Shown here: piece by piece, positions 1 to 52,946 of the stretch | Layout of the letters: each line of letters opens with the position of its first letter | Position numbering within the stretch: the stretch's first letter is position 1 | IMG/VR virus record: IMGVR_UViG_3300037991_003035 | Location: 1-52,946 of that record | Source of the DNA: a virus | Taxonomy: Duplodnaviria; Caudoviricetes | Reading direction: 5' to 3' (one strand) | DNA length: 52,946 nucleotides | Translations under genes and position numbers: made by a program | Notes under the pieces: model-generated | The model's input: the letters and a program-made list of their open reading frames with translations, nothing else | What the model was told of the DNA's origin: nothing | Databases searched by the model: none

Positions 1-174
1 AATACGCAATCCATTTGTAATATTTTCATCTGGATATATAATATCGTCTAATAATCCACCACTTACTCTACCTTGATTATCAATAATTCTACCAGCACTA
101 CGTACTATCTTATATAATCTAATTTTTTTACCGCTATATATGTATGCGTATGTTTTATTTGTATCGTAGCTCAT
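1..174 (-). CDS. Partial (3'-truncated) structural protein; alternative allele of 51245-51706
   Basis: ATG at 174 overlaps the stop of 171-449; MSYDTNKTYAYIYSGKKIRLYKIVRSAGRIIDNQGRV...YPDENITNGLRI aligns with MSYDTHRNFAYIQSGKYLKLYRVRRNASRIIDSQGRV...YPDENITEGLRI. Confidence 0.8.
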   Translation of the reverse strand, partial: MSYDTNKTYAYIYSGKKIRLYKIVRSAGRIIDNQGRVSGGLLDDIIYPDENITNGLRI

Positions 175-449
175 GGGTTTGTATCCTCAGTAACTAATGG
201 GTCATGTTGCAATCTTCTAATTGCTTTGTATTTATTATCATCTTCAGTATCTAATATACTAACACTTTTTAATGCAATCATACCTGCTGGCAGTGAATAA
301 TCCCTTGTATCTTCAACAATGTTTTGTTTATTTACCGCAGTATCTAACTCATTGTTAGATTGTATCTCTAATATTGCATCTTTAATATACGCAATTACTA
401 AATTAGTATCACGTGAATTTGCTCGTTCCATTACTTCTAAAACTTTCAT
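171..449 (-). CDS. Putative virion/adaptor protein (92 aa); allele of 51703-51981
   Basis: 69/92 identical residues to the 51703-51981 product by manual count; lies downstream of the capsid gene. Confidence 0.7.
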   Translation of the reverse strand: MKVLEVMERANSRDTNLVIAYIKDAILEIQSNNELDTAVNKQNIVEDTRDYSLPAGMIALKSVSILDTEDDNKYKAIRRLQHDPLVTEDTNP

Positions 450-1315
450 TATGTAGTCATTCCTTGTTCTTTACGTTGTGATTGTTGTTGTTGTTCAGGA
501 ACCGCTAATGCTCCAGTTATAGAACGTAATTCAGCAACTGCTCTTTGATAAAATGCAACCGCTTGTTGTAATCTTTGATTAGCTAAACTTAAATCTCCCT
601 GAGATACTTGAATAACTGCATTAGCCATTTCAGGGTCTTCATCTTCTAACCAATGTATAGCACTTAAACTTGTTTTACTTGTAGCATCTACACTAGCATA
701 TCCACCTTCTAATATTTTTTCAGCATCAGATACACTAGCTAATCTTAGCATATCTAAAGAAGCTGCATAATGTAATGCAACATTTTCGTATTCTGATAAT
801 ACCCAATTTTCGGTATTTTCATCAATGATTGGGGGGGCTGAATAAACTACTACTCCTTTATCTCCGCCTGAAGCTGCTACGTTTGTAGAGCTACCCCCTA
901 CTGGTGTGTAAGATTGTTGTGAAGAAGATGCATTATAATCTGGGTCTGGCTTAATAAATATTTTGCCATTTAGTTTATAAAAAACTGGAAACATTTTTGT
1001 TGGTAATGAAAGACTACCAGCTTCATCAGTTGAATGTATAAATTTGTCTGATATTTCTTTAGCTATTCTACGTTTGCTACCTTCATATCTATAGACTGCT
1101 AGTATTTTATCATATGCTACATCAGAACCAGAACCTACTAAACTTGCTCCAGTACTATTCCATCCACTTATTTCAGTTTCAGTAGCAATAGTCCATAACC
1201 ATTTTTCAGGTAATGAAGACATAATAAATTTAGAACCAGCATTAATATACTCAATCAAAAATCTTGCTTTTGAGCTATTCCCAGTAATATTGTTAACTTT
1301 TTCCCACAATTTCAT
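449..1315 (-). CDS. Putative head-tail adaptor/neck protein (288 aa); allele of 51978-52856
   Basis: First gene after the major capsid gene; collinear with 51978-52856; function inferred from position only. Confidence 0.6.
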   Translation of the reverse strand: MKLWEKVNNITGNSSKARFLIEYINAGSKFIMSSLPEKWLWTIATETEISGWNSTGASLVGSGSDVAYDKILAVYRYEGSKRRIAKEISDKFIHSTDEAGSLSLPTKMFPVFYKLNGKIFIKPDPDYNASSSQQSYTPVGGSSTNVAASGGDKGVVVYSAPPIIDENTENWVLSEYENVALHYAASLDMLRLASVSDAEKILEGGYASVDATSKTSLSAIHWLEDEDPEMANAVIQVSQGDLSLANQRLQQAVAFYQRAVAELRSITGALAVPEQQQQSQRKEQGMTT

Positions 1316-1328
1316 AGTTGCATCCTAA

Positions 1329-1405
1329 CGCAGATGAATCCCCCAAGGGAGAAAGGAGGTAAAGAACCTCAGGGGACCATCTACAATTTAGCTATTATTT
1401 CCAAA
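1329..1405. repeat. 77-nt exact repeat of the contig end (52870-52946)
   Basis: CGCAGATGAATCCCCC...TATTATTTCCAAA is identical at both places; the flanking base differs (A1328 vs G52869). Confidence 0.95.
1330..1384 (-). promoter_or_regulatory. Structured intergenic element after the capsid gene containing an anti-Shine-Dalgarno-like sequence
   Basis: Minus strand GUAGAUG-G-UCCCCU-GAGGU-ucuuu-ACCUC-cuuucucccuu-GGGGGA-uu-CAUCUGC forms nested stems and contains ACCUCCUUUCU. Confidence 0.6.
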
Positions 1406-2990
1406 TAGCGTGTGATTCTGGCATCATAAATTCAAAACCAGCTTCTGTTAATATGATGTCTACTCTCTTGTCAACACCTGTGTTTTCAAGATTTTGAACT
1501 CCTACGTATACCGCAGTATCTCTATTAACTCCATTACCAACTAGTGGTCTGTAAGCTACGTTGTTCATGTTTAACGCTAGAATCTTGACATCAGTACTAT
1601 CTAAAGCAACACATCTTGCGATGTTCATGCTACCATAAACAGTAGAGATTTCAGTTACATCTAGTCCCATTACTTTCTTTCTACCTGTAACGGCTAGGTC
1701 AGCACTAAATAGTCCATGTGCTGCTACATTTTCACTGGCTGCTGCATTTTGAGTTACAACGTTACCAATTCCAATGTTGTTCTTAAAGAATCCACCAATT
1801 TTGTGGAACCAAGTGTAAACCGCAGTACTACACATGTAAACTGTAGCTTGGTCTTGGTTGTATCTTGGGTCTTGGTATTGTGACATATCTTGCAAGAAAT
1901 CATCAATTGTTTTCGTTGCTAATGATAAGTCAAATATATTACCATAGTTAAGAACATAGTCAACAGCACCTTGTGTGTGTTGCACACTATCTAGTGATGC
2001 TTGAGTACTAAATAAACCAGCGTGTTCAATTTCCCACTTGTGTTCAATTAGTTTTTCTTTCCATGTTCTAGCCCACTCATTTGGTTCGTATTTAAGAGCA
2101 GTTGCTCTAGCTGTATTTGTCATACCAAACTCAGTTCTAAAAATCTGTGTTTGTCCAAATCCAGTAGAATATGGGTTATCTTTAAAGCTTTCATCAGCTA
2201 ATCCAGAACCTTCTCCGTAAGAAGTACCTACAACATAAGTTCTTTTAGCTTCTAAAGCTTCAGCTACATCTAAGTTGTATACTTCTAAAACTGGTTTGTT
2301 TCCTGAAAAACTTGCTAATTCGCCAGCTGCTGAAGTTCTAAGAACTTTACCAACTACTTTTTTCATTTCACCAGTAGCGTCTCCGCCCATAGCGTTAGCT
2401 GAAAGGTCAATTGCTGTTTGAGCTGAAACAGAAGCAACCTTAACAAGTAAGTAGTCTGAAACTGCTCCACCACCACTTACTGAAGACATAGGAACTTTAA
2501 GGATTTGATTTTTCATAATCCACTCAGGTGCTGTACCTGAATCTCCTACTTTGATTTGTCCGTTAGATTGACCTTTAATATTTTGAATATTACCAGCACT
2601 AAAGTAATCAGTAGCCATAATTAATTCTACTGTTGCTCCTGCTGATAACGCACCATTTGAATTACTTTTTAATGTAGCATCATCAAGTTTGTCTGTTGAG
2701 CCATTATCAAATCCAACTACGTATGCGTATCTTTTGTGAAAAGAATGTCTCTTTTCGGTAAACTTAAACTGGGGGTCATCAGTTGGTTTTTTAGCCAATG
2801 AAGAAACCAATCTAAAAAATGGAGTTTGGTCAATTGCCAATTCTCCGAATCTTTCAGAAAAGTCGTATCTTCTACGTAAATCTCCTGTCGCTAGTGAAGA
2901 ACCATTTGATGCCGCAAAACCCTGGGTTAAGTCTGTACTTGCTGACAAAGCCAATGGCGTTGCAGCTGGGTAACTTGTATCTGTTGGCAT
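1395..2990 (-). CDS. Major capsid protein (HK97 fold, podovirus type)
   Basis: 531 aa after portal and scaffold; TPFFRLV...FKFTEKRH...GQTQIFRTEFGMTNTARAT...EHKWEIE pattern typical of this capsid family. Confidence 0.85.
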   Translation of the reverse strand: MPTDTSYPAATPLALSASTDLTQGFAASNGSSLATGDLRRRYDFSERFGELAIDQTPFFRLVSSLAKKPTDDPQFKFTEKRHSFHKRYAYVVGFDNGSTDKLDDATLKSNSNGALSAGATVELIMATDYFSAGNIQNIKGQSNGQIKVGDSGTAPEWIMKNQILKVPMSSVSGGGAVSDYLLVKVASVSAQTAIDLSANAMGGDATGEMKKVVGKVLRTSAAGELASFSGNKPVLEVYNLDVAEALEAKRTYVVGTSYGEGSGLADESFKDNPYSTGFGQTQIFRTEFGMTNTARATALKYEPNEWARTWKEKLIEHKWEIEHAGLFSTQASLDSVQHTQGAVDYVLNYGNIFDLSLATKTIDDFLQDMSQYQDPRYNQDQATVYMCSTAVYTWFHKIGGFFKNNIGIGNVVTQNAAASENVAAHGLFSADLAVTGRKKVMGLDVTEISTVYGSMNIARCVALDSTDVKILALNMNNVAYRPLVGNGVNRDTAVYVGVQNLENTGVDKRVDIILTEAGFEFMMPESHAIWK

Positions 2991-3020
2991 ATCTGCCTCC
3001 CGTTGTTTGTTGAGTTATTA

Positions 3021-3887
3021 TTACATCAATTTGTCTAACCCAGTTCCCTCAGATAGCAACTTATCAAAAACGGCATCGTCTACTGATTTTTCTTCTCTTT
3101 GTGCATTCCCGCTTGATGCTACGCTTGTAGGCATTTGTCTAACATTTTTCATTTGTTGTATTACTTCGTTTCTAGTGTTATTAGCGACCTCTTGGTCTCT
3201 ATTGTTTCTATTTTTTAAATAATACACATCTTCCAATGTTAGTCTATGAGACTTTGCATAATCCATTAAATCTTTGTAGTCTTCTTCTGAAACATTATAT
3301 TGACTTTTAAAAGCCGTTTCTTCTGAAGCTCTACGTGATTGCTCAGATTGTTTTCTTGCAAAATCACCTAACCTTCTTTGTACAACTCCATCTACTGTTG
3401 CATTAAACAACTTTGCAGATTGAGAGTTAGGGTCTGACAAAGCATCGTCATAATCAAAAACGAAATCTTCGTCTAAGCCAAGTTGCTCTTTTACGCTCTT
3501 GGGAGCTGAGCCACCGCCCTCAAAATAACCTCTCACATGAGTGATTAAATTAGGGTCCTCTTTCATTGCATTGAGTAAAGGCATATATGGTTCTAAGTCT
3601 TGCAATTGATTGTTAAGTCTTTTTGCTTCTCTTGACGAATCACTATATCGCTTTTCCCAATCTACTGAATTTACTTCAGTATTTCGCTCTGCAACAGGGT
3701 CCTGATTTGGAGTTGTCTGTTCTACTTGAGCTTCTACATCTGGCTGTTCTACCACTTCACCCATAACTTGTCTATCAAGCTGAGAAAAAAAATCTTCAGC
3801 CACAGTATCGTTCTCAGTAGGGGTTACATTATTAGATTCTGCACGTTGTGCGTCATCTACTAGTAAGTTATCCTTGTTATTGTCCAT
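3021..3887 (-). CDS. Capsid scaffolding protein
   Basis: Acidic and helical; DWEKRYSDSSREAKRL motif; located between portal and capsid genes. Confidence 0.75.
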   Translation of the reverse strand: MDNNKDNLLVDDAQRAESNNVTPTENDTVAEDFFSQLDRQVMGEVVEQPDVEAQVEQTTPNQDPVAERNTEVNSVDWEKRYSDSSREAKRLNNQLQDLEPYMPLLNAMKEDPNLITHVRGYFEGGGSAPKSVKEQLGLDEDFVFDYDDALSDPNSQSAKLFNATVDGVVQRRLGDFARKQSEQSRRASEETAFKSQYNVSEEDYKDLMDYAKSHRLTLEDVYYLKNRNNRDQEVANNTRNEVIQQMKNVRQMPTSVASSGNAQREEKSVDDAVFDKLLSEGTGLDKLM

Positions 3888-3907
3888 ACTGTATTTCTCC
3901 TTCTAAT

Positions 3908-6145
3908 TTACTGTACGTTTTTTTCATTATCAACATTTTCTTGTTGAATTTCTTCTTTTGTCTGTTCATACAAATCTTTAAGTTTACTTTGTAGTATTTT
4001 TTGGTCTTGTTGTGTTTGCATTACTGCTTTAGTTGAATCTATAGAACCTTGATTAACTTTATCTTTAATACCAGCTTGTACTATTTGTCTTTCAAGTGTT
4101 TCTATTGTACCATCTCTACTTTTTATAGCATCTTCTAAAGATGCAACTTGTGATTGTAGTTGACTATAAATGCTTTTACGTTCCATTAATTGTTTTTTGT
4201 TTCTTATATCTGTTTGTTCAATCATTGCTACATCATCTATTAATCCTGATTGATACCATCTAAAATATTCATCTAACAATGCCCAACGATTTATAGGTTG
4301 TGTTGAACCTGCTACTATTCTTACATCATATTTAGATGATTGAAAATCATTATATCTACTAACTACTTTACCAAAATCATTATAAATTGGTATGTTAATA
4401 GACACTTCTTGAACTTCTCCTTGTGAAGCTCCAGCTTCTGGTTGAACAATTCTAAATACTTTTTGCGCAGTATATGTAAATTGAGCCATTACTTTAAAAA
4501 CTTTACCAACTTGCTCTAATGCTGGTTCTACGCAATTATTAATCCATTGTCTAATTCTTCTTGTACCATATTCATCCATAGCTAATAAACCACGATAAGT
4601 TTCTGTGCTTGGTTGTCCTATTCCTTGCATACTAGAAGATATACCGCTTATATATTCTATGTCTGCTTTACCAGTTTGAGTAATATTAAAAAATGCATTG
4701 TTTATAGGAGCTGGTTGTACTGGAGTAGGTATTTGAAACCCTTGCCTATATTTTAACATAGCTCCAGGACTACTTGAATATTGTTCCCATTCTTCTTCAT
4801 CTACACTACCCTCAGTATATAACCATCTAAGATTAGATGCTAAGTTTGCATTGTGTAACATAATTTGATGTGCTTTATTTATTTCTCTTTGCTTACCAAT
4901 CATAGGAGTTACAGCTCCTACTGGATATGGTGTACCAGTATGTGTATAAGGTATTGGTACAATAGGATAATCTTCTATAGGTAATATTGCTTCATATAAA
5001 TACATATCACCTACTGATGCACACATTTTAATTTGTGTTTTAAAAAACTCAACAGAGTCTACTACTAATTTAGCAAATTCTTTATTTTTTAAACTATCAT
5101 CAAAAAGTTTTTTATCCATTACTTGTTGAACAACTCTTGTTTGTAATTGTGTTAATTCAGCTTCAATTAAAGCTTGTTGTTCTGAAATTTTATTTTCCAT
5201 TTCTTGCATTAGTTTTTGCATTTCTAATTGTTTTCTTTCAGGCAATATTTCTTCTGCTTCAACTAATTTGTCTAATTCTAATTCTTTTTCTTTTAATTGT
5301 ACGCTAAGATTGTTTTGCAAATCTTTAGTTTGCTTTTCCGCTTGTTGTTTAATAGAAATAATTTCTTCATCAGAAGGAGGTTGTTTTATAAACACATTAA
5401 CAAAAGGAACTTTTTCTTTAGAATATACTTCATAAAAATCTAAAATTTCATCTTGCTCCCCTTCTAGTGTGTATGCTTCATATTCTACATCACCTGGTTG
5501 TATTGTTTCTGAGTCATGTATATCTCTAAAAGAATATTGTTTACTTTGTACATTACCAGTAGCTCTAACAATTTTTCTTTTGTATTGTGGAAATAATTTA
5601 ATTAAAGCTGTTTTAGGTAAATTCTTTTGTACCATAATATAAGACGCATCTCTAAATAAAAAGTCTCTACTCATAGGGTCTACATAAACATCATAAGGGT
5701 CTATGCTATCGTACATGACTTCCCCCGCACCATTATCAGCATTAGAATCAATATTTATTTTAAAAAACCCGCAACCTTTGACTAAAGAATCTTGTATAAC
5801 ATTACTAAAAACACTTTTTCCGTCTGATAAATGCCAACAATAATCTGCTACAGCACTATGTACATTTGCTATATCTATGTCGCTACCTTCTACTCCAACT
5901 GCTTGCCATCTAGGATTATTAGCTGTAACAAAAAACTTCATAATATCTACAGCTGGTGTAATACGATTAATAATAAAATCAGGCATCCCTGATTCTTGTA
6001 AATTTTCTTTTTCTTCAGCAGTTAATTGTTCATTTAAATAAAAATCCATGCTTTTTTGTGAATCGCTAAACCATTTTTTTCTATGATAATTATTAGCTTT
6101 TTTAAAAAGTTGTCTATTTATTTCTGCTTTGCTTTTACGTGCCAT
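3908..6145 (-). CDS. Portal protein (P22-like)
   Basis: 745 aa; DFYLNEQLT...INRITPAV, GKQREINK, coiled-coil insert; downstream of TerL. Confidence 0.85.
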   Translation of the reverse strand: MARKSKAEINRQLFKKANNYHRKKWFSDSQKSMDFYLNEQLTAEEKENLQESGMPDFIINRITPAVDIMKFFVTANNPRWQAVGVEGSDIDIANVHSAVADYCWHLSDGKSVFSNVIQDSLVKGCGFFKINIDSNADNGAGEVMYDSIDPYDVYVDPMSRDFLFRDASYIMVQKNLPKTALIKLFPQYKRKIVRATGNVQSKQYSFRDIHDSETIQPGDVEYEAYTLEGEQDEILDFYEVYSKEKVPFVNVFIKQPPSDEEIISIKQQAEKQTKDLQNNLSVQLKEKELELDKLVEAEEILPERKQLEMQKLMQEMENKISEQQALIEAELTQLQTRVVQQVMDKKLFDDSLKNKEFAKLVVDSVEFFKTQIKMCASVGDMYLYEAILPIEDYPIVPIPYTHTGTPYPVGAVTPMIGKQREINKAHQIMLHNANLASNLRWLYTEGSVDEEEWEQYSSSPGAMLKYRQGFQIPTPVQPAPINNAFFNITQTGKADIEYISGISSSMQGIGQPSTETYRGLLAMDEYGTRRIRQWINNCVEPALEQVGKVFKVMAQFTYTAQKVFRIVQPEAGASQGEVQEVSINIPIYNDFGKVVSRYNDFQSSKYDVRIVAGSTQPINRWALLDEYFRWYQSGLIDDVAMIEQTDIRNKKQLMERKSIYSQLQSQVASLEDAIKSRDGTIETLERQIVQAGIKDKVNQGSIDSTKAVMQTQQDQKILQSKLKDLYEQTKEEIQQENVDNEKNVQ

Positions 6146-6146
6146 A

Positions 6147-6539
6147 TTAATCCCTTATTTCAAAATGTGGTAAATCGTCAAAATTATTATCTTTTAACTC
6201 AGTATCTCTATCCCAATCTCCACCCCAACGTATAGTTAATCCCATTGAAGCCGCAATACCCATAACGAATCCAGCAAAATATGTAAAGCGTTCTCTATCT
6301 TTCCAATCTATAGGATAAGGTGCTACATCTACAGCTAATGAAGGATATTGGTTATGTCTACCTTTAGGGTATTTTAATTTGCTAAAACCTTTTTCAAACA
6401 ATTCGTTTTGTTCTTTTTCTCCACGATGTCCTTGCAATACTGAGCAATCAAAATCTTCAACTACTCTTTCAAATAATTCTATTAATCTTGGGTCGCAAGT
6501 ATTTAATCTTTCTTGTGATTTTTTTCCAAACTTAGGCAT
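6147..6539 (-). CDS. Endolysin, M15-family Zn peptidase (L-Ala-D-Glu type)
   Basis: GHR..EQ, RHNQYPSLAVD (H-x6-D), WGGDW and DLPHFE motifs. Confidence 0.9.
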   Translation of the reverse strand: MPKFGKKSQERLNTCDPRLIELFERVVEDFDCSVLQGHRGEKEQNELFEKGFSKLKYPKGRHNQYPSLAVDVAPYPIDWKDRERFTYFAGFVMGIAASMGLTIRWGGDWDRDTELKDNNFDDLPHFEIRD

Positions 6540-6958
6540 TATTGTCCCTTTATATATTTAAATAATTTATCCATCAAATCTATTTCTTTAATTTTATTAC
6601 CAAAAGATTCTTTCATTTCTTGCATAGAATCTATAGGAGATTTTCTATCTTCTTTGTATAAACTTTGATATTCTTCATCAGACATTTGCTCTCTAAAATT
6701 ATCTCCATATTCTTCCCACATTTCATACTCACCTGTTAACATGAGGTCAGCTGGTAATCCTACTTTTTTTCTATAACCATAAACCTCTATGTCAGCTAAA
6801 GACATTCCAGCGTCTTCTAATTTAGATAATGTATTTTCAGCTTCTATTGTTTCTGCTCCTTCTACACCATCTATTTTTCCTTCATACAAATTTAAATCTT
6901 TTAATCTTTCTTGTATTACTTTTGTTTCTTCAGAACTTCTTTTTTTATCTTGTATCAT
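6539..6958 (-). CDS. Protein with an N-terminal peptidoglycan-binding-like domain
   Basis: TKVIQERLKDLNLYEGKIDGVEGAETIEA resembles the PG_binding_1 consensus (lQ..L...g.y.g.iDG.fG..T..A). Confidence 0.55.
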   Translation of the reverse strand: MIQDKKRSSEETKVIQERLKDLNLYEGKIDGVEGAETIEAENTLSKLEDAGMSLADIEVYGYRKKVGLPADLMLTGEYEMWEEYGDNFREQMSDEEYQSLYKEDRKSPIDSMQEMKESFGNKIKEIDLMDKLFKYIKGQ

Positions 6959-8526
6959 GCTATTATCCAGCTTTTTGCTTTACGTTTTGGTTTATACCAT
7001 TTTGGTTTTTCTGCGTTATTACTTGCATGATTTGGCGGATATGCGTGTAAATTTGCATAATAAAGTGCTTCAATTGTGTCATCATGAGCCATTCTTGGTC
7101 CAAAAGTTACAATTTCGTTAACCAAATCAAACATATTTTCTCTTAAATATAAGGAACCTACAGAAAAAATACCAGATAAACCTGAATAAATTCTGTTTCT
7201 TTTTTGTTGTCCACCTGGTTTTTCAGGTATTACAGCTATATCGTAACGATTAATTCTTCTTCTTTCATCGTTTAATGCTTGCAGAATACTACGATTCATA
7301 GCAACATCTTCTACTGTAGCTTGTTTACAATTATATTTTTTGTATGCTTCAATAATATAATCTACTACACCTTTTTTGTCTATAATGTTTCCATCAACAT
7401 CTTTTGCTCCCAATGTAGGAATACTACGATGACGTTCATATTCTAATACATAACGATTATTATTTGCATCAACTGCAATTACCATAATTACACTAAAGTC
7501 TGCATTTTTTGTATTAATGTCTGTTGCTGGGTCGCATCCAATAAATGTATTTACAGGAGTTCTAACACCATCTACATTTATATATCCTTGTTTTTCTCCA
7601 TCATCAAACTCGTAATATCCTTCCCAATATTTAACGTGTTTTCTACCCCAAACTGAATCTTCTTCAGATTGTACTTCCATCATATATTCTTGAAAAAACT
7701 TACTAGGCGTTCCACTATCTTGGTAAAACTTTTTCTTTTCTTCTAACTTAGATAAAGGAAACCAACTATCCCATAATGATGTTCCGTCTGGTTGAATTGC
7801 TTTGTAAGTAATTACTCTCCACGCAAAATCATCTTTGCTTTTTTTACTACGCTCATAATTAATGATGAGGTTATTGATAAAGCTATCATAGTGCACAGGA
7901 GTACCATTGACCCGAAGACGACCAGTATGAGGCTCAATAGCAGGATAAACAACAGCAGTAACGAGATTGCTATTTTTAGCCCGTGCTTCAGCTGTGATAG
8001 TATTTGCTTCGTGTTCAAAGTCGTCAAGAATGATGAGGTCGTATCTTTTGTGTAATTTAGCACCCCCTCTAATACCCGCAACATTCGATTTACTAATAAG
8101 TTTACATCCATTGGCTAACTCCACATCTTCTTCTGTCCATTTTTTTCCCTTCAAACTACCAAAGTAGTATTTTATTTTTTCATTGTATTCAAAGTGGTAC
8201 TTAATATAATCCATATTACCAGTACTTAATTTTTGCGTTGCTGATACCCAAGCGTAAAACAACATATCATCTTTTGGACAAAAACAAAAATCTTTAATAA
8301 TAGAACATTTAGTTAACACAGTTTTTCCGTGTCCTCTAGGTAAAATAACAGCTAATTGTTTTACACTATTATCATCAATAGCATCAGCCATTTCGTAATG
8401 AAATGGAGGTGTTTCACTCCTCATGAAATCATCGGGAAGAAAAAGTTTACCAAAAGCTATTAAGTCTTTACTTGCTAGTTTTAGTGCTTTTTCTGCTTTG
8501 CTTACGTTGTTCTTGTTTATGTTCAT
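6955..8526 (-). CDS. terL: Terminase large subunit
   Basis: Walker A PRGHGKT, Walker B LIILDDFE, NGTP coupling motif, nuclease GCDPA and HDDTIEAL. Confidence 0.95.
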   Translation of the reverse strand: MNINKNNVSKAEKALKLASKDLIAFGKLFLPDDFMRSETPPFHYEMADAIDDNSVKQLAVILPRGHGKTVLTKCSIIKDFCFCPKDDMLFYAWVSATQKLSTGNMDYIKYHFEYNEKIKYYFGSLKGKKWTEEDVELANGCKLISKSNVAGIRGGAKLHKRYDLIILDDFEHEANTITAEARAKNSNLVTAVVYPAIEPHTGRLRVNGTPVHYDSFINNLIINYERSKKSKDDFAWRVITYKAIQPDGTSLWDSWFPLSKLEEKKKFYQDSGTPSKFFQEYMMEVQSEEDSVWGRKHVKYWEGYYEFDDGEKQGYINVDGVRTPVNTFIGCDPATDINTKNADFSVIMVIAVDANNNRYVLEYERHRSIPTLGAKDVDGNIIDKKGVVDYIIEAYKKYNCKQATVEDVAMNRSILQALNDERRRINRYDIAVIPEKPGGQQKRNRIYSGLSGIFSVGSLYLRENMFDLVNEIVTFGPRMAHDDTIEALYYANLHAYPPNHASNNAEKPKWYKPKRKAKSWIIA

Positions 8527-8695
8527 TTTCCATGAACTCTACGAATTTGTCTTTGTCTTTTTTCATAACGATATATTTATCTAAGATATTATCTATCATT
8601 ACAATATGTTGTTGAAGTTGCATAAGGTGTAGCTCTATGCCTTTTATAGCACGAACCATATCGCCTTTAGTTACCCCTTTTCTTTGTATCGGCAT
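8468..8695 (-). CDS. Hypothetical protein (75 aa)
   Basis: AGGAG RBS; co-oriented, overlapping the TerL start. Confidence 0.6.
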   Translation of the reverse strand: MPIQRKGVTKGDMVRAIKGIELHLMQLQQHIVMIDNILDKYIVMKKDKDKFVEFMENEHKQEQRKQSRKSTKTSK

Positions 8696-8701
8696 AATCT
8701 C

Positions 8702-8968
8702 CTACCATTTAACTTTATTAGCCCAATAAGCTGCTGACATCTTACCTTTTTTAATATTTTTTCTATGTCTAGCTTTAAACGATTTAGCTCTTTTAGTCAT
8801 AGTTCTATCACCAGTTTTGCCTTGTTGACCAAATCTTATAGTTTTAATTTTACTACCTTCTTTTGCTACAACAATGTGTGATTTTGTTTTGTGACCAGGA
8901 GTTCGTTTAGGTTTATTATAACCTGATACACCAGCTCTTTTGAGTCTTGGGTCTTTTTTTCTACTCAT
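8702..8968 (-). CDS. Small highly basic protein (88 aa)
   Basis: K/R-rich; KTIRFGQQG...KSFKARH...SAAYWANKVKW is a pattern I recall from marine phages. Confidence 0.75.
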   Translation of the reverse strand: MSRKKDPRLKRAGVSGYNKPKRTPGHKTKSHIVVAKEGSKIKTIRFGQQGKTGDRTMTKRAKSFKARHRKNIKKGKMSAAYWANKVKW

Positions 8969-9105
8969 TTTCCTTGTCCTCTATAACGTTTTTTATAATA
9001 GTTTTTACTACCTTTAGTCCCATATTTTGTTCTATGGCTTTGACCTTGCCTGGTTTTTTTCTTACCATTTGTGTGTCTTTTAACTTGTGGTCGTAAACCT
9101 CTCAT
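8965..9105 (-). CDS. Small basic peptide (46 aa; not in ORF track)
   Basis: MRGLRPQVKRHTNGKKKTRQGQSHRTKYGTKGSKNYYKKRYRGQGK; ATGA overlaps with both neighbours. Confidence 0.7.
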   Translation of the reverse strand: MRGLRPQVKRHTNGKKKTRQGQSHRTKYGTKGSKNYYKKRYRGQGK

Positions 9106-9284
9106 CGTTTCTTTTTACGCTTTTTAGCAGTTTTAGCGGCTCTTTTAAAATTAGCTGCAGTAGGAGCGCCTTTGCTTCCAGGTTTTCTCATACGTTCACC
9201 TGAACCTGCTTTAATACGTCTACGCTTAGCGTGTATGTTAGCGTATAATCCTTTTTTCTTACTTTTTCTTTTTTTTACTGGCAC
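9102..9284 (-). CDS. Small basic protein (60 aa; true start uncertain)
   Basis: KKGLYANIHAKRRRIKAGSGERMRKPGSKGAPTAANFKRAAKTAKK. Confidence 0.7.
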   Translation of the reverse strand: MPVKKRKSKKKGLYANIHAKRRRIKAGSGERMRKPGSKGAPTAANFKRAAKTAKKRKKKR

Positions 9285-9375
9285 GTTTTTTCATTCCTTT
9301 TTTTCTACCTGCAGCTTTTGCTTTCTTAGAGGGTCTACCTCTTTTGCTTCCGTAAGTACCTTTTCCATATGGCAT
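9259..9375 (-). CDS. AT-hook-like basic peptide (38 aa; not in ORF track)
   Basis: MPYGKGTYGSKRGRPSKKAKAAGRKKGMKKRASKKKKK; GGAG RBS; KRGRP AT-hook core. Confidence 0.7.
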   Translation of the reverse strand: MPYGKGTYGSKRGRPSKKAKAAGRKKGMKKRASKKKKK

Positions 9376-9376
9376 T

Positions 9377-10264
9377 TTAATTCTCCCAACAGTTTATTTT
9401 ATCTTTAGTAAATTCCATTGTTATCCACCCAGTTCGTTGTATTCCATAAAAAGAATATCTTGCATAATCTGCGTAGCGTAAAAATGAACCTCCTCTAATA
9501 TACCACTTTCTTTTTAAAGTTTCCAGACCTTCTTCATCAATTGTTAAAGAATCTATAGGTTTGCAATATAGTTGGTGATTATGTCCTAAGAAAAATACAT
9601 CGCCATCACTATACACTGATGCCATTTTATCTAATTCAGTATCACCATTTTTAGCACCACTTTTACCATGTCCACTAACCATATACCAGTCTTTACCTTG
9701 TACGCTAATACGTGCATACCCAGGTAGTCTATAGTAAGGAACACCCATTTCACTTGCTAATGTTTTGCAAATATCAAAGTCTAATATATTAAAACTTCGT
9801 AAATAGTCATGATTACCACCACGTATAAACAAACATTTATCAGCAATTGGTTGTACTAATTTTAAAAATGCTAAGTATTGTTGTTCAGGTGTCATGGATT
9901 GTCCACGTTGATTAATGTTATAATTAGGCGGTATAAGTTCTATCATATCACCATTACCAAACCATCGTGCATTTGGGTCTTCGTAAATAATTTTTATAGC
10001 TTCTTGGAACTTTTTTAAATCAAATTCGTTAGCACCTACGTGTACATCCGTTAATCCGTGCACTCTAAGTTTTTCATCGCTATCAACAGCAAATACTTTA
10101 CCTGGTTCTATTTCTAATTTGTCATATTCTTTTACATCGCTAGGTATAGGTATAGAAAACCATTTACCACACGACTTACAACTAAATTGTTGTTTTACAG
10201 TATCTTTATTTCGCTTCTTGCCCTCTTTTTTAGTGAGCATACTACTACAATGTGGACAAATCAT
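9377..10264 (-). CDS. Zn-ribbon plus calcineurin-like metallophosphoesterase
   Basis: CPHC...CKSC N-terminus; DVH, GDMIE, GNHD, GH and GHNH motifs. Confidence 0.85.
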   Translation of the reverse strand: MICPHCSSMLTKKEGKKRNKDTVKQQFSCKSCGKWFSIPIPSDVKEYDKLEIEPGKVFAVDSDEKLRVHGLTDVHVGANEFDLKKFQEAIKIIYEDPNARWFGNGDMIELIPPNYNINQRGQSMTPEQQYLAFLKLVQPIADKCLFIRGGNHDYLRSFNILDFDICKTLASEMGVPYYRLPGYARISVQGKDWYMVSGHGKSGAKNGDTELDKMASVYSDGDVFFLGHNHQLYCKPIDSLTIDEEGLETLKRKWYIRGGSFLRYADYARYSFYGIQRTGWITMEFTKDKINCWEN

Positions 10265-11040
10265 TAGTCCTCCTGTGTTGTTTCTGGTAATATTTTGCGT
10301 TGAGCACTTTCTATTTCATCGGGACTAAACCCTTGAAACAATCCTACTACGCCCGTTTCTACTTTTTTAACTTGATTACCTAACGTACCTATAGCTTTAC
10401 CTAATTCTTTAATAGATTGTAATGCTATATTTTGGTCTTCGCTAGTATCAGCTAATTGTTTTAACGAACCTAATATGTATGCGTGGTCAATGCCTAGTTC
10501 TTTAGCTACTTCTTTAGAAGTTTTTTCTATTTCACTCATTACTCGCTCCTGTTTTAGTAATATTACTGCTTTTTTACGTGCAGTATTACGATTTTTTTCA
10601 GTAAACGCTTTCATATAAGCACTTACAGCATCCTTTCCTACTGCGACGCTAGTCGCAAAAATTTTTTCTTTATTCGTACACTTCGTGCGTTGTTTAACTC
10701 TTTTGTTTGTATTCTTAATTTTTTGTGAAAATGTGTATCTGTTAGGGTGTTTGGCAAAATCGGTATCCATGTGTGTCTTTGGACTACTAATAAATGTACC
10801 AACAATAGTTCTGACATAACCATTATTACTAGAATAGTTTTTGCTATCCTTCGGATGGTGCAGATTTTTAGAAACTTTTAATAATTGTATTATGCGCCCA
10901 TCATCGCTAAGTACCCAATCGCCCTCTCGCCCTTTTCTCCAATCTTTAACAAGAGGGGTCACTGGATATTTTTCTCTAAATTCTTCTCTAGTATCGTATA
11001 TATAATGACGAACACCTTTGATTACTTTACTTTGAGGCAT
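10264..11040 (-). CDS. Putative terminase small subunit
   Basis: C-terminal KEKIFA...DAVSAYMKAF...ARKKAVILLKQERV resembles the TerS helix-turn-helix; upstream of TerL. Confidence 0.55.
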   Translation of the reverse strand: MPQSKVIKGVRHYIYDTREEFREKYPVTPLVKDWRKGREGDWVLSDDGRIIQLLKVSKNLHHPKDSKNYSSNNGYVRTIVGTFISSPKTHMDTDFAKHPNRYTFSQKIKNTNKRVKQRTKCTNKEKIFATSVAVGKDAVSAYMKAFTEKNRNTARKKAVILLKQERVMSEIEKTSKEVAKELGIDHAYILGSLKQLADTSEDQNIALQSIKELGKAIGTLGNQVKKVETGVVGLFQGFSPDEIESAQRKILPETTQED

Positions 11041-11305
11041 TCTTTTTTTCTAGTTGTTTATGTAATGATTCAATGAGATGTAAGACTTGTTTATGTATAA
11101 AATATTTTTTTCCATTGATTTCTATAGGTACACTACTAGTTCCCTCGGCGGCATCCATGTCGTCAATTTCACTTAGCACGTATTCTTCCTCTTCTATTTC
11201 TGATGATAATATTTTTTCCAGCTTAACTAGTTTTTGTATATGCTCAAGTATTTTAACTTGCTCTTTATACGGCAACTTGCCTAGCCATTTTATTGCTATG
11301 CCCAT
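11027..11305 (-). CDS. Hypothetical protein (probable ATG start at 11305)
   Basis: AAGGA RBS before the ATG; co-oriented with the packaging operon. Confidence 0.6.
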   Translation of the reverse strand: MGIAIKWLGKLPYKEQVKILEHIQKLVKLEKILSSEIEEEEYVLSEIDDMDAAEGTSSVPIEINGKKYFIHKQVLHLIESLHKQLEKKNASK

Positions 11306-11314
11306 TGTTTTTCC

Positions 11315-11343
11315 TTGACAAACCAATCAAAAAGAATTATTTT
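11315..11343 (+). promoter_or_regulatory. Sigma70-like promoter, antisense to 11392-11574
   Basis: TTGACA (11315-11320), 17-nt spacer, TATTTT (11338-11343). Confidence 0.5.
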
Positions 11344-11391
11344 TAGATACCCTAGTAGCTACTAAGCAGATAACTTAGTATATAACTAGTT

Positions 11392-11574
11392 CTATTTCTT
11401 TTTCTTTGGTTCTTTCTTTTTCTTTAACTCTTTCGCAGCTTTCTCTTTTTCAGCTAAAATATCTAAGACAGCTTCTTCAAGCATCTCTTGTTCTCTTTCT
11501 TCAGCTAACTGAGCTTCTCGTCTAGCTACGCCAGTTAAACCAGTCTTTTCTAAGTCTTTAGTTGTATATGTCAT
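11392..11574 (-). CDS. Hypothetical protein (60 aa), first gene of the late arm, possibly leaderless
   Basis: No RBS; the ATG lies 5 nt after a putative -10 box. Confidence 0.6.
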   Translation of the reverse strand: MTYTTKDLEKTGLTGVARREAQLAEEREQEMLEEAVLDILAEKEKAAKELKKKKEPKKKK

Positions 11575-11579
11575 AATAT

Positions 11580-11622
11580 AACTTATGTATAACCCATGTT
11601 ATTTCCAAGAAAAATTATAGCA
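11580..11622 (-). promoter_or_regulatory. Tandem sigma70-like promoters for the late arm
   Basis: Extended -10 TGCTATAAT (11622-11614); TTGGAA (11608-11603), 17-nt spacer, TAAGTT (11585-11580). Confidence 0.55.
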
Positions 11623-11731
11623 TTTTGAAATGGACCTATATATACACACACACCCCCGTGCAGTGGGGTTATGATATATAACGATTACGTTAGAATTAGA
11701 TTAATATTAATATAGATTAAAGGAGACGACT

Positions 11732-12061
11732 ATGTCTGAGAAAGTTAATGAGCAGGAGTTCATCACGAAAGAAGAAGCAAAACTTCGTAAAGCAACAGCT
11801 GACGTAGTGGGTGCTATGGCTCTAAAATGTCTTGAGATACCAGAGTACAATGAGTATACTGGTAGAAGAGGCATCAAGAACTATGTACCTAAAACTACTG
11901 CACAGTTGCAACGTGAGCGTGGCGCAGCCTTAGAAGAAAATAAATTGCTAAGACAAAAGCATTTATCTATTCTTAAAGGTGAAGACATGAACCCTAATGA
12001 GCTTAGTGCCGCTGATAACTATGAAGCAGGTGCAGCTGAAAAGGGAAACGATCCTGAGTAA
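11732..12061 (+). CDS. Hypothetical early protein (109 aa)
   Basis: AAGGAG RBS; first plus-strand gene; followed by a terminator. Confidence 0.75.
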   Translation: MSEKVNEQEFITKEEAKLRKATADVVGAMALKCLEIPEYNEYTGRRGIKNYVPKTTAQLQRERGAALEENKLLRQKHLSILKGEDMNPNELSAADNYEAGAAEKGNDPE

Positions 12062-12068
12062 TATAACT

Positions 12069-12095
12069 AGGGTAGTGTAACAGCTACCCTTTTTA
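12069..12095 (+). terminator. Intrinsic terminator
   Basis: AGGGTAG-tgtaacag-CTACCCT followed by T tracts. Confidence 0.8.
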
Positions 12096-12255
12096 TACTT
12101 TTTTTTATGTTTTATGTATACTTATTGATGCGAACAAGACGTTAGATATACATACAAAGACTTACCCCATTATATACACATTATGTTGATAACATGGGGA
12201 TAAACAGAAAAAGAGTAGTATTGCCTTTATAAATGCGTAAAGGAGGTGATGCTAT

Positions 12256-12402
12256 ATGCGATATATTCATATCGTTGGAGAGTTACATAGTGATGACAAA
12301 GGTCGTTATCTACTTATAAATGATACTGGTAAAGCAGTAAAAATTTATGACATGATAGACTTAGTTATGTACATATGTAAGTTCTTTAAAGGGATGCAAT
12401 AA
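12256..12402 (+). CDS. Small early protein (48 aa; not in ORF track)
   Basis: MRYIHIVGELHSDDKGRYLLINDTGKAVKIYDMIDLVMYICKFFKGMQ, preceded by AAAGGAGGTGAT. Confidence 0.7.
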   Translation: MRYIHIVGELHSDDKGRYLLINDTGKAVKIYDMIDLVMYICKFFKGMQ

Positions 12403-12447
12403 TGTGTCCCTTATACCTAAATCTTAAACTATGAAACGGAGTGAACT

Positions 12448-12621
12448 ATGACTAGAAAACTAATAAAAGAAATTGGTAATGTATTAACTAGTGGTTATCT
12501 TAACAATAATAAAGTATTTACTATCTTATCTTTATTAGTGGCGAATGGTAACGCTAATGCGGACATGACTATGGAGGAAATTGATAGAGTCCTTCGTGAG
12601 CATTTTACTATCAAGAACTAG
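12448..12621 (+). CDS. Small early protein (57 aa; not in ORF track)
   Basis: MTRKLIKEIGNVLTSGYLNNNKVFTILSLLVANGNANADMTMEEIDRVLREHFTIKN; GGAG RBS. Confidence 0.65.
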   Translation: MTRKLIKEIGNVLTSGYLNNNKVFTILSLLVANGNANADMTMEEIDRVLREHFTIKN

Positions 12622-12623
12622 AT

Positions 12624-12695
12624 TATGAGGGAGTAGGTAGAGCGACTATGCAATCATTATTTATACCGTTAGTTCACTTCTCCTACTTCCTTATA
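12624..12695 (+). other. Long intergenic stem-loop
   Basis: TATGAGGGAGTAGG (12624-12637) pairs with CCTACTTCCTTATA (12682-12695): 14 bp including 2 G-U. Confidence 0.6.
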
Positions 12696-12699
12696 TTAA

Positions 12700-13514
12700 A
12701 AGATTTGGTCCATTCTACCATAAAAGAATCGGGTGTATATGCTCGTTACATAAAACTCAGAAATGAGTATAAAGTCAGAAATGGCGACATTATCTTCGGA
12801 TAGTGTTTGTGTATAAAATTGGAATATCAATTATGGCGTACAGATTCTCTCCTCGGTGAAAGCCAGGGTTTATCTAGATGTAATTGACTAGCACGATAGG
12901 GGTGTTAGTTGAGTTGGAAACAACAATAAGAAAATCCAAAAGATAATGAGTTAAGTGTCGTTGCGGTACTTGTTATCAGTCAGCATAGGTGAATGTCGTA
13001 GAAATACACAATCATCGTAGCTAAGACTACTTAAAACTCTAGATAACGACTAGAGACGGTAGGAAGTACTTATACTATTCGCTTCTCAAAAGGAAGTGAG
13101 GTATACAATTTTGTGCGGTACTTTCACATGACCCTTACTTTGCTATAATATACAAGCGTATTAGCTTCAAAGATAATATACTAGCATATATAACAAAAGG
13201 AAAAGTCACAAAACGTTTTAAATCAAAAGTGTTCTTGTTGTTGTCTGAAATACGATAGCTTCTAGTTGCTCCCAAAGCGCTAGAAAATTGACAAACAGCC
13301 AAGTTGGTCTAATTAACCATTAGTTGGAGCGGTAGCTTCGGATTGAGCTTAGTAGTCGGTTAACAGATTAAAACGATAAGAGTGATTAGCTATACTAATT
13401 GAACATGACATCGCAGTATGTAGGCAACTATAACTGGATAAAAGACTTAAGGGTAGAAATCCGTACGGGTCTCAAGGAGATGTTGGTAAAGGTGTAATCT
13501 CAACCTTTGCAATA
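12700..13514 (+). ncRNA. Large structured RNA, GOLLD-like (boundaries approximate)
   Basis: About 810 nt with no ORF of 60 aa or more; several GAAA and UUCG tetraloop hairpins; CUUC-UCAAAAG-GAAG hairpin; 3' hairpin AAAGGU-GUAAUCUCA-ACCUUU resembling the GOLLD 3' end as I recall it. Confidence 0.7.
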
Positions 13515-13781
13515 CTTACTCAAAGAATTATTTGATGATATATTAATGTGTTGATTTCCCAAAGTATATTTTATACGTTAATATCTACAACATTTGTTAG
13601 TGATTGTAGTGTTATTCGTATTTAACTGAGCAATGGCAAAAAAGCAGACGGATAGAAACGGCAACAGTTATTATATCTGGATAATGGAAGTGAGGTGATG
13701 AGCCGCATTCTAACCAAAAAATACTAATGTAGGTTGAGCGTTGTAATAGATACAGCGCAATATACCTTTTAAAGAAAGAAG

Positions 13782-14417
13782 GTGAACATGAAAGTAGAAA
13801 AATATGTTTATAAAGCTAAACCAGTTGATAAACAATCAAAAGTATATAAAAAGTTTATGAAAGTGTTTAAAGCTTATAAAAAGTTTGTAGAGGTAAATAA
13901 AAGATTACCTATGCAGAGTAGTCCTAACCATATTAGACCAAAGTCTGAAACAAAACTATATCAGTGGGCTGTTGGTAAGAAGAATAGAGCTTCTAAAAGA
14001 CTATTAGCGGAATGGCAATATGAATTATTATGTACTATTCCTGGATTCACATGGTCTACACAAAGTAATGTTTGGTTTAATATGTTAACAAACTTATCTG
14101 AGTATATGTTAAAGTATAATGAAACACCTACTCAATTAAGACCAGAACGTTTTCCAGAAAGAATACATAGAGGAAAATGGATTTCACCAGTAGATGATAA
14201 ACTACATAGATTATCAGTTTGGTGCATGGTACAAAGAAATGCTTACAGAAGAGGTACATTATTACCAGATAGAATGAATGCATTGATAGATATTGGTTTT
14301 GATTTTGAACCAGGTAATGGTCCAGCACATGAACGTGGTAATATTCCAGGTATGGATAGTATAGAAAACATAAAATATCTTAAGAATAAACAAAAACATT
14401 CTTGGAGGTATGAATGA
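13782..14417 (+). CDS. Stand-alone helicase-associated (HA) repeat protein
   Basis: Two repeats: LYQWAVGKK...LLAEWQYELLCTIPGFTW and WFNMLTNLSEY...LSVWCMVQRNAYRRGTLLPDRMNALIDIGFDF. Confidence 0.75.
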   Translation: MNMKVEKYVYKAKPVDKQSKVYKKFMKVFKAYKKFVEVNKRLPMQSSPNHIRPKSETKLYQWAVGKKNRASKRLLAEWQYELLCTIPGFTWSTQSNVWFNMLTNLSEYMLKYNETPTQLRPERFPERIHRGKWISPVDDKLHRLSVWCMVQRNAYRRGTLLPDRMNALIDIGFDFEPGNGPAHERGNIPGMDSIENIKYLKNKQKHSWRYE

Positions 14418-14551
14418 TGCAACACTATTGGTATGATGCAGACGCTGATATAATGTATATAGCTTGTTTGCAAACACATGAATTGATATTAATCATTGTG
14501 CTTCCTGTATTATGTTGGGAGTTATGTAAATGGTTATGGAGGTTAAAGTGA
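14414..14551 (+). CDS. Small hydrophobic peptide (45 aa; not in ORF track)
   Basis: MMQHYWYDADADIMYIACLQTHELILIIVLPVLCWELCKWLWRLK; GGAGG RBS; ATGA and GTGA overlaps. Confidence 0.6.
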   Translation: MMQHYWYDADADIMYIACLQTHELILIIVLPVLCWELCKWLWRLK

Positions 14552-14718
14552 AAAACACACCTAAACCTTATCAAGAATATTATTCAAGATTTGATACGGA
14601 TAATAGAAGAACTAAAGCAATATTATCAGCATACGCAAAGTATAGACGTGAAACATTACTTGGTCGTATTGCAGATAGATTTGATAAATTAATAGATAAA
14701 CTAAGCAAGAGGAACTAA
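14548..14718 (+). CDS. Hypothetical protein (probable GTG start at 14548)
   Basis: GGAGG upstream of the GTG; in frame with track ORF 14530-14718. Confidence 0.6.
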   Translation: MKNTPKPYQEYYSRFDTDNRRTKAILSAYAKYRRETLLGRIADRFDKLIDKLSKRN

Positions 14719-14720
14719 AC

Positions 14721-15341
14721 ATGGGATTTGATTTATATGGCGAAAAGCCAATACAAAATGAGTTTAAACATCAAAAAAGATGGGATGAACTTTCAGCTAT
14801 GTCTTACGATGAACGTGAATCAAAAGGACTAAGTGATGAGTATTATACTTTAATGAGTAAATACGAAGACATAAATCCAGGCGCATACTTTAGAAATAAT
14901 GTATGGTGGTGGAGACCTTTATGGTCATTTGTTTGTGAACATTGTGAAGACATATTAACTGAAGAAGATATGAACGGTGGTTGTTATAATGATGCACACG
15001 TAATATCTAGAAAAAAAGCTGAAGCAATAGCTACAAGACTTGAAGATGTTATTGAAACTGAAGAAACAAAAATGTGGATTAAAGAACACATGGATACTTT
15101 AGAACAAGCTAAACGTAACAACAAACAGGTTGAAGCTGAACTAGAAGAACTGAAAAAATTAGTTGAGGTAGAAACAGGTAATCCTGATATTTATCCAGCT
15201 ATATATCCAGATAAATTCAAAAAGAAGTATGATGAAGTTTACGCTAAAAGAGATTGGGCTAGTAGTTACCCATTTCACAAAGACAATGTTATTAACTTCA
15301 TTAACTTTGCAAGACAATCAGGAGGATTTTCAATATGTTAA
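14721..15341 (+). CDS. Conserved-looking hypothetical phage protein (206 aa)
   Basis: MGFDLYG...GAYFRNNVWWWRPLW...SGGFSIC; GAGG RBS. Confidence 0.75.
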   Translation: MGFDLYGEKPIQNEFKHQKRWDELSAMSYDERESKGLSDEYYTLMSKYEDINPGAYFRNNVWWWRPLWSFVCEHCEDILTEEDMNGGCYNDAHVISRKKAEAIATRLEDVIETEETKMWIKEHMDTLEQAKRNNKQVEAELEELKKLVEVETGNPDIYPAIYPDKFKKKYDEVYAKRDWASSYPFHKDNVINFINFARQSGGFSIC

Positions 15342-15589
15342 GAGATAAAACTCAAACATTGCGTATTCTCGGACATCTAAAACGACATGGCAACATTACA
15401 TCTATGGAGGCATTTAAAAAGTATAGTGCCACTAGATTAAGTGCAATCATATTTAGATTAAGAGAAGAGGGTTTTGACATTGATACCAGAAAAGAACAAA
15501 AAAATAATAAGTCTTTCGGTAGATACGTGTTAGAAGACACTCAAAATAATCTTCAATTACTATACGAGTATAGAAGATTGGTAAATTAG
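15335..15589 (+). CDS. Winged helix-turn-helix DNA-binding protein
   Basis: TQTLRILGHLKRHGNITSMEAFKKYSATRLSAIIFRLREEGFDI pattern. Confidence 0.75.
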   Translation: MLRDKTQTLRILGHLKRHGNITSMEAFKKYSATRLSAIIFRLREEGFDIDTRKEQKNNKSFGRYVLEDTQNNLQLLYEYRRLVN

Positions 15590-15657
15590 GTCGTAGGTGG
15601 GTGCTATTTGTAACGAATAGTTAAATGGTTCCGTAATAGCCAGCCCTCTATAGCCTG
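15587..15657 (+). ncRNA. Candidate ~70-nt three-way-junction RNA element
   Basis: Outer stem TAGGTCGTAGG-T-GGGT / GCCC-TCTATAGCCTG enclosing hairpins GCTATTTG/CGAATAGT and TGGTT/AGCCA. Confidence 0.4.
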
Positions 15658-15665
15658 AAAAGGTA

Positions 15666-15694
15666 TTGACTATAACCTGATAAATAATTATATT
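15666..15694 (+). promoter_or_regulatory. Sigma70-like promoter
   Basis: TTGACT, 17-nt spacer, TATATT, then GAGGAGG RBS and ATG at 15710. Confidence 0.75.
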
Positions 15695-15709
15695 CTATGA
15701 GGAGGATTC

Positions 15710-16459
15710 ATGATAGACATACCAAAAATATACAACGAATACTTGCAACGTAAAAGTGTGGAAAACCGTAAGAAATATGAGAAATATAAAGGATGGTTTT
15801 CAGCTAGTAGCGCAGGTAGTTGTTATAGAAAACAATTACATAGAAGACAAGACTTAGAGCTTGACCCTATGGATGAAAAGAGTGCTAGACTTTTAAGATT
15901 AGGTACATTAGTACACGCTGATTTTGAAGAAGCACTAAAAGAATTTGACATTGAAGAACGTGTAGATAAACCAGACGAAGTACAGGTATTAACAGAACAT
16001 AGAATAGAAATACCAGAACTTATGGTTGTAGGACACTTAGATGTCGGTGTAGTAAACCTAGAAGGTGAGATGATACATGTATATGATATTAAAACCGCAG
16101 GTGCTTGGAAATGGCGTATGAAGTTTGGAAGAAATCCAGATAAAAATCCAAGTGTAAACTACGAACTACAATTGGCTACATATGCAATAGGATTAGGTAA
16201 TGAAAAAGATATTACTGATTTAAGACTATCTATTATGTGGTATAATAAAGACAATTCAATGATGCGTGAAGAAAAGATTAGTGAATTATATCTTGAAGAA
16301 GCGTTTGATTATTGGACAGATTTAAATGAAACTTCTGATAGTATTGCAGGTAAACCTGAAGAACTAATACCAGGTGAACAGAATGTACCAGTATATAACT
16401 GGGAATGTAAGTATTGTGAGTTTCAAGGTAAGTATTGTCCTGGATTGTATAATATTTAG
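15710..16459 (+). CDS. Cas4-like / PD-(D/E)XK exonuclease with Fe-S cysteines
   Basis: N-terminal Cys, LGTLVH, GHLD...YDIKT, QLATY, C-terminal CKYC...C. Confidence 0.85.
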   Translation: MIDIPKIYNEYLQRKSVENRKKYEKYKGWFSASSAGSCYRKQLHRRQDLELDPMDEKSARLLRLGTLVHADFEEALKEFDIEERVDKPDEVQVLTEHRIEIPELMVVGHLDVGVVNLEGEMIHVYDIKTAGAWKWRMKFGRNPDKNPSVNYELQLATYAIGLGNEKDITDLRLSIMWYNKDNSMMREEKISELYLEEAFDYWTDLNETSDSIAGKPEELIPGEQNVPVYNWECKYCEFQGKYCPGLYNI

Positions 16460-16467
16460 GAGAAACA

Positions 16468-16668
16468 ATGAGCAAAGAAGAAACGCATTGTTGTTTGTGT
16501 GAAGGTGTATTAGACGACCCGTACGGACACAACGCTGAACCAATAATGACAGGTAGATGTTGTAGTTTATGTAATATATCTGCAGTAATACCTATAAGAT
16601 TAAAACTTTTACAGATTAGTTTAGATAAAAATGGAGGAAATAAATCGTGGAAGAAAAAAATAAAGTAA
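16468..16668 (+). CDS. Small Cys-rich hypothetical protein
   Basis: CCLC...GHNAEP...GRCCSLCN; AGGAG RBS. Confidence 0.7.
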   Translation: MSKEETHCCLCEGVLDDPYGHNAEPIMTGRCCSLCNISAVIPIRLKLLQISLDKNGGNKSWKKKIK

Positions 16669-16850
16669 CTAAAGATGAATGGATAGCTTTTCTGGAGGTA
16701 AGACAAGATGGACAATATAATATGTTTAGTCCTCAAGCTAGGGATAGTGCTGGTCTTGATAAAGATAAGTGGAAACAAATCATGAATAATTTTGATGAAC
16801 TATATGAATATTGGGGGGACTTAAATGAGTGCATTTCAAACGTTAAGTAA
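16647..16850 (+). CDS. Hypothetical protein (67 aa)
   Basis: GGAGG RBS, GTG start; VRQDGQYNMF. Confidence 0.7.
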   Translation: MEEKNKVTKDEWIAFLEVRQDGQYNMFSPQARDSAGLDKDKWKQIMNNFDELYEYWGDLNECISNVK

Positions 16851-17382
16851 AATAGATGTAAGTGAACATACTGAAAAGAAAGGTAAATTTACATATCTTT
16901 CTTGGGCTTGGGCTGTGAAAGTACTATTAGAAAACTTTCCAGATGCAACTTGGGAAGTACATACTTATTTTGACAATGGTGTAGAAACACCTTATATGCG
17001 TACTCAAGCTGGTGCATTTGTACAAGTAACAGTAAGTATAGACGAAGTAAGAAGAACTCAAGTACATCCAGTATTAGACCATATGAATAAAAGTGTAGAT
17101 GAACCTAACGCTTTTCAAATAAACAATTCAATACAACGTTGTTTAGCAAAAGCAATAGCACTACACGGACTAGGTTTATATATTTACGCTGGTGAAGATT
17201 TACCAACTGAGCCTGAAGAGTTAAATGAGAAACAAGTAACTGAACTATTTGATTTACTTGGTAAAATTGACAACACACAACTTAGTGAGCAAATAAAGAA
17301 AGCTGTTGATAGTAAAGAAATAAATGACGGCAACTTTAAAGGTGCTATGGCTAAACTAAGGAGGCAACATGAAGTCTCTTAA
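16825..17382 (+). CDS. Single-strand annealing protein, Sak3/DUF1071 family
   Basis: EKKGKFTYLSWAWA and QRCLAKAIALHGLGLYIYAGEDLP motifs. Confidence 0.85.
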   Translation: MSAFQTLSKIDVSEHTEKKGKFTYLSWAWAVKVLLENFPDATWEVHTYFDNGVETPYMRTQAGAFVQVTVSIDEVRRTQVHPVLDHMNKSVDEPNAFQINNSIQRCLAKAIALHGLGLYIYAGEDLPTEPEELNEKQVTELFDLLGKIDNTQLSEQIKKAVDSKEINDGNFKGAMAKLRRQHEVS

Positions 17383-17632
17383 TGTAGAAGGCAAAGCAGT
17401 TGATTTTAGAGATGATATATACAAACTGCACACAAAATATACAATAGGTGTAAACGACGGCAAAGAGTTTCGTGAAGCTACGTTTACTGGTACTAAATTA
17501 TATCACGGTAAACCTATGTTAACATTTGTAATGTATGGAGGTAGACGTAATGGTCATCTCAACTTAAATATTAATCAAAGCTATCTATCTTATGCGATAG
17601 AAGAACCTATGGAGGATAAACAAGATGGGTAA
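17369..17632 (+). CDS. Hypothetical protein (87 aa)
   Basis: AGGAGG RBS; overlapping operon arrangement. Confidence 0.7.
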   Translation: MKSLNVEGKAVDFRDDIYKLHTKYTIGVNDGKEFREATFTGTKLYHGKPMLTFVMYGGRRNGHLNLNINQSYLSYAIEEPMEDKQDG

Positions 17633-17900
17633 ATTAAGCGAAGGACAAGCAAAAGACTTGTTAGAAAAAGGTGTTATTGATAAAAGCACTTATCATAAAA
17701 TGGAAAATGATGGTATTATCAGCGCAGGTAGAGGTGTAAAGCGTAGATATATACAAACAGCTGATGGTAATTTTGTATCACCTATGCTGTACTTTTCAGG
17801 ATTAAAAGGTGCTAAGTACTCAGATGACATGAAGAAATTAAAAACGGAAGTAAACCAAGTAATAGAAAAGTTTACTACCACAAACACGGAGAGTAAATAA
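17625..17900 (+). CDS. Hypothetical protein (91 aa)
   Basis: GGAGG RBS; overlapping operon arrangement. Confidence 0.7.
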   Translation: MGKLSEGQAKDLLEKGVIDKSTYHKMENDGIISAGRGVKRRYIQTADGNFVSPMLYFSGLKGAKYSDDMKKLKTEVNQVIEKFTTTNTESK

Positions 17901-17902
17901 AC

Positions 17903-18469
17903 ATGAAAGAAGCTAATATTAACTTTGTTAATGACGATAATTCTGGATACGTTCCAGTACCAGAAGCTACATATCCAGCTCATGTATCTTCATTTAAGAT
18001 GAATGAATACAACGGCAGTTATGTATTTAATGTTACGTTTCAAGTTGCAGATGAAGCTAAAGAGCTAAAGCTACCTAAGTTACGTAAAGATAATAATGGA
18101 AACCACGTACCTACAGGTGAACACGTTAGTGGTGCATTTGTAACAGGTAAAGAATATAGAACTGATAAAGGCGTATGGCTTACACCTAATCCTAGTGAAG
18201 GAGAAGAGTGGAAGAACAAACGTTATAAAGAGTTCTTTGAAAAAATGGGAGTATCATTTCCTAAAAACGATGATGGTATAGTTCAATTAGGCATAGTAGA
18301 AGATGAAGATGTATATGGTCTTCCTTGTTTAATTAAATTAAAAGAAACTGAGTTTACTAACAAAGATGGAGAATCAAAGAAATCTTTGCAAGTAACTGAA
18401 ATATCAGTTTGGGAAAACGGTACCAGAATCAGTAAAGAAGAGTTTGATGCTGATGATTTACCATTTTAG
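17903..18469 (+). CDS. Single-stranded DNA-binding protein (DUF669-like)
   Basis: YVPVPEATYPA N-terminus and acidic DADDLPF tail; adjacent to the annealase. Confidence 0.7.
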   Translation: MKEANINFVNDDNSGYVPVPEATYPAHVSSFKMNEYNGSYVFNVTFQVADEAKELKLPKLRKDNNGNHVPTGEHVSGAFVTGKEYRTDKGVWLTPNPSEGEEWKNKRYKEFFEKMGVSFPKNDDGIVQLGIVEDEDVYGLPCLIKLKETEFTNKDGESKKSLQVTEISVWENGTRISKEEFDADDLPF

Positions 18470-18471
18470 TA

Positions 18472-18500
18472 TTGAATAATTAATACTAATTTATTATATT
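18472..18500 (+). promoter_or_regulatory. Sigma70-like promoter
   Basis: TTGAAT, 17-nt spacer, TATATT; same GTA-TTGA...TATATT context as 15666. Confidence 0.7.
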
Positions 18501-18593
18501 ATATGAGGGTTCGGCGTATTGAGATTAACCAGGATATTCGGTTATCCCTGGTCATGTAAATACAGGTATTGGCTTGCTCAGAACCCTCGTATA
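18501..18593 (+). ncRNA. Structured 5' leader or candidate small RNA
   Basis: TATGAGGGTTC/GAACCCTCGTA 11-bp stem enclosing GTATT/AATAC and ACCAGG/CCTGGT; immediately followed by AAGGAGG. Confidence 0.5.
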
Positions 18594-18605
18594 AAAGGAG
18601 GAATC

Positions 18606-18785
18606 TTGGATAAACTTAAACAAGCACAAGAATTGTTGCGTGTAAATACTGTTTGGAATAGAATCATACAACGAATAAAGAATAGTTTAGAAATTGGTTC
18701 TAGTGAAAAAGATTTAATAGACGATATTGTGCAAATTGAATGGGCGAAGGAAAAACGCAATGAACGAAGCAGTAATAACGATTAA
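18606..18785 (+). CDS. Hypothetical protein (probable TTG start at 18606)
   Basis: AAGGAGG 4 nt upstream; in frame with track ORF 18519-18785. Confidence 0.6.
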   Translation: MDKLKQAQELLRVNTVWNRIIQRIKNSLEIGSSEKDLIDDIVQIEWAKEKRNERSSNND

Positions 18786-18975
18786 ACTTACAGATAGTGA
18801 AGTAAACTTAATGGTTGAAACACTTAAAAATAGCACCTTAAATGGTGAAATGAAAGAACCACTAAAAAGATTAGAAAACGATTTAGTTGATATTCTTGAT
18901 ATGGTATCTTTAAAACGAAGAGAACAAAAACTTATAAATAGTAGGGAGGTTACTATTGGGGAAAACTTATCTTAA
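18760..18975 (+). CDS. Hypothetical protein (probable ATG start at 18760)
   Basis: AAGGA RBS; in frame with track ORF 18727-18975. Confidence 0.6.
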   Translation: MNEAVITIKLTDSEVNLMVETLKNSTLNGEMKEPLKRLENDLVDILDMVSLKRREQKLINSREVTIGENLS

Positions 18976-19156
18976 TAAACTAAAACCTGGTTCTAGGTTT
19001 AGTCTACATGGTTTGCAGGGTATACTACTTAACGTAGGTATCAATGCAGAAGTATTAATAACTGAAATACCAAACGATGCATGGCACCAAGAAAACGAGT
19101 CTTATTATAAAGGAAGACAAACTTGGTCTGCTAAAACATTAGTGGAGGAGTTATGA
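18956..19156 (+). CDS. Hypothetical protein (66 aa)
   Basis: GGAGG RBS, TTG start. Confidence 0.6.
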   Translation: MGKTYLNKLKPGSRFSLHGLQGILLNVGINAEVLITEIPNDAWHQENESYYKGRQTWSAKTLVEEL

Positions 19157-19584
19157 AATGCGAAGCATGTGGACACGAGAACGGAAGAAAATACAATCCA
19201 ATAAGGCGTATCATTTCTCTCTTAGAAGCAAGAGGCGAAACGTTGTGTCAAAAGAGATTAAAACGAATAATAAAAATAATTCGTACACAAATAGTTTCTG
19301 ATAGTAGTAATCAAAAAACCTTTTACTTTCTGCAAGCAATATCCAAAATACCTAACGATACTGTAGAAAGAGTACTTGGTAAGTATGAAATGGATGAACA
19401 TGCATATAGCGGTAAAGGGTTTGCATATCTTCAACAGATGATAATATCTGAACATGAAAATAAATCTAAACTATTAGAAAATGAAATAAAAAAGTTTGGT
19501 AGAACACCAAAGAAGACAAAAGTTGAGCGAGGAGAATATAAAGATGTCTATAGTAGCAATGGAGGAAACACTCTTTCCAGTTAA
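19153..19584 (+). CDS. Hypothetical protein (143 aa), N-terminal CxxC
   Basis: GGAGGAG RBS; ATGA overlap with the previous gene. Confidence 0.7.
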   Translation: MKCEACGHENGRKYNPIRRIISLLEARGETLCQKRLKRIIKIIRTQIVSDSSNQKTFYFLQAISKIPNDTVERVLGKYEMDEHAYSGKGFAYLQQMIISEHENKSKLLENEIKKFGRTPKKTKVERGEYKDVYSSNGGNTLSS

Positions 19585-20329
19585 AGAAGTTCCAGCAACC
19601 TTTATGAAAGCTGAAGGTAAAAAAAGAACTCTGATGACTGAAACAGGGTATAAGTTCATCGTAAGAGAAGATACAGGAGATGTACTATCTTGTATGACTG
19701 ATGAATATAAAGTAGTTGACAACAGAACTGTTGTTGATAAAGTACAAAAAGTATTAAAAGGAAATGGAGTTGAACTAGCTGAAGCAAGAACATTTTCTGG
19801 TGGACAACGTGCTATCTGGAAATGGAATTTCCCTAATACTGAAGTCAAAGTTGACAAAGGTGATTTAATAAATCCACAATTAATCGTTGCAAATAGTTAT
19901 GATGGTACAACATCAGTTAATGTAATGGGTGGTGCATTCAGACTTGTTTGTTTGAATGGTTTGACAATTGGTAATGTTTTAACTAAGAAAAAAGCAGTAC
20001 ATAAGAACAACAATACTGGTATTGTAGATATTGATAAGACAATAACGGATACAGTAACTATGTTAGTTCAGTTGTTTGAACAGGAATTTCCTAGACTGAC
20101 AAGTACTAAGCTTAGAAAGAAACATATGATAGATATATCTAAGATTATTCCAACACAATATATGGAAGACTTTACAAGATATTGCGTAAATAATAATATG
20201 AATACATATTGGGATTTACTAAATGCTTGTACTTATATTGCAACACACGTTGCACATAGAGATAGAGAGTCTGTACATCTAATGGAGAATCAGATATATC
20301 CTACAGTAACAAGATTAGCAAGAGCATAG
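19544..20329 (+). CDS. DUF932-family protein (probable ATG start at 19544)
   Basis: IVREDTGDVLS...YKVVDN, ANSYDGT, FRLVCLNGL motifs. Confidence 0.8.
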   Translation: MSIVAMEETLFPVKEVPATFMKAEGKKRTLMTETGYKFIVREDTGDVLSCMTDEYKVVDNRTVVDKVQKVLKGNGVELAEARTFSGGQRAIWKWNFPNTEVKVDKGDLINPQLIVANSYDGTTSVNVMGGAFRLVCLNGLTIGNVLTKKKAVHKNNNTGIVDIDKTITDTVTMLVQLFEQEFPRLTSTKLRKKHMIDISKIIPTQYMEDFTRYCVNNNMNTYWDLLNACTYIATHVAHRDRESVHLMENQIYPTVTRLARA

Positions 20330-20330
20330 G

Positions 20331-20894
20331 TTCCTGAGAATAAGATAGCTTCTTAATAAAGGTCCCTGAGATATAGACCACTTGATAGAGACTGGCTACG
20401 TTAACCGAAGTCGTATAGAAGTGTAGCACGACCCTCTCTACAAAGTCTATTCTCTTGCTGATAATCTATAGGATGATACATGGAAGAGCTCCAGTAGTTG
20501 CCTATAGTAACAACTACATTTAGTCTCACGGGAAGCATAGCAGACCACGTGGACGAAATTAGTAATTATAGTTAAGTTAAAACCTGAAGCTTAAGCGAAT
20601 GTATACGTACAAATATGGTTGGTGTATACGCTTAACTATATAATTAGGCGGTGATGGATTAGCCAGTAGACTCTAGAGTTTATAAGCCGCCTAAAGAATT
20701 AGAAAGTTGATATGGAGAAATACCATATTGTAAAACTCAATGACGGACCGAACCCTAGGGCGATACCTTTAATATAATCGGTTGGGGACAGAGTTAGAGC
20801 TCATATTTGAAGCGAATCTTTCTATAACATTAGGAGTAGCAACAGAAGGTGAGTCTTGCATAAAGTCCATGGAAACCGAAACTAGCTGCTCCTA
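20331..20894 (+). ncRNA. Array of five stem-closed structured RNA modules (family not recognised)
   Basis: Closing stems: 20331-39/20524-34; 20567-76/20631-40; 20644-51/20687-94; 20700-06/20818-24; 20831-40/20885-94; no ORF in the track. Confidence 0.65.
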
Positions 20895-20911
20895 TAACAT
20901 TTGGAGGAAAT

Positions 20912-21175
20912 ATGAAATTAAGTAAAAGAGAACAAGCATGGGAAGATAGAAAACAATCTTCTGATGACTTTATAATTAAAGAAAATTTTCAAGAAAGACT
21001 TAAAAATTTTAAGTCAGTTGACGTTTGGAGCAAAGAACATATTGCAGAACGTGAAAAATTCTATAAAAAATTCGGTAGAGCTTGGTGGATATTTTGTGGA
21101 GTTTCAGTTGTAGAAAAATACAACGAACAATGGATTAATAAATATAGAGTTTTAGATGGAGAAATAAATGAATAA
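20912..21175 (+). CDS. Hypothetical protein (87 aa)
   Basis: GGAGG RBS. Confidence 0.7.
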   Translation: MKLSKREQAWEDRKQSSDDFIIKENFQERLKNFKSVDVWSKEHIAEREKFYKKFGRAWWIFCGVSVVEKYNEQWINKYRVLDGEINE

Positions 21176-21437
21176 ATCAGAACATTTTGAAAAAAACGAT
21201 ATGGATGATATGTGGGTATGCGATTATTGCGGTACAGAAGAAGTAGATGAAAAAGCGTGGGTTAATATGAACACGCTTGAAGTTATGGAAAGCGTTGACG
21301 ATACTACATATTGGTGTAATATTTGCAATGACGAAGCATCACCATTATCATATTTTGAATTTAAAGAAAAGATTGCTGAAGAATGTGGAGGCAATAAAGA
21401 AAAGTATCATCAAATTTTAGATGGGAGTAGAATGTAA
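21168..21437 (+). CDS. Zn-finger-like hypothetical protein
   Basis: CDYC...AWV..N...WCNIC. Confidence 0.7.
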   Translation: MNKSEHFEKNDMDDMWVCDYCGTEEVDEKAWVNMNTLEVMESVDDTTYWCNICNDEASPLSYFEFKEKIAEECGGNKEKYHQILDGSRM

Positions 21438-21709
21438 TGGGATATTTCAAGAAACTAGAAATAGAACGTATGGATAACTACAAGTTAAGAGAAGCAGAAG
21501 ACTTTGAAGACGGAGTAGATAGGTATCCTATGCCTCATATACCTACAGAAGAGGAAATAGAAGATACTAAACAAGATACTACGTGGAGTGTTAAACACGA
21601 AGGACACTTGAACAGAAATAATATAATCTTCCATAGTAATAAATATCAAAAACTTCACCAAAAAATGAAAAAAGTTGATGATAAATTGAAGGAGCATAAA
21701 GATGAGTGA
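21437..21709 (+). CDS. Hypothetical protein (90 aa)
   Basis: TAATG overlap with the previous gene; GGAG RBS. Confidence 0.65.
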   Translation: MGYFKKLEIERMDNYKLREAEDFEDGVDRYPMPHIPTEEEIEDTKQDTTWSVKHEGHLNRNNIIFHSNKYQKLHQKMKKVDDKLKEHKDE

Positions 21710-21830
21710 CGCTGAAAAAGCATTTGATTTACAAGAAAAAATAGCAAAGCTAATAGATAAATTAAACGAGCTTGGATTTGAGTATATGTATTACAACAAT
21801 ATAAGCTCAATAAGAAGAAAGAGAAAATAA
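21702..21830 (+). CDS. Small hypothetical protein (42 aa; not in ORF track)
   Basis: MSDAEKAFDLQEKIAKLIDKLNELGFEYMYYNNISSIRRKRK; AAGGAG RBS. Confidence 0.6.
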   Translation: MSDAEKAFDLQEKIAKLIDKLNELGFEYMYYNNISSIRRKRK

Positions 21831-21831
21831 C

Positions 21832-22056
21832 ATGATGAAATTTATAAGTATACCTGTATATAGTAGTACAGATGAAGAAAGTGGAGTAACGCATTACGAT
21901 ATAGATGCTATGCGTGAAAAGTTTGAAGAAGAAATGATATTGTTAGAAAGCTCTACACAAGCAGAACTAGATGGATGGGCTGACAAACAAGCAGATTATG
22001 CTATGGACAATATGACAAGTGATGTATATGAACAAGCTAGGGAGGCATTTGAATGA
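21832..22056 (+). CDS. Acidic hypothetical protein (74 aa)
   Basis: Operon context; D/E-rich. Confidence 0.6.
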   Translation: MMKFISIPVYSSTDEESGVTHYDIDAMREKFEEEMILLESSTQAELDGWADKQADYAMDNMTSDVYEQAREAFE

Positions 22057-22454
22057 GCGAAACATTAAAAGAAAAATACAATAGAACTAAAATGTGGTAT
22101 AATTCAGCACAGAAATTGCTTATGGATAGAACCATTGTAAACGTATGGTGGCAAGAATGGGATGAAGATTATCCAGATGAAGGTACTGGTTTAGTATTTA
22201 GTACAGATAAGGGCGATGTATTCTTTGTAGGAATGGATGATGAAGGTAATGGTCCTGGTTCTTTACATGTTGGTATGAGCGATGAACGTAGAGAAGAGTT
22301 TAAGAAAGATGGATTATGTGCTTCTTGTTTACCAGTAGGTGTAGAAAGCAATTCATCATATAAAGAAATGTGGCTAACAATGCATGGTTTAAATAACAAA
22401 AGTTGGGAAGAATCTGGTCATACTGAACTAAAAGAAGTTAAAGATGAAGGATAA
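22053..22454 (+). CDS. Hypothetical protein (133 aa)
   Basis: GGAGG RBS; DDEGNGPGSL motif. Confidence 0.7.
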   Translation: MSETLKEKYNRTKMWYNSAQKLLMDRTIVNVWWQEWDEDYPDEGTGLVFSTDKGDVFFVGMDDEGNGPGSLHVGMSDERREEFKKDGLCASCLPVGVESNSSYKEMWLTMHGLNNKSWEESGHTELKEVKDEG

Positions 22455-23271
22455 TTGTCCTACGGTATTTCCTTATTATGGTGGTAAGTATATACTATCT
22501 AGAAAGTTGGTACCAATGCTTCATAGACATAAAAGATATGTAGAAGTATTCTTTGGCGGGGGAAGTATGTTTTTTAGAAAAGACAAAGCTAAAATAAATG
22601 TATTAAATGACTTGCATAATGATGTAATAAATTTGTATATTTCAGTTGCGGAGGATTTCAATGAGTTTAAACGATATGCAAAACATATATTGTTATCAAG
22701 AACTCTTCACGAAAACTATAGAAAACATATACACGAAAATAAATCTTTTGATATACCTGATGTAAAAAGAGCGGCAATGTACTTTTTCGTATTGAAAACG
22801 GCGTTTAATAAAAACCCTTTTCTACCATTAAGTAAAGACGCTAAATGGAACGATGGTATACTTGATGACTTAGAAGCTAGTAGATTAAAATTACAAGACA
22901 CTTACATAGAGTGTATGGATTTTAGAAAGCTATTTGACAAATACAAACCAGATGAAAACGATATGTGGTATCTTGACCCACCATATGTAGCAGCTACTGA
23001 TAGAAGCGATTACTATATTCATTCATTTAAAGATGAAGACCATAGTGATTTAAAAACTATGTGTGATGATATTGATAAAACAGGTGGAAAGTTTATGGTT
23101 AGTTATGATAACAGACCAATTATCTGGGATATGTATAGGTACTATAACATACAGGAGATACCTATAAAGTACGCTGGACAACTACATAGCGATAAAAAAA
23201 AGATTGAATTAGTTATAACAAACTATATACCAAAAGAAAAACAACTTAGTTTATTTGAAATGGAGGACTAA
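22444..23271 (+). CDS. DNA adenine methyltransferase, Dam/D12 class (target unknown)
   Basis: YYGGK, YVEVFFGGGS, LND and YLDPPY motifs. Confidence 0.9.
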   Translation: MKDNCPTVFPYYGGKYILSRKLVPMLHRHKRYVEVFFGGGSMFFRKDKAKINVLNDLHNDVINLYISVAEDFNEFKRYAKHILLSRTLHENYRKHIHENKSFDIPDVKRAAMYFFVLKTAFNKNPFLPLSKDAKWNDGILDDLEASRLKLQDTYIECMDFRKLFDKYKPDENDMWYLDPPYVAATDRSDYYIHSFKDEDHSDLKTMCDDIDKTGGKFMVSYDNRPIIWDMYRYYNIQEIPIKYAGQLHSDKKKIELVITNYIPKEKQLSLFEMED

Positions 23272-24620
23272 TGAAAATGGATAAACTGAAAGATGTAAAT
23301 GATATATTAGAAATGCCGAAAGCTGAAGAAGCTGAAATTGCGGTATTAGGTTCTATATTACTTGAAGGTAATGAAGTGTTTGAAAAGTCTAAAGGTATTA
23401 TCAGAAATGCGAAAGCATTTTATTCTGAGAAACACCAAAACGTTTGGAATACTTTTATAGAACTATATAGAAATAATGTAGCTATTGATACAGTTACTGT
23501 ATACAATGCTATGAAAGATAGTAAAATAGATAAAAACTTAACTACATACTATCTAACAGGATTAGCCGATGGCGTTCCTACAACTGCAAACGTTGAACAT
23601 TACTCTAAAATTGTATGGTATAAATATATACAACGTAGAGTAATTAGAGGTTCGCAAGTTTTATACAACTTAAGTTTGAATAGTAAAGAAGATGTTATTG
23701 AATTACTACACGAACATGAGAAAGAAATAGAAGAACTAAAATCTGTTGCACCTAGCAAGAAAGTAGATACTAAAGATATAATTAACGATACTATATCAAC
23801 ACTTAAAACAGGTAGTAATTTAATTCCTTTTGGTATTGAACAGCTTGATAAAGCAGCAGGTGGTATGACTCGTAGTGAGATTACTGTACTTGGTGGTAGA
23901 CCAGGACATGGTAAAACTACTATGGTTATAAATGTTGTAAAGCGATTACTTGAACAAGGCTTTAAAGTTATGTTATTTAATCGTGAGATGACTAACGTTG
24001 AAATGATGAAGAAAATATTAGTAATGGAAAATCAAAAGTTTAGTTATGAAAAAATAAGAAAAGCTAAAAACATTGATAATGAAATTGCTGAAATATCTTT
24101 AAACAAAGCAGAACTAGGAGAAAAGTATAAGAATCTGATTATGCATGATGATTGTAAAACACTTGCAGATGCTATGAAAGAGATAGCTAAGGAAAAACCA
24201 GACGTTGTACTTGATGACTATATCCAACTTATTCGTACAGACAACAAGAATAATAAAGATAGACGTTTTGAAATTGAAGATATAATGTTAGATTATAAAT
24301 GGATTTGTAAAAAAGTAAATTGTAGTGCTATACTAGTATCACAATTAAATAGAGAAATAGAGCGTAGGATAGACCCAAGACCGAAGTTATCAGACTTTGC
24401 AGAAAGTGGTGTTATAGAACAAACTGCGGAAGCGGCGTTCTTTGTATATTATCCTTATGCGGTTGATGACAAGGAAAATGATAGATACCAAATGGAAATC
24501 ATATGTCAAAAAGCAAGATATGGACAACTAGGTAGTTATGACCTAGGGTTTAATGGCGACAAGTGTAGCGTTTACTTTGATAGAACAGAAGCTATAAGGG
24601 TAATGAGCAGTTATACCTAA
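23271..24620 (+). CDS. dnaB: Replicative DNA helicase, DnaB family
   Basis: EAEIAVLGSIL N-domain, GGRPGHGKT Walker A, LDDYIQL, SQLNREIERR, SGVIEQTA, KARYG. Confidence 0.95.
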   Translation: MKMDKLKDVNDILEMPKAEEAEIAVLGSILLEGNEVFEKSKGIIRNAKAFYSEKHQNVWNTFIELYRNNVAIDTVTVYNAMKDSKIDKNLTTYYLTGLADGVPTTANVEHYSKIVWYKYIQRRVIRGSQVLYNLSLNSKEDVIELLHEHEKEIEELKSVAPSKKVDTKDIINDTISTLKTGSNLIPFGIEQLDKAAGGMTRSEITVLGGRPGHGKTTMVINVVKRLLEQGFKVMLFNREMTNVEMMKKILVMENQKFSYEKIRKAKNIDNEIAEISLNKAELGEKYKNLIMHDDCKTLADAMKEIAKEKPDVVLDDYIQLIRTDNKNNKDRRFEIEDIMLDYKWICKKVNCSAILVSQLNREIERRIDPRPKLSDFAESGVIEQTAEAAFFVYYPYAVDDKENDRYQMEIICQKARYGQLGSYDLGFNGDKCSVYFDRTEAIRVMSSYT

Positions 24621-25063
24621 TGAATATAATAGCTATAGACCCTGGATGGAATGGTGCAGTTGCTTTCTTTGCTCAAGACAACCTCCATTCAACTAGTAAT
24701 TGCCCTTCCTCTAGGGAACCTATAGACATGGTTAAATTAATCAAACAATATAATACTAATTCTAACACAATCGTATATATTGAACGAGTTTGGTCAAGAC
24801 CATATGAGAGAGGGGCATTTACATTTGGGAAGAATTACGGCATCTGGTTAGGTATTTGTAATGCGTTAGACCTACCTATTGTTAAGGTTCTTCCTAAAAA
24901 ATGGCAAGATGTTATAGGTAATAGAATACCAAAAGATTATCAAAAACGTAAACAGTACTTTAAACGTAGAGCAAAAGCTTTTGCAGGTAGCAAACACAAA
25001 GTTACTCTTAAGAACGCAGATGCTATATGTATTGGAATGTACGCTATAAAGGAGATAAAATGA
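24620..25063 (+). CDS. RuvC-like Holliday junction resolvase
   Basis: IAIDPG, YIERV, FTFGKNYG, PKKWQ, ADAICI. Confidence 0.85.
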   Translation: MNIIAIDPGWNGAVAFFAQDNLHSTSNCPSSREPIDMVKLIKQYNTNSNTIVYIERVWSRPYERGAFTFGKNYGIWLGICNALDLPIVKVLPKKWQDVIGNRIPKDYQKRKQYFKRRAKAFAGSKHKVTLKNADAICIGMYAIKEIK

Positions 25064-25287
25064 ATTATAAAGAAATATATTCTTCTAGTAAACAAGCTAG
25101 ATTGGATTTACTTATGTTGTATTTAGACATAGAATCAGATAAAAATAAATTAAAAGATAAATCTATAGTTACTAAGCTAAAAAACTTTGAGAAAGAATTA
25201 GAAAATAAAGGTTATCCTACAAAAAAAGAGTTAATAAAAGAGTTTGCAAATTATTCTATTAAAGATGACCAAACATCTATAGCTTAA
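25060..25287 (+). CDS. Hypothetical protein (probable ATG start at 25060), last plus-strand gene
   Basis: AAGGAG RBS; its stop codon overlaps the stop of the convergent 992-aa gene. Confidence 0.6.
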   Translation: MNYKEIYSSSKQARLDLLMLYLDIESDKNKLKDKSIVTKLKNFEKELENKGYPTKKELIKEFANYSIKDDQTSIA

Positions 25288-28262
25288 TCTTCCATCTTAT
25301 CTAATACTTTAAGAACATCACTGCTATAATCTAGATATTGTCTTTCAGTCTGTTTCAATTTAGGCATAGTACCTTCAGCGGTTTTTATCATTCTTTTAAT
25401 AAAATCAGGATACTCAACTTCAAAAAGTCCTAAGTCTAAAGTAAATCTGTCTTTTTCTTTCTTAGGATACATACTAAATGTATTTCTACTTATTGCCGCC
25501 ATCTTACCATCAAAGGTTTTTGAAGAAGTAAATTGAGGACCAGTCTTTGTAAAAAGTCTTCTACCTTGTTCACCTCCAATAAATGGAAGAGGTGTAGCAA
25601 ATTGTATTTTTTGTAGCATAGTTAAATCTTGGTCTTTTTCTGCTGCATAACTTAAACCTAACAAAAAGTTTGCTGTATCATTATTTTGAATTACTCTATC
25701 TATACCAGTAATAGACATAAAATCTAATAAAGTATCAACAGTAGGTCCTAGATTACCAGCAACTGGACCTCTACCAAAATATTTTTGCATAAGTTCTTCT
25801 CTATTTTCTTCAGCAAATTCTTCTGGATTAGCTAAACTAGCAAGTTTTTCTAGTTCTTCATATGCTGCGTTTTCAACAATATTACCAGCATTTCCATTTA
25901 ATAAATCTCCAAAGGTTTCTATCATTAAGTATAAACCACCAAGTCTTGTCATTCTTCCAACAGCATCAGAACGTAATTGACCAGAAGCTACATCTCCTAG
26001 ACCTTGTTCTATCATTTTTTTCTGCATAATAAAATTACTAAACACATAATGTTTAAACTGTAATATCAATGAACCAACTTTACTTGTTTGTGCAAAAGAT
26101 TTTTGTGTTTGACTATAGTCATAATGTAAAAATGTTACAATGTTATCAGCATGTCTTTGTGCTAATCTTTGTCTATATTTATCAAATTCTAGTTCAAACT
26201 CAGTACGCTCTCTACCTAACAATTCATCTTGTACAGTTTTCGTTTGCATATCAGATATTTGTTTTTTACTAAAACTACTACCATCTTTATTTTTTAATTG
26301 TCTTTTAAATCTTTCTCTTAATACAGATAAAGTAACATCGTTTTCTTGTCTTATCCATTCTTGAGTATAAGCAAAATCATAAGTAGTGTTTCTATTAATT
26401 TGATTTTCTACTGTTTGCATAAGTTCACCAGAACCTCTAGCTATTCTACTCATACCACTATCTATACTATCTATTATACCATCGTGAGTAGCATTTCTAT
26501 AAAAACCATCTTCTCCTTTTACTATTGGCATATGCATATCTGCATAAGTTTCTTGAATGTTTACATTAAATACACCACTTCTTTTTCTACCAGCAATGAT
26601 TCTTTTTCCTAAATTTTCTCTAGTGTTTTTTATATTTCTCAATTGAGCCATACCTAATGCTCCAAAATAAACATAATTAAATGTCCATTGTGATGCATTT
26701 TTAATAGCTGTTTTAAGGTTCCAACCTAGTTTAGTTGCAAATTGATAGTTAGTAGCTATACGAACCAACTTGTCACTAAGAGTATTATAATCTCCACTTG
26801 ATTGTGTTTCAAACAATCTATGCATATACTTTGTTAACATATCTACTGATTTGTCAAATTTTTCATATTGTAATGGCTGGTCTGGGTTAAAAGGTCTTCT
26901 TGCTTTAAGCGCAGCTACCTCACTTAACGCAACCATATATGCATTTGCGTTATCAATAGTGTGTAAAAACTTTACAGTATTTTTATTATAAGATTCTAAT
27001 ACTGGAAATATATTAAAATCTTGTTTTGCAGTTCCAATATCAGTATTAATTTTACTAGCTGTATATAAATTATTTTGCATGATTTTATCTAAAGCTAAAA
27101 AACCATCCATGGCTTCATCTATTTCAGCTCCTTTACCAGAAAACATTTTGTAAAAATTACCTTCTATTTGTGGTAATACTTCTAATGTTAGTAAAGGTAA
27201 AATACCACTATCTTTTCTTTTTATTCTACCAGCAAAATCTTTATTTAATCTTTCTAAAACACCTAATACTTCTTCATATCTATGATGACTTTTAATATTA
27301 CTATCTTTAGTATTTTTTAATAAACTAGATAATTTGTCAACACCTTCAATTACATGTCCATCTCTTTTAACCATTAATGCTCTAAATTCTTCAGCTGCAT
27401 CTAATGTAGAAGGATGTATTCCATGTATTCTTTCAAATTTTTTGGCATCATTTTTTGCTAATTTTTTTAAATCATCAAATTTTTTACCTCCCATTAGCGT
27501 TAGTTTACTAAAATCTGCAAATACTTTTAACTCACCTTCCTTTGTTAAATAATCTAAAGAATTAACATAAGCTTTTCCACCATCTCCAGTATTAGCTAAT
27601 TTATCTGGTTTACCTTTTTCGTTACCACGAATATAATATTCTTGAGCAGCTGCTGGACCTGTAGCTCCATCAAATTCTTCTTTACCTTCTGCAATTCTTC
27701 TCCATCTATTTTGCATAGTAACAAGTTTATTTCTTAAAGTAAAACCTAGTTTAGCATCAATAACTTTACCAACATTTCCTATAGTAAATTCATTACTAGC
27801 AATTTTCATTTTACCAATTATAGATTGTATAGTTCTATCCCCTACTACTTGTCTACCATTAGCTCTTGTATTAGAATCTAAAATCTCTTGAAAAGCTTTT
27901 TTCATTGTAGGATTAGTTTTAAATATTTCAGATTTTAAATAAAAATCAGTAGTTCTAGTTAAACCTAAATTAGTTCCTGGAATAGATTCTAAGTTTTTTA
28001 TAAATTCTTTTTGTAATCTTTTTTGTACTTTTAATTCTTCAATAGTTGGAACTTCATATTCACCAAAGCCTTTACCACGTGTAGCTTCAAATTGTAATTC
28101 AGAATACATATTACTTATTTGAGAATCGCTATATTGTCTAACCAAAGGATTAGAATAAAATTCTTTAGCTAGTTTTCTATCTGAAGCAATTCTTCTTGCT
28201 AAATCACGATTTAATCTAACGTCTCTACTAAAAGGTGCGCATACTTTATCTACTATTGACAT
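25284..28262 (-). CDS. Large internal virion/ejection protein (992 aa)
   Basis: LGWNLKTAIKNASQ and LHYDYS...LILQFKHY resemble podovirus ejection-protein C-terminal regions; last gene of the late arm. Confidence 0.65.
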   Translation of the reverse strand: MSIVDKVCAPFSRDVRLNRDLARRIASDRKLAKEFYSNPLVRQYSDSQISNMYSELQFEATRGKGFGEYEVPTIEELKVQKRLQKEFIKNLESIPGTNLGLTRTTDFYLKSEIFKTNPTMKKAFQEILDSNTRANGRQVVGDRTIQSIIGKMKIASNEFTIGNVGKVIDAKLGFTLRNKLVTMQNRWRRIAEGKEEFDGATGPAAAQEYYIRGNEKGKPDKLANTGDGGKAYVNSLDYLTKEGELKVFADFSKLTLMGGKKFDDLKKLAKNDAKKFERIHGIHPSTLDAAEEFRALMVKRDGHVIEGVDKLSSLLKNTKDSNIKSHHRYEEVLGVLERLNKDFAGRIKRKDSGILPLLTLEVLPQIEGNFYKMFSGKGAEIDEAMDGFLALDKIMQNNLYTASKINTDIGTAKQDFNIFPVLESYNKNTVKFLHTIDNANAYMVALSEVAALKARRPFNPDQPLQYEKFDKSVDMLTKYMHRLFETQSSGDYNTLSDKLVRIATNYQFATKLGWNLKTAIKNASQWTFNYVYFGALGMAQLRNIKNTRENLGKRIIAGRKRSGVFNVNIQETYADMHMPIVKGEDGFYRNATHDGIIDSIDSGMSRIARGSGELMQTVENQINRNTTYDFAYTQEWIRQENDVTLSVLRERFKRQLKNKDGSSFSKKQISDMQTKTVQDELLGRERTEFELEFDKYRQRLAQRHADNIVTFLHYDYSQTQKSFAQTSKVGSLILQFKHYVFSNFIMQKKMIEQGLGDVASGQLRSDAVGRMTRLGGLYLMIETFGDLLNGNAGNIVENAAYEELEKLASLANPEEFAEENREELMQKYFGRGPVAGNLGPTVDTLLDFMSITGIDRVIQNNDTANFLLGLSYAAEKDQDLTMLQKIQFATPLPFIGGEQGRRLFTKTGPQFTSSKTFDGKMAAISRNTFSMYPKKEKDRFTLDLGLFEVEYPDFIKRMIKTAEGTMPKLKQTERQYLDYSSDVLKVLDKMED

Positions 28263-31200
28263 CTATTTACCTCTTGCCTTTACACATTTTTTACCAATTC
28301 TTTCATATCTAGCTTCATTCCATTCCATAAAATTACTTTTTGTTCTATTAACAAATGGTTTATCGCTAGGTATCAAGCCGCTATTTACATCTTCAAACAC
28401 ATAAACTCCTTTATCTATTGCTTCATATATTGCTGCAATTCCATTTACTCTATAATCTCCTCTACCAGCAAATTCATGAGCAATCAAACTATCTCCAACT
28501 AGACCACCTTTACGTGCTACACTTCTATATAAACCTGTACCTATACCAATATAAAATTGTTCGTAATAACTTAATCTACTCATACCGCTTTGGTTTATTT
28601 CATCTTGCAGTATATTAGTCATTCTTAATACACTATCATTATGTGTGTTTCCATATTCTGTAAAAGCACGAAACGCTTCTTGATTTCTTATAAATACTTT
28701 ATCTGATACTACAGATTCTAGGTTTGGTTTTTTACCATTAAGAACATCAACGACATCTCTACTTGTTTTAGCTAAATCTTTATTGAATTGTAAAGCTTCT
28801 GTTTTTTGATTAAATATATCTACTCTATGACTATTATTAAATCGTATTGCTAAGTTAATACGTTTAGACAAAGATTTATCATCTGATACAAATAAATATT
28901 TACCATTAAATTCTACAAATTTACCTGATTTTATATCTATATCAGGAGACATAATTCTACTTAGTACTATATCTATTTTATCAGCTAAACCATTTTCTTG
29001 AATAATAAGATATAGTTGTCTATCAAAATCATATTGTAAACTATCGTAGTCTTGGAATCCATATAATTTGCTTGTTCCATTAGTAGTTTCATAAAATTCT
29101 TTTTTATATTGACTAACAAAGTTATCTATTAATTTACTTTGTGCTTCTGTAATTTGTAAACCAGAACTTGCTATTCTTTGATTTAATACTCCAGCTGTAC
29201 TTCTACCTACAAATTCTGATAAGGTTTCTTCATACTTTCTTGGCTCTGTAATAAAATCTTTCATTTTTTCATTAACTAGCTCTCCTAGTTTTTTGTCAGA
29301 TAATTTTCCATGTTTATCATATATTTTTTTTATTCTAGCAACTAATTCTTTTTTAATATTTTCATCAAGGTCTTTAAATAGTTTGTTGTTTATTTCTTGT
29401 TTTAGTTCAGAATATTTTTTATCAAAACCTTTAGTTCTAGATGAATAATATTTAATTAAAGCATCTCCACTAAAATCATCTTCCCCATATTCTAATTTTT
29501 TACCAGCTTGTAATTCTTTTAATTTATCTAAATCAGAAAAATATTGTTCTTCAATTGCTTGTAATTTTATAGATGCATCGTGATAATTTTTTACGCCTTT
29601 AATAATATTTTCTGTTGCCTCACTAGCATCATCCATAAATTGAAAAGCTAATGTTTCAAACTCAGGTCCTTGATAGTCTAATCTATCTTTAATTTGTAAT
29701 TTATTAGCTGTAGTGTTTTGTTCATATAAAGAGCGTAACAATACATTTTGATAGTCTCTAGGAGATACATTTTTTAAATTTAAAGCGTTTTCATATGCTT
29801 TAGAACTTACTTGTCCAGCTAATCTCATAGTAAAACTACTATTAATATTATGTCCTCCAAAATCTAATTCATATAAATCTTTATACAAATCATCCCAAGC
29901 TTTTTGTCCTTGTCCTGCAGATTGACTTAAGATTAATTTTTTCATTTTTGCTTCAATAGATTGTTTAGCTAATGCTAAATCTTTATCGTAATTATCAATA
30001 ACCTTTACTCTTCTACTTGGACTAGCACTTCTTTTTCTACCTGTACTAAATTCACCACCACTATCTCTTAAGTATGTACTAAATATATTTACATATTCTC
30101 TTACAGCAAACATTTCATGGGGTTGAAATTCATCTGCTAACTTTAGTCCTTCTCCATCTACTCTTTCAAATATACCATCTTTACTAAAAAACAAATCATT
30201 CATAATAGTAGTTTTGCTTCCAAGTTTTTCTATATTATAACCACCAGTAGATATATCTAATGCTTTTTGATTGTACTCGTCTACTTTTGCTCCTATAATA
30301 GGGTCAATATTTTCTTTTACTCTTATATAAGTATTTTTTCCTATTTGCATAACAAGACCATTTGTTGGAAAAGGTTTTCCTCCTACGCCAGGAGTTCTAC
30401 TTTGTGTAGCTGTTAAAAATCTTAATATTTCAGGAAAGTTCATACCAGTTCCTTTAATTACAGCTTCATTTAATTTAGAGTTTTGTAATTCTGCAAACTT
30501 ATCTGAATCAGTAAGTGAAAAACCTTTATAATTATCAGGAGAACCTAGTGTATCTTGTGTATACATTTTTTTACCTAACAAATTATTAAAACCTTTCCAA
30601 ACATCTGCTGGTTGTGAGTACATACTTATAGTATCATCTATGTCGTAATCACCTTTTAACATATGAATAACATCTCCACTTGCTACAACTTTTTTATTTT
30701 TTTCTGATATACTTCCTATATCTTTAATTCCTTCTATAATAACACTACCTAGTCTTGTAATTGGATTTCTATAAGTTAAAGATGCTACCTGTACATCATC
30801 TACAACTTCAAAATAATCTACCAAGTCTTTTAATGTACTACCTTTTTTTGGTTTGTTTCTAACTAAATCGTCTAATTTTTTTACAGAAGAAGGAGTAAGT
30901 CCTTTTCTTAGTTCTTGGTCTCTCATTACATCTTTTAATTCAGTAATGTGTACAAGTCTATCTACGTCATTTTTATCTTTTAAAATTATAGCAAAATTAT
31001 CAACGTCTATTTCAGTTTGACCAGCATAATAAGACTCAGTAGTTTCACCATAACGTATAACACCTGTTTCATCTGCTATCATTGATTTTAATGAACCAGT
31101 AATATCTGGTTGTATAACTGCATTGTTACCGTGCTTAACCTTTGCATTTAAAACATATTCATCTGCAAACATATCAAAGTATTTATCATAAAACAAATAA

Positions 31201-34200
31201 GGGTCTACCCCTTCTTTTGCAAGTGATTGTAATACTCCAGGTTGAGAGTCTCTTAAATTTGTATCAGCATTTAGTTTATTACTATTTTGTTCAGTAAGAT
31301 ATAAAAAGTCTTCTATTGCTCCAGTTCTATCTGAATTATTCATATTTTTAGCTTTAGTATTATATGGTCTAATATTTTGTGTATAGTTATAAGAAACAAA
31401 TGCATTTAATGCCTCATCACCATTTTCAGCAAATGTTAAAAATCCTGTTAAATTAGGAGGCAACGCACCAGATTTTTTACCTTTACTAGACAATAAAGAT
31501 ATATCATTCATATTAAATTGAAATGAATTTGTGTCATCGAATGTTCTGTTAAAATCTTTTGCGGTATTAGGACTAAATATTCTTGAAGTTAAATCTGAAT
31601 TTATACCTTTAACTAAATCTTTTACACCACTTCTAGCTATAAAAATTATATTTTGTTGGTTTGCAGCCGTCATCATTTCTTGTGGAAAGTTTTTTGCACC
31701 TTGGTTTGGTATGTGTAATCCAGCTGTTTTCATTAACGCTATTTCATCTCCAACATCTTTATGTCCAATGTATTTTACACCAGACAATTCGCTAGTTTGA
31801 TTTAATGGAGTACCTAATAACATAGCTTCTAAATCATATAAATCAGTGGGTTTCATAGATGCTGCGTCTAATATACTTACATCTTCTTGTCTAAGTCTTT
31901 CTCTTCCTGCATCATATATTCTTTGGTCTCTTGCACTTAATGCATTATACTCTGTATCACTTAATTCTTTTTCTATATCTATATTAAATTCATCTTTGTA
32001 TTGTTTTATATCTCTTTTTCGTTGACTAAACATATCATTAATAGTTCCATCAGGTAATTCATCTTCAACTATTACAAATTTATAATCACCATTTACAACT
32101 TTATTTATTGTTGTTGCAACTTTGTTTAATGTAGGGTCTTTTGTGTCTTTTATAAATTCGCCTATTTGTCTCAATTGGTCACTATCAATATTTTTAGCTG
32201 ATTTGTTGTCATGTAGTTTAAATCTTTTTAGTGATTTAAATTGTTCTTCATCTGTTGCATTTCTTAAAGCTAACCATGTTTTTTCACCTAAACCAAATTC
32301 CATAGCTTTTTTACCATATGTTAAATCCATCATCATAGGTTGTATTAATTGAGTTATTTTTTTACCACTTATACTACCATCAGGATTTTTAGGTACTGCG
32401 TCAATGTCAAAAATATACTTTCCAGTATCTTCGTGTTTTCTTATATAAAAGTTTTCTTGTAATCCATCTAAAGCATTCTTACCCAGATTCTTTTTTCTCC
32501 ATTTTACATATCTATCAGCTATTTCATCTAATGCATCTATACCAGCTTTTTTATTTGTATCATTTATTCTAATTACAATATTTGTTTTTTCATTTAATCT
32601 AATTAAGATACCTTTGAAGCTTTCTAAATCTATATCATTTTCATCAAATTCTTCATCAATTCCTTTTTTTAAAGCTCTATTGCTTTTAAACCTATGATTA
32701 CCTGTTGCTAAATCATTTGCAATTTGATAGAAAAATTCATTATCATCTAAAGTTCTGTTTGCTCTATATACATTGTTAGCAAAACCATTATTGTTCATAA
32801 TAACTATTTTATCAGCTAAGGTACCATCTTCAAATATACCTCTTAAACTTTTTAATAATAAATTTTCTTGATATTGAAAATCTTCATAATTGCTAAATCC
32901 TCTACTACCATCGTATGTTACAGTTTTTAATACAACTCTATTTTCTAAGTTTGCACCTATAGCAATTAACTCTTGATTTAATTTTTCAACATCTACAAGA
33001 GGATTTGTTTCTATAATATTTTCACGCAATCTTTGTAAAAATACTTTAGTATGTGTTCTATTTCCGTTATTATCTACAAATCTACCATCATCTTTCATAA
33101 CTGAATATTTAGCATCTAAGTACTCTTTTATATTTACAGCATCTTTTGCTTTCTTAAAATGTTTACCTATAATAATACTATCTTCTCCATACTCAATTAA
33201 TAATTTAGAAATAGTGTTTGGAGATTCACTTAATTCTCTACTATGATTTAAATCAAAGTCTAACAACATTTCTTCTTTATCTTTTGGAGCCATCATATCA
33301 TCTATAATATTTCTTTCTTGTTCCGCAAATAATTGTTTCATTTTATCTTGATATATTTTTTCTGAAGAAATTGAATCATCAATTTTTTGCATTTCTTTCC
33401 AACTACGCAACTTTCTTTCGTTACTTAAAAATCCAGCTGTATTTAAATGGTTATAAAATTTTCTAAATTTATCATCACTATTTTCTATGTATTTTAATAT
33501 TTTACCTATAGTATCAATATTATCTGCTTCTAAATCTTTTACTTGTTTTTTTAGTGATTGAGCAAACATATTCATGTTGTCGTTATATTTTATAGTTTTA
33601 ATTTTTTCTATAGATTTTTTTAAACTATTTAATGTATTTATATCTTTAAAATACAGTGAACTATCTGTTACTTCTGTTAAATGTCCTGTCGTTATACCAT
33701 TTTCTGTTTTAAGTATATAAGGTTTAATAATTTCTTGAACTTCCATTATTAATTGTTTAGCTGCTTTATCAGCTTGTGATGCACTTAAATTATTATCAGA
33801 TTTAATTGTGTTTATAAAACTTGTTAAAAATTTTTTTGATTCACCAGATTCATAATCTTCTAAAAATTTTAAAAAATTCACTCCTTTTTGATGTTGACTA
33901 ATATCTAAGTCTGCTAAAATTCTTATATCCATGTGAATAGTATTAGAACTTCTTCCTTTAATTAAACTAAACTCTTCAAATGTTTCTAATATTGCTCTAT
34001 CTACATTAGTGTAAGATTGTAAATTTCCATCTACATTATATCTTTGATATTTTATCCATTGATTTTTCCATTCTAAATCTCCTATAAATGTTAAAAATGG
34101 AATATTAGGTCTATCTTTCATTCTAGAAAAAATACCAAAATCTTGTTCTACAAATAATTCTCTTAATTCGTTTACTTGAGCATTAGTTAATTTTTTTCTT

Positions 34201-37040
34201 TTTGTTTGTTTAACTAAATCATCTGCGCCTTGTTTTCTTAATAAAGGTAATAGACTTTTAACAAAGTTTTGATTTTGTTTACTAAGCTTAGAAATGTCTA
34301 CATGGCTTTCTAAGTATTTATATATACCATCTTCAGCAAATATTTCTTCTATTTTTGTACGAATTTTAGAATGTTGACTTCCAAACTTATCATCGTTTAA
34401 TACATTGTCTACAAACTTTACAAGTCTTTCAGAATTGTCTAAAGATTGCATCATATCTCCTATGTGATACATAAATTCATTATTAAAAGATAGTTTTCCT
34501 TTTGGAAGATTATTGTTAGATGAAAACAATTCAGCTCCACCATCTAATAAACTTTTAATGCTTGATAAGAATTCTCCTTTATCAGTTAAATCACTATTTT
34601 TAATTGACACTTTATTTGCACCCGATGCTTTAATTTTTCCAGTTCCATATTTTATAACATAATCTACGGCACGTGTTAGTTCTGTAAATAAAGCTTCTCC
34701 TTCAAAATCATCTAAATCTAATTCAGCACCTTTTCCAATTCTTTTTAAAACAAATTGGTCATTTCCATATTCTTTACTTCTAGTTTTTACAGGTTTATAA
34801 GCATCAGGCAATTTATTATATATATCTAATATTTGATTTTCCATTTCTTCTATGGTGCCTTTAAAATTTTCTATTACTGGTTTAGCATAGGTTACAATTA
34901 AATCTCTTGGATTATCAGGTCTAACATCTAATCCTTTCATAGTATCACTAAATAATTGTACTTGGTCAGCAGTTAATTCATCAAATGTTTTAAAGGTGGT
35001 TTTTTTAGTAGTAAAATTAACATTATCATACAACATAATAAAATCTTGATATAAACTTCTTAAATTATCTACATCTTCTATAGCATTAACTTTATCACGT
35101 TCATCTTTTTTTATTTTCTTTTCTTTACCACCAACGTCTTTTAAATAATCATTTTGAATCATACCCCTGATAGTGTTTGCAGTTGGAGAGTTTTCGTCAA
35201 TACCAGCCATTCTCATACCTTCTATACCTGCTGTAGCGTTGTTGCTAATTAATTGTCTTCTAATATGATTATATATTGGATGGTCTATGTGTACTCCTAT
35301 AGCATCACCTAATTGTACTTGTTCTTTTATATGTTGAAATCTATCTCCAATTTTTTCTTCCCAAGGAGTTGTAGTGGTTGTCCATTCAGATGTTCCATCT
35401 CTTAAAGGTCTACCTTTATATGTCATTTTGTGACCACGTTTAAATAAGAAATATCCTAACACAGCTGTCATTTTCCAATTATCTTCATCTATAGATTGTC
35501 CAAAAAAGTAAGGAGATGCACCAGCCATTCCTAAAATAAATGCTCCAGCACCTTGTCTGAATTTAGTTTGTGCAAAATCTTGAAGAATTAATTTACCATA
35601 ATCCATACGAGCTGCGTTAATGTTTACAGACTTAGCTACACCATTAAGAGATAATTTCATATACTCAGCTGCTGCTTCAGCTCTTTTAATATCTATTTCT
35701 GTTGCACCTTCTTGAGCTCCACGTATTACTAGTTGTTTTAAATCATGTGGATTTTTTTTACCTTTTAACAATGTATCCATTTCTTTAGGCAATAATTTTC
35801 CTGCTTGTTCCATAGCGTGTAATACTGCAGGTTGGTGCATTCTTGCATATAACATATAAGCTGAAGTAACATCTTCACGAGATTTTTGAGCAACTTTTGT
35901 TGTTCCTTTAACATTTGTGCCTTTATAATAATTTCCATTATTTTTCATTAAACTAGCTATAGTATCTCTAGCTTCTTTATTCATAATGCTTAATGGACCT
36001 TTTGCTAAACCTCCTGGTATAAATCTAACACTAGCAGCTGCTGGACCAAACAATAATGCTTCAGCTAACATTTGTTTACCAGTATAAGGATTTTCTTCAC
36101 CTCTTATATTTCTAGAAGCCATCCAAGCTCCTTCTACCATAGTGTAATATAAAACGTCTTCTGCTGCATGACCAAACCAAATATCAGCTTTACTATATTC
36201 TTTCATACCTAATTTTCTTAATGGATTAAATTCTGTTAATAAATCAGGTAATGTGTTTATTGGTTTAAAACCTTCACTCCAATATTTACTTGCTTTTTTA
36301 TTAATTTCTTCAACAACGCTATTAACTATTCTTCCACTTTTATCTTTTGTTGCTCTACCAAAAGTATATCCTAAATCTTTACCAACTTTTTCTAAGTAAT
36401 TTCCAATACCATCATTGAATTTTTTTTGTACTTCTTCTGGTCCAAAACGTTTGCCGTAAAATCCAGCTCTTCTGGTATCGTCAAAATTGTTAACTGCTTT
36501 AAATAAATCATCTGAAGCGGCTACTTCATTTATAAATTTTTCAGCACTAATCTTTTCACTACCTTTCATAATAGTGACTCCACCTCTAGTTAGTGCTCCT
36601 GTTGCAATATCTTTTATATTATCAGTCGCATTAATTTGTTTTAAAATTTTAGTTTTACCTAAAGCTGTTCCTTTAGCTGCTTTACCTAGCCCTTTAATAC
36701 CCATTAAACCAAGTTTACCTACACCAACATAGGGAGTAAAAAACCCAGCTAAATTACCTAAAGCGTATGCATTACTATTTCTATTTGCATCTATACCTAA
36801 ACGACTTCCATCTGCAAAACCAAAACTTGCACTTTCAATTGCACCTCCTGCAAAATTTTCTAATGTTTGACCTATTCCTGTGCTTTTAATTGGTGATACA
36901 AATTTTCCTTCATCTGTTGTAGCGCTAGATAATGATTGTGATAAGCTTGTACCTAATGAATCAAGCATAGTTAATTCATTTGTTTGAGCTTGATTTTGAT
37001 TTCGTTCAGCTCGTAACTTTTCAAGTAACGTTTGTGCCAT
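28263..37040 (-). CDS. Giant (2925 aa) putative virion-associated two-barrel RNA polymerase / ejection protein
   Basis: YRNP (R2091) 40 aa before GDYDIDD (D2131-D2135, nt 30650-30636); upstream D1725...K1756...K1771...SGVK; downstream QKALDIS. Confidence 0.75.
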   Translation of the reverse strand: MAQTLLEKLRAERNQNQAQTNELTMLDSLGTSLSQSLSSATTDEGKFVSPIKSTGIGQTLENFAGGAIESASFGFADGSRLGIDANRNSNAYALGNLAGFFTPYVGVGKLGLMGIKGLGKAAKGTALGKTKILKQINATDNIKDIATGALTRGGVTIMKGSEKISAEKFINEVAASDDLFKAVNNFDDTRRAGFYGKRFGPEEVQKKFNDGIGNYLEKVGKDLGYTFGRATKDKSGRIVNSVVEEINKKASKYWSEGFKPINTLPDLLTEFNPLRKLGMKEYSKADIWFGHAAEDVLYYTMVEGAWMASRNIRGEENPYTGKQMLAEALLFGPAAASVRFIPGGLAKGPLSIMNKEARDTIASLMKNNGNYYKGTNVKGTTKVAQKSREDVTSAYMLYARMHQPAVLHAMEQAGKLLPKEMDTLLKGKKNPHDLKQLVIRGAQEGATEIDIKRAEAAAEYMKLSLNGVAKSVNINAARMDYGKLILQDFAQTKFRQGAGAFILGMAGASPYFFGQSIDEDNWKMTAVLGYFLFKRGHKMTYKGRPLRDGTSEWTTTTTPWEEKIGDRFQHIKEQVQLGDAIGVHIDHPIYNHIRRQLISNNATAGIEGMRMAGIDENSPTANTIRGMIQNDYLKDVGGKEKKIKKDERDKVNAIEDVDNLRSLYQDFIMLYDNVNFTTKKTTFKTFDELTADQVQLFSDTMKGLDVRPDNPRDLIVTYAKPVIENFKGTIEEMENQILDIYNKLPDAYKPVKTRSKEYGNDQFVLKRIGKGAELDLDDFEGEALFTELTRAVDYVIKYGTGKIKASGANKVSIKNSDLTDKGEFLSSIKSLLDGGAELFSSNNNLPKGKLSFNNEFMYHIGDMMQSLDNSERLVKFVDNVLNDDKFGSQHSKIRTKIEEIFAEDGIYKYLESHVDISKLSKQNQNFVKSLLPLLRKQGADDLVKQTKRKKLTNAQVNELRELFVEQDFGIFSRMKDRPNIPFLTFIGDLEWKNQWIKYQRYNVDGNLQSYTNVDRAILETFEEFSLIKGRSSNTIHMDIRILADLDISQHQKGVNFLKFLEDYESGESKKFLTSFINTIKSDNNLSASQADKAAKQLIMEVQEIIKPYILKTENGITTGHLTEVTDSSLYFKDINTLNSLKKSIEKIKTIKYNDNMNMFAQSLKKQVKDLEADNIDTIGKILKYIENSDDKFRKFYNHLNTAGFLSNERKLRSWKEMQKIDDSISSEKIYQDKMKQLFAEQERNIIDDMMAPKDKEEMLLDFDLNHSRELSESPNTISKLLIEYGEDSIIIGKHFKKAKDAVNIKEYLDAKYSVMKDDGRFVDNNGNRTHTKVFLQRLRENIIETNPLVDVEKLNQELIAIGANLENRVVLKTVTYDGSRGFSNYEDFQYQENLLLKSLRGIFEDGTLADKIVIMNNNGFANNVYRANRTLDDNEFFYQIANDLATGNHRFKSNRALKKGIDEEFDENDIDLESFKGILIRLNEKTNIVIRINDTNKKAGIDALDEIADRYVKWRKKNLGKNALDGLQENFYIRKHEDTGKYIFDIDAVPKNPDGSISGKKITQLIQPMMMDLTYGKKAMEFGLGEKTWLALRNATDEEQFKSLKRFKLHDNKSAKNIDSDQLRQIGEFIKDTKDPTLNKVATTINKVVNGDYKFVIVEDELPDGTINDMFSQRKRDIKQYKDEFNIDIEKELSDTEYNALSARDQRIYDAGRERLRQEDVSILDAASMKPTDLYDLEAMLLGTPLNQTSELSGVKYIGHKDVGDEIALMKTAGLHIPNQGAKNFPQEMMTAANQQNIIFIARSGVKDLVKGINSDLTSRIFSPNTAKDFNRTFDDTNSFQFNMNDISLLSSKGKKSGALPPNLTGFLTFAENGDEALNAFVSYNYTQNIRPYNTKAKNMNNSDRTGAIEDFLYLTEQNSNKLNADTNLRDSQPGVLQSLAKEGVDPYLFYDKYFDMFADEYVLNAKVKHGNNAVIQPDITGSLKSMIADETGVIRYGETTESYYAGQTEIDVDNFAIILKDKNDVDRLVHITELKDVMRDQELRKGLTPSSVKKLDDLVRNKPKKGSTLKDLVDYFEVVDDVQVASLTYRNPITRLGSVIIEGIKDIGSISEKNKKVVASGDVIHMLKGDYDIDDTISMYSQPADVWKGFNNLLGKKMYTQDTLGSPDNYKGFSLTDSDKFAELQNSKLNEAVIKGTGMNFPEILRFLTATQSRTPGVGGKPFPTNGLVMQIGKNTYIRVKENIDPIIGAKVDEYNQKALDISTGGYNIEKLGSKTTIMNDLFFSKDGIFERVDGEGLKLADEFQPHEMFAVREYVNIFSTYLRDSGGEFSTGRKRSASPSRRVKVIDNYDKDLALAKQSIEAKMKKLILSQSAGQGQKAWDDLYKDLYELDFGGHNINSSFTMRLAGQVSSKAYENALNLKNVSPRDYQNVLLRSLYEQNTTANKLQIKDRLDYQGPEFETLAFQFMDDASEATENIIKGVKNYHDASIKLQAIEEQYFSDLDKLKELQAGKKLEYGEDDFSGDALIKYYSSRTKGFDKKYSELKQEINNKLFKDLDENIKKELVARIKKIYDKHGKLSDKKLGELVNEKMKDFITEPRKYEETLSEFVGRSTAGVLNQRIASSGLQITEAQSKLIDNFVSQYKKEFYETTNGTSKLYGFQDYDSLQYDFDRQLYLIIQENGLADKIDIVLSRIMSPDIDIKSGKFVEFNGKYLFVSDDKSLSKRINLAIRFNNSHRVDIFNQKTEALQFNKDLAKTSRDVVDVLNGKKPNLESVVSDKVFIRNQEAFRAFTEYGNTHNDSVLRMTNILQDEINQSGMSRLSYYEQFYIGIGTGLYRSVARKGGLVGDSLIAHEFAGRGDYRVNGIAAIYEAIDKGVYVFEDVNSGLIPSDKPFVNRTKSNFMEWNEARYERIGKKCVKARGK

Positions 37041-37043
37041 ATT

Positions 37044-38462
37044 TTATTTTGTTAAATGTTGATTTATTAAGTCTTTTAAAAATGCATATTTATTTATTGC
37101 TGGGTCTGCTGAATCTTTATGTGCAATTTTATACAACTTTACAGATTCACTATTTAAATTAGCATTTGGACTCATTTGTTGATATTTGTTGATATTATCT
37201 ACTGCTATTCTTTCTAATATACCAGCTTCTAAATTAGCATTTTCTTCTAAAGCTTGAACTTTCTTTAAAGCTTCCATTAATTCTTTTGTGTCTAATTTAA
37301 AAATATCTTCAGTTATTATATTTTGACCTTCATTACCAACATTTGTAAATATTTTATTATACATAGACCCATATTTACTTTCTTTTTTATTAAATATTGC
37401 GGCTAATTCTGCATCGCTAAATACACTTGAGATATTGCTTTCTAATGTTAATCTATCCATATAATCATAGCCGTCAACATTTGCTAAAGTAAGCGTACCG
37501 TCGTCTTGTTGTACTTTTTCAACCAATGAACTTAAATTAGTTAAAGCATTATTTATTTCTTTATTATCTTTTTGTTCGTTATCGTATAATCTATTTGCTT
37601 CTATATCAAAAGCTTTCACAACATCAAATTGAAATTCTGGTAAAGGTTCAAATGTATCAATTACCATTTGTTCAGATTTACGTGCACTTAATATTTTTCT
37701 TTCATTGTCATCAATTTTTTTAATTATTTCAGTACCTTGTACTAAACGACCAATATTATGATTAGCAGATTGAATTGCTTTTCTATTGTTCAAACTATTT
37801 AAAATTACATTACCTTGTTCATCTCTTTCTAAATCAGGTCCATATAATCCTATGTTAGCAAAAGCTCCTTCATATTTATCTAAAAAACCACTATCTATAA
37901 TATCATCAAAATAACCAGAAACAATATTTGTAGCAGTAGGATTTAATATATATTGTGAAAAAGTTGCATAAAATTCTTTAGCTTGACCATCAGTAAATCC
38001 TTTGCTTTTTAAATGGGCAATAGTGTCTGCTCTATAATTTTGATTATTAAATGTTTGTTCTGTTAAATCTTGTTGTTGAGTTGGAAATGAAGTTCCTTCA
38101 GGTGGGTCAGTTTTTAATGCAACTTGAAACAAAGGTTCTACTGAAACCATAACATCAGCAATTTCGTCTTTTATATCTGTAAGATATTCATCTCTTTGAC
38201 TTTTTAACGCTGTAAGCAAATTTTGTTGCAACTTATCTCTTTCTAAAAACTCTTGATTGCTTTTTTGTATGTCTACTTGCTTATCAAGTGCGTTTGCTCT
38301 TTGTTTTTCTATTGCTAAACTTTCCATTTCTCTTAAAGCAGCTTCTCTTCCTCTTACATCTGCACCAGCAGCTTCTAATAGGTTTAATGCTTGTGCTTCT
38401 TCAGCTCTTCTTTCTCTAGCGTCAGCGTCTTGTATTGATTGTATTATGTCTAATATTGCCAT
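37044..38462 (-). CDS. Putative ejection/internal virion protein (472 aa)
   Basis: Coiled-coil N-terminus, no Cys; immediately upstream of the giant gene. Confidence 0.55.
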   Translation of the reverse strand: MAILDIIQSIQDADARERRAEEAQALNLLEAAGADVRGREAALREMESLAIEKQRANALDKQVDIQKSNQEFLERDKLQQNLLTALKSQRDEYLTDIKDEIADVMVSVEPLFQVALKTDPPEGTSFPTQQQDLTEQTFNNQNYRADTIAHLKSKGFTDGQAKEFYATFSQYILNPTATNIVSGYFDDIIDSGFLDKYEGAFANIGLYGPDLERDEQGNVILNSLNNRKAIQSANHNIGRLVQGTEIIKKIDDNERKILSARKSEQMVIDTFEPLPEFQFDVVKAFDIEANRLYDNEQKDNKEINNALTNLSSLVEKVQQDDGTLTLANVDGYDYMDRLTLESNISSVFSDAELAAIFNKKESKYGSMYNKIFTNVGNEGQNIITEDIFKLDTKELMEALKKVQALEENANLEAGILERIAVDNINKYQQMSPNANLNSESVKLYKIAHKDSADPAINKYAFLKDLINQHLTK

Positions 38463-38464
38463 CT

Positions 38465-38980
38465 TTAACTCACCATCCTATTTGCAAGATTTGATAAAAA
38501 TCCTCCACTTTTCTTTAAACTTTGATTTTGTCTTTTTCTTTTTTCTATATCAGCTTCAAGAGCACTAATTCTATTTAAAGAAGCTAATCTTTTATTTTGT
38601 ATAAATTTTTCTGTTTTCATAGTTAAAGCTTGAAGTTTATTTCCATAGTCTTGTTGTGTTTGCGCTTCTAATTCATCTAACATTTCTTCTTGCTCACCAT
38701 CAAACATAAAACCACTAGGATTACTATCTCTGCTTTTATCAATTTTATCTAAACTTCTTCTAACAGGTTCGCTTAAACTATCTATAGCAAATTGTTCATC
38801 TTCTTCAGCGGCTTCTATACTAAATTGTAAAGCATCTTCTTCTTGTCCTATTGCTTCACGATTAGTTTTTATAGCTGCGTTATTGTTTGATATTGTTCCA
38901 CTTGATATACTACTATCTGTAGCTGCTCCTGTTACATCTTCTAATATTCCTAAGCCATATGCTAATTTCTTAAATAACAT
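38465..38980 (-). CDS. Putative small ejection protein (171 aa)
   Basis: Amphipathic ends with a helical core; position in the ejection block. Confidence 0.5.
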   Translation of the reverse strand: MLFKKLAYGLGILEDVTGAATDSSISSGTISNNNAAIKTNREAIGQEEDALQFSIEAAEEDEQFAIDSLSEPVRRSLDKIDKSRDSNPSGFMFDGEQEEMLDELEAQTQQDYGNKLQALTMKTEKFIQNKRLASLNRISALEADIEKRKRQNQSLKKSGGFLSNLANRMVS

Positions 38981-39612
38981 TATTTATTTTCCTTTTTTCT
39001 AAATATTCCAAAGTTAAACATGTCTAAAATATTTGTTGGTTTTGGTGTTCCGTCTACTGTAAAATCAAATTCTGGTTTAAAATTTAAATCGTAACCATCG
39101 TTATAACCTATTACTTTACCATCTTTATCTTTAATAGCTAAATTATCCATCATACTTTGATAAACGCCTTTAAATTTATTTGATGAAGATAAATAGTCTT
39201 TCATAGTTCTAAAATCTGCATCACTAAATTCTACACCTTGTTTATTGACATTAATAGTTTTTCCTATGTCCATTAAACTTTTTCCATATTGTTTTCTATT
39301 TGCAATATCAATAGTTACTTCAGTTAATTTTGCATCTTCATTATCTTTATTTAATTGGTTGTATAAATCTTTACCAATCATAGCATCTCTTTTTTCTGCG
39401 TCTAATTTGTCAAACTCGTCTACAACATTAAACAATTTTAAACTACCTTTAGCAAAAGCATCAAATCTTTTTTGTCTATTAGTTTTGTCTAATGTGTCCA
39501 TTTTAGTATCAAAATCTAAAAGCTTAGTTTCTTGTTGTAAATCAAACGACTTATTAGAAGCTTCGGTTGCTCTTTCTCTAGATGATTTTATAGGTTTTTT
39601 ACTTTGATACAT
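38980..39612 (-). CDS. Putative internal virion protein (210 aa)
   Basis: First gene of the ejection block; GAGG RBS. Confidence 0.5.
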   Translation of the reverse strand: MYQSKKPIKSSRERATEASNKSFDLQQETKLLDFDTKMDTLDKTNRQKRFDAFAKGSLKLFNVVDEFDKLDAEKRDAMIGKDLYNQLNKDNEDAKLTEVTIDIANRKQYGKSLMDIGKTINVNKQGVEFSDADFRTMKDYLSSSNKFKGVYQSMMDNLAIKDKDGKVIGYNDGYDLNFKPEFDFTVDGTPKPTNILDMFNFGIFRKKENK

Positions 39613-39638
39613 AGAAGTTCCTCTAAACTTTTATAGTT

Positions 39639-39667
39639 AATTTAATTATTATCTGTTTAATATCCAA
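39639..39667 (-). promoter_or_regulatory. Sigma70-like promoter for the ejection-protein operon
   Basis: TTGGAT, 17-nt spacer, TAAATT in the 59-nt intergenic gap. Confidence 0.55.
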
Positions 39668-39671
39668 CAAT

Positions 39672-39959
39672 TTATTCTGTACGTGCCTTTACAAATTTTT
39701 TAGTTCTAGCAGAATCTTCAATAGGTCTTCCATCTGATAAATTAAGCCATCTATTATTTAACTTAACATATTGAAAAACTCTGTTTAAATTTCTAGGGTC
39801 TTGATAATATACTATATCACCATTTTGACCTGATTCACGACTAGGTACAGTATTAACAATTTGAGGTTTATTAGGAGCTATATGTCTTATTCTTCTTCTT
39901 GAGCTACCGCCTACTCCTCTACCTTCTAGTCTTGCAAACTTTTTTTCTGCTTGTTCCAT
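39672..39959 (-). CDS. Small tail-associated protein (95 aa)
   Basis: PSRESGQNGDIVYY...YVKLNNRW; follows the nozzle-like genes. Confidence 0.55.
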   Translation of the reverse strand: MEQAEKKFARLEGRGVGGSSRRRIRHIAPNKPQIVNTVPSRESGQNGDIVYYQDPRNLNRVFQYVKLNNRWLNLSDGRPIEDSARTKKFVKARTE

Positions 39960-41176
39960 TATTTAATACTCTTACGTCTAAAAATTATTGTTATATCATT
40001 TATTTCAAAATCGTGTGGTATTGTTTGTCCTGATACATTTGCCAACTCTATAGCAAAACTTCTTACACCATTTGCATTACTTGTGGTATTTAATTCTATT
40101 TCAGTCCAATTAGTACTACCATTTAAATATCTTGAAGTACCATCTCCAGTTACTCCTGTTATAGTATCACCACTATCATTAACAAAACTATGGCTAAAAT
40201 CTCCACCATCAATAGCATATTTAGGAACAATATTAACATTAGCTCCATTACCGCCTTTGTAAGTTATTCTTACTTTTGCTATTTTTTTTCTTGCTTGTGT
40301 TTGAAATATTAATTCTTTTGTTTGAACTTTATACGTTCCTACATCTCCTGTAACTGAATCGTTACTATCTAACTCGGGTTTAAATGGAACAACTGTAAGT
40401 TTAGCTGTATCATTTTCATAGCCAAATACTAAATTATTATCCCATATATTAACAATATTAGTTTTATCTTTTGCTAATAACCTACCAGTTCCTTTTGTCC
40501 AAGAACGTAATACCATATCATAAACTAATATGTCATCGGCATTTGTTGCTTCAAAACTTTTAACAAATAATACTTGTTTCGTAGATGGAATAAATCCTAC
40601 CATTGTTTTCCCATCTACATAAAAGTCTTCCCAAGTTTTTTTTGACAACGTTCTTATACCTTGTCTAATAGTAATTTCTACTACTTGTTGTCCGTTATAC
40701 ATGTAAGCACCTTGATTATTACACCAAACTACTCCATAATCTGTTTCTACAACTGCATTATGATGAGTAACGCCTTTAAATTTATGAGAAGATTCTAAAA
40801 ACTCTCTTGTTTTTGTAGCATTAATAATATGTAAAGTATTTTGTTTGTATTGTAATATTCTATCTGCAAAAGTAGCAAGTCTCACAATTTCTTCACCATC
40901 AGCAACAGCAACATCAATTCTTCTATCTAATGTAAATGAATCATATTTATTACTTTTACTTTTAAACATACTATCGCTTAAAACTCTTGTAGTGCCATCA
41001 GATTGAATTAATTCTACATTACCTATGTAAACTCTTGTATTTAATAAAACAGACGTTTTCCACTTAATACTAGATATGTGATTTTTTTCATCAAATATTC
41101 TATTTTGTCTAGGCGCAAAATCATGTGGGTCTCCTAAATGAAATTTACCTGGATTCATTAATGCGTAATTAGCCAA
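39959..41176 (-). CDS. Tail nozzle/stabilisation-like protein, C-terminal part (405 aa)
   Basis: Beta-propeller-like segments (GVVWCNNQGAYMYNG, ILVYDMVLRSWT); FEINDITIIFR end. Confidence 0.6.
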   Translation of the reverse strand: MANYALMNPGKFHLGDPHDFAPRQNRIFDEKNHISSIKWKTSVLLNTRVYIGNVELIQSDGTTRVLSDSMFKSKSNKYDSFTLDRRIDVAVADGEEIVRLATFADRILQYKQNTLHIINATKTREFLESSHKFKGVTHHNAVVETDYGVVWCNNQGAYMYNGQQVVEITIRQGIRTLSKKTWEDFYVDGKTMVGFIPSTKQVLFVKSFEATNADDILVYDMVLRSWTKGTGRLLAKDKTNIVNIWDNNLVFGYENDTAKLTVVPFKPELDSNDSVTGDVGTYKVQTKELIFQTQARKKIAKVRITYKGGNGANVNIVPKYAIDGGDFSHSFVNDSGDTITGVTGDGTSRYLNGSTNWTEIELNTTSNANGVRSFAIELANVSGQTIPHDFEINDITIIFRRKSIK

Positions 41177-42728
41177 TTTCTACCTCTTGCTCATATTCAT
41201 CAGGAGCTACGGCTCCACTATTACTTATAGTCATTGTATAAATGCCGCTATCTGCAATAACATTAAAGTTTTCATCTAACACCTGTACTCTAAATTCTCT
41301 ATCAGTTGCAGGACCTGGTAATGTAAAAGGAATATAGTAAACACTATCAGTATTATGATTAGGAGCTGTTCCAGTTTTCAAAGGTATTAAAGAATCATTT
41401 ACTGAACTAACATATAAAGGAGAAACTGCTCCACCCCACACTCTTAAAAAACCATATCTATTATCAAAACCGCTAGTAGAGTTATTATTTTTTAATTTTA
41501 CTCTTAAAAATACTTGAGAATAAGATTTACCTTGTGTGCTAGAATTGTAAGCACTACCACTTTCCATCCAACTAGTTCCAGTACCATCAACTTTATCGCT
41601 AAAATGTATTGCACTAGCAATAGTTGATTCATTACTCCAAATAGAAACACCTTCTCTTCTTACTTCTCCAGTTCCTTCGCCTCCAGGTTCAACATTGTCT
41701 CCAGCCCATATACCATGATTACCTTGGTTAGTAGCATCAAATACTTTCCAATAATGTTTACCGCCTTCACGCAAATCAGTATGTCTTAAAAAAGTCCATT
41801 CATCATCACCTTGTTCTTTAAAATACCAATTAATACCAATCATTCTATTTTCATTTCCTATAATATGATTTGTAGAAGGTGATATAGTATTACTTGTACC
41901 CATTGATATATAAACTTGAAAAGACATTCTATTTTCATATAAAGCCACAACTTCTTCAGTTTTGTTTATAAAGTTATTATAAATAGCTTCAACAGGACCT
42001 TCTTGATTTCCTTTATATATAACACTTGCTCCAAACACATAATTTCCAGTCCAGTCTCCTCCATCGTTTTTAATATAACCTAGTGTTACTTTTCCAGCAG
42101 TAGTACCTATTTGAGCTGCAGTTGGGTTTGCATCACTAATATCTAAAAGTTTTGTTTCACCATTTGTTAAAGCGTTTAACGTTCTAAATGTTTGGTTTCC
42201 ATCAGAAAACTTTTTAATATCATGCACATTATTAGTATTACCTGCTGTGCTTGTCCAATATAAAGTAGAATCTATATAACCAAACCATTTACTTGCTTCT
42301 CCATGACTAGCATCAGATATGCGCAACATACCTTCTGCGTAATAATAATTTGGTTTAATTGCACTACCAAATACTACTTCGTTACTTAAAAACCCTGGAC
42401 TATTGCCATTTTTATCTCTATAGTAAAACTTAACTTTATTGTCTGTTTTATTATAGATAGCTAAATAATCTTCTGGGTTATTATTGCTACTACTATCATA
42501 GTCTGTACTAAAGTAATGCAATCCGTATCCAGGTTGTATATCAGTATCTTCTAAACTATTTAAAGAAGGTAAAGCAGAACCCTTAGCTCCTATATTAATT
42601 AACTTTCCTACTTTATTTACAGATACACCATCAGCTTCCCTTAAATCTATTTCTTGTATATCTTTAGGGTCTGAGTTATCGTTTATACCACCATGAAAAC
42701 CAACTATTTTATATTCTTGTTTTGGCAT
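41169..42728 (-). CDS. Tail nozzle/stabilisation-like protein, N-terminal part (519 aa)
   Basis: MPKQEYKIVGFHGGINDNSDPKDI start resembles podovirus nozzle proteins (FxGGxN). Confidence 0.6.
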   Translation of the reverse strand: MPKQEYKIVGFHGGINDNSDPKDIQEIDLREADGVSVNKVGKLINIGAKGSALPSLNSLEDTDIQPGYGLHYFSTDYDSSSNNNPEDYLAIYNKTDNKVKFYYRDKNGNSPGFLSNEVVFGSAIKPNYYYAEGMLRISDASHGEASKWFGYIDSTLYWTSTAGNTNNVHDIKKFSDGNQTFRTLNALTNGETKLLDISDANPTAAQIGTTAGKVTLGYIKNDGGDWTGNYVFGASVIYKGNQEGPVEAIYNNFINKTEEVVALYENRMSFQVYISMGTSNTISPSTNHIIGNENRMIGINWYFKEQGDDEWTFLRHTDLREGGKHYWKVFDATNQGNHGIWAGDNVEPGGEGTGEVRREGVSIWSNESTIASAIHFSDKVDGTGTSWMESGSAYNSSTQGKSYSQVFLRVKLKNNNSTSGFDNRYGFLRVWGGAVSPLYVSSVNDSLIPLKTGTAPNHNTDSVYYIPFTLPGPATDREFRVQVLDENFNVIADSGIYTMTISNSGAVAPDEYEQEVEIG

Positions 42729-42731
42729 TGA

Positions 42732-42761
42732 CTAGCATCCACATCCACATTCACAGTTCAT
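42732..42761 (-). CDS. 9-aa Cys-rich micro-ORF MNCECGCGC
   Basis: AGGAGG-GCAAC-ATG AAC TGT GAA TGT GGA TGT GGA TGC TAG; fills the gap between two genes. Confidence 0.55.
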   Translation of the reverse strand: MNCECGCGC

Positions 42762-42770
42762 GTTGCCCTC

Positions 42771-42923
42771 CTATTTCAATGCTTTTTTAACTTCAGCCCA
42801 GATTTCATCGTCTAACTTATTATCAGACTTAGCAATAAAATAATCACCAAGTTTTAATAATACAGCTTTTAGAATCTTTTCACTTAAGAGGCTTGTAAGT
42901 AATTTACTAACTACAATATTCAT
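42771..42923 (-). CDS. Small amphipathic protein (50 aa; not in ORF track)
   Basis: MNIVVSKLLTSLLSEKILKAVLLKLGDYFIAKSDNKLDDEIWAEVKKALK; AGGAG RBS. Confidence 0.7.
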   Translation of the reverse strand: MNIVVSKLLTSLLSEKILKAVLLKLGDYFIAKSDNKLDDEIWAEVKKALK

Positions 42924-42931
42924 ATTATCTC

Positions 42932-43315
42932 CTATTGAATTTCCTTTTTAATCTTATCAAATACCTCTTTCTCGTCAAACCTCATACTGATACCAGGTTC
43001 ATATCTTTCAATTTCTTTTCCTTCTTTAAAAATAATAATAGTAGGAACAACTTTAATATTCCATTCTTTTTGTATTACCGCACCAATTTGTTTATTGGTT
43101 AAATCTATTTCACCTACATAACATAAATCTGCGAGTTTTTCTATATTAACTCTATTTTTAAAATTCCAAGATGCATTAACTTGCACTACTGCACATTTTT
43201 GTATATTAAGTGCTTGTATTTCTTGAAAGCTATCTAAGTTGACTGATTGTGAGCGCAACCAAGATAGTGATAAGCAAAGCGTTAATACCAAGTATGATAT
43301 AAATTTGTTGTTCAT
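42932..43315 (-). CDS. Thioredoxin-fold protein lacking CxxC, with a signal/TM N-terminus
   Basis: VVQVNASWN...EWNIKVVPTIIIFKEGKEIERY; hydrophobic N-terminus. Confidence 0.7.
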   Translation of the reverse strand: MNNKFISYLVLTLCLSLSWLRSQSVNLDSFQEIQALNIQKCAVVQVNASWNFKNRVNIEKLADLCYVGEIDLTNKQIGAVIQKEWNIKVVPTIIIFKEGKEIERYEPGISMRFDEKEVFDKIKKEIQ

Positions 43316-43327
43316 TAGTAAACCTCA

Positions 43328-43624
43328 TTAGTTATTATTCATATTTATCAGGGTTTCTTGAATCATTTTAGTATCTTCTTTAATATCATCTACCTTTTCT
43401 TCAAGTTTATCTACTTTGCCTTCAGTATTTAATATAGAATCACGAATCATTTGGTCTTTCAAATCATACTCCATACGTGATACTTCTGGTTCTGGTAATA
43501 GTTTAGCTTCTTCAATATCTGCTTGAAGCGTAAACCACATACCTATAATCATACCAATAGTTACAACTATACTGATTGCAGTTTCTATAGATAATGTAAA
43601 TTTAGTGTCTTTACCGACTTCCAT
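43328..43624 (-). CDS. Single-TM coiled-coil membrane protein (possible lysis accessory)
   Basis: AISIVVTIGMIIGMWFTL followed by a heptad-rich C-terminus. Confidence 0.55.
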   Translation of the reverse strand: MEVGKDTKFTLSIETAISIVVTIGMIIGMWFTLQADIEEAKLLPEPEVSRMEYDLKDQMIRDSILNTEGKVDKLEEKVDDIKEDTKMIQETLINMNNN

Positions 43625-43649
43625 TGTATTCCCCTATTATTTAATAATT

Positions 43650-43673
43650 AAAGTAAGGGGGACTAAGCCCCCT
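43650..43673 (-). terminator. Possible intrinsic terminator or attenuating hairpin
   Basis: GGGGGC-TTA-GTCCCC followed by CTTACTTT on the minus strand. Confidence 0.45.
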
Positions 43674-43679
43674 CCCTTT

Positions 43680-43844
43680 CTACTTTTCTTCTTTAGGAAG
43701 AGGTGGTATTACTTTGAATCCCTGGTCTTTTAAACCAGCAATATAGTTATACATACCACGTAATTCAGCTATTTGAGCTTCAATGGATTTTAGAGTATCC
43801 TCTAAATTCATTTCTTGTTGTTGCTCTACTTTTTCTTTAGCCAT
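43680..43844 (-). CDS. Small coiled-coil protein (54 aa; not in ORF track)
   Basis: MAKEKVEQQQEMNLEDTLKSIEAQIAELRGMYNYIAGLKDQGFKVIPPLPKEEK; AAGGAG RBS. Confidence 0.7.
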   Translation of the reverse strand: MAKEKVEQQQEMNLEDTLKSIEAQIAELRGMYNYIAGLKDQGFKVIPPLPKEEK

Positions 43845-43897
43845 TTTTATTTCTCCTTGTTACTATTAATAGTGCTTTAATTTATGAATTAAAACAG

Positions 43898-44224
43898 TTA
43901 TTGTCCACCACCAAATCCACCACCAGATGTTTCATGATAACCACCAATAGCGTGACTAAAATGATGTGGAGTATTTATTATTGCAGACCTATGTGATGCT
44001 GTTACACTGGTATTTGCTGAACTAGCTAATGGATTATTACTACCACCTATCTTTTCAAAAGCTCCAATAGGTCCACTATTTTGTCCAGCATACGTATGTG
44101 TAATACCACCAACAGTAACATCTGATGTAGCCATAGCAGATATACTTATATTGCTATTTTGCACTACCTTACATTCACTGCCTATACTTCCGTTTAAACC
44201 TACGTTAGTATTGCTTACTGCCAT
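43898..44224 (-). CDS. Putative tail-fibre-associated protein (108 aa)
   Basis: G/S/N-rich; downstream of the tail fibre gene. Confidence 0.5.
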   Translation of the reverse strand: MAVSNTNVGLNGSIGSECKVVQNSNISISAMATSDVTVGGITHTYAGQNSGPIGAFEKIGGSNNPLASSANTSVTASHRSAIINTPHHFSHAIGGYHETSGGGFGGGQ

Positions 44225-44270
44225 TATTTACCTTTAATGCGATTAATTAATCTAATAAGATAACCAATCA

Positions 44271-44510
44271 TTACTCAGCGTCTTTAATTGCGTTATATTC
44301 TACTAACTCAGCTTCTACATCTACTAACTCAGCTTCTAATCTAACTTTTGTAGCTTCTGCATCTGCTATAGCACTATCAACATCTTTAGTTTCTTCCCAA
44401 TCTAAAACAGTAACATCGTTACCATTTGGATTTTTCATAGTTCTAGTATGTTTGATTGATACCATTTTTGTTGATTCTACAGCATCTGCTGCACTTATTA
44501 CTTTAGCCAT
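44271..44510 (-). CDS. Hypothetical protein (79 aa), possible fibre chaperone
   Basis: AAGGAG RBS; overlaps the fibre stop codon. Confidence 0.55.
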   Translation of the reverse strand: MAKVISAADAVESTKMVSIKHTRTMKNPNGNDVTVLDWEETKDVDSAIADAEATKVRLEAELVDVEAELVEYNAIKDAE

Positions 44511-47500
44511 TTAACTTCTCCTTAAGTTCGTTTATTTGTTGTTGTTGTTCTTGAACTGCTTTTATTAATACGGCAGTTAATTTTTCGTAATCCATTGTTT
44601 TAATTTTGTTATCAAACCATTCAGTATCTTTTACAACTTCTGGTATTACCTCTTCTACTTCTTGTGCAATAAATCCTATATCGTGTCTATCGTCTTTTTT
44701 CCAGTCGTATTGTTTTGGTTTTAGTTTCATAACAGTATCTAAACCATAGTTAATATCTTTAACATTTGTTTTTAATTTTTTATCTGATGGTGTAGTAGAA
44801 AAAGCTACAACGTCATTTGTTACATGCAAAGCACCAGCAGAAGTAATGTTAATTCTATCAGCACTATTGTTAATATCTCTAATTCTTAATGTTGCTGCAT
44901 TAGTTCCAATAGTAGTAATTGCCCATCTATCACTACCATTCGTTCTAAATCTTATACCTGCATTACCATCTGCACCTGCAGTTTCAGTTATAATACCACC
45001 TGAACCATGTCCAGTACTAGCTTCTTGTACATGAAGTTTTGCTGCTCCCGAAGTAGTACCAATTCCCACATAATTTGCTGGCATTAAATTAATATCATAA
45101 CCACCATAAGTTCTAATCTCTAAATCGCCACTAACTCTATTAATTACAGCATTCGTGTCCTCAAATTCTACTTGGTCGCCATGTCTTGTATTTTTATGTA
45201 TAGTAGTTCTACTAGTACCATAAGTCAATAACATTTGACTGTTGGTAGTATCTCTTAAATACAATACATTTTCTCCACTATTATTGTATTGAAGAAAGTT
45301 AGTATTACCATTATTAAATGCTACACCATAACCAGTAGTAATTGAACTTGTCACACTTAATAATCCACCAATAGTTATATTAGCACCAGTTACTATACTA
45401 CCACTAAAAGTTGTATTGCTATTAATATATAATTGTGCAGCATTATCTGATAAATCTCTAACTGTAATAGCATCTCTACCTAAGTACATTAATCTATCAC
45501 TATCTTCAAGTTTTAATGTAGTATAACTACCACTTCCAGATTGTTTAATGTGTAGTTTCGTATCAGGTGATGTTTCTCCTATACCTACTCTATCATTACC
45601 AGCATCTGTTTTAATTAAATTATCATCACTATTTCCCTTAACAATAAAGTCGTAATCATCTCCTCCATTATTAACAGTAAATCCTCTATAATAATTGTGT
45701 CTTGATGACTCATAAATGTATGCTAATTCATTACCACTTGAAGTTGGCATATATTCGTGCCAAGCATCTGTATTCCAACTTGGTATTCCTATCCAACCAT
45801 TAGCATTATTACTTGTATTTCTAAATTCTATTCTTTGCGTAGCTGTTCCAGATAATAATAAATAAGTAACACCACCAGACAACACACTTTCAAAATTACT
45901 ACCAGTTCCTGTAAATTTAAAATCTCCATCATCTGATAATCTAAATCTTTCATTACTTCCTGTGCTAAATCCTATCGTATTTGCAGCAGGGTGAAATATA
46001 CCGCAAGTGTCATTGTACCACCAAGTATAGTCAGGTGTTGAAGCTGAAGAATAACCATTGTTTGCTCTTATATATGCTTTTGAATTAGTGTTTTCTATAC
46101 CAAAAACATGATTGCTATTACTTCTTACTAAACCATCACTATGAATTTTAAATCTTGTTGCTACACCATTAACATCTATTTGCAAGTTTCCAAGATTATT
46201 AAATATATCATACTGGTTAGTTGTATTTTTAATATGTATATAAGACGGATTATTTGAACCAGTGCTTTCTACTTTAAGATTACCAACATTGTTAGAAACG
46301 TGCAATTCACTATCAGGACTACCTGTACCAATTCCTACACGATTATTACCACCATCTACAAATAACATGTTAGCATCGCCATTTGATTCAACTCTGAAGT
46401 TTACATCTTTACTTAATTCATTAAATACAAAATGTGAATTGTTTATTTCAAATACATCTGTAGAAGCACTATAAAATTTCATACCTCTTCCAGTCATGCT
46501 AGTGCCATTTATTTCTTCGCCCGTTACACTTGGACTTGATTCTTGTGTTAATGGATTTTCAATACTCCAATTAGGATTATATTTATCTCGTGTAAATGAT
46601 ACACGCATACTTTGGGTATTTTCGCCCTGACTTGAACTAATAACAAAATATGCTTGTAATTCTGTTGTGCTTCCAGTTTCTATAATTCTTACTTTTGTAA
46701 TATTATTTGTTTGATTATTTACGTTACATCTAAGTAAATTACCGCTCCAATCAACCTGAAAATCACAAGTAAAAGTAGCAGGAGTAAAATAACCGCCAGT
46801 AAAACTAAGACCTATAATACCACCACCTCTTGCGTTTGCAGCTGCTGCACTTGCTATTGTGTACCAACCTGATGTTGTAGGGCTTGTAACACCTGCATAG
46901 TCTGTAACTAATACACTACCTGCTCTATTAGTTCCGTGTGGGTCAGGAATGTTTATTGGAATTTTTGAAGAGTCTATAATGGTGGTTCCATCCATTTGAT
47001 AAACACCATTTGTATTAATATTTCCTGATGTGCTTATTGCACCAGAAATACTACCAAAACTTAAAGCTCCAGTAACATTCCAATCATTATATAATGTTCC
47101 ACCTCCACTGGTAGTTTTAAATCGTAATCCATTATTGTAATAAAGAGATGCACCACCATTTCCTTCAAGTTTCAATCCGTCGTGAAACACATTACCAACA
47201 GGATTATGATGTCTAATTCTAAAACTATTACTTCCTTCTAAAGTTTCTACATCAATAATTTTATTACCATTACCAGTAAAGTCTAACTCACTTTGTAATT
47301 TTACTGCACCAGTAAAAGTTGCATCTCCTCCTGATGATATTGTTAATCTATTAGTATTGTTTGTATTGAAATACAACGGTTGAGCTGTTTGAGTATATAT
47401 ACTTAAAGCACCACCATTGCTTCTAATATAATTGTTATTATTAGAATCTAAATGAAATATTCTTAATCCATTAGTTGTATCAGTACCAACATATAAAGTC

Positions 47501-49275
47501 ATATTATCTGCTAAATAAATATTGCTATTAGCATTCAATGTGCTGTTAAAAGATGATGTTCCTGAAAAAATCGAACTACTTGCAGGTACTTTTAATACAT
47601 TATTTGAATTACCAACCTCAATTTGATTAGCAGAGTTCATTTTTAACATACTTCTTGAAGTACCACCAGTTTCTCTACCTGAAAATGCAGTATTATTTAC
47701 ATTTAATAAAATAGATTTATTCCAATATAACATACCTGAAGTAGGTATAAATCCTGCATTCGCACTAAGAGAACTATGATACCATACATATTGGTCTGCA
47801 CTACTTACACCAGTATAAACACTAATATTATCATTTTGATGTCTTACTTGTGCGTTTGCATCTGCGGTAGTTTGTAAATGTATCTGAGCAGAACTGCTAT
47901 CATCGTAAATGTGTAGCTTTTGTCCAGGTGAAGTAGTTCCTATACCTAATCGCCCTGTGCCAGTAAGTCGCATTTGTTCACTACCCGCTGCATAAAATCT
48001 CATTACTTCTATACTATCTTGGAAATAAATCCCTTCTCCTGCATAGCCACCACTATTACCTACGTGACCACCATTTGTATCTCCTGCTATAATAATACCT
48101 GCATAAGAACTATCTGAATCTTTAAATCTTGCTAAATTACTTCCGTCTGAATTTTCAACGTGAAGTATAGCTGCAGGTGCCGCACTACCTATTCCAACTT
48201 TTCCAGTTCCTTTGATTCGCATATATTCAGTAGCAAAATCATTACCCGTAAATACAATGTCACTGTTTGCCGTAGAGTGTTGCGAATCTATTTGTAAAAC
48301 ATTTGCAGAAGAATCCCACATTATACTACCACTTGAATTGTGCCAATCTCCTATTGTAATTTTAGGGTCGTTGTTTTCTCCACCACCCATGAGAATACCA
48401 TAATATTGGTCAGTACCTTCATTTACTGCCATACTGCCTACAACGTGAAGTTTTCTTAAAGGATTTGTTGCTCCCACTCCAACGTTTCCACCATATGGTT
48501 GTAAATGAATTTGTCCATCATTACTACCATTCCAAGTCTGCCATTGATAATCACCAGTATCTATTCTTCTGATATAAGACATATCGCTAGCACTAGCACC
48601 AATATTTAATCCTGCACCTCTTAAACTTAATCTTGGTGTACCTCCAGTAGTTAGTGGACTAACATCTCCAATAGTGACTGAACCACCTCTAAAAAAGCTA
48701 TCTCCATTTACATTTAATTTTACATTAGCTTGATATGTTGCATCTGTAGTTGGATTTAAAACTTTATATAACTCTAAATAACCATTACTACCATTATTGT
48801 GAAATCTCGCAGTTGGAACAGAACCACCTTCTCCACTTCTAGCAAAAGATATATCTTGTGCCCAACGATATCCTTTAATTTGTAAATGGTCTCCAGCATT
48901 AATAATACCACCAGCTTCATCGTGTGTGCTAAACTCATACATAAACGCAGTACCACTTGTTGTTTGCCCTAAGTATAAATTTACTCCTGAACTAGAAGAA
49001 CCTTCAAAATCTCCAATACCTGATACATTTAATTTAGTTCCGTCAAAAGTAAGACCAGATTCAGAATTTATACCACCAGAACCATCATCAGTAAGTACTT
49101 GATTGTTAGAACCAGATGTAGCACTACCACCAATAGGTGTTAAACCAGTAGCTGCAGTAGAGCCATTACCAACATATAGTTCATTAGTATCGCTTTTATA
49201 TATTAACTCACCCGCAGCTGGTGTACCAGCATTTGAGAGGTTAGTACCTCTTTTTATTTTAATCGTATTTGACAT
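44503..49275 (-). CDS. Tail fibre with C-terminal intramolecular chaperone (peptidase S74-like)
   Basis: IKIKRGT...GELIY N-terminus; six VGIG.....LH(V/I) repeats; SDKKLKTNV...GFIAQEVEEVIPEVV...YEKLTAVLIKAVQE. Confidence 0.9.
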   Translation of the reverse strand: MSNTIKIKRGTNLSNAGTPAAGELIYKSDTNELYVGNGSTAATGLTPIGGSATSGSNNQVLTDDGSGGINSESGLTFDGTKLNVSGIGDFEGSSSSGVNLYLGQTTSGTAFMYEFSTHDEAGGIINAGDHLQIKGYRWAQDISFARSGEGGSVPTARFHNNGSNGYLELYKVLNPTTDATYQANVKLNVNGDSFFRGGSVTIGDVSPLTTGGTPRLSLRGAGLNIGASASDMSYIRRIDTGDYQWQTWNGSNDGQIHLQPYGGNVGVGATNPLRKLHVVGSMAVNEGTDQYYGILMGGGENNDPKITIGDWHNSSGSIMWDSSANVLQIDSQHSTANSDIVFTGNDFATEYMRIKGTGKVGIGSAAPAAILHVENSDGSNLARFKDSDSSYAGIIIAGDTNGGHVGNSGGYAGEGIYFQDSIEVMRFYAAGSEQMRLTGTGRLGIGTTSPGQKLHIYDDSSSAQIHLQTTADANAQVRHQNDNISVYTGVSSADQYVWYHSSLSANAGFIPTSGMLYWNKSILLNVNNTAFSGRETGGTSRSMLKMNSANQIEVGNSNNVLKVPASSSIFSGTSSFNSTLNANSNIYLADNMTLYVGTDTTNGLRIFHLDSNNNNYIRSNGGALSIYTQTAQPLYFNTNNTNRLTISSGGDATFTGAVKLQSELDFTGNGNKIIDVETLEGSNSFRIRHHNPVGNVFHDGLKLEGNGGASLYYNNGLRFKTTSGGGTLYNDWNVTGALSFGSISGAISTSGNINTNGVYQMDGTTIIDSSKIPINIPDPHGTNRAGSVLVTDYAGVTSPTTSGWYTIASAAAANARGGGIIGLSFTGGYFTPATFTCDFQVDWSGNLLRCNVNNQTNNITKVRIIETGSTTELQAYFVISSSQGENTQSMRVSFTRDKYNPNWSIENPLTQESSPSVTGEEINGTSMTGRGMKFYSASTDVFEINNSHFVFNELSKDVNFRVESNGDANMLFVDGGNNRVGIGTGSPDSELHVSNNVGNLKVESTGSNNPSYIHIKNTTNQYDIFNNLGNLQIDVNGVATRFKIHSDGLVRSNSNHVFGIENTNSKAYIRANNGYSSASTPDYTWWYNDTCGIFHPAANTIGFSTGSNERFRLSDDGDFKFTGTGSNFESVLSGGVTYLLLSGTATQRIEFRNTSNNANGWIGIPSWNTDAWHEYMPTSSGNELAYIYESSRHNYYRGFTVNNGGDDYDFIVKGNSDDNLIKTDAGNDRVGIGETSPDTKLHIKQSGSGSYTTLKLEDSDRLMYLGRDAITVRDLSDNAAQLYINSNTTFSGSIVTGANITIGGLLSVTSSITTGYGVAFNNGNTNFLQYNNSGENVLYLRDTTNSQMLLTYGTSRTTIHKNTRHGDQVEFEDTNAVINRVSGDLEIRTYGGYDINLMPANYVGIGTTSGAAKLHVQEASTGHGSGGIITETAGADGNAGIRFRTNGSDRWAITTIGTNAATLRIRDINNSADRINITSAGALHVTNDVVAFSTTPSDKKLKTNVKDINYGLDTVMKLKPKQYDWKKDDRHDIGFIAQEVEEVIPEVVKDTEWFDNKIKTMDYEKLTAVLIKAVQEQQQQINELKEKLNG

Positions 49276-49283
49276 CTAACTCC

Positions 49284-50102
49284 TTAGAATGTGCCGCAAT
49301 CAATATTGGAAGATACAAGATTTACGCTTAAATCTGATAATGAATAACCATTAGAACCAACACTTACTACTCCAGTTCCTTCGTGTGGTGCTACTGTTAC
49401 ACTATCGTAAAATTTCCAAACACCATCTGTTGCATCTCTAAATAATCCAGCATATTTTGTTCCAGATGATACGTATTTACCATAAAATCCTATATCTGAA
49501 GCATCACCAGAATTGTCTTTAGCTAATGCTATAGCTACATCTCCTACTTCAACTACTGTTGAATTTGCAGATACAGTTCCACCAGTTACTGTTAAAGTAC
49601 CACCAATAACTACATTATTAGTTGTAGTTAAGTTTCTAATTCCAGTTATGTCTTTATTTGCATCTACTACAAGAGCTTTTGAAGCCGCCGCTGTACCAGC
49701 AGCAACTGCAATTTGATTTATTTGTTGTGTCGTTGCAGTAACTCCATCTAATTTATTTAATTCAGTAGTATCTAATGTAGCACCATCTAGTATATTTAAT
49801 TCCGCAGCTGTAGATGTTGTGGCTAAAGTAACTACACCATTTGTTGCATTAAAATCAGCGTTATCAAATGTAGCTACTCCAAATGTAGTACCATCATCAT
49901 CAGCTTTTGGCATAGCAGCAATAATATTTGCTTGTATGTCTTCTATTTGAGCAGAACCATCTGAAGCTTTACCACCTACGTAAAGTTTACCACCAGCACC
50001 ATTATTATTGTTATATCCTAATTCACCATACGTAATGTCCGAAGTACCTGGTGCCGAAGTACTTGAATGCGAATTACGTTTGATTTGTATTACATTTGCC
50101 AT
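49284..50102 (-). CDS. Tail fibre/structural protein (272 aa)
   Basis: IQIKR...GELGY N-terminus; AAELNILDG repeats; IDCGTF end. Confidence 0.7.
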   Translation of the reverse strand: MANVIQIKRNSHSSTSAPGTSDITYGELGYNNNNGAGGKLYVGGKASDGSAQIEDIQANIIAAMPKADDDGTTFGVATFDNADFNATNGVVTLATTSTAAELNILDGATLDTTELNKLDGVTATTQQINQIAVAAGTAAASKALVVDANKDITGIRNLTTTNNVVIGGTLTVTGGTVSANSTVVEVGDVAIALAKDNSGDASDIGFYGKYVSSGTKYAGLFRDATDGVWKFYDSVTVAPHEGTGVVSVGSNGYSLSDLSVNLVSSNIDCGTF

Positions 50103-50120
50103 TGTTTTCTCCTATTGACG

Positions 50121-50528
50121 TTAAAATCCGCCTCCGTCTATTCTTGCACTCCCTTCTACAAAATCTTTTACAGCTGCTGAAGTTGGTAATGTTGAATCAT
50201 TATCATTTGAAGAAATTCCTTCACTTTCAACAACCAATGTTGCTCCTTTTATATTATCTACTTCTAAATTGCTAATAGTATTATTATCAGCATCAATTGT
50301 TTTATTTGTATATGTTTGCGTAGCACTTATTGTAGCTGCTCCATTTAAAGCATCTCTTACATTAGTTGCAGTACTATTATCTAAACTTACAGGTATTTCA
50401 CTAGCATCAATACTAAAACTATCTTGAACTTTACTAGCATTTTGTACCCCAACAGTTTTTGATACATTATTGTTTTGCAAAGAAGTTTTTATTGCACTAT
50501 TACTATTTACTTTTACACTAATAGCCAT
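50121..50528 (-). CDS. Virion structural protein (135 aa)
   Basis: QTYTNKTIDADNNTISNLE and LPTSAAVKDFV; IDGGGF end. Confidence 0.6.
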   Translation of the reverse strand: MAISVKVNSNSAIKTSLQNNNVSKTVGVQNASKVQDSFSIDASEIPVSLDNSTATNVRDALNGAATISATQTYTNKTIDADNNTISNLEVDNIKGATLVVESEGISSNDNDSTLPTSAAVKDFVEGSARIDGGGF

Positions 50529-50980
50529 TATGCCACCGATGCCGTAAATGTATGTGTTAATTTAGTTGCAGCTTTAGAAATATATACATCTCCTTGTATG
50601 TGCCTTACCCAAGCATCAGCACCACCATCAGGGTCATCTTTTTCTACTAAATCCCAATGCCCTTCAAAGTCGTCATCAAAATATTGTATAGCTTCAGCTG
50701 GTAATGTAAGAACTACTGTTTTGTCACCTCTATCAGCAACTACATCAAAGTGTACTTCGTTTTGACTTCCTGATTCCCAAACATCATTAGAAGCCGCTGT
50801 ACCATTAGTACCTGAACTTTTTCCTGGTCCAGTAAATGAACTATGCTTATAATCTTTTACAATTACAGCTGCATACTTATGATTTTCAGTCATAGTATGT
50901 GAACTATCTAATGTAATAGTCATTTGAAAATCTGCATTTTGTTGCAATTCTATATCTGCGTATTGATTTTGTGAAATCAT
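50528..50980 (-). CDS. Putative tail/baseplate-like structural protein (150 aa)
   Basis: DIELQQNADF...WDL...IQGDVYI pattern; structural operon context. Confidence 0.5.
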   Translation of the reverse strand: MISQNQYADIELQQNADFQMTITLDSSHTMTENHKYAAVIVKDYKHSSFTGPGKSSGTNGTAASNDVWESGSQNEVHFDVVADRGDKTVVLTLPAEAIQYFDDDFEGHWDLVEKDDPDGGADAWVRHIQGDVYISKAATKLTHTFTASVA

Positions 50981-50989
50981 TTTTTACTC

Positions 50990-51232
50990 CTAATATAAAA
51001 ATATTACATTATTTGAACTTGATTTACTAGCTGCGATTGGATATATATGTCCAGCCAACAACCCTGTAAATGTTACAGCTACGCCGTTTACTGTTAAATC
51101 GTAATTACCAGCAACTTTTACGTATATTGCTCTACATGTATCTTGGTCATTAGTTGTTGCTACAACTGCATTTATATATGGTGCAACACTTTCTTGAACC
51201 TGATAATCATTTATGCCTTTTGGGTTCGCCAT
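50990..51232 (-). CDS. Small structural protein (80 aa)
   Basis: CRAIYVKVAGN...FTGLLAGHIYPI...IFLY; AGGAG RBS. Confidence 0.6.
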   Translation of the reverse strand: MANPKGINDYQVQESVAPYINAVVATTNDQDTCRAIYVKVAGNYDLTVNGVAVTFTGLLAGHIYPIAASKSSSNNVIFLY

Positions 51233-51244
51233 TGTTTTCTCCTA

Positions 51245-51706
51245 TTATTTAACTGCATAAGCACTCATAGGTTTAGCCATGAATACTTTATTTTTATTAC
51301 TTTCATTATCTGCTACTTTTTTATAAAACTCTCGCATATAATATTCTTTTAAATCTATATTTCCAGCTCTTTCTGCTAATTGTGCTTTTACATAACACAC
51401 TACCGCTAAACTTAATGTTCTATTTAAATTCACATGAGTACTTTCATCTGGTGAATTATTATCATTTAAACTAGCATTTGCTGTAGTTTCAGGGTCTTCA
51501 TTAACAAAAGGTTTTTCAATTGCAGTATATTCAATACGTAACCCTTCAGTAATATTTTCATCTGGATATACTAAAGGTTCTAAATCGTCTCCTCTTACTC
51601 TACCCTGTGAATCTATAATACGACTAGCATTTCTTCTAACCCTATATAATTTTAAATATTTACCTGATTGTATGTAGGCAAAATTTCTATGTGTATCATA
51701 ACTCAT
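51245..51706 (-). CDS. Putative adaptor/structural protein (153 aa)
   Basis: Structural operon context; diverged allele at 1-174. Confidence 0.6.
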   Translation of the reverse strand: MSYDTHRNFAYIQSGKYLKLYRVRRNASRIIDSQGRVRGDDLEPLVYPDENITEGLRIEYTAIEKPFVNEDPETTANASLNDNNSPDESTHVNLNRTLSLAVVCYVKAQLAERAGNIDLKEYYMREFYKKVADNESNKNKVFMAKPMSAYAVK

Positions 51707-51981
51707 GGGTTTGTGTCCTCAGTAATTAATGGTTCTTCTGCTAATCTTCTAATTCTTTTATACTTGTTATCATCTTCAGTATCTTTCACACTAATAGTTT
51801 TTATTGCTATTAATCCTTTAGGTAAATCATAATCTCTAGTGTTTTTAACAATATTAATTTTATCTACTTTAGTATTTATTTCAGCGTTTGATTGTATCTC
51901 TAATATTGCATCCTTAATATACGCAATTACTAAATTAGTATCACGCGTATTTGCTCTTTCCATAATTTCTAAAACTTTCAT
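51703..51981 (-). CDS. Putative virion/adaptor protein (92 aa)
   Basis: Allele of 171-449. Confidence 0.7.
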   Translation of the reverse strand: MKVLEIMERANTRDTNLVIAYIKDAILEIQSNAEINTKVDKINIVKNTRDYDLPKGLIAIKTISVKDTEDDNKYKRIRRLAEEPLITEDTNP

Positions 51982-52856
51982 GATGTTCTTCCTTGAGGTC
52001 TTCTTTGACTTCTTTGTTGTTCTTCTGGTGCTACTATAGCTCCAGTAATAGATTGTAATTCAGAAATAGCACGTTGATAAAAGTTAATAGCTTTTTGTAT
52101 TCTATCATTTGCTAATCTCATATTACCATCAGCTGCTTGTATTGTAGCCATAGCCATTTCTGCGTCTTCATCTTCTAACCAGTGTATAGCACTTAAACTT
52201 GTTTTAGTGTTAGTATCAGTACTTGTATAACCACCTTCAAATATTTTTTCAGCATCTTTAATATTAGCTAATCTTAACATATCTAATGAAGCTGCATACA
52301 ATAATGATACATTTTCAAACTCGGTTAATACCCAGTTTTCTGTATTTTCGTCAATTATTGGGGGCGCTGAATAAACAATTACTCCTTTATCTCCATTATT
52401 TTGTGCAATGGTAGTCGTTGAGCTTTCCCCCACTTTAGTATATTCTAAATTAGAGCTTGTGTCATTAAAATCAGGGTCTGGTTTAATATATATTTTACCA
52501 CTTAATTTATAATATGCTGGAAACATTTTTGTAGGAAAAGATAAACTATCAGATTCATCTGTAGCGTGTATATTTTTATCAGGTATTTCATTTGCTACTC
52601 TTCTTTTAGTTCCGTCAAAACGATATACCGCTAATATTTTATCGTATGCTACTTCTGAACCATTACCAATAACATTAGTATCTACACTATTAATAGATTT
52701 TCTTCCATATATTTCAGTTTCAGAAGCAATAGACCATAAGAATCTTTCAGGCAATGAAGATACTATAAATTTAGAACCAGCATTGATAAACTCTACTAAG
52801 AATTTAGCTTTTGATTCGTTTCCAGTAATGTTATTAACTTTTTCCCATAATTTCAT
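51978..52856 (-). CDS. Putative head-tail adaptor/neck protein (292 aa)
   Basis: Allele of 449-1315; follows the capsid 3' end when the genome is circularised. Confidence 0.6.
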   Translation of the reverse strand: MKLWEKVNNITGNESKAKFLVEFINAGSKFIVSSLPERFLWSIASETEIYGRKSINSVDTNVIGNGSEVAYDKILAVYRFDGTKRRVANEIPDKNIHATDESDSLSFPTKMFPAYYKLSGKIYIKPDPDFNDTSSNLEYTKVGESSTTTIAQNNGDKGVIVYSAPPIIDENTENWVLTEFENVSLLYAASLDMLRLANIKDAEKIFEGGYTSTDTNTKTSLSAIHWLEDEDAEMAMATIQAADGNMRLANDRIQKAINFYQRAISELQSITGAIVAPEEQQRSQRRPQGRTS

Positions 52857-52869
52857 AATATTATCCTAG

Positions 52870-52946
52870 CGCAGATGAATCCCCCAAGGGAGAAAGGAGG
52901 TAAAGAACCTCAGGGGACCATCTACAATTTAGCTATTATTTCCAAA
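52870..52946. repeat. 77-nt exact repeat of 1329-1405 (circularisation overlap)
   Basis: Exact match running to the last base of the window. Confidence 0.95.

What the first reader, a model, noticed from the sequence alone, without database searches (positions are those of the whole stretch)
12700..13514. ~810-nt GOLLD-like giant RNA in the early region of a tRNA-less lytic phage
Seen: hairpins ACUCA-GAAA-UGAGU (12755-68), GUCA-GAAA-UGGC, GACAUUAUC-UUCG-GAUAGUGUU (12786-807), GGU-GAAA-GCC, GUUG-GAAA-CAAC (12913-24), CUCUAG/CUAGAG and UCGCUUC-UCAAAAG-GAAGUGA. The terminal stem has loop GUAAUCUCA, which could pair with UUGAG near 13343. Known: GOLLD RNAs are ~800-nt phage-associated RNAs of unknown function, often near tRNA genes, and reported to multimerise. 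Inference: a GOLLD or related (ROOL-class) RNA in an atypical context, with no tRNAs and probably very early expression. The family call rests on my recollection of the 3' motif.
Basis: partly seen in the sequence, partly recalled or inferred. Interest (0 to 1): 0.75.

Follow-up and report, generated by a model that had tools for sequence, protein, structure and literature searches.

The report
GOLLD cage RNA in tRNA-less phage
The gene-free stretch encodes a GOLLD RNA, a known giant phage RNA that builds hollow cages from copies of itself, here in a small marine phage that has no tRNA genes and swaps versions of this RNA with its close relatives.

Summary
Window 13062-13506 (+) matches the Rfam GOLLD model (RF02032, the conserved 3' domain) end to end at 141.2 bits, E 6e-39, just under the curated 150-bit cut-off. 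Window 12725-13061 is a GOLLD-type 5' domain. A model of its first 91 nt finds the matching place upstream of canonical GOLLD 3' domains and in 19 of 19 related loci. A clade alignment gives 64 pairs, 43 with compensatory changes.

Contigs from four marine metatranscriptome studies cover the RNA; in three runs they cover nothing else in the 8 kb laid.

The phage (52.9 kb, 99% complete) has no tRNA and no integrase hit. Of 78 related phage records, 19 carry GOLLD and 16 of those 19 have no tRNA hit. Relatives 90-95% identical in the flanks carry a different GOLLD allele plus a different neighbouring gene.

Early expression was not tested. The proposed loop-UUGAG pairing is not supported. This is a new member of a known class; its function is still unknown. 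The scan's first readers noted a look-alike stretch on another genome (e1-6211312).

The parts
12698..13506 (+). Whole GOLLD RNA as delimited by conservation, about 809 nt. It comprises a leader, a 5' domain and a 3' domain.
   Evidence: The 5' limit is the leader motif AAAGAUUU plus the small hairpin P0, conserved in nearly all clade members. The 3' limit is the end of the Rfam GOLLD match. RNA-library contigs span 12716-13803, 12719-13481, 12795-13474 and 12730-13463.
12698..12724 (+). Conserved leader: AAAAGAUUU, then small hairpin P0 (UGGU 12706-12709, loop 12710-12716, ACCA 12717-12720), then AUAAAAG.
   Evidence: P0 is kept by compensatory changes across the clade: GGU/ACC, CGU/ACG, GUC/GAC, GGC/GCC. 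A canonical GOLLD (L005) lacks P0 and starts with the AAAGAAUU motif 4 nt after a tRNA 3' end.
12725..13061 (+). 5' domain, 337 nt: hairpin P1 (12730-12745), a junction of three hairpins with the conserved AUAAAGU (12769-12775), and further helices.
   Evidence: Model R1 (12725-12815) hits canonical GOLLD loci at the expected place and 19 of 19 clade loci at E 3e-11 to 8e-6. Alignment A7 gives 64 pairs, 43 compensatory, with 95.3% of cells paired against 34-47% when partners are slid. Fold z -4.9.
13062..13506 (+). 3' domain: the full-length match to Rfam GOLLD RF02032.
   Evidence: 141.2 bits, E 6e-39, model 1-416 of 416. By my count of the structure and NC lines, about 92 of 98 model pairs are standard pairs, 3 are non-standard and 3 are deleted.
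13062..13126 (+). P13/P14 hairpin with the L14 loop UCAAAAG (13086-13092).
   Evidence: The loop is identical to the Rfam consensus. The conserved L14 adenosines make intermolecular bridge B6 in the solved cage.
13127..13213 (+). Variable linker (J13/15), 87 nt, with no tRNA inside.
   Evidence: It aligns to the unpaired, variable part of the model. 9 of the 22 differences between the window and its two near-identical relatives within 12730-13506 fall at 13156-13182. ARAGORN and Rfam find no tRNA here.
13305..13319 (+). Hairpin UGGU-CUAAUUA-ACCA. The loop is self-complementary (AAUU core) and is a candidate self-kissing loop (L21a by my mapping).
   Evidence: It aligns to model hairpin ~233-246. 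Canonical loci carry CGCAA, UCGAA or AGGCC there, which fits the GC/CG switching the paper reports for L21a. The mapping to L21a is my inference from text; figures are not held.
13491..13505 (+). Terminal hairpin P27 with loop GUAAUCUCA.
   Evidence: It matches the invariant 3' motif of the model. The loop core UCUCA is kept in 17 of 17 distinct clade sequences.
13507..13781 (+). Trailing ORF-free spacer before the 211-aa gene. It is probably co-transcribed and is not part of the conserved RNA.
   Evidence: Fold z -0.94, with 39 of 200 shuffles as good. One RNA-library contig (X8) runs on to 13803. In most clade members the next gene's ribosome-binding site follows the terminal hairpin within about 30-45 nt.
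12624..12695 (+). Long hairpin after the 57-aa ORF. It is a neighbour of the RNA, not part of it.
   Evidence: Two near-identical relatives (L017, L002) have a roughly 190-nt insertion with a small ORF between this hairpin and the RNA. Other clade members have a different strong hairpin, or a weak tRNA-like element, at this place.

Best explanation
Window ~12698-13506 (+) is the gene for a GOLLD RNA, a roughly 800-nt two-domain non-coding RNA of phages.

Shown here:
- It has the full conserved GOLLD 3' domain and a GOLLD-type 5' domain.
- Both domains are held by compensatory base changes.
- The stretch is present in marine RNA libraries, where it stands out over the neighbouring phage genes.

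Inferred from solved GOLLD structures (10-, 12- and 14-mers):
- The transcript folds into a 5' cap domain and a 3' ring domain.
- Copies assemble without protein into a closed dihedral cage.
- The 87-nt linker points inward.
- Assembly would use the conserved L14 adenosines, a GNRA loop and a self-complementary loop (AAUU core at 13309-13315).
- The copy number cannot be predicted.

Inferred from position:
- It is transcribed rightward with the early/replication arm.
- It is then either cut out of, or sits at the front of, a longer transcript. No terminator follows it.

Inferred function, the weakest step:
- It is an accessory host-takeover or counter-defence RNA that captures or shields some host component.
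- Neither this phage nor most GOLLD-bearing relatives encode a tRNA. So its job here cannot depend on phage tRNAs as cargo or as processing signals.
For: Identity:
- Rfam GOLLD match, 141.2 bits, E 6e-39, model 1-416 of 416. About 92 of 98 model pairs are standard pairs (my count).
- The L14 loop UCAAAAG and the terminal loop GUAAUCUCA are identical to the consensus.

5' domain:
- Model R1, built only from the window group, placed 6 of its 7 hits (E 0.007-0.15) 320-400 nt upstream of, and on the same strand as, the Rfam 3'-domain hit in canonical GOLLD loci.
- On that alignment 89.8% of cells pair, against 35-47% when partners are slid. 22 of 29 pairs show compensatory change.
- R1 hits 19 of 19 clade loci.
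- Alignment A7 (18 sequences, plain MAFFT) gives 64 pairs, 43 compensatory, with 0 of 500 shuffles reaching the observed score.

Expression:
- 6 RNA runs hold the stretch. I laid 4 of them, from 4 studies.
- In X17, X19 and X20, contigs cover only 12719-13481, 12795-13474 and 12730-13463 within the 8-kb stretch laid. The exceptions are one 51-nt piece in X20 with 6 mismatches and a piece of a relative's RNA in X17.
- In X8 the contig on the RNA has mean word depth 658, against 17-43 for the 7 other listed pieces on flanking genes.

Context:
- No tRNA in G000 (99% complete) or G001 (100% complete).
- GOLLD is present in 19 of 78 related records, and in 4 of the 13 that are at least 90% complete.
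- 16 of those 19 have no tRNA hit.
- Allele swapping between relatives.

Cage formation by GOLLD RNAs comes from Kretsch et al. (preprint passages and section 5; Nature version passages) and the review PMC12990946 (passages).
Against: - The score is below Rfam's gathering cut-off (141.2 against 150).
- One model hairpin is shortened by 3 pairs, and an extra hairpin is inserted in the loop I map to L26.
- In 7 other canonical GOLLD loci, R1 with filters off gave only 3 weak hits at the right place (E 1.2-2.6) among 23 hits, and none in 4 loci. So the 5' domain resembles only part of the family.
- All RNA evidence is from assembled contigs. Contigs cannot show strand, ends or level, and the runs were chosen because they hold this stretch. 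The contig ends at 12716-12730 coincide with a stretch that varies between strains, so they may be assembly breaks.
- No promoter was identified. Sigma-70-like sites are no more frequent than in shuffles (19 found, 19.4 expected).
- Multimerisation, cargo and biological role are untested here, and the role is unknown for the family as a whole.
- 9 of 13 complete relatives do without GOLLD, so it is dispensable for the phage type.
Confidence: 0.88

Rival explanations
1. It is a separate, GOLLD-related class rather than a member. The clade scores below the family threshold and has its own leader hairpin, a shorter 5' domain (326-357 nt against 420 in env-38) and an AU-only self-complementary loop. 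Some alleles lack a whole hairpin.
For: - 13 of the 19 clade GOLLDs and the window score 106-141 bits, below the cut-off of 150.
- The P0 leader is absent from canonical L005.
- Group B/C alleles lack the hairpin at model ~233-246.
- R1 is weak or absent in 7 canonical loci.
Against: - The whole 416-position model aligns, at E 6e-39.
- 6 clade members score above the cut-off, 156-201 bits, and they share the same 5' start. The clade therefore grades into canonical GOLLD.
- GOLLDs inside tRNA arrays also fall below the cut-off.
- The solved Sag GOLLD also lacks several helices yet counts as GOLLD.
Confidence: 0.06
2. The structured RNA acts mainly in cis, as a giant 5' leader that controls or stabilises the mRNA of the gene that follows, and not as a free cage-forming RNA.
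For: - No terminator-like site follows the RNA.
- In most clade members the next gene's ribosome-binding site lies 30-45 nt after the terminal hairpin.
- The X8 RNA contig runs from 12716 through to 13803, into the next gene.
Against: - The downstream genes differ between alleles and are unrelated to each other.
- In three RNA runs, cover stops at 13463-13481 with nothing on the next gene.
- In the loci I inspected, the canonical GOLLD L005 is followed by tRNAs and no downstream ORF was noted.
- Purified GOLLDs assemble on their own.
Confidence: 0.08
3. The stretch is a decaying relic or merely spacer DNA. The RNA-library signal would then be read-through or DNA carry-over.
For: - 9 of 13 complete relatives lack GOLLD.
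- Contigs cannot prove transcription or strand.
Against: - Compensatory changes maintain 43 of 64 pairs in the 5' domain and almost all 3'-domain pairs.
- Two diverged alleles both appear in RNA libraries. The loose end of X17 record 2 has the group-B version of the first hairpin.
- Cover in RNA libraries is confined to, or strongly raised over, the RNA.
Confidence: 0.02

Closest known systems
GOLLD RNA (Rfam RF02032; Weinberg et al. 2009, recalled, paper not held; env-38 GOLLD cryo-EM 14-mer, Kretsch et al. 2025, PMC12286853)
   Same: - Full 3'-domain architecture, with the L14 loop UCAAAAG and terminal loop GUAAUCUCA.
- 5' domain beginning with hairpin P1 and a three-hairpin junction around AUAAAG.
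- A variable linker between the P13/P14 hairpin and the rest of the 3' domain.
- About 800 nt long, phage-borne, and found in marine samples (env-38 is also marine).
   Different: - No tRNA beside it, inside it or anywhere in the genome. By contrast, 17 of 17 other GOLLD loci that I fetched by the 3' motif have tRNAs in the fetched flanks.
- The 5' domain is 337 nt against 420.
- It has an extra leader hairpin, P0.
- The loop I map to L21a is an AU-only palindrome instead of GC/CG.
- The score is 9 bits under the Rfam cut-off.
Streptococcus agalactiae GOLLD (700 nt, dodecamer; 3' domain alone a decamer), as summarised in the review PMC12990946 (passages read)
   Same: It is a shorter GOLLD lacking some helices of the consensus. 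This shows that members with reduced 5' domains still form closed cages, and that copy number follows which helices are present.
   Different: It comes from a bacterial pathogen's genome, not from a marine phage. I have no alignment to it, because its sequence is not held here. Which helices the window RNA lacks relative to it is unknown.
ROOL RNA (Rfam family; octameric cage)
   Same: It is a large, ornate, phage-associated RNA, often near tRNAs, that self-assembles into a cage.
   Different: Its sequence and fold are unrelated. There is no ROOL hit on window 12300-14000 even at E <= 10, and no Rfam hit at gathering level on the whole window.

Membership tests
GOLLD (RF02032) | Covariance-model score at or above Rfam's gathering cut-off (150 bits) | tested here: not met
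   141.2 bits, E 6e-39, full model. This is a curated convenience threshold and not a structural feature. GOLLDs inside tRNA arrays score 111-146 bits.
GOLLD (RF02032) | Conserved 3' domain: all helices of the 416-position model in order | tested here: met
   The alignment covers model 1-416. About 92 of 98 pairs are standard, 3 are non-standard and 3 are deleted (my count).
GOLLD (RF02032) | Signature loops: L14 UCAAAAG and 3'-terminal GUAAUCUCA | tested here: met
   Both are identical to the consensus, at 13086-13092 and 13494-13502.
GOLLD (RF02032) | Less conserved but recognisable 5' domain upstream of the 3' domain | tested here: met
   R1 hits sit at the expected place in L005/L014, L018, L022, L011 and L012, with 22 of 29 pairs compensatory. 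The result is inconclusive for 7 other canonical loci.
GOLLD (RF02032) | Variable, unconstrained linker (J13/15) inside the RNA | tested here: met
   87 nt at 13127-13213 align to the unpaired part of the model. Differences from near-identical relatives cluster there.
GOLLD (RF02032) | Phage or prophage location | tested here: met
   The record encodes terminase, portal, major head protein, endolysin and tail fibre and is rated 99% complete as a virus.
GOLLD (RF02032) | Neighbouring or embedded tRNAs (typical of the family, described as 'often', not defining) | tested here: not met
   0 tRNAs by ARAGORN and by Rfam RF00005 at E <= 0.01. The literature says 'often' near tRNAs.
GOLLD (RF02032) | RNA-only homo-oligomeric cage | not testable with these tools
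   Only indirect support: the L14 adenosines, a GNRA loop and a self-complementary loop are present. It needs mass photometry or cryo-EM.
ROOL | Match to the Rfam ROOL covariance model | tested here: not met
   There is no ROOL row among the 5 matches at E <= 10 on 12300-14000, and no hit at gathering level on the window.

The most novel reading that the evidence does not exclude
GOLLD may be a free-standing, exchangeable accessory cassette whose function has nothing to do with phage tRNAs.

In this marine phage lineage it occurs without any tRNA. It is present in only some otherwise similar genomes. Nearly isogenic phages carry alleles whose bodies no longer align and whose inter-subunit loops differ or are missing.

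That pattern would fit diversifying selection. One possibility is alleles that assemble only with themselves during co-infection. Another is escape from a host system that recognises the cage. Either would make GOLLD a player in phage-host or phage-phage conflict rather than a tRNA store.
Probability: 0.25. Interest if true: 0.65.

Novelty: new member of a known kind. Interest (0 to 1): 0.4.

Why it matters
GOLLD is one of the largest bacterial and phage non-coding RNAs. It is now known to build protein-free cages, yet it still has no known function. The leading published ideas tie it to tRNAs: tRNA cargo, tRNAs embedded in its linker, and co-transcription with tRNA arrays.

- This locus and its lineage show complete or near-complete phage genomes that keep and express a GOLLD with no tRNA anywhere. 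Any general function therefore cannot require phage tRNAs.
- The lineage offers natural allele pairs in nearly identical genomic backgrounds, and related genomes with and without the RNA. That is the comparison one would want for working out what it does.
- Rfam's cut-off misses this marine clade: 13 of 19 relatives and the window itself score below it.

Tried and rejected
- Public phage records. blastn of 12600-13600 against 50,697 phage records gave no match. TerL reaches only 22-25% identity to cultured phages in the listed hits, all below 60%. There is no close cultured relative.
- Promoter. Sigma-70-like sites are no more frequent than in shuffles. A Bacteroidota-type -7 motif (TANNTTTG, recalled from memory) occurs 75 times against 87 expected, so I dropped that idea. 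The genes carry clear Shine-Dalgarno sequences.
- Trailing 275 nt as a second RNA. Fold z is -0.94, and only near-identical relatives match it. Rejected.
- Closing helix UACC/GGUA (12716-12719 with 13058-13061) from the energy fold. It is not kept in L017/L002. Rejected in favour of hairpin P0.
- Host. Two conflicting MAG labels turned up on homologues of the exonuclease: Pelagibacterales for P0116 at 45% identity, and Roseobacter on an 8.4-kb contig at 47%. The host is unresolved.
- The 2925-aa ORF, said by another first-reader note to be an injected RNA polymerase. It has no PHROG, Pfam or PDB-sequence hit. Its only relatives are 38-39% identical proteins without names. Neither shown nor excluded.
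- GOLLD-less complete relatives. No R1 hit below E 0.18 in 9 loci, and no Rfam hit at E <= 0.001 in 6 loci. They really lack it near the exonuclease gene.
- Parts of the laid stretch without RNA-contig cover are not evidence that those genes are silent.
- Literature. Searches were 'golld' (1,396 papers by word start, mostly unrelated plant papers, 30 listed), 'golld rna'+'phage'+'trna' (9 papers), 'golld'+'marine'+'phage genomes' (2 papers) and 'golld'+'rool' (18 papers). By title or abstract, none listed deals with tRNA-less GOLLD phages or allele exchange. Weinberg 2009 and Morgado 2020 are not held. The GOLLD alignment in Supplementary File 3 of Kretsch et al. may already contain this clade.
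Full report
**What is there**

Between the 57-aa ORF that ends at 12621 and the 211-aa gene that starts at 13782, no ORF of 60 aa or more lies on either strand. The stretch folds better than shuffled copies: z -4.9 for 12716-13061 and z -3.2 for 12716-13506. The window is a whole IMG/VR virus record of 52,946 bp, rated 99% complete.

**Family test**

At Rfam's gathering thresholds the window has no hit at all. With E-value reporting, window 13062-13506 (+) matches GOLLD (RF02032) over the full model, positions 1-416, at 141.2 bits and E 6e-39. Against the record alone the E-value is 4.6e-41. The other four rows are noise (E 0.25-3.4), and ROOL is not among them.

- By my count of the structure line the model has 98 pairs. 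In the window, 3 are non-standard and 3 are deleted (a shortened hairpin).
- The L14 loop UCAAAAG and the terminal loop GUAAUCUCA are identical to the consensus.
- The score is 9 bits below the curated cut-off of 150.
- I fetched 24 IMG/VR loci that share the 3' motif. Of these, 14 score 170-294 bits; L005/L014 and L018/L025 give identical scores and are probably duplicates.
- Three more loci sit in tRNA arrays yet score below the cut-off: L013 at 119 bits, L016 at 111 bits and the 5'-cut L015 at 146 bits.
- Five show no GOLLD at E <= 1e-5. The remaining two (L002, L003) are near-identical relatives of the window and did not reach the gathering cut-off; I did not score them at E-value level.

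So the cut-off is conservative and the call is GOLLD.

**The 5' domain**

Rfam models only the 3' domain. I built a covariance model (R1) from window 12725-12815 and its two near-identical relatives.

- In 22 loci carrying the 3' motif it gave 7 hits at E <= 10. Six of them (L005/L014, L018, L022, L011, L012; E 0.007-0.15) lie 320-400 nt upstream of the Rfam 3'-domain hit and on the same strand. The seventh (L009) lies elsewhere.
- On the resulting alignment 89.8% of cells pair, against 35-47% with slid partners. 22 of 29 pairs show changes on both sides. That alignment is fitted to the model, which favours the structure.
- In 7 further canonical loci, with filters off, only 3 of 23 hits were at the right place and they were weak. 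So the resemblance covers part of the family.

**A lineage of relatives**

The neighbouring Cas4-like exonuclease (15710-16459) has many marine homologues. An alignment of 26 of them found 80 IMG/VR loci.

- I searched the 78 records other than the two already known. 19 hold a GOLLD match: 6 above the cut-off and 13 at 106-132 bits.
- Among records at least 90% complete, 4 of 13 hold one.
- R1 hits all 19 at the expected place, at E 3e-11 to 8e-6. Their 5' domains are 326-357 nt long.
- A plain MAFFT alignment of the 18 distinct 5' domains, folded by RNAalifold, gives 64 pairs, 43 with compensatory changes.
- 95.3% of cells pair, against 34-47% when slid, and 0 of 500 shuffles reach the covariation score. 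The structure was derived from this same alignment, which flatters the comparison somewhat.

**Boundaries**

Directly upstream of hairpin P1, nearly every clade member has AAAGAUUU followed by a small hairpin whose stem changes in a compensatory way: GGU/ACC, CGU/ACG, GUC/GAC, GGC/GCC. The conserved unit therefore starts at about 12698.

The 72-nt hairpin at 12624-12695 is not part of the RNA. L017 and L002 carry a roughly 190-nt insertion with a small ORF between that hairpin and the RNA.

The 3' end by homology is 13506. No terminator follows. In most clade members the next gene's ribosome-binding site comes 30-45 nt later. The window has instead a 275-nt spacer with no unusual folding (z -0.94).

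**Expression**

The stretch is held by 20 of the 24 listed public runs, from 12 studies. All are marine or estuarine where labelled, and 6 are RNA libraries. I laid four RNA runs from four studies on 9500-17500. All are assembled contigs.

- In X17, X19 and X20, contigs cover 12719-13481, 12795-13474 and 12730-13463, and no flanking gene. The exceptions are one 51-nt piece in X20 with 6 mismatches and a piece of a relative's RNA in X17.
- In X8, one 1,088-nt contig spans 12716-13803 at mean word depth 658. The 7 other listed pieces on neighbouring genes have depths of 17-43.
- One X17 contig fits 12722-12754 and then runs on with the group-B version of the first hairpin (CCUG-GAAA-CAGG). So a second allele is also present in RNA libraries.

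Caveats apply. Contigs show neither strand nor ends nor level. The runs were chosen because they hold this stretch. The 5' contig ends fall in a stretch that varies between strains. The + strand assignment rests on the covariance models and on invariant G-U pairs.

**Context**

The rightward arm 11732-25287 carries small ORFs, then the RNA, then the Cas4-like exonuclease, a Sak-like annealing protein, a methyltransferase, a DnaB-like helicase and a resolvase. Both leftward arms carry terminase, portal, head, endolysin and tail-fibre genes. So the RNA lies near the start of the early/replication arm. The timing of its expression was not tested.

- There is no tRNA and no tyrosine or serine recombinase in this record. 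The same holds for the 71.6-kb, 100%-complete relative G001.
- Of the 19 GOLLD-bearing relatives, 16 have no tRNA hit at E <= 0.01. These include the complete G010, G022 and G042.
- The other three (G046, G047, G079) have a single weak tRNA-like hit (25-29 bits) just upstream of the GOLLD 5' domain.
- By contrast, 17 of 17 GOLLD loci outside this lineage have tRNAs within the fetched flanks.
- The literature says 'often' near tRNAs.

**Allele exchange**

Four relatives (L027, L030, L031, L032) are 88-95% identical to the window from about 10060-10326 up to 12775, apart from a gap at roughly 11670-12240 where only 40 nt align, and again from 14534-14549 onward. They share nothing alignable in between.

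- There they carry a different GOLLD (group B) and a different downstream gene instead of the 211-aa HA-domain gene.
- blastn finds no similarity between the window's 3' domain and group B's, yet both match the Rfam model.
- The left edge of the swap lies in the conserved leader/P1-P3 block.
- Flanks at 90-95% identity around unalignable bodies mean replacement, not divergence in place.

**How it probably works**

Solved GOLLDs are protein-free dihedral cages. The env-38 RNA (833 nt) forms a 14-mer, the S. agalactiae RNA (700 nt) a 12-mer, and its 3' domain alone a 10-mer. The 5' domains form the caps, the 3' domains the rings, and the linker lies inside.

The window RNA keeps the L14 adenosines, which make bridge B6. 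It has a GNRA loop (GCAA) in the hairpin I map to P24. It also has a 7-nt loop with a self-complementary AAUU core at 13309-13315 in the hairpin I map to P21a. Canonical loci have CGCAA, UCGAA or AGGCC at that loop, matching the GC/CG switching reported for the self-kissing L21a. This helix mapping is my inference from text and the Rfam structure line, because figures are not held. Group B/C alleles lack this hairpin.

I therefore expect a closed homo-oligomer of unknown copy number. What it does is not known for any GOLLD. The patchy presence, allele exchange, early-arm position and high RNA signal fit an accessory host-takeover or counter-defence role. The absence of tRNAs argues against a role that needs phage tRNAs.

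The proposed pairing of the terminal loop with UUGAG (13343-13347) is not supported. UCUCA is kept in 17 of 17 distinct clade sequences, UUGAG in only 2 of 17. The cryo-EM paper pairs this loop with P23 and J24/26.

**Verdict**

This is a genuine, expressed GOLLD RNA: a new member of a known class, in a tRNA-less marine phage lineage that Rfam's threshold mostly misses. The scan's first readers had noted a look-alike stretch on another genome (e1-6211312, 73 of 98 words shared) and many other GOLLD loci.

Noticed in passing
window 28263-37040 (-): A 2925-aa ORF has no PHROG, Pfam or PDB-sequence match. Its only relatives are unnamed proteins, 38-39% identical, on 17-54 kb contigs. Another first-reader note (e1-6299465) calls it an injected RNA polymerase. 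I could neither support nor exclude that.
   Followed up: partly
window 12698|12699; L017 about 2730-2920; L002: Two ~98%-identical relatives carry a roughly 190-nt insertion with a small ORF and its own ribosome-binding site, exactly between the upstream hairpin and the GOLLD leader.
   Followed up: partly
window 12624-12695 (+): A 72-nt hairpin with a stem of about 14 bp follows the 57-aa ORF. Its stem is unchanged and its loop varies in relatives. Other clade members have a different strong hairpin at this place, and L124 has a weak tRNA-like element. It may be a terminator or a processing signal standing where canonical GOLLD loci have a tRNA.
   Followed up: partly
L047:2700-3309 (+) (record G021, 100% complete, no GOLLD): At the position where the window has GOLLD, this relative has about 600 nt of ORF-free sequence after the homologous small ORF. 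The 980-nt stretch folds at z -4.1. It matches neither Rfam nor R1. It may be a different non-coding RNA.
   Followed up: partly
G046:14712-14782, G047:2616-2686, G079:20442-20510: Single weak tRNA-like hits (25-29 bits) lie directly upstream of the GOLLD 5' domain in three otherwise tRNA-less relatives. They may be degenerate tRNAs kept as processing signals.
   Followed up: no
window 13782-14417 (+): The 211-aa gene that travels with this GOLLD allele has a helicase-associated (HA, PF03457) domain at E 2e-9. Relatives carrying the other allele have an unrelated gene there.
   Followed up: partly
window 44503-49275 (-): The 1590-aa tail-fibre protein has an N-terminal Mtd_N domain (major tropism determinant) and a C-terminal S74 chaperone domain. 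I did not look for a diversity-generating retroelement.
   Followed up: no
L005:8196-8535, L006:12697-13051, L026:2635-2985: Canonical GOLLD loci fetched for comparison also carry phage tmRNA genes (alpha-type, permuted or standard) in the same tRNA islands.
   Followed up: no

Follow-up and report, generated by a model that had tools for sequence, protein, structure and literature searches.

The early operon of an uncultured marine phage carries, directly downstream of its DUF932 gene, an array of at least eight stem-closed modules (hereafter designated P0, A1, A2, A3, B, C, D and E) that lies outside every catalogued family tested. Comparison of related loci indicates that the modules belong to a pool maintained by this phage lineage at as many as three intergenic positions within the operon, and the covariation and strand bias of the modules indicate that they are independently folding, strand-specific RNA units.

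Genome and operon context

The window, by which we mean the whole stretch of DNA analysed, is a viral record of 52,946 bases with ~32% G+C that is complete or nearly so (99%). A block on the + strand from ~11.7 to 25.3 kb forms a recombination/replication operon, within which the array lies, and the opposite strand carries the portal, large terminase and tail-fibre genes. The original prediction, made from the DNA letters alone, had already placed the array in such an operon, an assignment that is borne out by genes for Sak, a PD-(D/E)XK nuclease, DUF932, a Dam methylase, DnaB and a resolvase. The operon genes, and the two genes that border the array, are as follows:

Operon genes, + strand: winged-helix protein, PD-(D/E)XK nuclease, Sak single-strand annealing protein and DUF932
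Further operon genes, + strand: small ORFs without a family, Dam-type methyltransferase, DnaB and Holliday-junction resolvase
19544..20329, + strand: DUF932 gene (Pfam PF06067, E 8e-23), directly upstream of the array
20899..21175, + strand: ribosome-binding site (RBS) and downstream gene (start 20912), 87 aa, no family

The closest matches of DnaB and TerL among 50,697 phage records are 23–31% identical, too distant to count as close cultured relatives or to point to a host; a blastn search of the array region against the same records gave no match. The DUF932 gene likely starts with the ATG at 19544 rather than with a TTG at 19496, because relatives have stop codons between the two. The DUF932 profile retrieved nothing below E = 0.07 from PDB sequences, and an AlphaFold model of the protein (mean pLDDT 75) gave no Foldseek match at E ≤ 0.001, so no protein–RNA link could be drawn. 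No transposase, integrase or recombinase family was seen among the 49 ORFs scanned, a set that covers part of the small ORFs.

Modular organization of the array

The gap between the DUF932 stop codon (20329) and the next start codon (20912), spanning 20330–20911 or ~580 nt, is poor in ORFs; the longest one on the + strand has 47 aa and shares sequence with modules D and E. The original prediction had set the extent of the array at 20331–20894. The gap is indeed non-coding, but the array begins inside the end of the DUF932 ORF: P0 overlaps the stop codon, and the last codons of the gene would supply one side, the 5′ one, of the array’s outermost helix. Its features, in order, are:

20316..20324, + strand: 5′ arm of a putative outer helix, able to pair with 20452–20460 and so to enclose P0 and A1; within DUF932 coding sequence
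20328..20367, + strand: P0, two 8-nt copies of AGGUYCCU, mutually pairable, around a variable loop; direct repeat D3
20369..20455, + strand: A1, 87 nt, nested helices and an H-type pseudoknot
20452..20464, + strand: junction motif, containing the 3′ arm of this putative helix; kept in relatives after an A1 or G1 module
20466..20507, + strand: A2, 42-nt hairpin module; inverted repeat I18
~20515..20563, + strand: A3, ~49 nt, containing an 8-nt palindrome
20567..20640, + strand: B, 74 nt, a closing stem of 10–11 bp and an inner hairpin
20644..20694, + strand: C, 51-nt three-way junction; inverted repeat I14
20700..20824, + strand: D, 125-nt multi-helix module with an invariant core of ~65 nt
20831..20894, + strand: E, 64 nt, with a closing stem that is a conserved scaffold; inverted repeat I8

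For modules B to E, the repeat finder and the minimum-free-energy fold agree with the stems originally proposed, which are recovered as inverted repeats I5, I14, I2 and I8, respectively, at the coordinates above and are the closing helices of separate domains in the fold. The boundaries of these four modules coincide with breakpoints of presence and absence in relatives, and the AU-rich linkers between them were correctly described. The fold of the + strand has z = −2.94, with 1 of 100 shuffles as stable, compared with z = −1.24 for the − strand. The region upstream of B had been proposed as a single domain, A (20331–20534), and this reading had to be abandoned: its end cuts through a module, its parts occur separately in relatives, and it resolves into four modules (P0, A1, A2 and A3), so that the count of five modules rises to at least eight.

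The putative outer helix around P0 and A1 corresponds to a 16-nt inverted repeat (I1) that is 88% complementary; no covariation was seen in this helix, and in two related loci (L024 and L025; loci are numbered with the letter ‘L’) its arms make a simple hairpin around the stop codon. The loop of P0 varies among relatives, and neither the P0 motif nor the junction motif is enriched elsewhere in the window. Among the arrays compared, A3 is found only in the window and in L019 and L045. Copies of a 15-nt direct repeat (D2) lie on both sides of E. The array as a whole occurs once in the phage’s own genome, contains no tandem repeats and, in a scan for promoters and terminators, showed no promoter-like excess and no terminator inside it.

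Searches for known RNAs upheld the claim that the array holds no tRNA and fits no known family. ARAGORN found 0 tRNA genes in the whole window, and Rfam 15 gave 0 matches when the window was searched at gathering score and 0 when the interval 20200–21000 was searched at E ≤ 10. When the loci of ten relatives (68 kb) were searched in the same way, the only Rfam matches were two sub-threshold ones to group II models, both within DUF932 coding sequence.

Mosaic composition among relatives

Relatives were collected through DUF932: a protein search gave 31 viral loci, and an alignment search gave 80 metagenome loci at 42–99% identity. Arrays 3′ of DUF932 are confined to a clade at ~75% identity or more. 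The 49 array-bearing loci reduce to 30 non-redundant arrays, including one at a second site described below (L033) and one that is partial (L038); 19 seed modules were mapped onto them, and the pool comprises at least 18 families.

Modules are present or absent independently of one another in these relatives, as originally anticipated, with ~20 different module compositions or orders in the 30 non-redundant arrays. The order is collinear but combinatorial: P0 is followed by A1 or G1, the junction motif, and F, K or A2, and then by A3, B, C, J, D, L and one last scaffold module (E, G, H or I). Compositions range from A1 alone (L004 and L010) to the eight modules of the window, and array length ranges from 116 to 530 nt. 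Every array has a stop codon directly 5′ and an RBS directly 3′, an arrangement that a role in cis would also fit.

Changes also occur within modules. L047 lacks exactly the A1 core, and L027 is missing one sub-domain of D and retains the D closing stem. The interior of E is of at least four types among relatives, among them one of 175 nt that sits inside the E closing stem in L024 and L025; the same two loci have A2 without P0, A1, A3 or B. In L049, an E interior of the window type is found inside a closing stem of the G type. Modules of the E, G and I/N types are thus conserved basal helices with exchangeable interiors.

Two observations bear on how the arrays arose. In the more distant loci L058 (76.5%), L062 (73%) and L063–L065, the DUF932 stop codon overlaps the ATG of the next gene, and this stop-to-start overlap of the flanking genes shows that the array was inserted between two genes that had once been coupled. 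Moreover, the identity of modules is uncoupled from that of their flanks: A1 of L010 is 100% identical beside an upstream gene that is 82% identical (DNA), L020 has a gene at 79% yet D at 99%, E at 98% and C at 98%, and conversely L002 and L047 have a gene at 97% yet A1 at 86% and B at 81%. This uncoupling shows that modules are exchanged among phages.

The D core is identical across 6 variants in which the neighbouring gene is 79–84% identical (DNA). Module cores are under strong sequence constraint, with conservation that far exceeds that of the flanking genes, and peripheral hairpins vary. A 23-nt core of C, the only module scanned outside the loci, is present in 13 viral contigs, all of this phage group, and had 0 occurrences in 185,579 prokaryote species genomes.

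Further sites of the module pool

The original prediction of a single local cassette proved too narrow, because the module pool occupies three intergenic sites. In addition to the array 3′ of DUF932 (site 1), the window contains:

18470..18606, + strand: site 2, with one large stem-closed module at 18500–18593
15599..15652, + strand: site 3, a member of family L in the gap 15590–15709 (blastn 90% over 30 nt, E 1e-5)

Site 2 lies ~1.5 kb upstream, between homologues of the window genes that end at 18469 and start at 18607, and its module in the window abuts the RBS of the gene that starts with TTG at 18607. In relatives, site 2 is 132 to >696 nt long; L033, L062 and L028 have members of families A1, B, C, F, J, G and L there, with B found in L062. 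Family L occurs at all three places: at site 1 in L007, L009, L027 and L051, at site 2 in L058 and L062, and at site 3 in the window and in L002 and L003. Across 608,547 bases of loci there are 191 module matches with at least 60% coverage, 179 of them at site 1, 6 at site 2 and 2 at site 3, and the remaining 4 are on a locus that is cut before DUF932. The final 14 nt of DUF932 in the window’s clade recur in L062 directly before A1 at site 2, which points to an array that moved together with a scrap of DUF932 or to recombination at that microhomology.

Covariation and strand specificity

For A1, 12 distinct sequences show 99.1% of cells paired and three pairs with compensatory change. Its covariation score of 0.103 compares with 0.066 in shuffles, none of which (0 of 500) reaches it, and with much lower values in slid controls. 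One pair in the pseudoknot of A1, GC in seven sequences and AU in five, supports that helix. For C, nine variants have 100% of cells paired and two compensatory pairs, with a score that is reached by 4 of 500 shuffles and exceeds the slid controls; the interior is almost invariant, and several of the + strand pairs are G–U, which would be A–C on the other strand.

The five variants of B have two compensatory pairs, one in each main helix, and are compatible with its putative cross-pairing, in which one A–U to G–U change occurs. In D (six variants), the peripheral hairpin covaries and the ~65-nt core, which contains the putative pseudoknot and is identical in all six, is invariant. In A2 of L024 and L025, two adjacent pairs of the closing stem are swapped on both sides. 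Nine bona fide variants of G share a basal stem of 6–7 bp and a 1×1 A/A loop, above which the upper stem has a different sequence in almost every variant with its complementarity kept. Covariation is thus seen in A1, B, C, D and A2 and in the upper stem of G, but not in the additional family F, where the alignment row of L028 consists partly of gaps. These signals come from few independent substitution events among 5 to 12 variants per family, and some of the compensatory changes could be the product of templated mutation in DNA hairpins.

Strand specificity can be judged from folding and from orientation. The + strand fold is the more stable one in 25 of the 30 arrays, and the five exceptions are short arrays dominated by A1. 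A1 taken alone folds slightly better on the − strand, in a fold that ignores the A1 pseudoknot. All 110 module copies with coverage of at least 50%, relocated copies included, are oriented along the operon, and none is inverted. Helix covariation and strand specificity, the two properties by which we defined a structured RNA, are thus both found.

Module ends and palindromic segments

Most modules start with (A)UUAG or UAG and finish with CUA(A), and the linkers between modules are 3–9 nt long and consist almost only of A and U; those that follow B to E are TAATT, AGAATT and, twice, TAACATT. The array is also rich in palindromes, and most modules contain a short self-complementary segment. The 582-nt array of the window contains 18 perfect palindromes of at least 6 nt, compared with a window mean of 9.3 (s.d. 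3.4), and the density of palindromes of at least 8 nt with at least four G/C is 5.58 per kb for arrays and 0.43 per kb for flanks, counts that are non-independent because arrays share modules.

In three palindromes, the alleles differ by symmetric double substitutions that leave the palindrome intact: that of A1 reads GTTAAC, TGTACA or TGCGCA, that of B is an 8-mer with central TTAA or CTAG, and that of E is an 8-mer with central CATG or TATA. One variant of B (in L062) breaks its palindrome. None of the segments that change is long enough to make a hairpin by itself. This pattern of palindromic segments suggests that several modules may pair with a second copy of themselves.

Presence in RNA libraries

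RNA libraries of two studies yielded contigs with the array and variants of it; DNA carry-over into these libraries is possible. Six RNA runs contain part of the window, and four of these were examined, all as assembled contigs. Metatranscriptome X11 contains an 869-nt contig that covers 19802–20668 with two differences, as well as shorter contigs over C and D. Run X16, from the same sample, has contigs over A2 to D, one of which has 16 other letters in place of 20505–20566, the position of A3. In X18, from another study, a contig joins 20459 to 20642 through 103 other letters, corresponding to a different module set. X17, X19 and X20 contain small shares of the window only, and the contigs of X17 cover coding parts alone.

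Proposed function and alternative explanations

Our preferred reading, held tentatively and with somewhat less than even confidence, is that cleavage of the operon transcript at the A/U linkers frees the modules, which then function in trans as stable small RNAs. The original prediction had likewise proposed processing at the linkers, with decoys or antitoxin mimics against host defence, or new ribozymes, as candidate products. The modules would be small-RNA genes without promoters of their own, or ‘RNA morons’, that share the operon transcript. A host endonuclease of the RNase E type, specific for single strands, would release them at the short linkers made only of A and U, many of which presumably fit the preference of RNase E; the terminal helix of each module, commonly UAG…CUA, would shield the ends, and each product would then be a stable RNA that acts in trans with a partner of its own. 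Because rapid combinatorial turnover beside invariant cores resembles what is seen in accessory and counter-defence loci, binding, sponging or decoying is favoured over housekeeping, and we favour roles of this kind directed at host or competitor factors. A further-reaching version, which we consider doubtful, is that the arrays are an RNA counterpart of anti-defence gene islands, with portable decoys, sponges or aptamers, many of them self-pairing, that are reshuffled among three slots under an arms race.

The arrays could instead act in cis on the operon RNA, as processing sites, stabilizers of 5′ or 3′ ends, exonuclease or Rho barriers, or translational leaders that would set the expression of DUF932 against that of the downstream replication genes once the ancestral translational coupling was broken. 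We regard a role in cis as unlikely. In its favour, each of the three sites has a stop codon before and an RBS after the array, the final module always adjoins the RBS, the outer helix includes the DUF932 stop region, and the closing stem of E pairs a Shine–Dalgarno (SD)-like arm with an anti-SD-like arm. As read from the sequence, however, the anti-SD arm of E makes 4 pairs with the real SD and 10 with its own partner, and an SD/anti-SD switch in E was judged weak on this count. Eight different modules also far exceed the need of such roles, internal modules contact no gene, the cores are invariant in loops and not in stems alone, and the same module is found at three different gene junctions. 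The same relocation among three sites, together with precise presence and absence and insertions nested in hairpin loops, would be expected of selfish or neutral DNA, in the form of small palindromic insertion elements or of hairpin-forming recombination products that build up at permissive places between genes and are shuffled by microhomology at their shared ends. The closing stems resemble terminal inverted repeats, many modules have the same ends and short direct repeats at their junctions (including the 15-nt repeat around E), palindromes are enriched, and the phage has its own Sak annealing protein and exonuclease. An origin of this kind would leave unexplained the single copy per genome, the one orientation of 110 of 110 copies, and the invariant cores with peripheral variation, G–U pairs and a covarying pseudoknot; the C core is moreover confined to this phage group and absent from the 185,579 prokaryote species genomes, and the 49 ORFs scanned, among them part of the small ORFs, include no transposase or integrase. 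We therefore give selfish or neutral DNA little weight.

Two other explanations take the array as a whole. It might be one large multi-domain RNA similar to ROOL or GOLLD that assembles with its own copies through palindromic loop–loop contacts, given that self-complementary segments are enriched, that three of them change yet remain palindromic, that natural phage-associated RNAs are reported to form homo-oligomers, and that the array, at ~580 nt, is similar in size to ROOL. This assembly is improbable, as Rfam gives no match to ROOL or GOLLD, the arrays have no fixed architecture (116 to 530 nt, with differing module sets), and no covarying helix joining modules was found, the sole joining helix being the outer one around P0 and A1. 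Palindrome enrichment, the tolerance of DNA hairpins for G–T wobbles and the location in a replication/recombination operon with DnaB are also compatible with hairpins that function as DNA when the + strand is single-stranded, where they would signal priming or helicase loading or serve as a replication origin or as hairpin promoters. Such a role is very improbable: origins do not usually come in 20 interchangeable combinations, some of only 116–140 nt, pseudoknot covariation and invariant loops fit RNA better, and the region shows no excess of promoter-like sites and is present in RNA libraries.

Whatever their function, up to ~1% of a 53-kb genome in this widespread marine phage lineage is given to a fast-shuffling set of at least 18 conserved, uncatalogued RNA folds, in a field, the accessory and counter-defence biology of phages, that has so far been told almost entirely through proteins. 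Should the modules act in trans as stable small RNAs, as we prefer, they would be a large untapped source of new RNA families, possibly including binders, ribozymes and self-assembling RNAs, and a tractable comparative system in which nature has already made the module swaps. A literature search conducted mostly at the level of abstracts returned no description of such arrays.

Comparison with known systems

Several catalogued classes were considered for the array and set aside. The tRNAs and tRNA-like RNAs are rejected on 0 ARAGORN genes in the window and no Rfam match at E ≤ 10, known self-cleaving ribozymes and riboswitches, as represented by family models, on no Rfam 15 match, and membership of ROOL or GOLLD on variable content and length and no model match. 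A type III toxin–antitoxin (ToxI-like) array does not fit modules that are mutually unrelated and without tandem repeats, and where that reading would place an adjacent endoribonuclease toxin gene, the genes present are DUF932 and small ORFs that lack a family assignment. MITE- or Correia-like elements were rejected because the array is in one place in the genome with 110 co-oriented and 0 inverted copies; target-site duplication is possible in view of the shared short ends. An integron cassette array was rejected because no recombinase family is present among the 49 ORFs scanned and the end motifs differ.

The array has features in common with several known systems. PeSL and PmSL stem-loops mark the cassette boundaries of T4-type phages, and the modules resemble them, as well as REP/BIME and Correia-type elements, in being intergenic hairpins at mosaic boundaries whose short shared ends could drive shuffling. 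Those elements are short, occur in many copies per genome and flank protein-coding cassettes, whereas the modules are single-copy, belong to many unrelated families, measure 42–175 nt and have conserved multi-helix cores and a pseudoknot. Integron attC sites are likewise hairpins conserved in structure, with conserved bases and variable tops, and likewise occur in cassette arrays. The modules, unlike attC, have the ends (A)UUAG…CUA(A), which we take to differ from attC core sites, and have no ORFs between the hairpins and no integrase in the ORFs scanned.

Phage tRNA gene clusters hold co-transcribed stable RNAs such as the species 1 and 2 RNAs of T4 (rnaC and rnaD). The array is similar to these clusters in consisting of head-to-tail structured RNAs with paired 5′ and 3′ ends and in a content that varies among related phages; the clusters are, in addition, co-transcribed and include non-tRNA members of unexplained function. 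Unlike the clusters, the array has no tRNA or tRNA-like Rfam match and is located inside a protein-coding operon, and its processing there is a proposal.

A precedent is offered by the crAss-like Cellulophaga phage phi14:2, which makes abundant early non-coding RNAs: the transcription of two of its long intergenic regions exceeds that of most genes, and the authors describe their function as undetermined (10.1101/2020.03.07.982082). Both are marine phages with long intergenic regions, those of phi14:2 being transcribed and persistent (10.1101/2020.03.07.982082). The modular and comparative analysis made here sets the two cases apart, none being seen for phi14:2 in the portion of that study available to us (10.1101/2020.03.07.982082). 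Finally, ROOL and GOLLD (RF03087 and RF01998) have been reported to self-assemble. The array differs from them in matching neither model and in being built from separable units of variable membership rather than as one conserved architecture, and it shares with them an association with phages, a length of several hundred nucleotides and a dense structure.

Gene starts and the second non-coding site

Comparison with relatives suggests that the boundaries of two genes in the operon lie elsewhere than the mechanical ORF calls place them, and both of the following starts are probably wrong.

18519–18607: mechanical ORF start in doubt
19496–19544: mechanical ORF start in doubt

The true start of the DUF932 gene is most likely the ATG at 19544, because stops occur upstream of that ATG in relatives. 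For the next-but-five gene upstream, the TTG at 18607 is the most likely start, since relatives have an ATG at that place, following a ribosome-binding site (RBS). The second non-coding site (18470–18606) is hypervariable across relatives. Its terminal module, which adjoins the RBS, is found in all relatives examined; among them the closing stem of this module is conserved and its interior varies. In the related locus L029, this site carries a 113-nt module as two tandem paralogues.

Promoter-like matches

The operon has a further non-coding site.

15590–15709: third non-coding site, containing a module of RNA family L

Here, a sigma-70-like promoter match (10/12) lies at 15666–15694, after the L-family module. 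Two promoter-like matches (10/12 each) are located in the interior of the DUF932 gene, at 19716–19743 and 19851–19880. The assembled RNA-library contig of 869 nt has its start at 19802, a contig end that is no guide to promoter use.

Other features of the window and of related loci

The Rfam model for group II intron domains D1–D4 gave sub-threshold matches in two related loci (L053, 1820–1961; L008, 4268–4409). Both score 24 bits, below the model's gathering score of 34, and fall within DUF932 coding sequence; they are regarded as chance matches. On the plus strand, approximately 1.1 kb (12620–13780) is free of any ORF of at least 80 aa, and an Rfam scan of the whole window at the gathering score returned no match within it. 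One large ORF was also compared with PHROG families, with no family matched at E ≤ 1e-5.

28263–37040, minus strand: 2,925-aa ORF

A direct repeat around module E

Module E (20831–20894), the last of the main array, is flanked by a 15-nt direct repeat (93%; 20822–20836 and 20892–20906). The second copy includes the real RBS of the downstream gene, and the 5′ arm of module E therefore looks like a duplicate of the RBS region.

What the first reader, a model, noticed from the sequence alone, without database searches (positions are those of the whole stretch)
28263..37040. crAss-type single-chain two-barrel virion RNA polymerase in a ~51-kb phage with non-Bacteroidota expression signals
Seen: Y-R2091-N-P, then 40 aa later G-D2131-Y-D-I-D2135. 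Upstream are D1725...K1756...K1771 and SGVK; downstream is QKALDIS. About 1600 aa precede the core, including G/A-rich hydrophobic segments. Known: two-barrel polymerases use R-x-P...DxDxD plus two lysines in the second barrel, and the phi14:2 virion polymerase gp66 has DFDID. Bacteroidota largely lack SD-led genes and TTGACA/TATAAT promoters, both common here. Inference: an ejected RNA polymerase fused to a translocation domain, in a compact lineage infecting a different phylum and taking ~17% of the genome.
Basis: partly seen in the sequence, partly recalled or inferred. Interest (0 to 1): 0.85.

Follow-up and report, generated by a model that had tools for sequence, protein, structure and literature searches.

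The report
Giant phage-borne two-barrel RNA polymerase
A 2925-residue gene in a roughly 51.5-kb uncultured phage encodes a single-chain RNA polymerase of the same structural kind as the virion polymerase of crAss-like phages, but from a separate, rare sequence family in a phage whose genes use ribosome-binding signals that Bacteroidota phages lack.

Summary
ORF 28263-37040 (minus strand) encodes 2925 aa with YRNP at 2090 and GDYDID at 2130. R2091, P2093, G2130, D2131, D2133, I2134, D2135, K1756 and K1771 are invariant in 17 of 17 relatives, some only 15-24% identical.

An AlphaFold2 model of residues 1600-2440 (pLDDT 81.1, pTM 0.83) matches only two-barrel RNA polymerases at the top: phi14:2 gp66, QDE-1, P23-45 gp96 and P74 gp62. 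The best named viral matches are crAss-like proteins.

Profile comparisons find no sequence homology to crAss polymerases. TerL, portal and capsid are not crAss-like by BLASTP. It is therefore a new family of a known kind.

Shine-Dalgarno use is confirmed: 47 of 69 genes, against 4 of 44 in phi14:2. Sigma-70 promoter enrichment is not (77 sites found, 73 expected).

Packaging and ejection are inferred, not shown.

One new point: the giant has a single cysteine, at its extreme C-terminus, and the next protein has a single cysteine at its N-terminus. The same junction-cysteine pattern is present in phi14:2, crAss001, crAss002 and FpV4. This suggests disulfide-linked cargo chains.

The parts
28263..37040 (-). 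Giant ORF, 2925 aa (P0001): putative virion RNA polymerase with long N- and C-terminal extensions
   Evidence: Full-length relatives of 2814-2975 aa appear, and as open frames of 2887-3116 aa in the loci. The start lies 3 nt after the stop of the upstream gene.
29721..32243 (-). Polymerase core, residues 1600-2440, as modelled
   Evidence: AF2 model m9e86514140ea, pLDDT 81.1, pTM 0.83. Foldseek against PDB: 6vr4_A E 2.2e-7, QDE-1 E 4.4e-6. VIA-align: QDE-1 Z 15.7 over 454 aligned residues, gp66 Z 11.9 over 574 aligned, model 8-841 against gp66 895-1807.
31482..31862 (-). First barrel (beta-like DPBB), about residues 1727-1853, carrying invariant K1756, K1771 and K1807
Evidence: Strands at model residues 128-254. 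The lysines are invariant in 17 of 17. Boundaries are approximate.
31155..31445 (-). Helical connector between the two barrels, about residues 1866-1962
   Evidence: Helices at model 267-363. gp66 and QDE-1 have a connector of about 140 residues between their barrels (bioRxiv 10.1101/2020.03.07.982082, passages seen). The equivalence is inferred.
30552..31145 (-). Second barrel (beta'-like DPBB), about residues 1966-2163, carrying the catalytic motif
   Evidence: Model 367-564 aligns with the beta'-type barrel of archaeal, Pol I, Pol III, AR9 and PhiKZ polymerases at Z 8.6-8.9.
30762..30773 (-). YRNP (R2091, P2093 invariant)
   Evidence: A local profile alignment places it on gp66 YRIP 1321-1324.
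30636..30653 (-). GDYDID (D2131, D2133, D2135): predicted Mg-binding triad, with Ile rather than Gly at the fourth position, as in gp66 DFDID
   Evidence: P0010, which HMMER found without any motif pattern, has GDFDID. The gp66 aspartates are each essential in vitro (paper passages).
28284..28286 (-). C2919, the only cysteine of the giant protein, 7th residue from the C-terminus
   Evidence: In 16 of 17 homologues one Cys lies in the last 1-8 residues. 15 of these have no other Cys. L011's stop-to-stop frame has a second at position 2, probably before the true start. The exception, L006, is cut by a contig end and has no Cys.
25284..28262 (-). Downstream 992-aa protein, last gene of the late operon; its only cysteine is residue 8 (codon 28239-28241)
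   Evidence: 8 of 8 relatives have a single Cys at residue 3-16. The position is equivalent to phi14:2 g065, annotated 'RNA polymerase associated protein'. No Pfam, PHROG or PDB sequence match.
37044..39612 (-). Three cysteine-free genes upstream (472, 171 and 210 aa), tightly packed with the giant gene; putative further cargo or ejection proteins
   Evidence: Only 25-33% identical, or undetectable, in relatives whose replication genes are 75-88% identical. No family matches.
11589..11668 (+). Single-copy conserved non-coding element plus CCCCC-N6-GGGG hairpin, upstream of the first rightward (early) gene; candidate early promoter or regulatory site
   Evidence: 86-88% identical in relatives whose giant protein is only 23-29% identical. 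Unique in the window. Function not tested.

Best explanation
The 2925-aa protein is a single-chain two-barrel (double-psi beta-barrel) DNA-dependent RNA polymerase of the gp66/QDE-1 clade. The core occupies residues about 1600-2440. A beta-like barrel (K1756, K1771, K1807) comes first, then a helical connector, then a beta'-like barrel (R2091-x-P ... D2131-Y-D-I-D2135). This part is shown by fold prediction and conservation.

The core sits inside a giant, almost cysteine-free protein encoded at the end of the late (virion) operon of a podovirus-like phage of about 51.5 kb. The rest is inferred. The protein is packaged as cargo and threaded out through the tail at infection. It then transcribes the first phage genes before or without the host polymerase, as gp66 does in phi14:2. 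It is held to the downstream 992-aa protein by a disulfide between C2919 and that protein's Cys8. That bond would break in the reducing cytoplasm.

The family is sequence-distinct from crAss polymerases. It occurs in a small group of 51-56-kb phages with SD-led genes, so their host is probably not a member of the Bacteroidota.
For: **Fold.** The model has pLDDT 81.1 and pTM 0.83.
- Foldseek against PDB gave 31 hits at E<=1e-3, and all 50 listed rows are two-barrel RNAPs. The top are gp66 6vr4_A (E 2.2e-7, TMq 0.45) and QDE-1 (E 4.4e-6).
- VIA-align against 48,161 chains gave 17 chains with Z>=8. Ranks 1-19 are all two-barrel RNAPs: QDE-1 Z 15.7/454 aligned, gp66 11.9/574, P74 gp62 11.6, ZmRDR2 11.5, P23-45 gp96 11.4.
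- In BFVD the best named hits are crAss-like phage proteins, at E 3.4e-11 and weaker.

**Active site.** R2091, P2093, G2130, D2131, D2133, I2134, D2135, K1756 and K1771 are invariant in 17 of 17. The motif window is the most conserved part of the protein. A local profile alignment puts YRNP..GDYDID on gp66 YRIP..SDFDID (P 0.005, against 0.23 for the reversed control).

**Virion role (indirect).**
- The gene lies in one tightly packed minus-strand operon, downstream of the tail-fibre gene and a weakly matched virion structural gene (phrog_3287, E 5.6e-4).
- The layout large protein, then polymerase, then one large protein, then a strand switch to replication genes matches phi14:2 g067-g066-g065. 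All three of those are annotated from virion mass spectrometry.
- No other polymerase-sized gene was seen among the 28 ORFs of at least 150 aa.
- Cysteine content is 1 in 2925 aa, against 0.53% genome-wide.

**Junction cysteines.**
- Giant protein: a Cys in the last 1-8 residues in 16 of 17 homologues, and the only Cys in 15 of them.
- Downstream protein: a single Cys at residue 3-16 in 8 of 8.
- phi14:2: gp67 has only C1797 of 1797, gp66 has C3 and C2179 of 2180, gp65 has only C3.
- crAss001: gp47 has only C2339 of 2341, gp50 has C5, C1334 and C2404 of 2412, gp49 has only C5.
- FpV4: gp32 (4287 aa, DYDID at 3116) has only C4286, and gp33 has C3 and C1461.
- Of 120 crAss polymerase homologues, 114 have a Cys in the first 10 residues, 115 in the last 10, and 104 have none in between.
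- Disulfides do exist in crAss001 virions (PMC10172136, passages).

**Complex prediction** (giant 2650-2925 with the 992-aa protein 1-300): weak support.
- Scores were 0.51, 0.51 and 0.34, and the best of 3 controls scored 0.00.
- Calibration: the mark was reached by 58 of 80 solved complexes and 2 of 110 mismatched pairs.
- At 0.60 or under, only 7 of those 80 passed, as did both of the passing mismatches.
- The runs agree in at least 18% of contacts, and the partner pLDDT is at least 56.

**SD use.** 47 of 69 genes here, against 4 of 44 in phi14:2.
Against: - No proteomic, transcript or biochemical datum exists for this phage or any relative. Packaging, ejection, template and timing are all inferred.
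- There is no sequence-level homology to crAss polymerases: hhalign probability 0.19%, E 0.32; hmmsearch best E 0.12 among 123 proteins and 0.26 among 17 in the reverse direction.
- The alignment behind the model has only 17 rows. Residue-level superposition of the aspartates and lysines on a solved active site could not be done, because the tools return ranges only.
- The first, shallower model (pLDDT 64.2) left the DYDID region below pLDDT 50.
- The N-terminal 1600 aa and C-terminal 485 aa have no assigned fold.
- Podovirus morphology is inferred from a P22-type portal and an SU10-type capsid protein. No tail-tube or tape-measure test was possible, so a tape-measure fusion as in P23-45 is not excluded.
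- The 11 loci were found with a pattern containing GDYDID, so their motif conservation is partly ascertained. P0002-P0007, P0010 and P0012-P0015 were not found that way.
- The complex prediction is only a weak pass.
- Terminal cysteines could serve something other than a disulfide.
Confidence: 0.75

Rival explanations
1. An active two-barrel RNA polymerase that is not packaged. It would be made during infection and would transcribe middle or late genes from inside the cell, like SPbeta YonO or P23-45 gp64.
For: - The fold evidence is the same as for the best explanation, and P74 gp62, a non-virion enzyme, scores Z 11.6.
- Sigma-70-like sites are not enriched in the early arm, so a phage polymerase could serve more than the earliest genes.
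Against: - The gene sits at the distal end of the late virion operon, not among early genes. An enzyme made only late cannot start the infection cycle unless it is carried in.
- Non-virion enzymes are compact (P74 gp62 chain 592 aa), whereas this protein carries about 2100 extra residues.
- Extreme cysteine depletion and the junction-cysteine pattern are shared with proteins of phi14:2 annotated from virion mass spectrometry.
Confidence: 0.12
2. A structural ejection or tape-measure-like protein whose polymerase-like domain is a catalytically dead relic, kept for DNA or RNA binding or as a scaffold.
For: - Most of the protein (about 2100 of 2925 aa) has no polymerase assignment.
- The module evolves fast: 23-41% identity, where DnaB is 75-88% identical in the same phages.
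Against: - All three aspartates, the RxP arginine and proline, and three barrel-1 lysines are invariant in 17 of 17 at 15-47% identity.
- The motif window is the most conserved segment, which is the signature of a maintained active site.
- gp66, which has the same DxDID variant, is active, and each aspartate is required.
Confidence: 0.05
3. A two-barrel polymerase with another main job: RNA-templated synthesis as in QDE-1 and RDR enzymes, or priming of DNA replication, rather than promoter-driven early transcription.
For: - QDE-1 gives the highest VIA Z (15.7), and plant RDR2 also ranks high (Z 11.5).
- gp66 transcribes only single-stranded or denatured DNA in vitro, and no common motif was found upstream of its early transcripts (paper passages).
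- No primase or DNA polymerase was identified among the ORFs scanned. Not every small ORF was scanned.
Against: - The differences in Z among QDE-1, gp66, gp62 and gp96 lie within what the tool calls close. Foldseek ranks gp66 and crAss-like proteins first.
- The phage is a dsDNA virus with no known RNA template.
- The module layout and cysteine pattern match the crAss virion polymerase module, whose role in early transcription has been shown experimentally.
Confidence: 0.08

Closest known systems
gp66 of Cellulophaga phage phi14:2 and the crAss-like virion RNA polymerases (PDB 6VR4)
   Same: - Single chain with a beta-like barrel, a helical connector and a beta'-like barrel.
- Top Foldseek PDB hit (E 2.2e-7) and VIA Z 11.9 over 574 residues.
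- YRxP about 39-40 aa before G/S-D-[FY]-D-I-D, with Ile instead of the cellular Gly.
- Giant size with long unassigned flanks.
- Gene near the end of the virion operon, followed by one large protein and then the convergent replication arm.
- Near absence of cysteine except at the termini.
   Different: - No profile-level sequence homology.
- The phage backbone is unrelated by BLASTP: TerL E 0.058, portal E 0.73, capsid E 2.7.
- The genome is about 51.5 kb rather than about 100 kb.
- About 1600 rather than about 890 residues precede the core.
- There is no N-terminal cysteine and no separate gp67-like partner.
- Genes are SD-led (47 of 69 against 4 of 44).
- The family is rare: 10 hits among 1.84 billion representatives, against 636 or more for crAss in a different search.
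gp32 of Flavobacterium phage FpV4 (Fipvunavirus), a 4287-aa virion structural protein
   Same: Found with the gp66 core by tblastn. It carries DYDID, the same variant as here. It has a single cysteine at the penultimate residue, and it is followed by a protein with Cys3 and then a strand switch. This is the same fused-upstream arrangement as in this window.
   Different: No tblastn match to the giant protein at E<=1e-3 in the phage collection that holds FpV4. The genome is 88 kb, the host is in the Bacteroidota, and the protein is 1360 aa longer.
QDE-1 of Neurospora crassa and plant RDR2 (RNA-silencing polymerases)
   Same: Highest VIA Z (15.7, rmsd 5.3, 454 aligned; RDR2 Z 11.5), and the same barrel order in one chain.
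   Different: These are eukaryotic cellular enzymes of about 1000-1400 aa with RNA-templated activity. They have no virion context, and sequence identity in the structural alignment is 11-14%.
gp96 of Thermus phage P23-45 (polymerase fused to the tail tape measure) and its non-virion paralogue gp64 / P74 gp62
   Same: Phage single-chain two-barrel polymerases. gp96 is delivered with the virion as part of a giant (5002-aa) protein (bioRxiv 10.1101/2022.12.01.518664, abstract and passages). VIA Z is 11.0-11.6.
   Different: - In gp96 the polymerase is at the N-terminus of a tape measure in a long-tailed siphovirus.
- Its motif is DFDGD.
- Here the portal and capsid genes are podovirus-type.
- No second polymerase gene was seen here.
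N4 virion RNA polymerase gp50 (Schitoviridae)
   Same: A functional analogue: a giant (about 3500-aa) polymerase packaged in a podovirus and ejected with two other proteins to transcribe early genes (abstracts of PMC13434306 and PMC12633501).
   Different: The statement that N4 is a T7-like, right-hand single-subunit enzyme is recalled, not tested here. Here the core is fully accounted for by the two-barrel fold, and Pfam finds no family at all.

Membership tests
Two-barrel (double-psi beta-barrel) RNA polymerase superfamily | Two DPBB domains forming the catalytic core | tested here: met
   The model has pLDDT 81.1. Ranks 1-19 of 48,161 chains are two-barrel RNAPs, followed by isolated DPBB domains on model 367-550. 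All 50 listed Foldseek PDB rows are such polymerases. This rests on a predicted structure, not a solved one.
Two-barrel (double-psi beta-barrel) RNA polymerase superfamily | DxDxD metal-binding motif in the beta'-like barrel | tested here: met
   D2131, D2133 and D2135 are invariant in 17 of 17. They lie within model 367-564, which aligns with beta'-type barrels. The motif sits between helix 522-529 and strand 537-541 of the model.
Two-barrel (double-psi beta-barrel) RNA polymerase superfamily | Conserved lysines in the beta-like barrel | tested here: inconclusive
   K1756, K1771 and K1807 are invariant and lie in the segment that aligns with gp66 902-1107. Residue-by-residue equivalence with the catalytic lysines of solved enzymes could not be read from the tools.
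Two-barrel (double-psi beta-barrel) RNA polymerase superfamily | Mg-dependent, template-dependent RNA synthesis | not testable with these tools
   Needs expression and an in vitro assay.
crAss-like virion RNA polymerase family (gp66-type) | Detectable sequence or profile homology to gp66 orthologues | tested here: not met
   hhalign of the 17-row against the 24-row core alignments: probability 0.19%, E 0.32. hmmsearch: best E 0.12 of 123 and 0.26 of 17. Only a 50-column motif stretch aligns, at P 0.005.
crAss-like virion RNA polymerase family (gp66-type) | DFDxD-type motif with a non-glycine fourth residue | tested here: met
   DYDID in 16 of 17 and DFDID in P0010. Of 113 crAss homologues with a DFD.D match, 108 have DFDID and 5 DFDVD. 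FpV4 has DYDID.
crAss-like virion RNA polymerase family (gp66-type) | Presence in the virion (mass spectrometry) | not testable with these tools
   There is no cultured member. Only position in the late operon supports it.
crAss-like virion RNA polymerase family (gp66-type) | Phage belongs to Crassvirales (shared TerL, portal, capsid) | tested here: not met
   BLASTP against phi14:2: TerL E 0.058, portal E 0.73, capsid E 2.7. The capsid protein matches Pfam SU10_MCP and the portal matches P22_portal. These were pairwise tests only, so a very deep relationship is not excluded.
   see the full report.
N4-type (T7-like) virion RNA polymerase | Right-hand single-subunit polymerase domain | tested here: inconclusive
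   No such chain appears among the listed matches, and there is no Pfam match at E<=1. The flanks outside 1500-2600 were never folded.
Tape-measure-fused polymerase (P23-45 gp96 type) | [quoted passage not shown] | tested here: inconclusive
   The fold resembles gp96 (Z 11.0-11.4). Portal and capsid are podovirus-type, and no tail-tube, sheath or tape-measure family was hit in the PHROG scans. Tail morphology is not established.

The most novel reading that the evidence does not exclude
The ejected-polymerase module is older and wider than Crassvirales. It carries a previously unremarked device: the polymerase and its partner cargo proteins are joined head-to-tail by disulfides between cysteines placed at their extreme termini. 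Every other cysteine has been purged. The set would leave the capsid as one long thread in a fixed order and would be released by reduction in the cytoplasm. Where two partners are fused into one gene (this phage, FpV4 gp32, crAss002 gp33), the junction cysteines are absent in the first two; in crAss002 gp33 this was not checked. Where the partners are split (phi14:2, crAss001) the junction cysteines are present. In this lineage the module also diverges far faster than the tail and replication genes beside it, which would suit a target of host defence.
Probability: 0.35. Interest if true: 0.85.

Novelty: new variant of a known kind. Interest (0 to 1): 0.72.

Why it matters
**Wider distribution.** Virion-delivered two-barrel RNA polymerases are known from crAss-like phages of Bacteroidota and, fused to a tape measure, from Thermus phage P23-45. 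This finding adds a third lineage. It is sequence-unrelated, has half the genome size of crAss phages, has a different capsid and portal type, and uses ribosome-binding signals typical of other phyla. Carrying one's own cellular-type polymerase therefore looks more widespread than the crAss group. It also gives another deep branch for the question of whether these single-chain enzymes, and the eukaryotic RNA-silencing polymerases, come from phages.

**A testable delivery mechanism.** The junction-cysteine pattern is shared across four cultured crAss-type phages, 120 crAss homologues and this family. It points to a simple mechanism for ordered protein ejection that can be tested directly in phi14:2 or crAss001.

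**A compact enzyme.** The core of about 840 residues is also a candidate for a new orthogonal transcription enzyme.

Tried and rejected
**Sequence searches of the giant protein.** All gave nothing: Pfam at E<=1, PHROGs, PDB by phmmer, PDB by a family profile (3 chance hits at E 0.087-0.36), and tblastn against 50,697 phage records.

**First structure.** It gave only one Foldseek hit at E<=1e-3. I replaced it with a deeper alignment and a shorter segment.

**Host.**
- A scan of 185,579 species genomes for relatives found none; 81 pattern matches, none confirmed.
- Tail-fibre and DnaB searches in cultured phages gave only 27-31% matches spread over many hosts.
- There are no tRNAs.
- The endolysin is a 130-aa single-domain protein (phrog_465). 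I take this as a weak hint of a Gram-negative host and do not rely on it.

**N-terminal 'translocation domain'.**
- No shorter homologues; the only hit was a fragment of the same protein.
- The Atlas gave leads only, with scores at or below 0.92, recognition below the stated mark, and P22 gp16 at 0.85.
- The 992-aa neighbour gave leads only: unnamed viral clusters at 0.98, then clusters carrying LPD39 (0.96) and LPD38 (0.93).

**Neighbouring and other genes.**
- Neighbours and relatives' neighbours had no PHROG matches.
- No PDB sequence matches for the 519-, 405- and 992-aa proteins.
- BLASTP of the giant and its neighbours against phi14:2 gp65-gp69 gave nothing below E 0.2. The best hit was a 33-aa glycine-rich stretch, giant 91-123 against gp67 169-200, at E 0.21, which I do not count.
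- Rfam found nothing in the window.

**N4-type polymerase.** I considered this and set it aside, because the core is fully explained by another fold.

**Literature.**
- Searches for DYDID, DFDID/DFDxD and two-barrel phage polymerases found no paper describing this family.
- A search for crAss cargo, disulfide and cysteine, plus the passages read in PMC10172136, showed no mention of terminal cysteines.
- The 23 polymerase families compared in the P23-45 paper are listed only in its supplements, which were closed. This family, or the cysteine pattern, may be covered there or in papers outside the library.

Full report
**What the window is.** The window is a whole virus record of 52,946 bp, estimated 99% complete. 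Its two ends, 1-1405 and 51533-52946, are direct repeats of 72-86% identity spaced about 51,532 bp apart. The genome unit is therefore about 51.5 kb, and the record runs once around into a diverged second copy.

Genes fall into three strand blocks.
- A minus-strand block holds the small and large terminase, a 130-aa endolysin, a P22-type portal (Pfam E 9.5e-50), a possible scaffold gene and an SU10-type capsid protein.
- A plus-strand block, 11732-25063, holds recombination and replication genes: Cas4-like exonuclease, Sak annealing protein, DUF932, a methyltransferase, DnaB and a resolvase.
- A long minus-strand block holds a 1590-aa tail fibre, several unassigned virion-type genes and then the giant ORF. 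It ends with a 992-aa ORF that converges on the replication arm.

There are no tRNAs and no Rfam matches.

**The observation.** ORF 28263-37040 (minus strand) encodes 2925 aa.

By itself this means little. In 5000 shuffles, 75% have at least one DxDxD, and 2.5% have RxP followed 30-50 residues later by DxDxD. Conservation carries the weight.

The family is rare.
- A full HMMER pass over 1.84 billion representatives with residues 1500-2600 gave 10 hits at E<=1e-3, six of them long proteins.
- A word-indexed search of 5.8 billion clusters gave 6, including the query.
- A pattern scan of IMG/VR gave 11 loci.

In the 17-row alignment A3, with identities to the query of 15-47%, the invariant residues include K1756, K1771, K1807, R2091, P2093, G2130, D2131, D2133, I2134, D2135, Q2258 and D2262. 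The 11 IMG/VR loci were found with a pattern that included GDYDID, so their motif is partly ascertained. Their RxP 40 residues upstream was not part of the pattern and is present in 11 of 11. P0010 was found by HMMER alone and has RQP...GDFDID. The stretch 2101-2150 is the most conserved part of the protein.

**The fold.** A first model of residues 1500-2600 from 11 sequences was mediocre, at pLDDT 64.2. Even so, its only Foldseek hit at E<=1e-3 was gp66 of phi14:2. A second look aligned model 116-358 with gp66 902-1107 at Z 10.2, rmsd 5.7, 177 residues.

A second model covered residues 1600-2440 and used 17 sequences. It reached pLDDT 81.1 and pTM 0.83.
- Foldseek against 350,542 PDB chains gave 31 hits at E<=1e-3. 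All 50 rows listed are two-barrel RNA polymerases. They are led by gp66 (E 2.2e-7, TMq 0.45) and QDE-1 (E 4.4e-6), then RDR2, the Pol I, II and III largest subunits, AR9 and a poxvirus enzyme.
- An independent aligner run against 48,161 representative chains gave 17 chains with Z>=8. Ranks 1-19 are all two-barrel polymerases: QDE-1 Z 15.7 (454 aligned), gp66 Z 11.9 (574 aligned, model 8-841 on gp66 895-1807), P74 gp62 11.6, maize RDR2 11.5, P23-45 gp96 11.4 and 11.0. Cellular and viral largest subunits then align on model 367-564. After these come isolated double-psi beta-barrel domains.
- Against predicted viral structures, the two best hits are unnamed UniProt entries (E 1.5e-31 with TMq 0.77, and E 2.4e-22). 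These are presumably members of the same family. Among the hits that follow, the named ones down to rank 23 are almost all proteins of crAss-like phages, from E 3.4e-11.

The order of parts is barrel 1 with the lysines, then helices 267-363, then barrel 2 with RxP and DYDID. This is the order in gp66 and QDE-1, whose barrels are joined by a connector of about 140 residues (passages of bioRxiv 10.1101/2020.03.07.982082).

**Family membership.** The protein works like gp66 but is not a sequence member of that family.
- The gp66 family is large: 636 proteins at E<=1e-5 among 8000 candidates scored, and none of the 120 listed is from this family.
- Profile-profile comparison of the two cores gives probability 0.19%.
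- HMM searches in both directions give nothing better than E 0.12.
- Only a 50-column stretch aligns, in the expected register: YRNP...GDYDID on YRIP...SDFDID, with P 0.005 against 0.23 for a reversed control.

The P23-45 paper says the same of two-barrel families in general: there is little similarity beyond the DxDxD region (section 9). The phage backbone is also unrelated to phi14:2 by BLASTP. The TerL finds only matches of about 23% in diverse podoviruses and others.

**Evidence bearing on a virion role.** This is indirect.
- The giant gene lies in a tightly packed operon with gaps of 0-3 nt to its neighbours. It is downstream of the tail fibre and a weakly matched virion structural gene, phrog_3287 at E 5.6e-4.
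- In phi14:2 the order is g067 (1797 aa), then g066 (the polymerase), then g065 (1421 aa, 'RNA polymerase associated protein'), then a strand switch to replication genes. All three are annotated from virion mass spectrometry. The window shows the same picture: three small genes, the giant, the 992-aa gene, then the switch.
- Among the 28 ORFs of at least 150 aa, no other could be a polymerase.
- In phi14:2, gp66 makes the early transcripts in the presence of rifampicin, and the host enzyme makes the middle and late ones (passages). I infer the same division of labour here.

**Junction cysteines.** I tested this and extended it.

In this family:
- The giant has 1 Cys in 2925 aa, against 0.53% over all called genes. 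The three upstream proteins have none.
- Among 17 homologues of the giant, 16 have a Cys within the last 1-8 residues, and in 15 of them it is the only one. L011's stop-to-stop frame has a second Cys at position 2, probably before the true start. The exception, L006, is cut by a contig end and has none.
- The downstream protein has exactly one Cys, at residue 3-16, in 8 of 8 phages where it was recovered.

The same logic holds in crAss-type phages:
- phi14:2: gp67 has only C1797 (its last residue), gp66 has C3 and C2179 of 2180, and gp65 has only C3.
- crAss001: gp47 has only C2339 of 2341, gp50 has C5, C1334 and C2404 of 2412, and gp49 has only C5, although gp47 lies on the other strand.
- crAss002: gp32 has only C2019 of 2020. 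It is followed by a 4245-aa fused protein with C35 and six others.
- FpV4: gp32 is a 4287-aa fused protein with DYDID and only C4286. It is followed by gp33 with C3 and C1461.
- Of 120 gp66 homologues, 114 have a Cys in the first ten residues, 115 in the last ten, and 104 have none in between.

The simplest reading is a head-to-tail disulfide chain of cargo proteins. Disulfides are present in crAss001 virions (PMC10172136, passages), but those passages do not mention these termini.

A complex prediction of the giant's last 276 residues with the first 300 of the 992-aa protein gave weak support.
- Scores were 0.51, 0.51 and 0.34, and the best of three controls scored 0.00.
- The mark was reached by 58 of 80 solved complexes and 2 of 110 mismatches.
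- At 0.60 or under, only 7 of those 80 passed, as did both passing mismatches.
- At least 18% of contacts were shared between runs, and the partner pLDDT was at least 56.

The disulfide is an inference. The pattern itself is an observation.

**Fast evolution of the module.** One search gives these BLASTP identities to the window in four relatives:

| Relative | DnaB | Methyltransferase | 405-aa tail gene | Giant | 992-aa protein |
|---|---|---|---|---|---|
| L002 | 77% | 75% | 81% | 41% | 48% |
| L005 | 76% | 76% | 65% | 29% | 39% |
| L007 | 88% (82-aa fragment) | not in locus | 55% | 23% | 28% |
| L008 | 76% | 76% | not in locus | 25% | 29% |

The three small upstream genes are 25-33% identical or undetectable. 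The cargo block is thus a hot spot of divergence inside an otherwise conserved backbone.

**Expression signals and host.**
- SD cores precede 47 of 69 called genes, against a background of 7-9%. With the same test, 4 of 44 annotated phi14:2 genes have one. This supports a host outside the Bacteroidota.
- The promoter claim is not supported in 10500-26000: 77 sites found against 73.0 +/- 7.8 expected.
- No host could be named.

**A possible start point for early transcription.** At the head of the early arm there is a single-copy element, 11589-11668. It consists of about 55 conserved bases followed by a CCCCC-N6-GGGG hairpin whose loop varies. It is 86-88% identical even in a relative whose giant protein is 23% identical. 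It does not look like a sigma-70 promoter. It is a candidate start site or control site for the injected enzyme, untested.

**Verdict.** The finding is a new, rare sequence family of a known kind of enzyme, in a new phage lineage.
- Polymerase fold with an intact site: about 0.93.
- Packaging and ejection: about 0.7.
- Disulfide relay: about 0.35.

The literature searches found no description of this family or of the cysteine pattern. The supplements listing the 23 known two-barrel families were closed, so prior description cannot be excluded.

Noticed in passing
window 1-1405 and 51533-52946: The two ends of the record are direct repeats of only 72-86% identity, spaced about 51,532 bp apart. 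The record seems to run around a circular or permuted genome into a diverged second allele. The cause could be strain mixture or a real duplication. The 288-aa and 292-aa ORFs, 449-1315 and 51978-52856, are the two versions of one gene.
   Followed up: partly
window 11589-11668 (+): A single-copy conserved non-coding block followed by a CCCCC-N6-GGGG hairpin, just upstream of the first rightward gene. It is 86-88% identical in relatives G001, G002 and G005, although their giant proteins are 23-29% identical. It may be an early promoter or control site.
   Followed up: partly
window 25284-39612 compared with L002, L005, L007, L008: The block from the 210-aa gene to the 992-aa gene is 23-48% identical or undetectable between relatives. 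Their flanking tail genes are 55-81% identical and their replication genes 63-88%. This is a sharply bounded fast-evolving module.
   Followed up: partly
L013/L014/L015 (phi14:2), L016/L019 (crAss001), L017 (FpV4), L018 (crAss002): In cultured crAss-type phages the polymerase and its partner cargo proteins carry cysteines almost only at their extreme termini. These are placed so that the C-terminus of one faces the N-terminus of the next. Where genes are fused (FpV4 gp32), the junction cysteines are missing.
   Followed up: yes
L017:5123-17986 (Flavobacterium phage FpV4 gp32): A 4287-aa 'virion structural protein' of an 88-kb phage not classified in Crassvirales. It matches the gp66 core by tblastn and carries DYDID at 3116. 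The DYDID variant therefore also occurs among gp66 relatives.
   Followed up: partly
window 12803-13782 and 20329-20782 (+): Two long stretches of the early and replication arm have no ORF of 40 aa or more and no Rfam match. Parts are conserved in relatives at 78-95%. phi14:2 likewise has two long intergenic regions that are transcribed early and strongly (paper passage).
   Followed up: partly
window 6147-6539 (-): The endolysin is a 130-aa single-domain protein (phrog_465, E 1.3e-36; no Pfam match). It lies between the terminase and portal genes. The lack of a wall-binding domain weakly hints at a Gram-negative host.
   Followed up: no
window 44503-49275 (-): The 1590-aa tail fibre has an Mtd_N-like N-terminus and a C-terminal S74 intramolecular chaperone domain. 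Its best phage match is an uncultured marine virus from a single-cell genome, at 28.7%.
   Followed up: no
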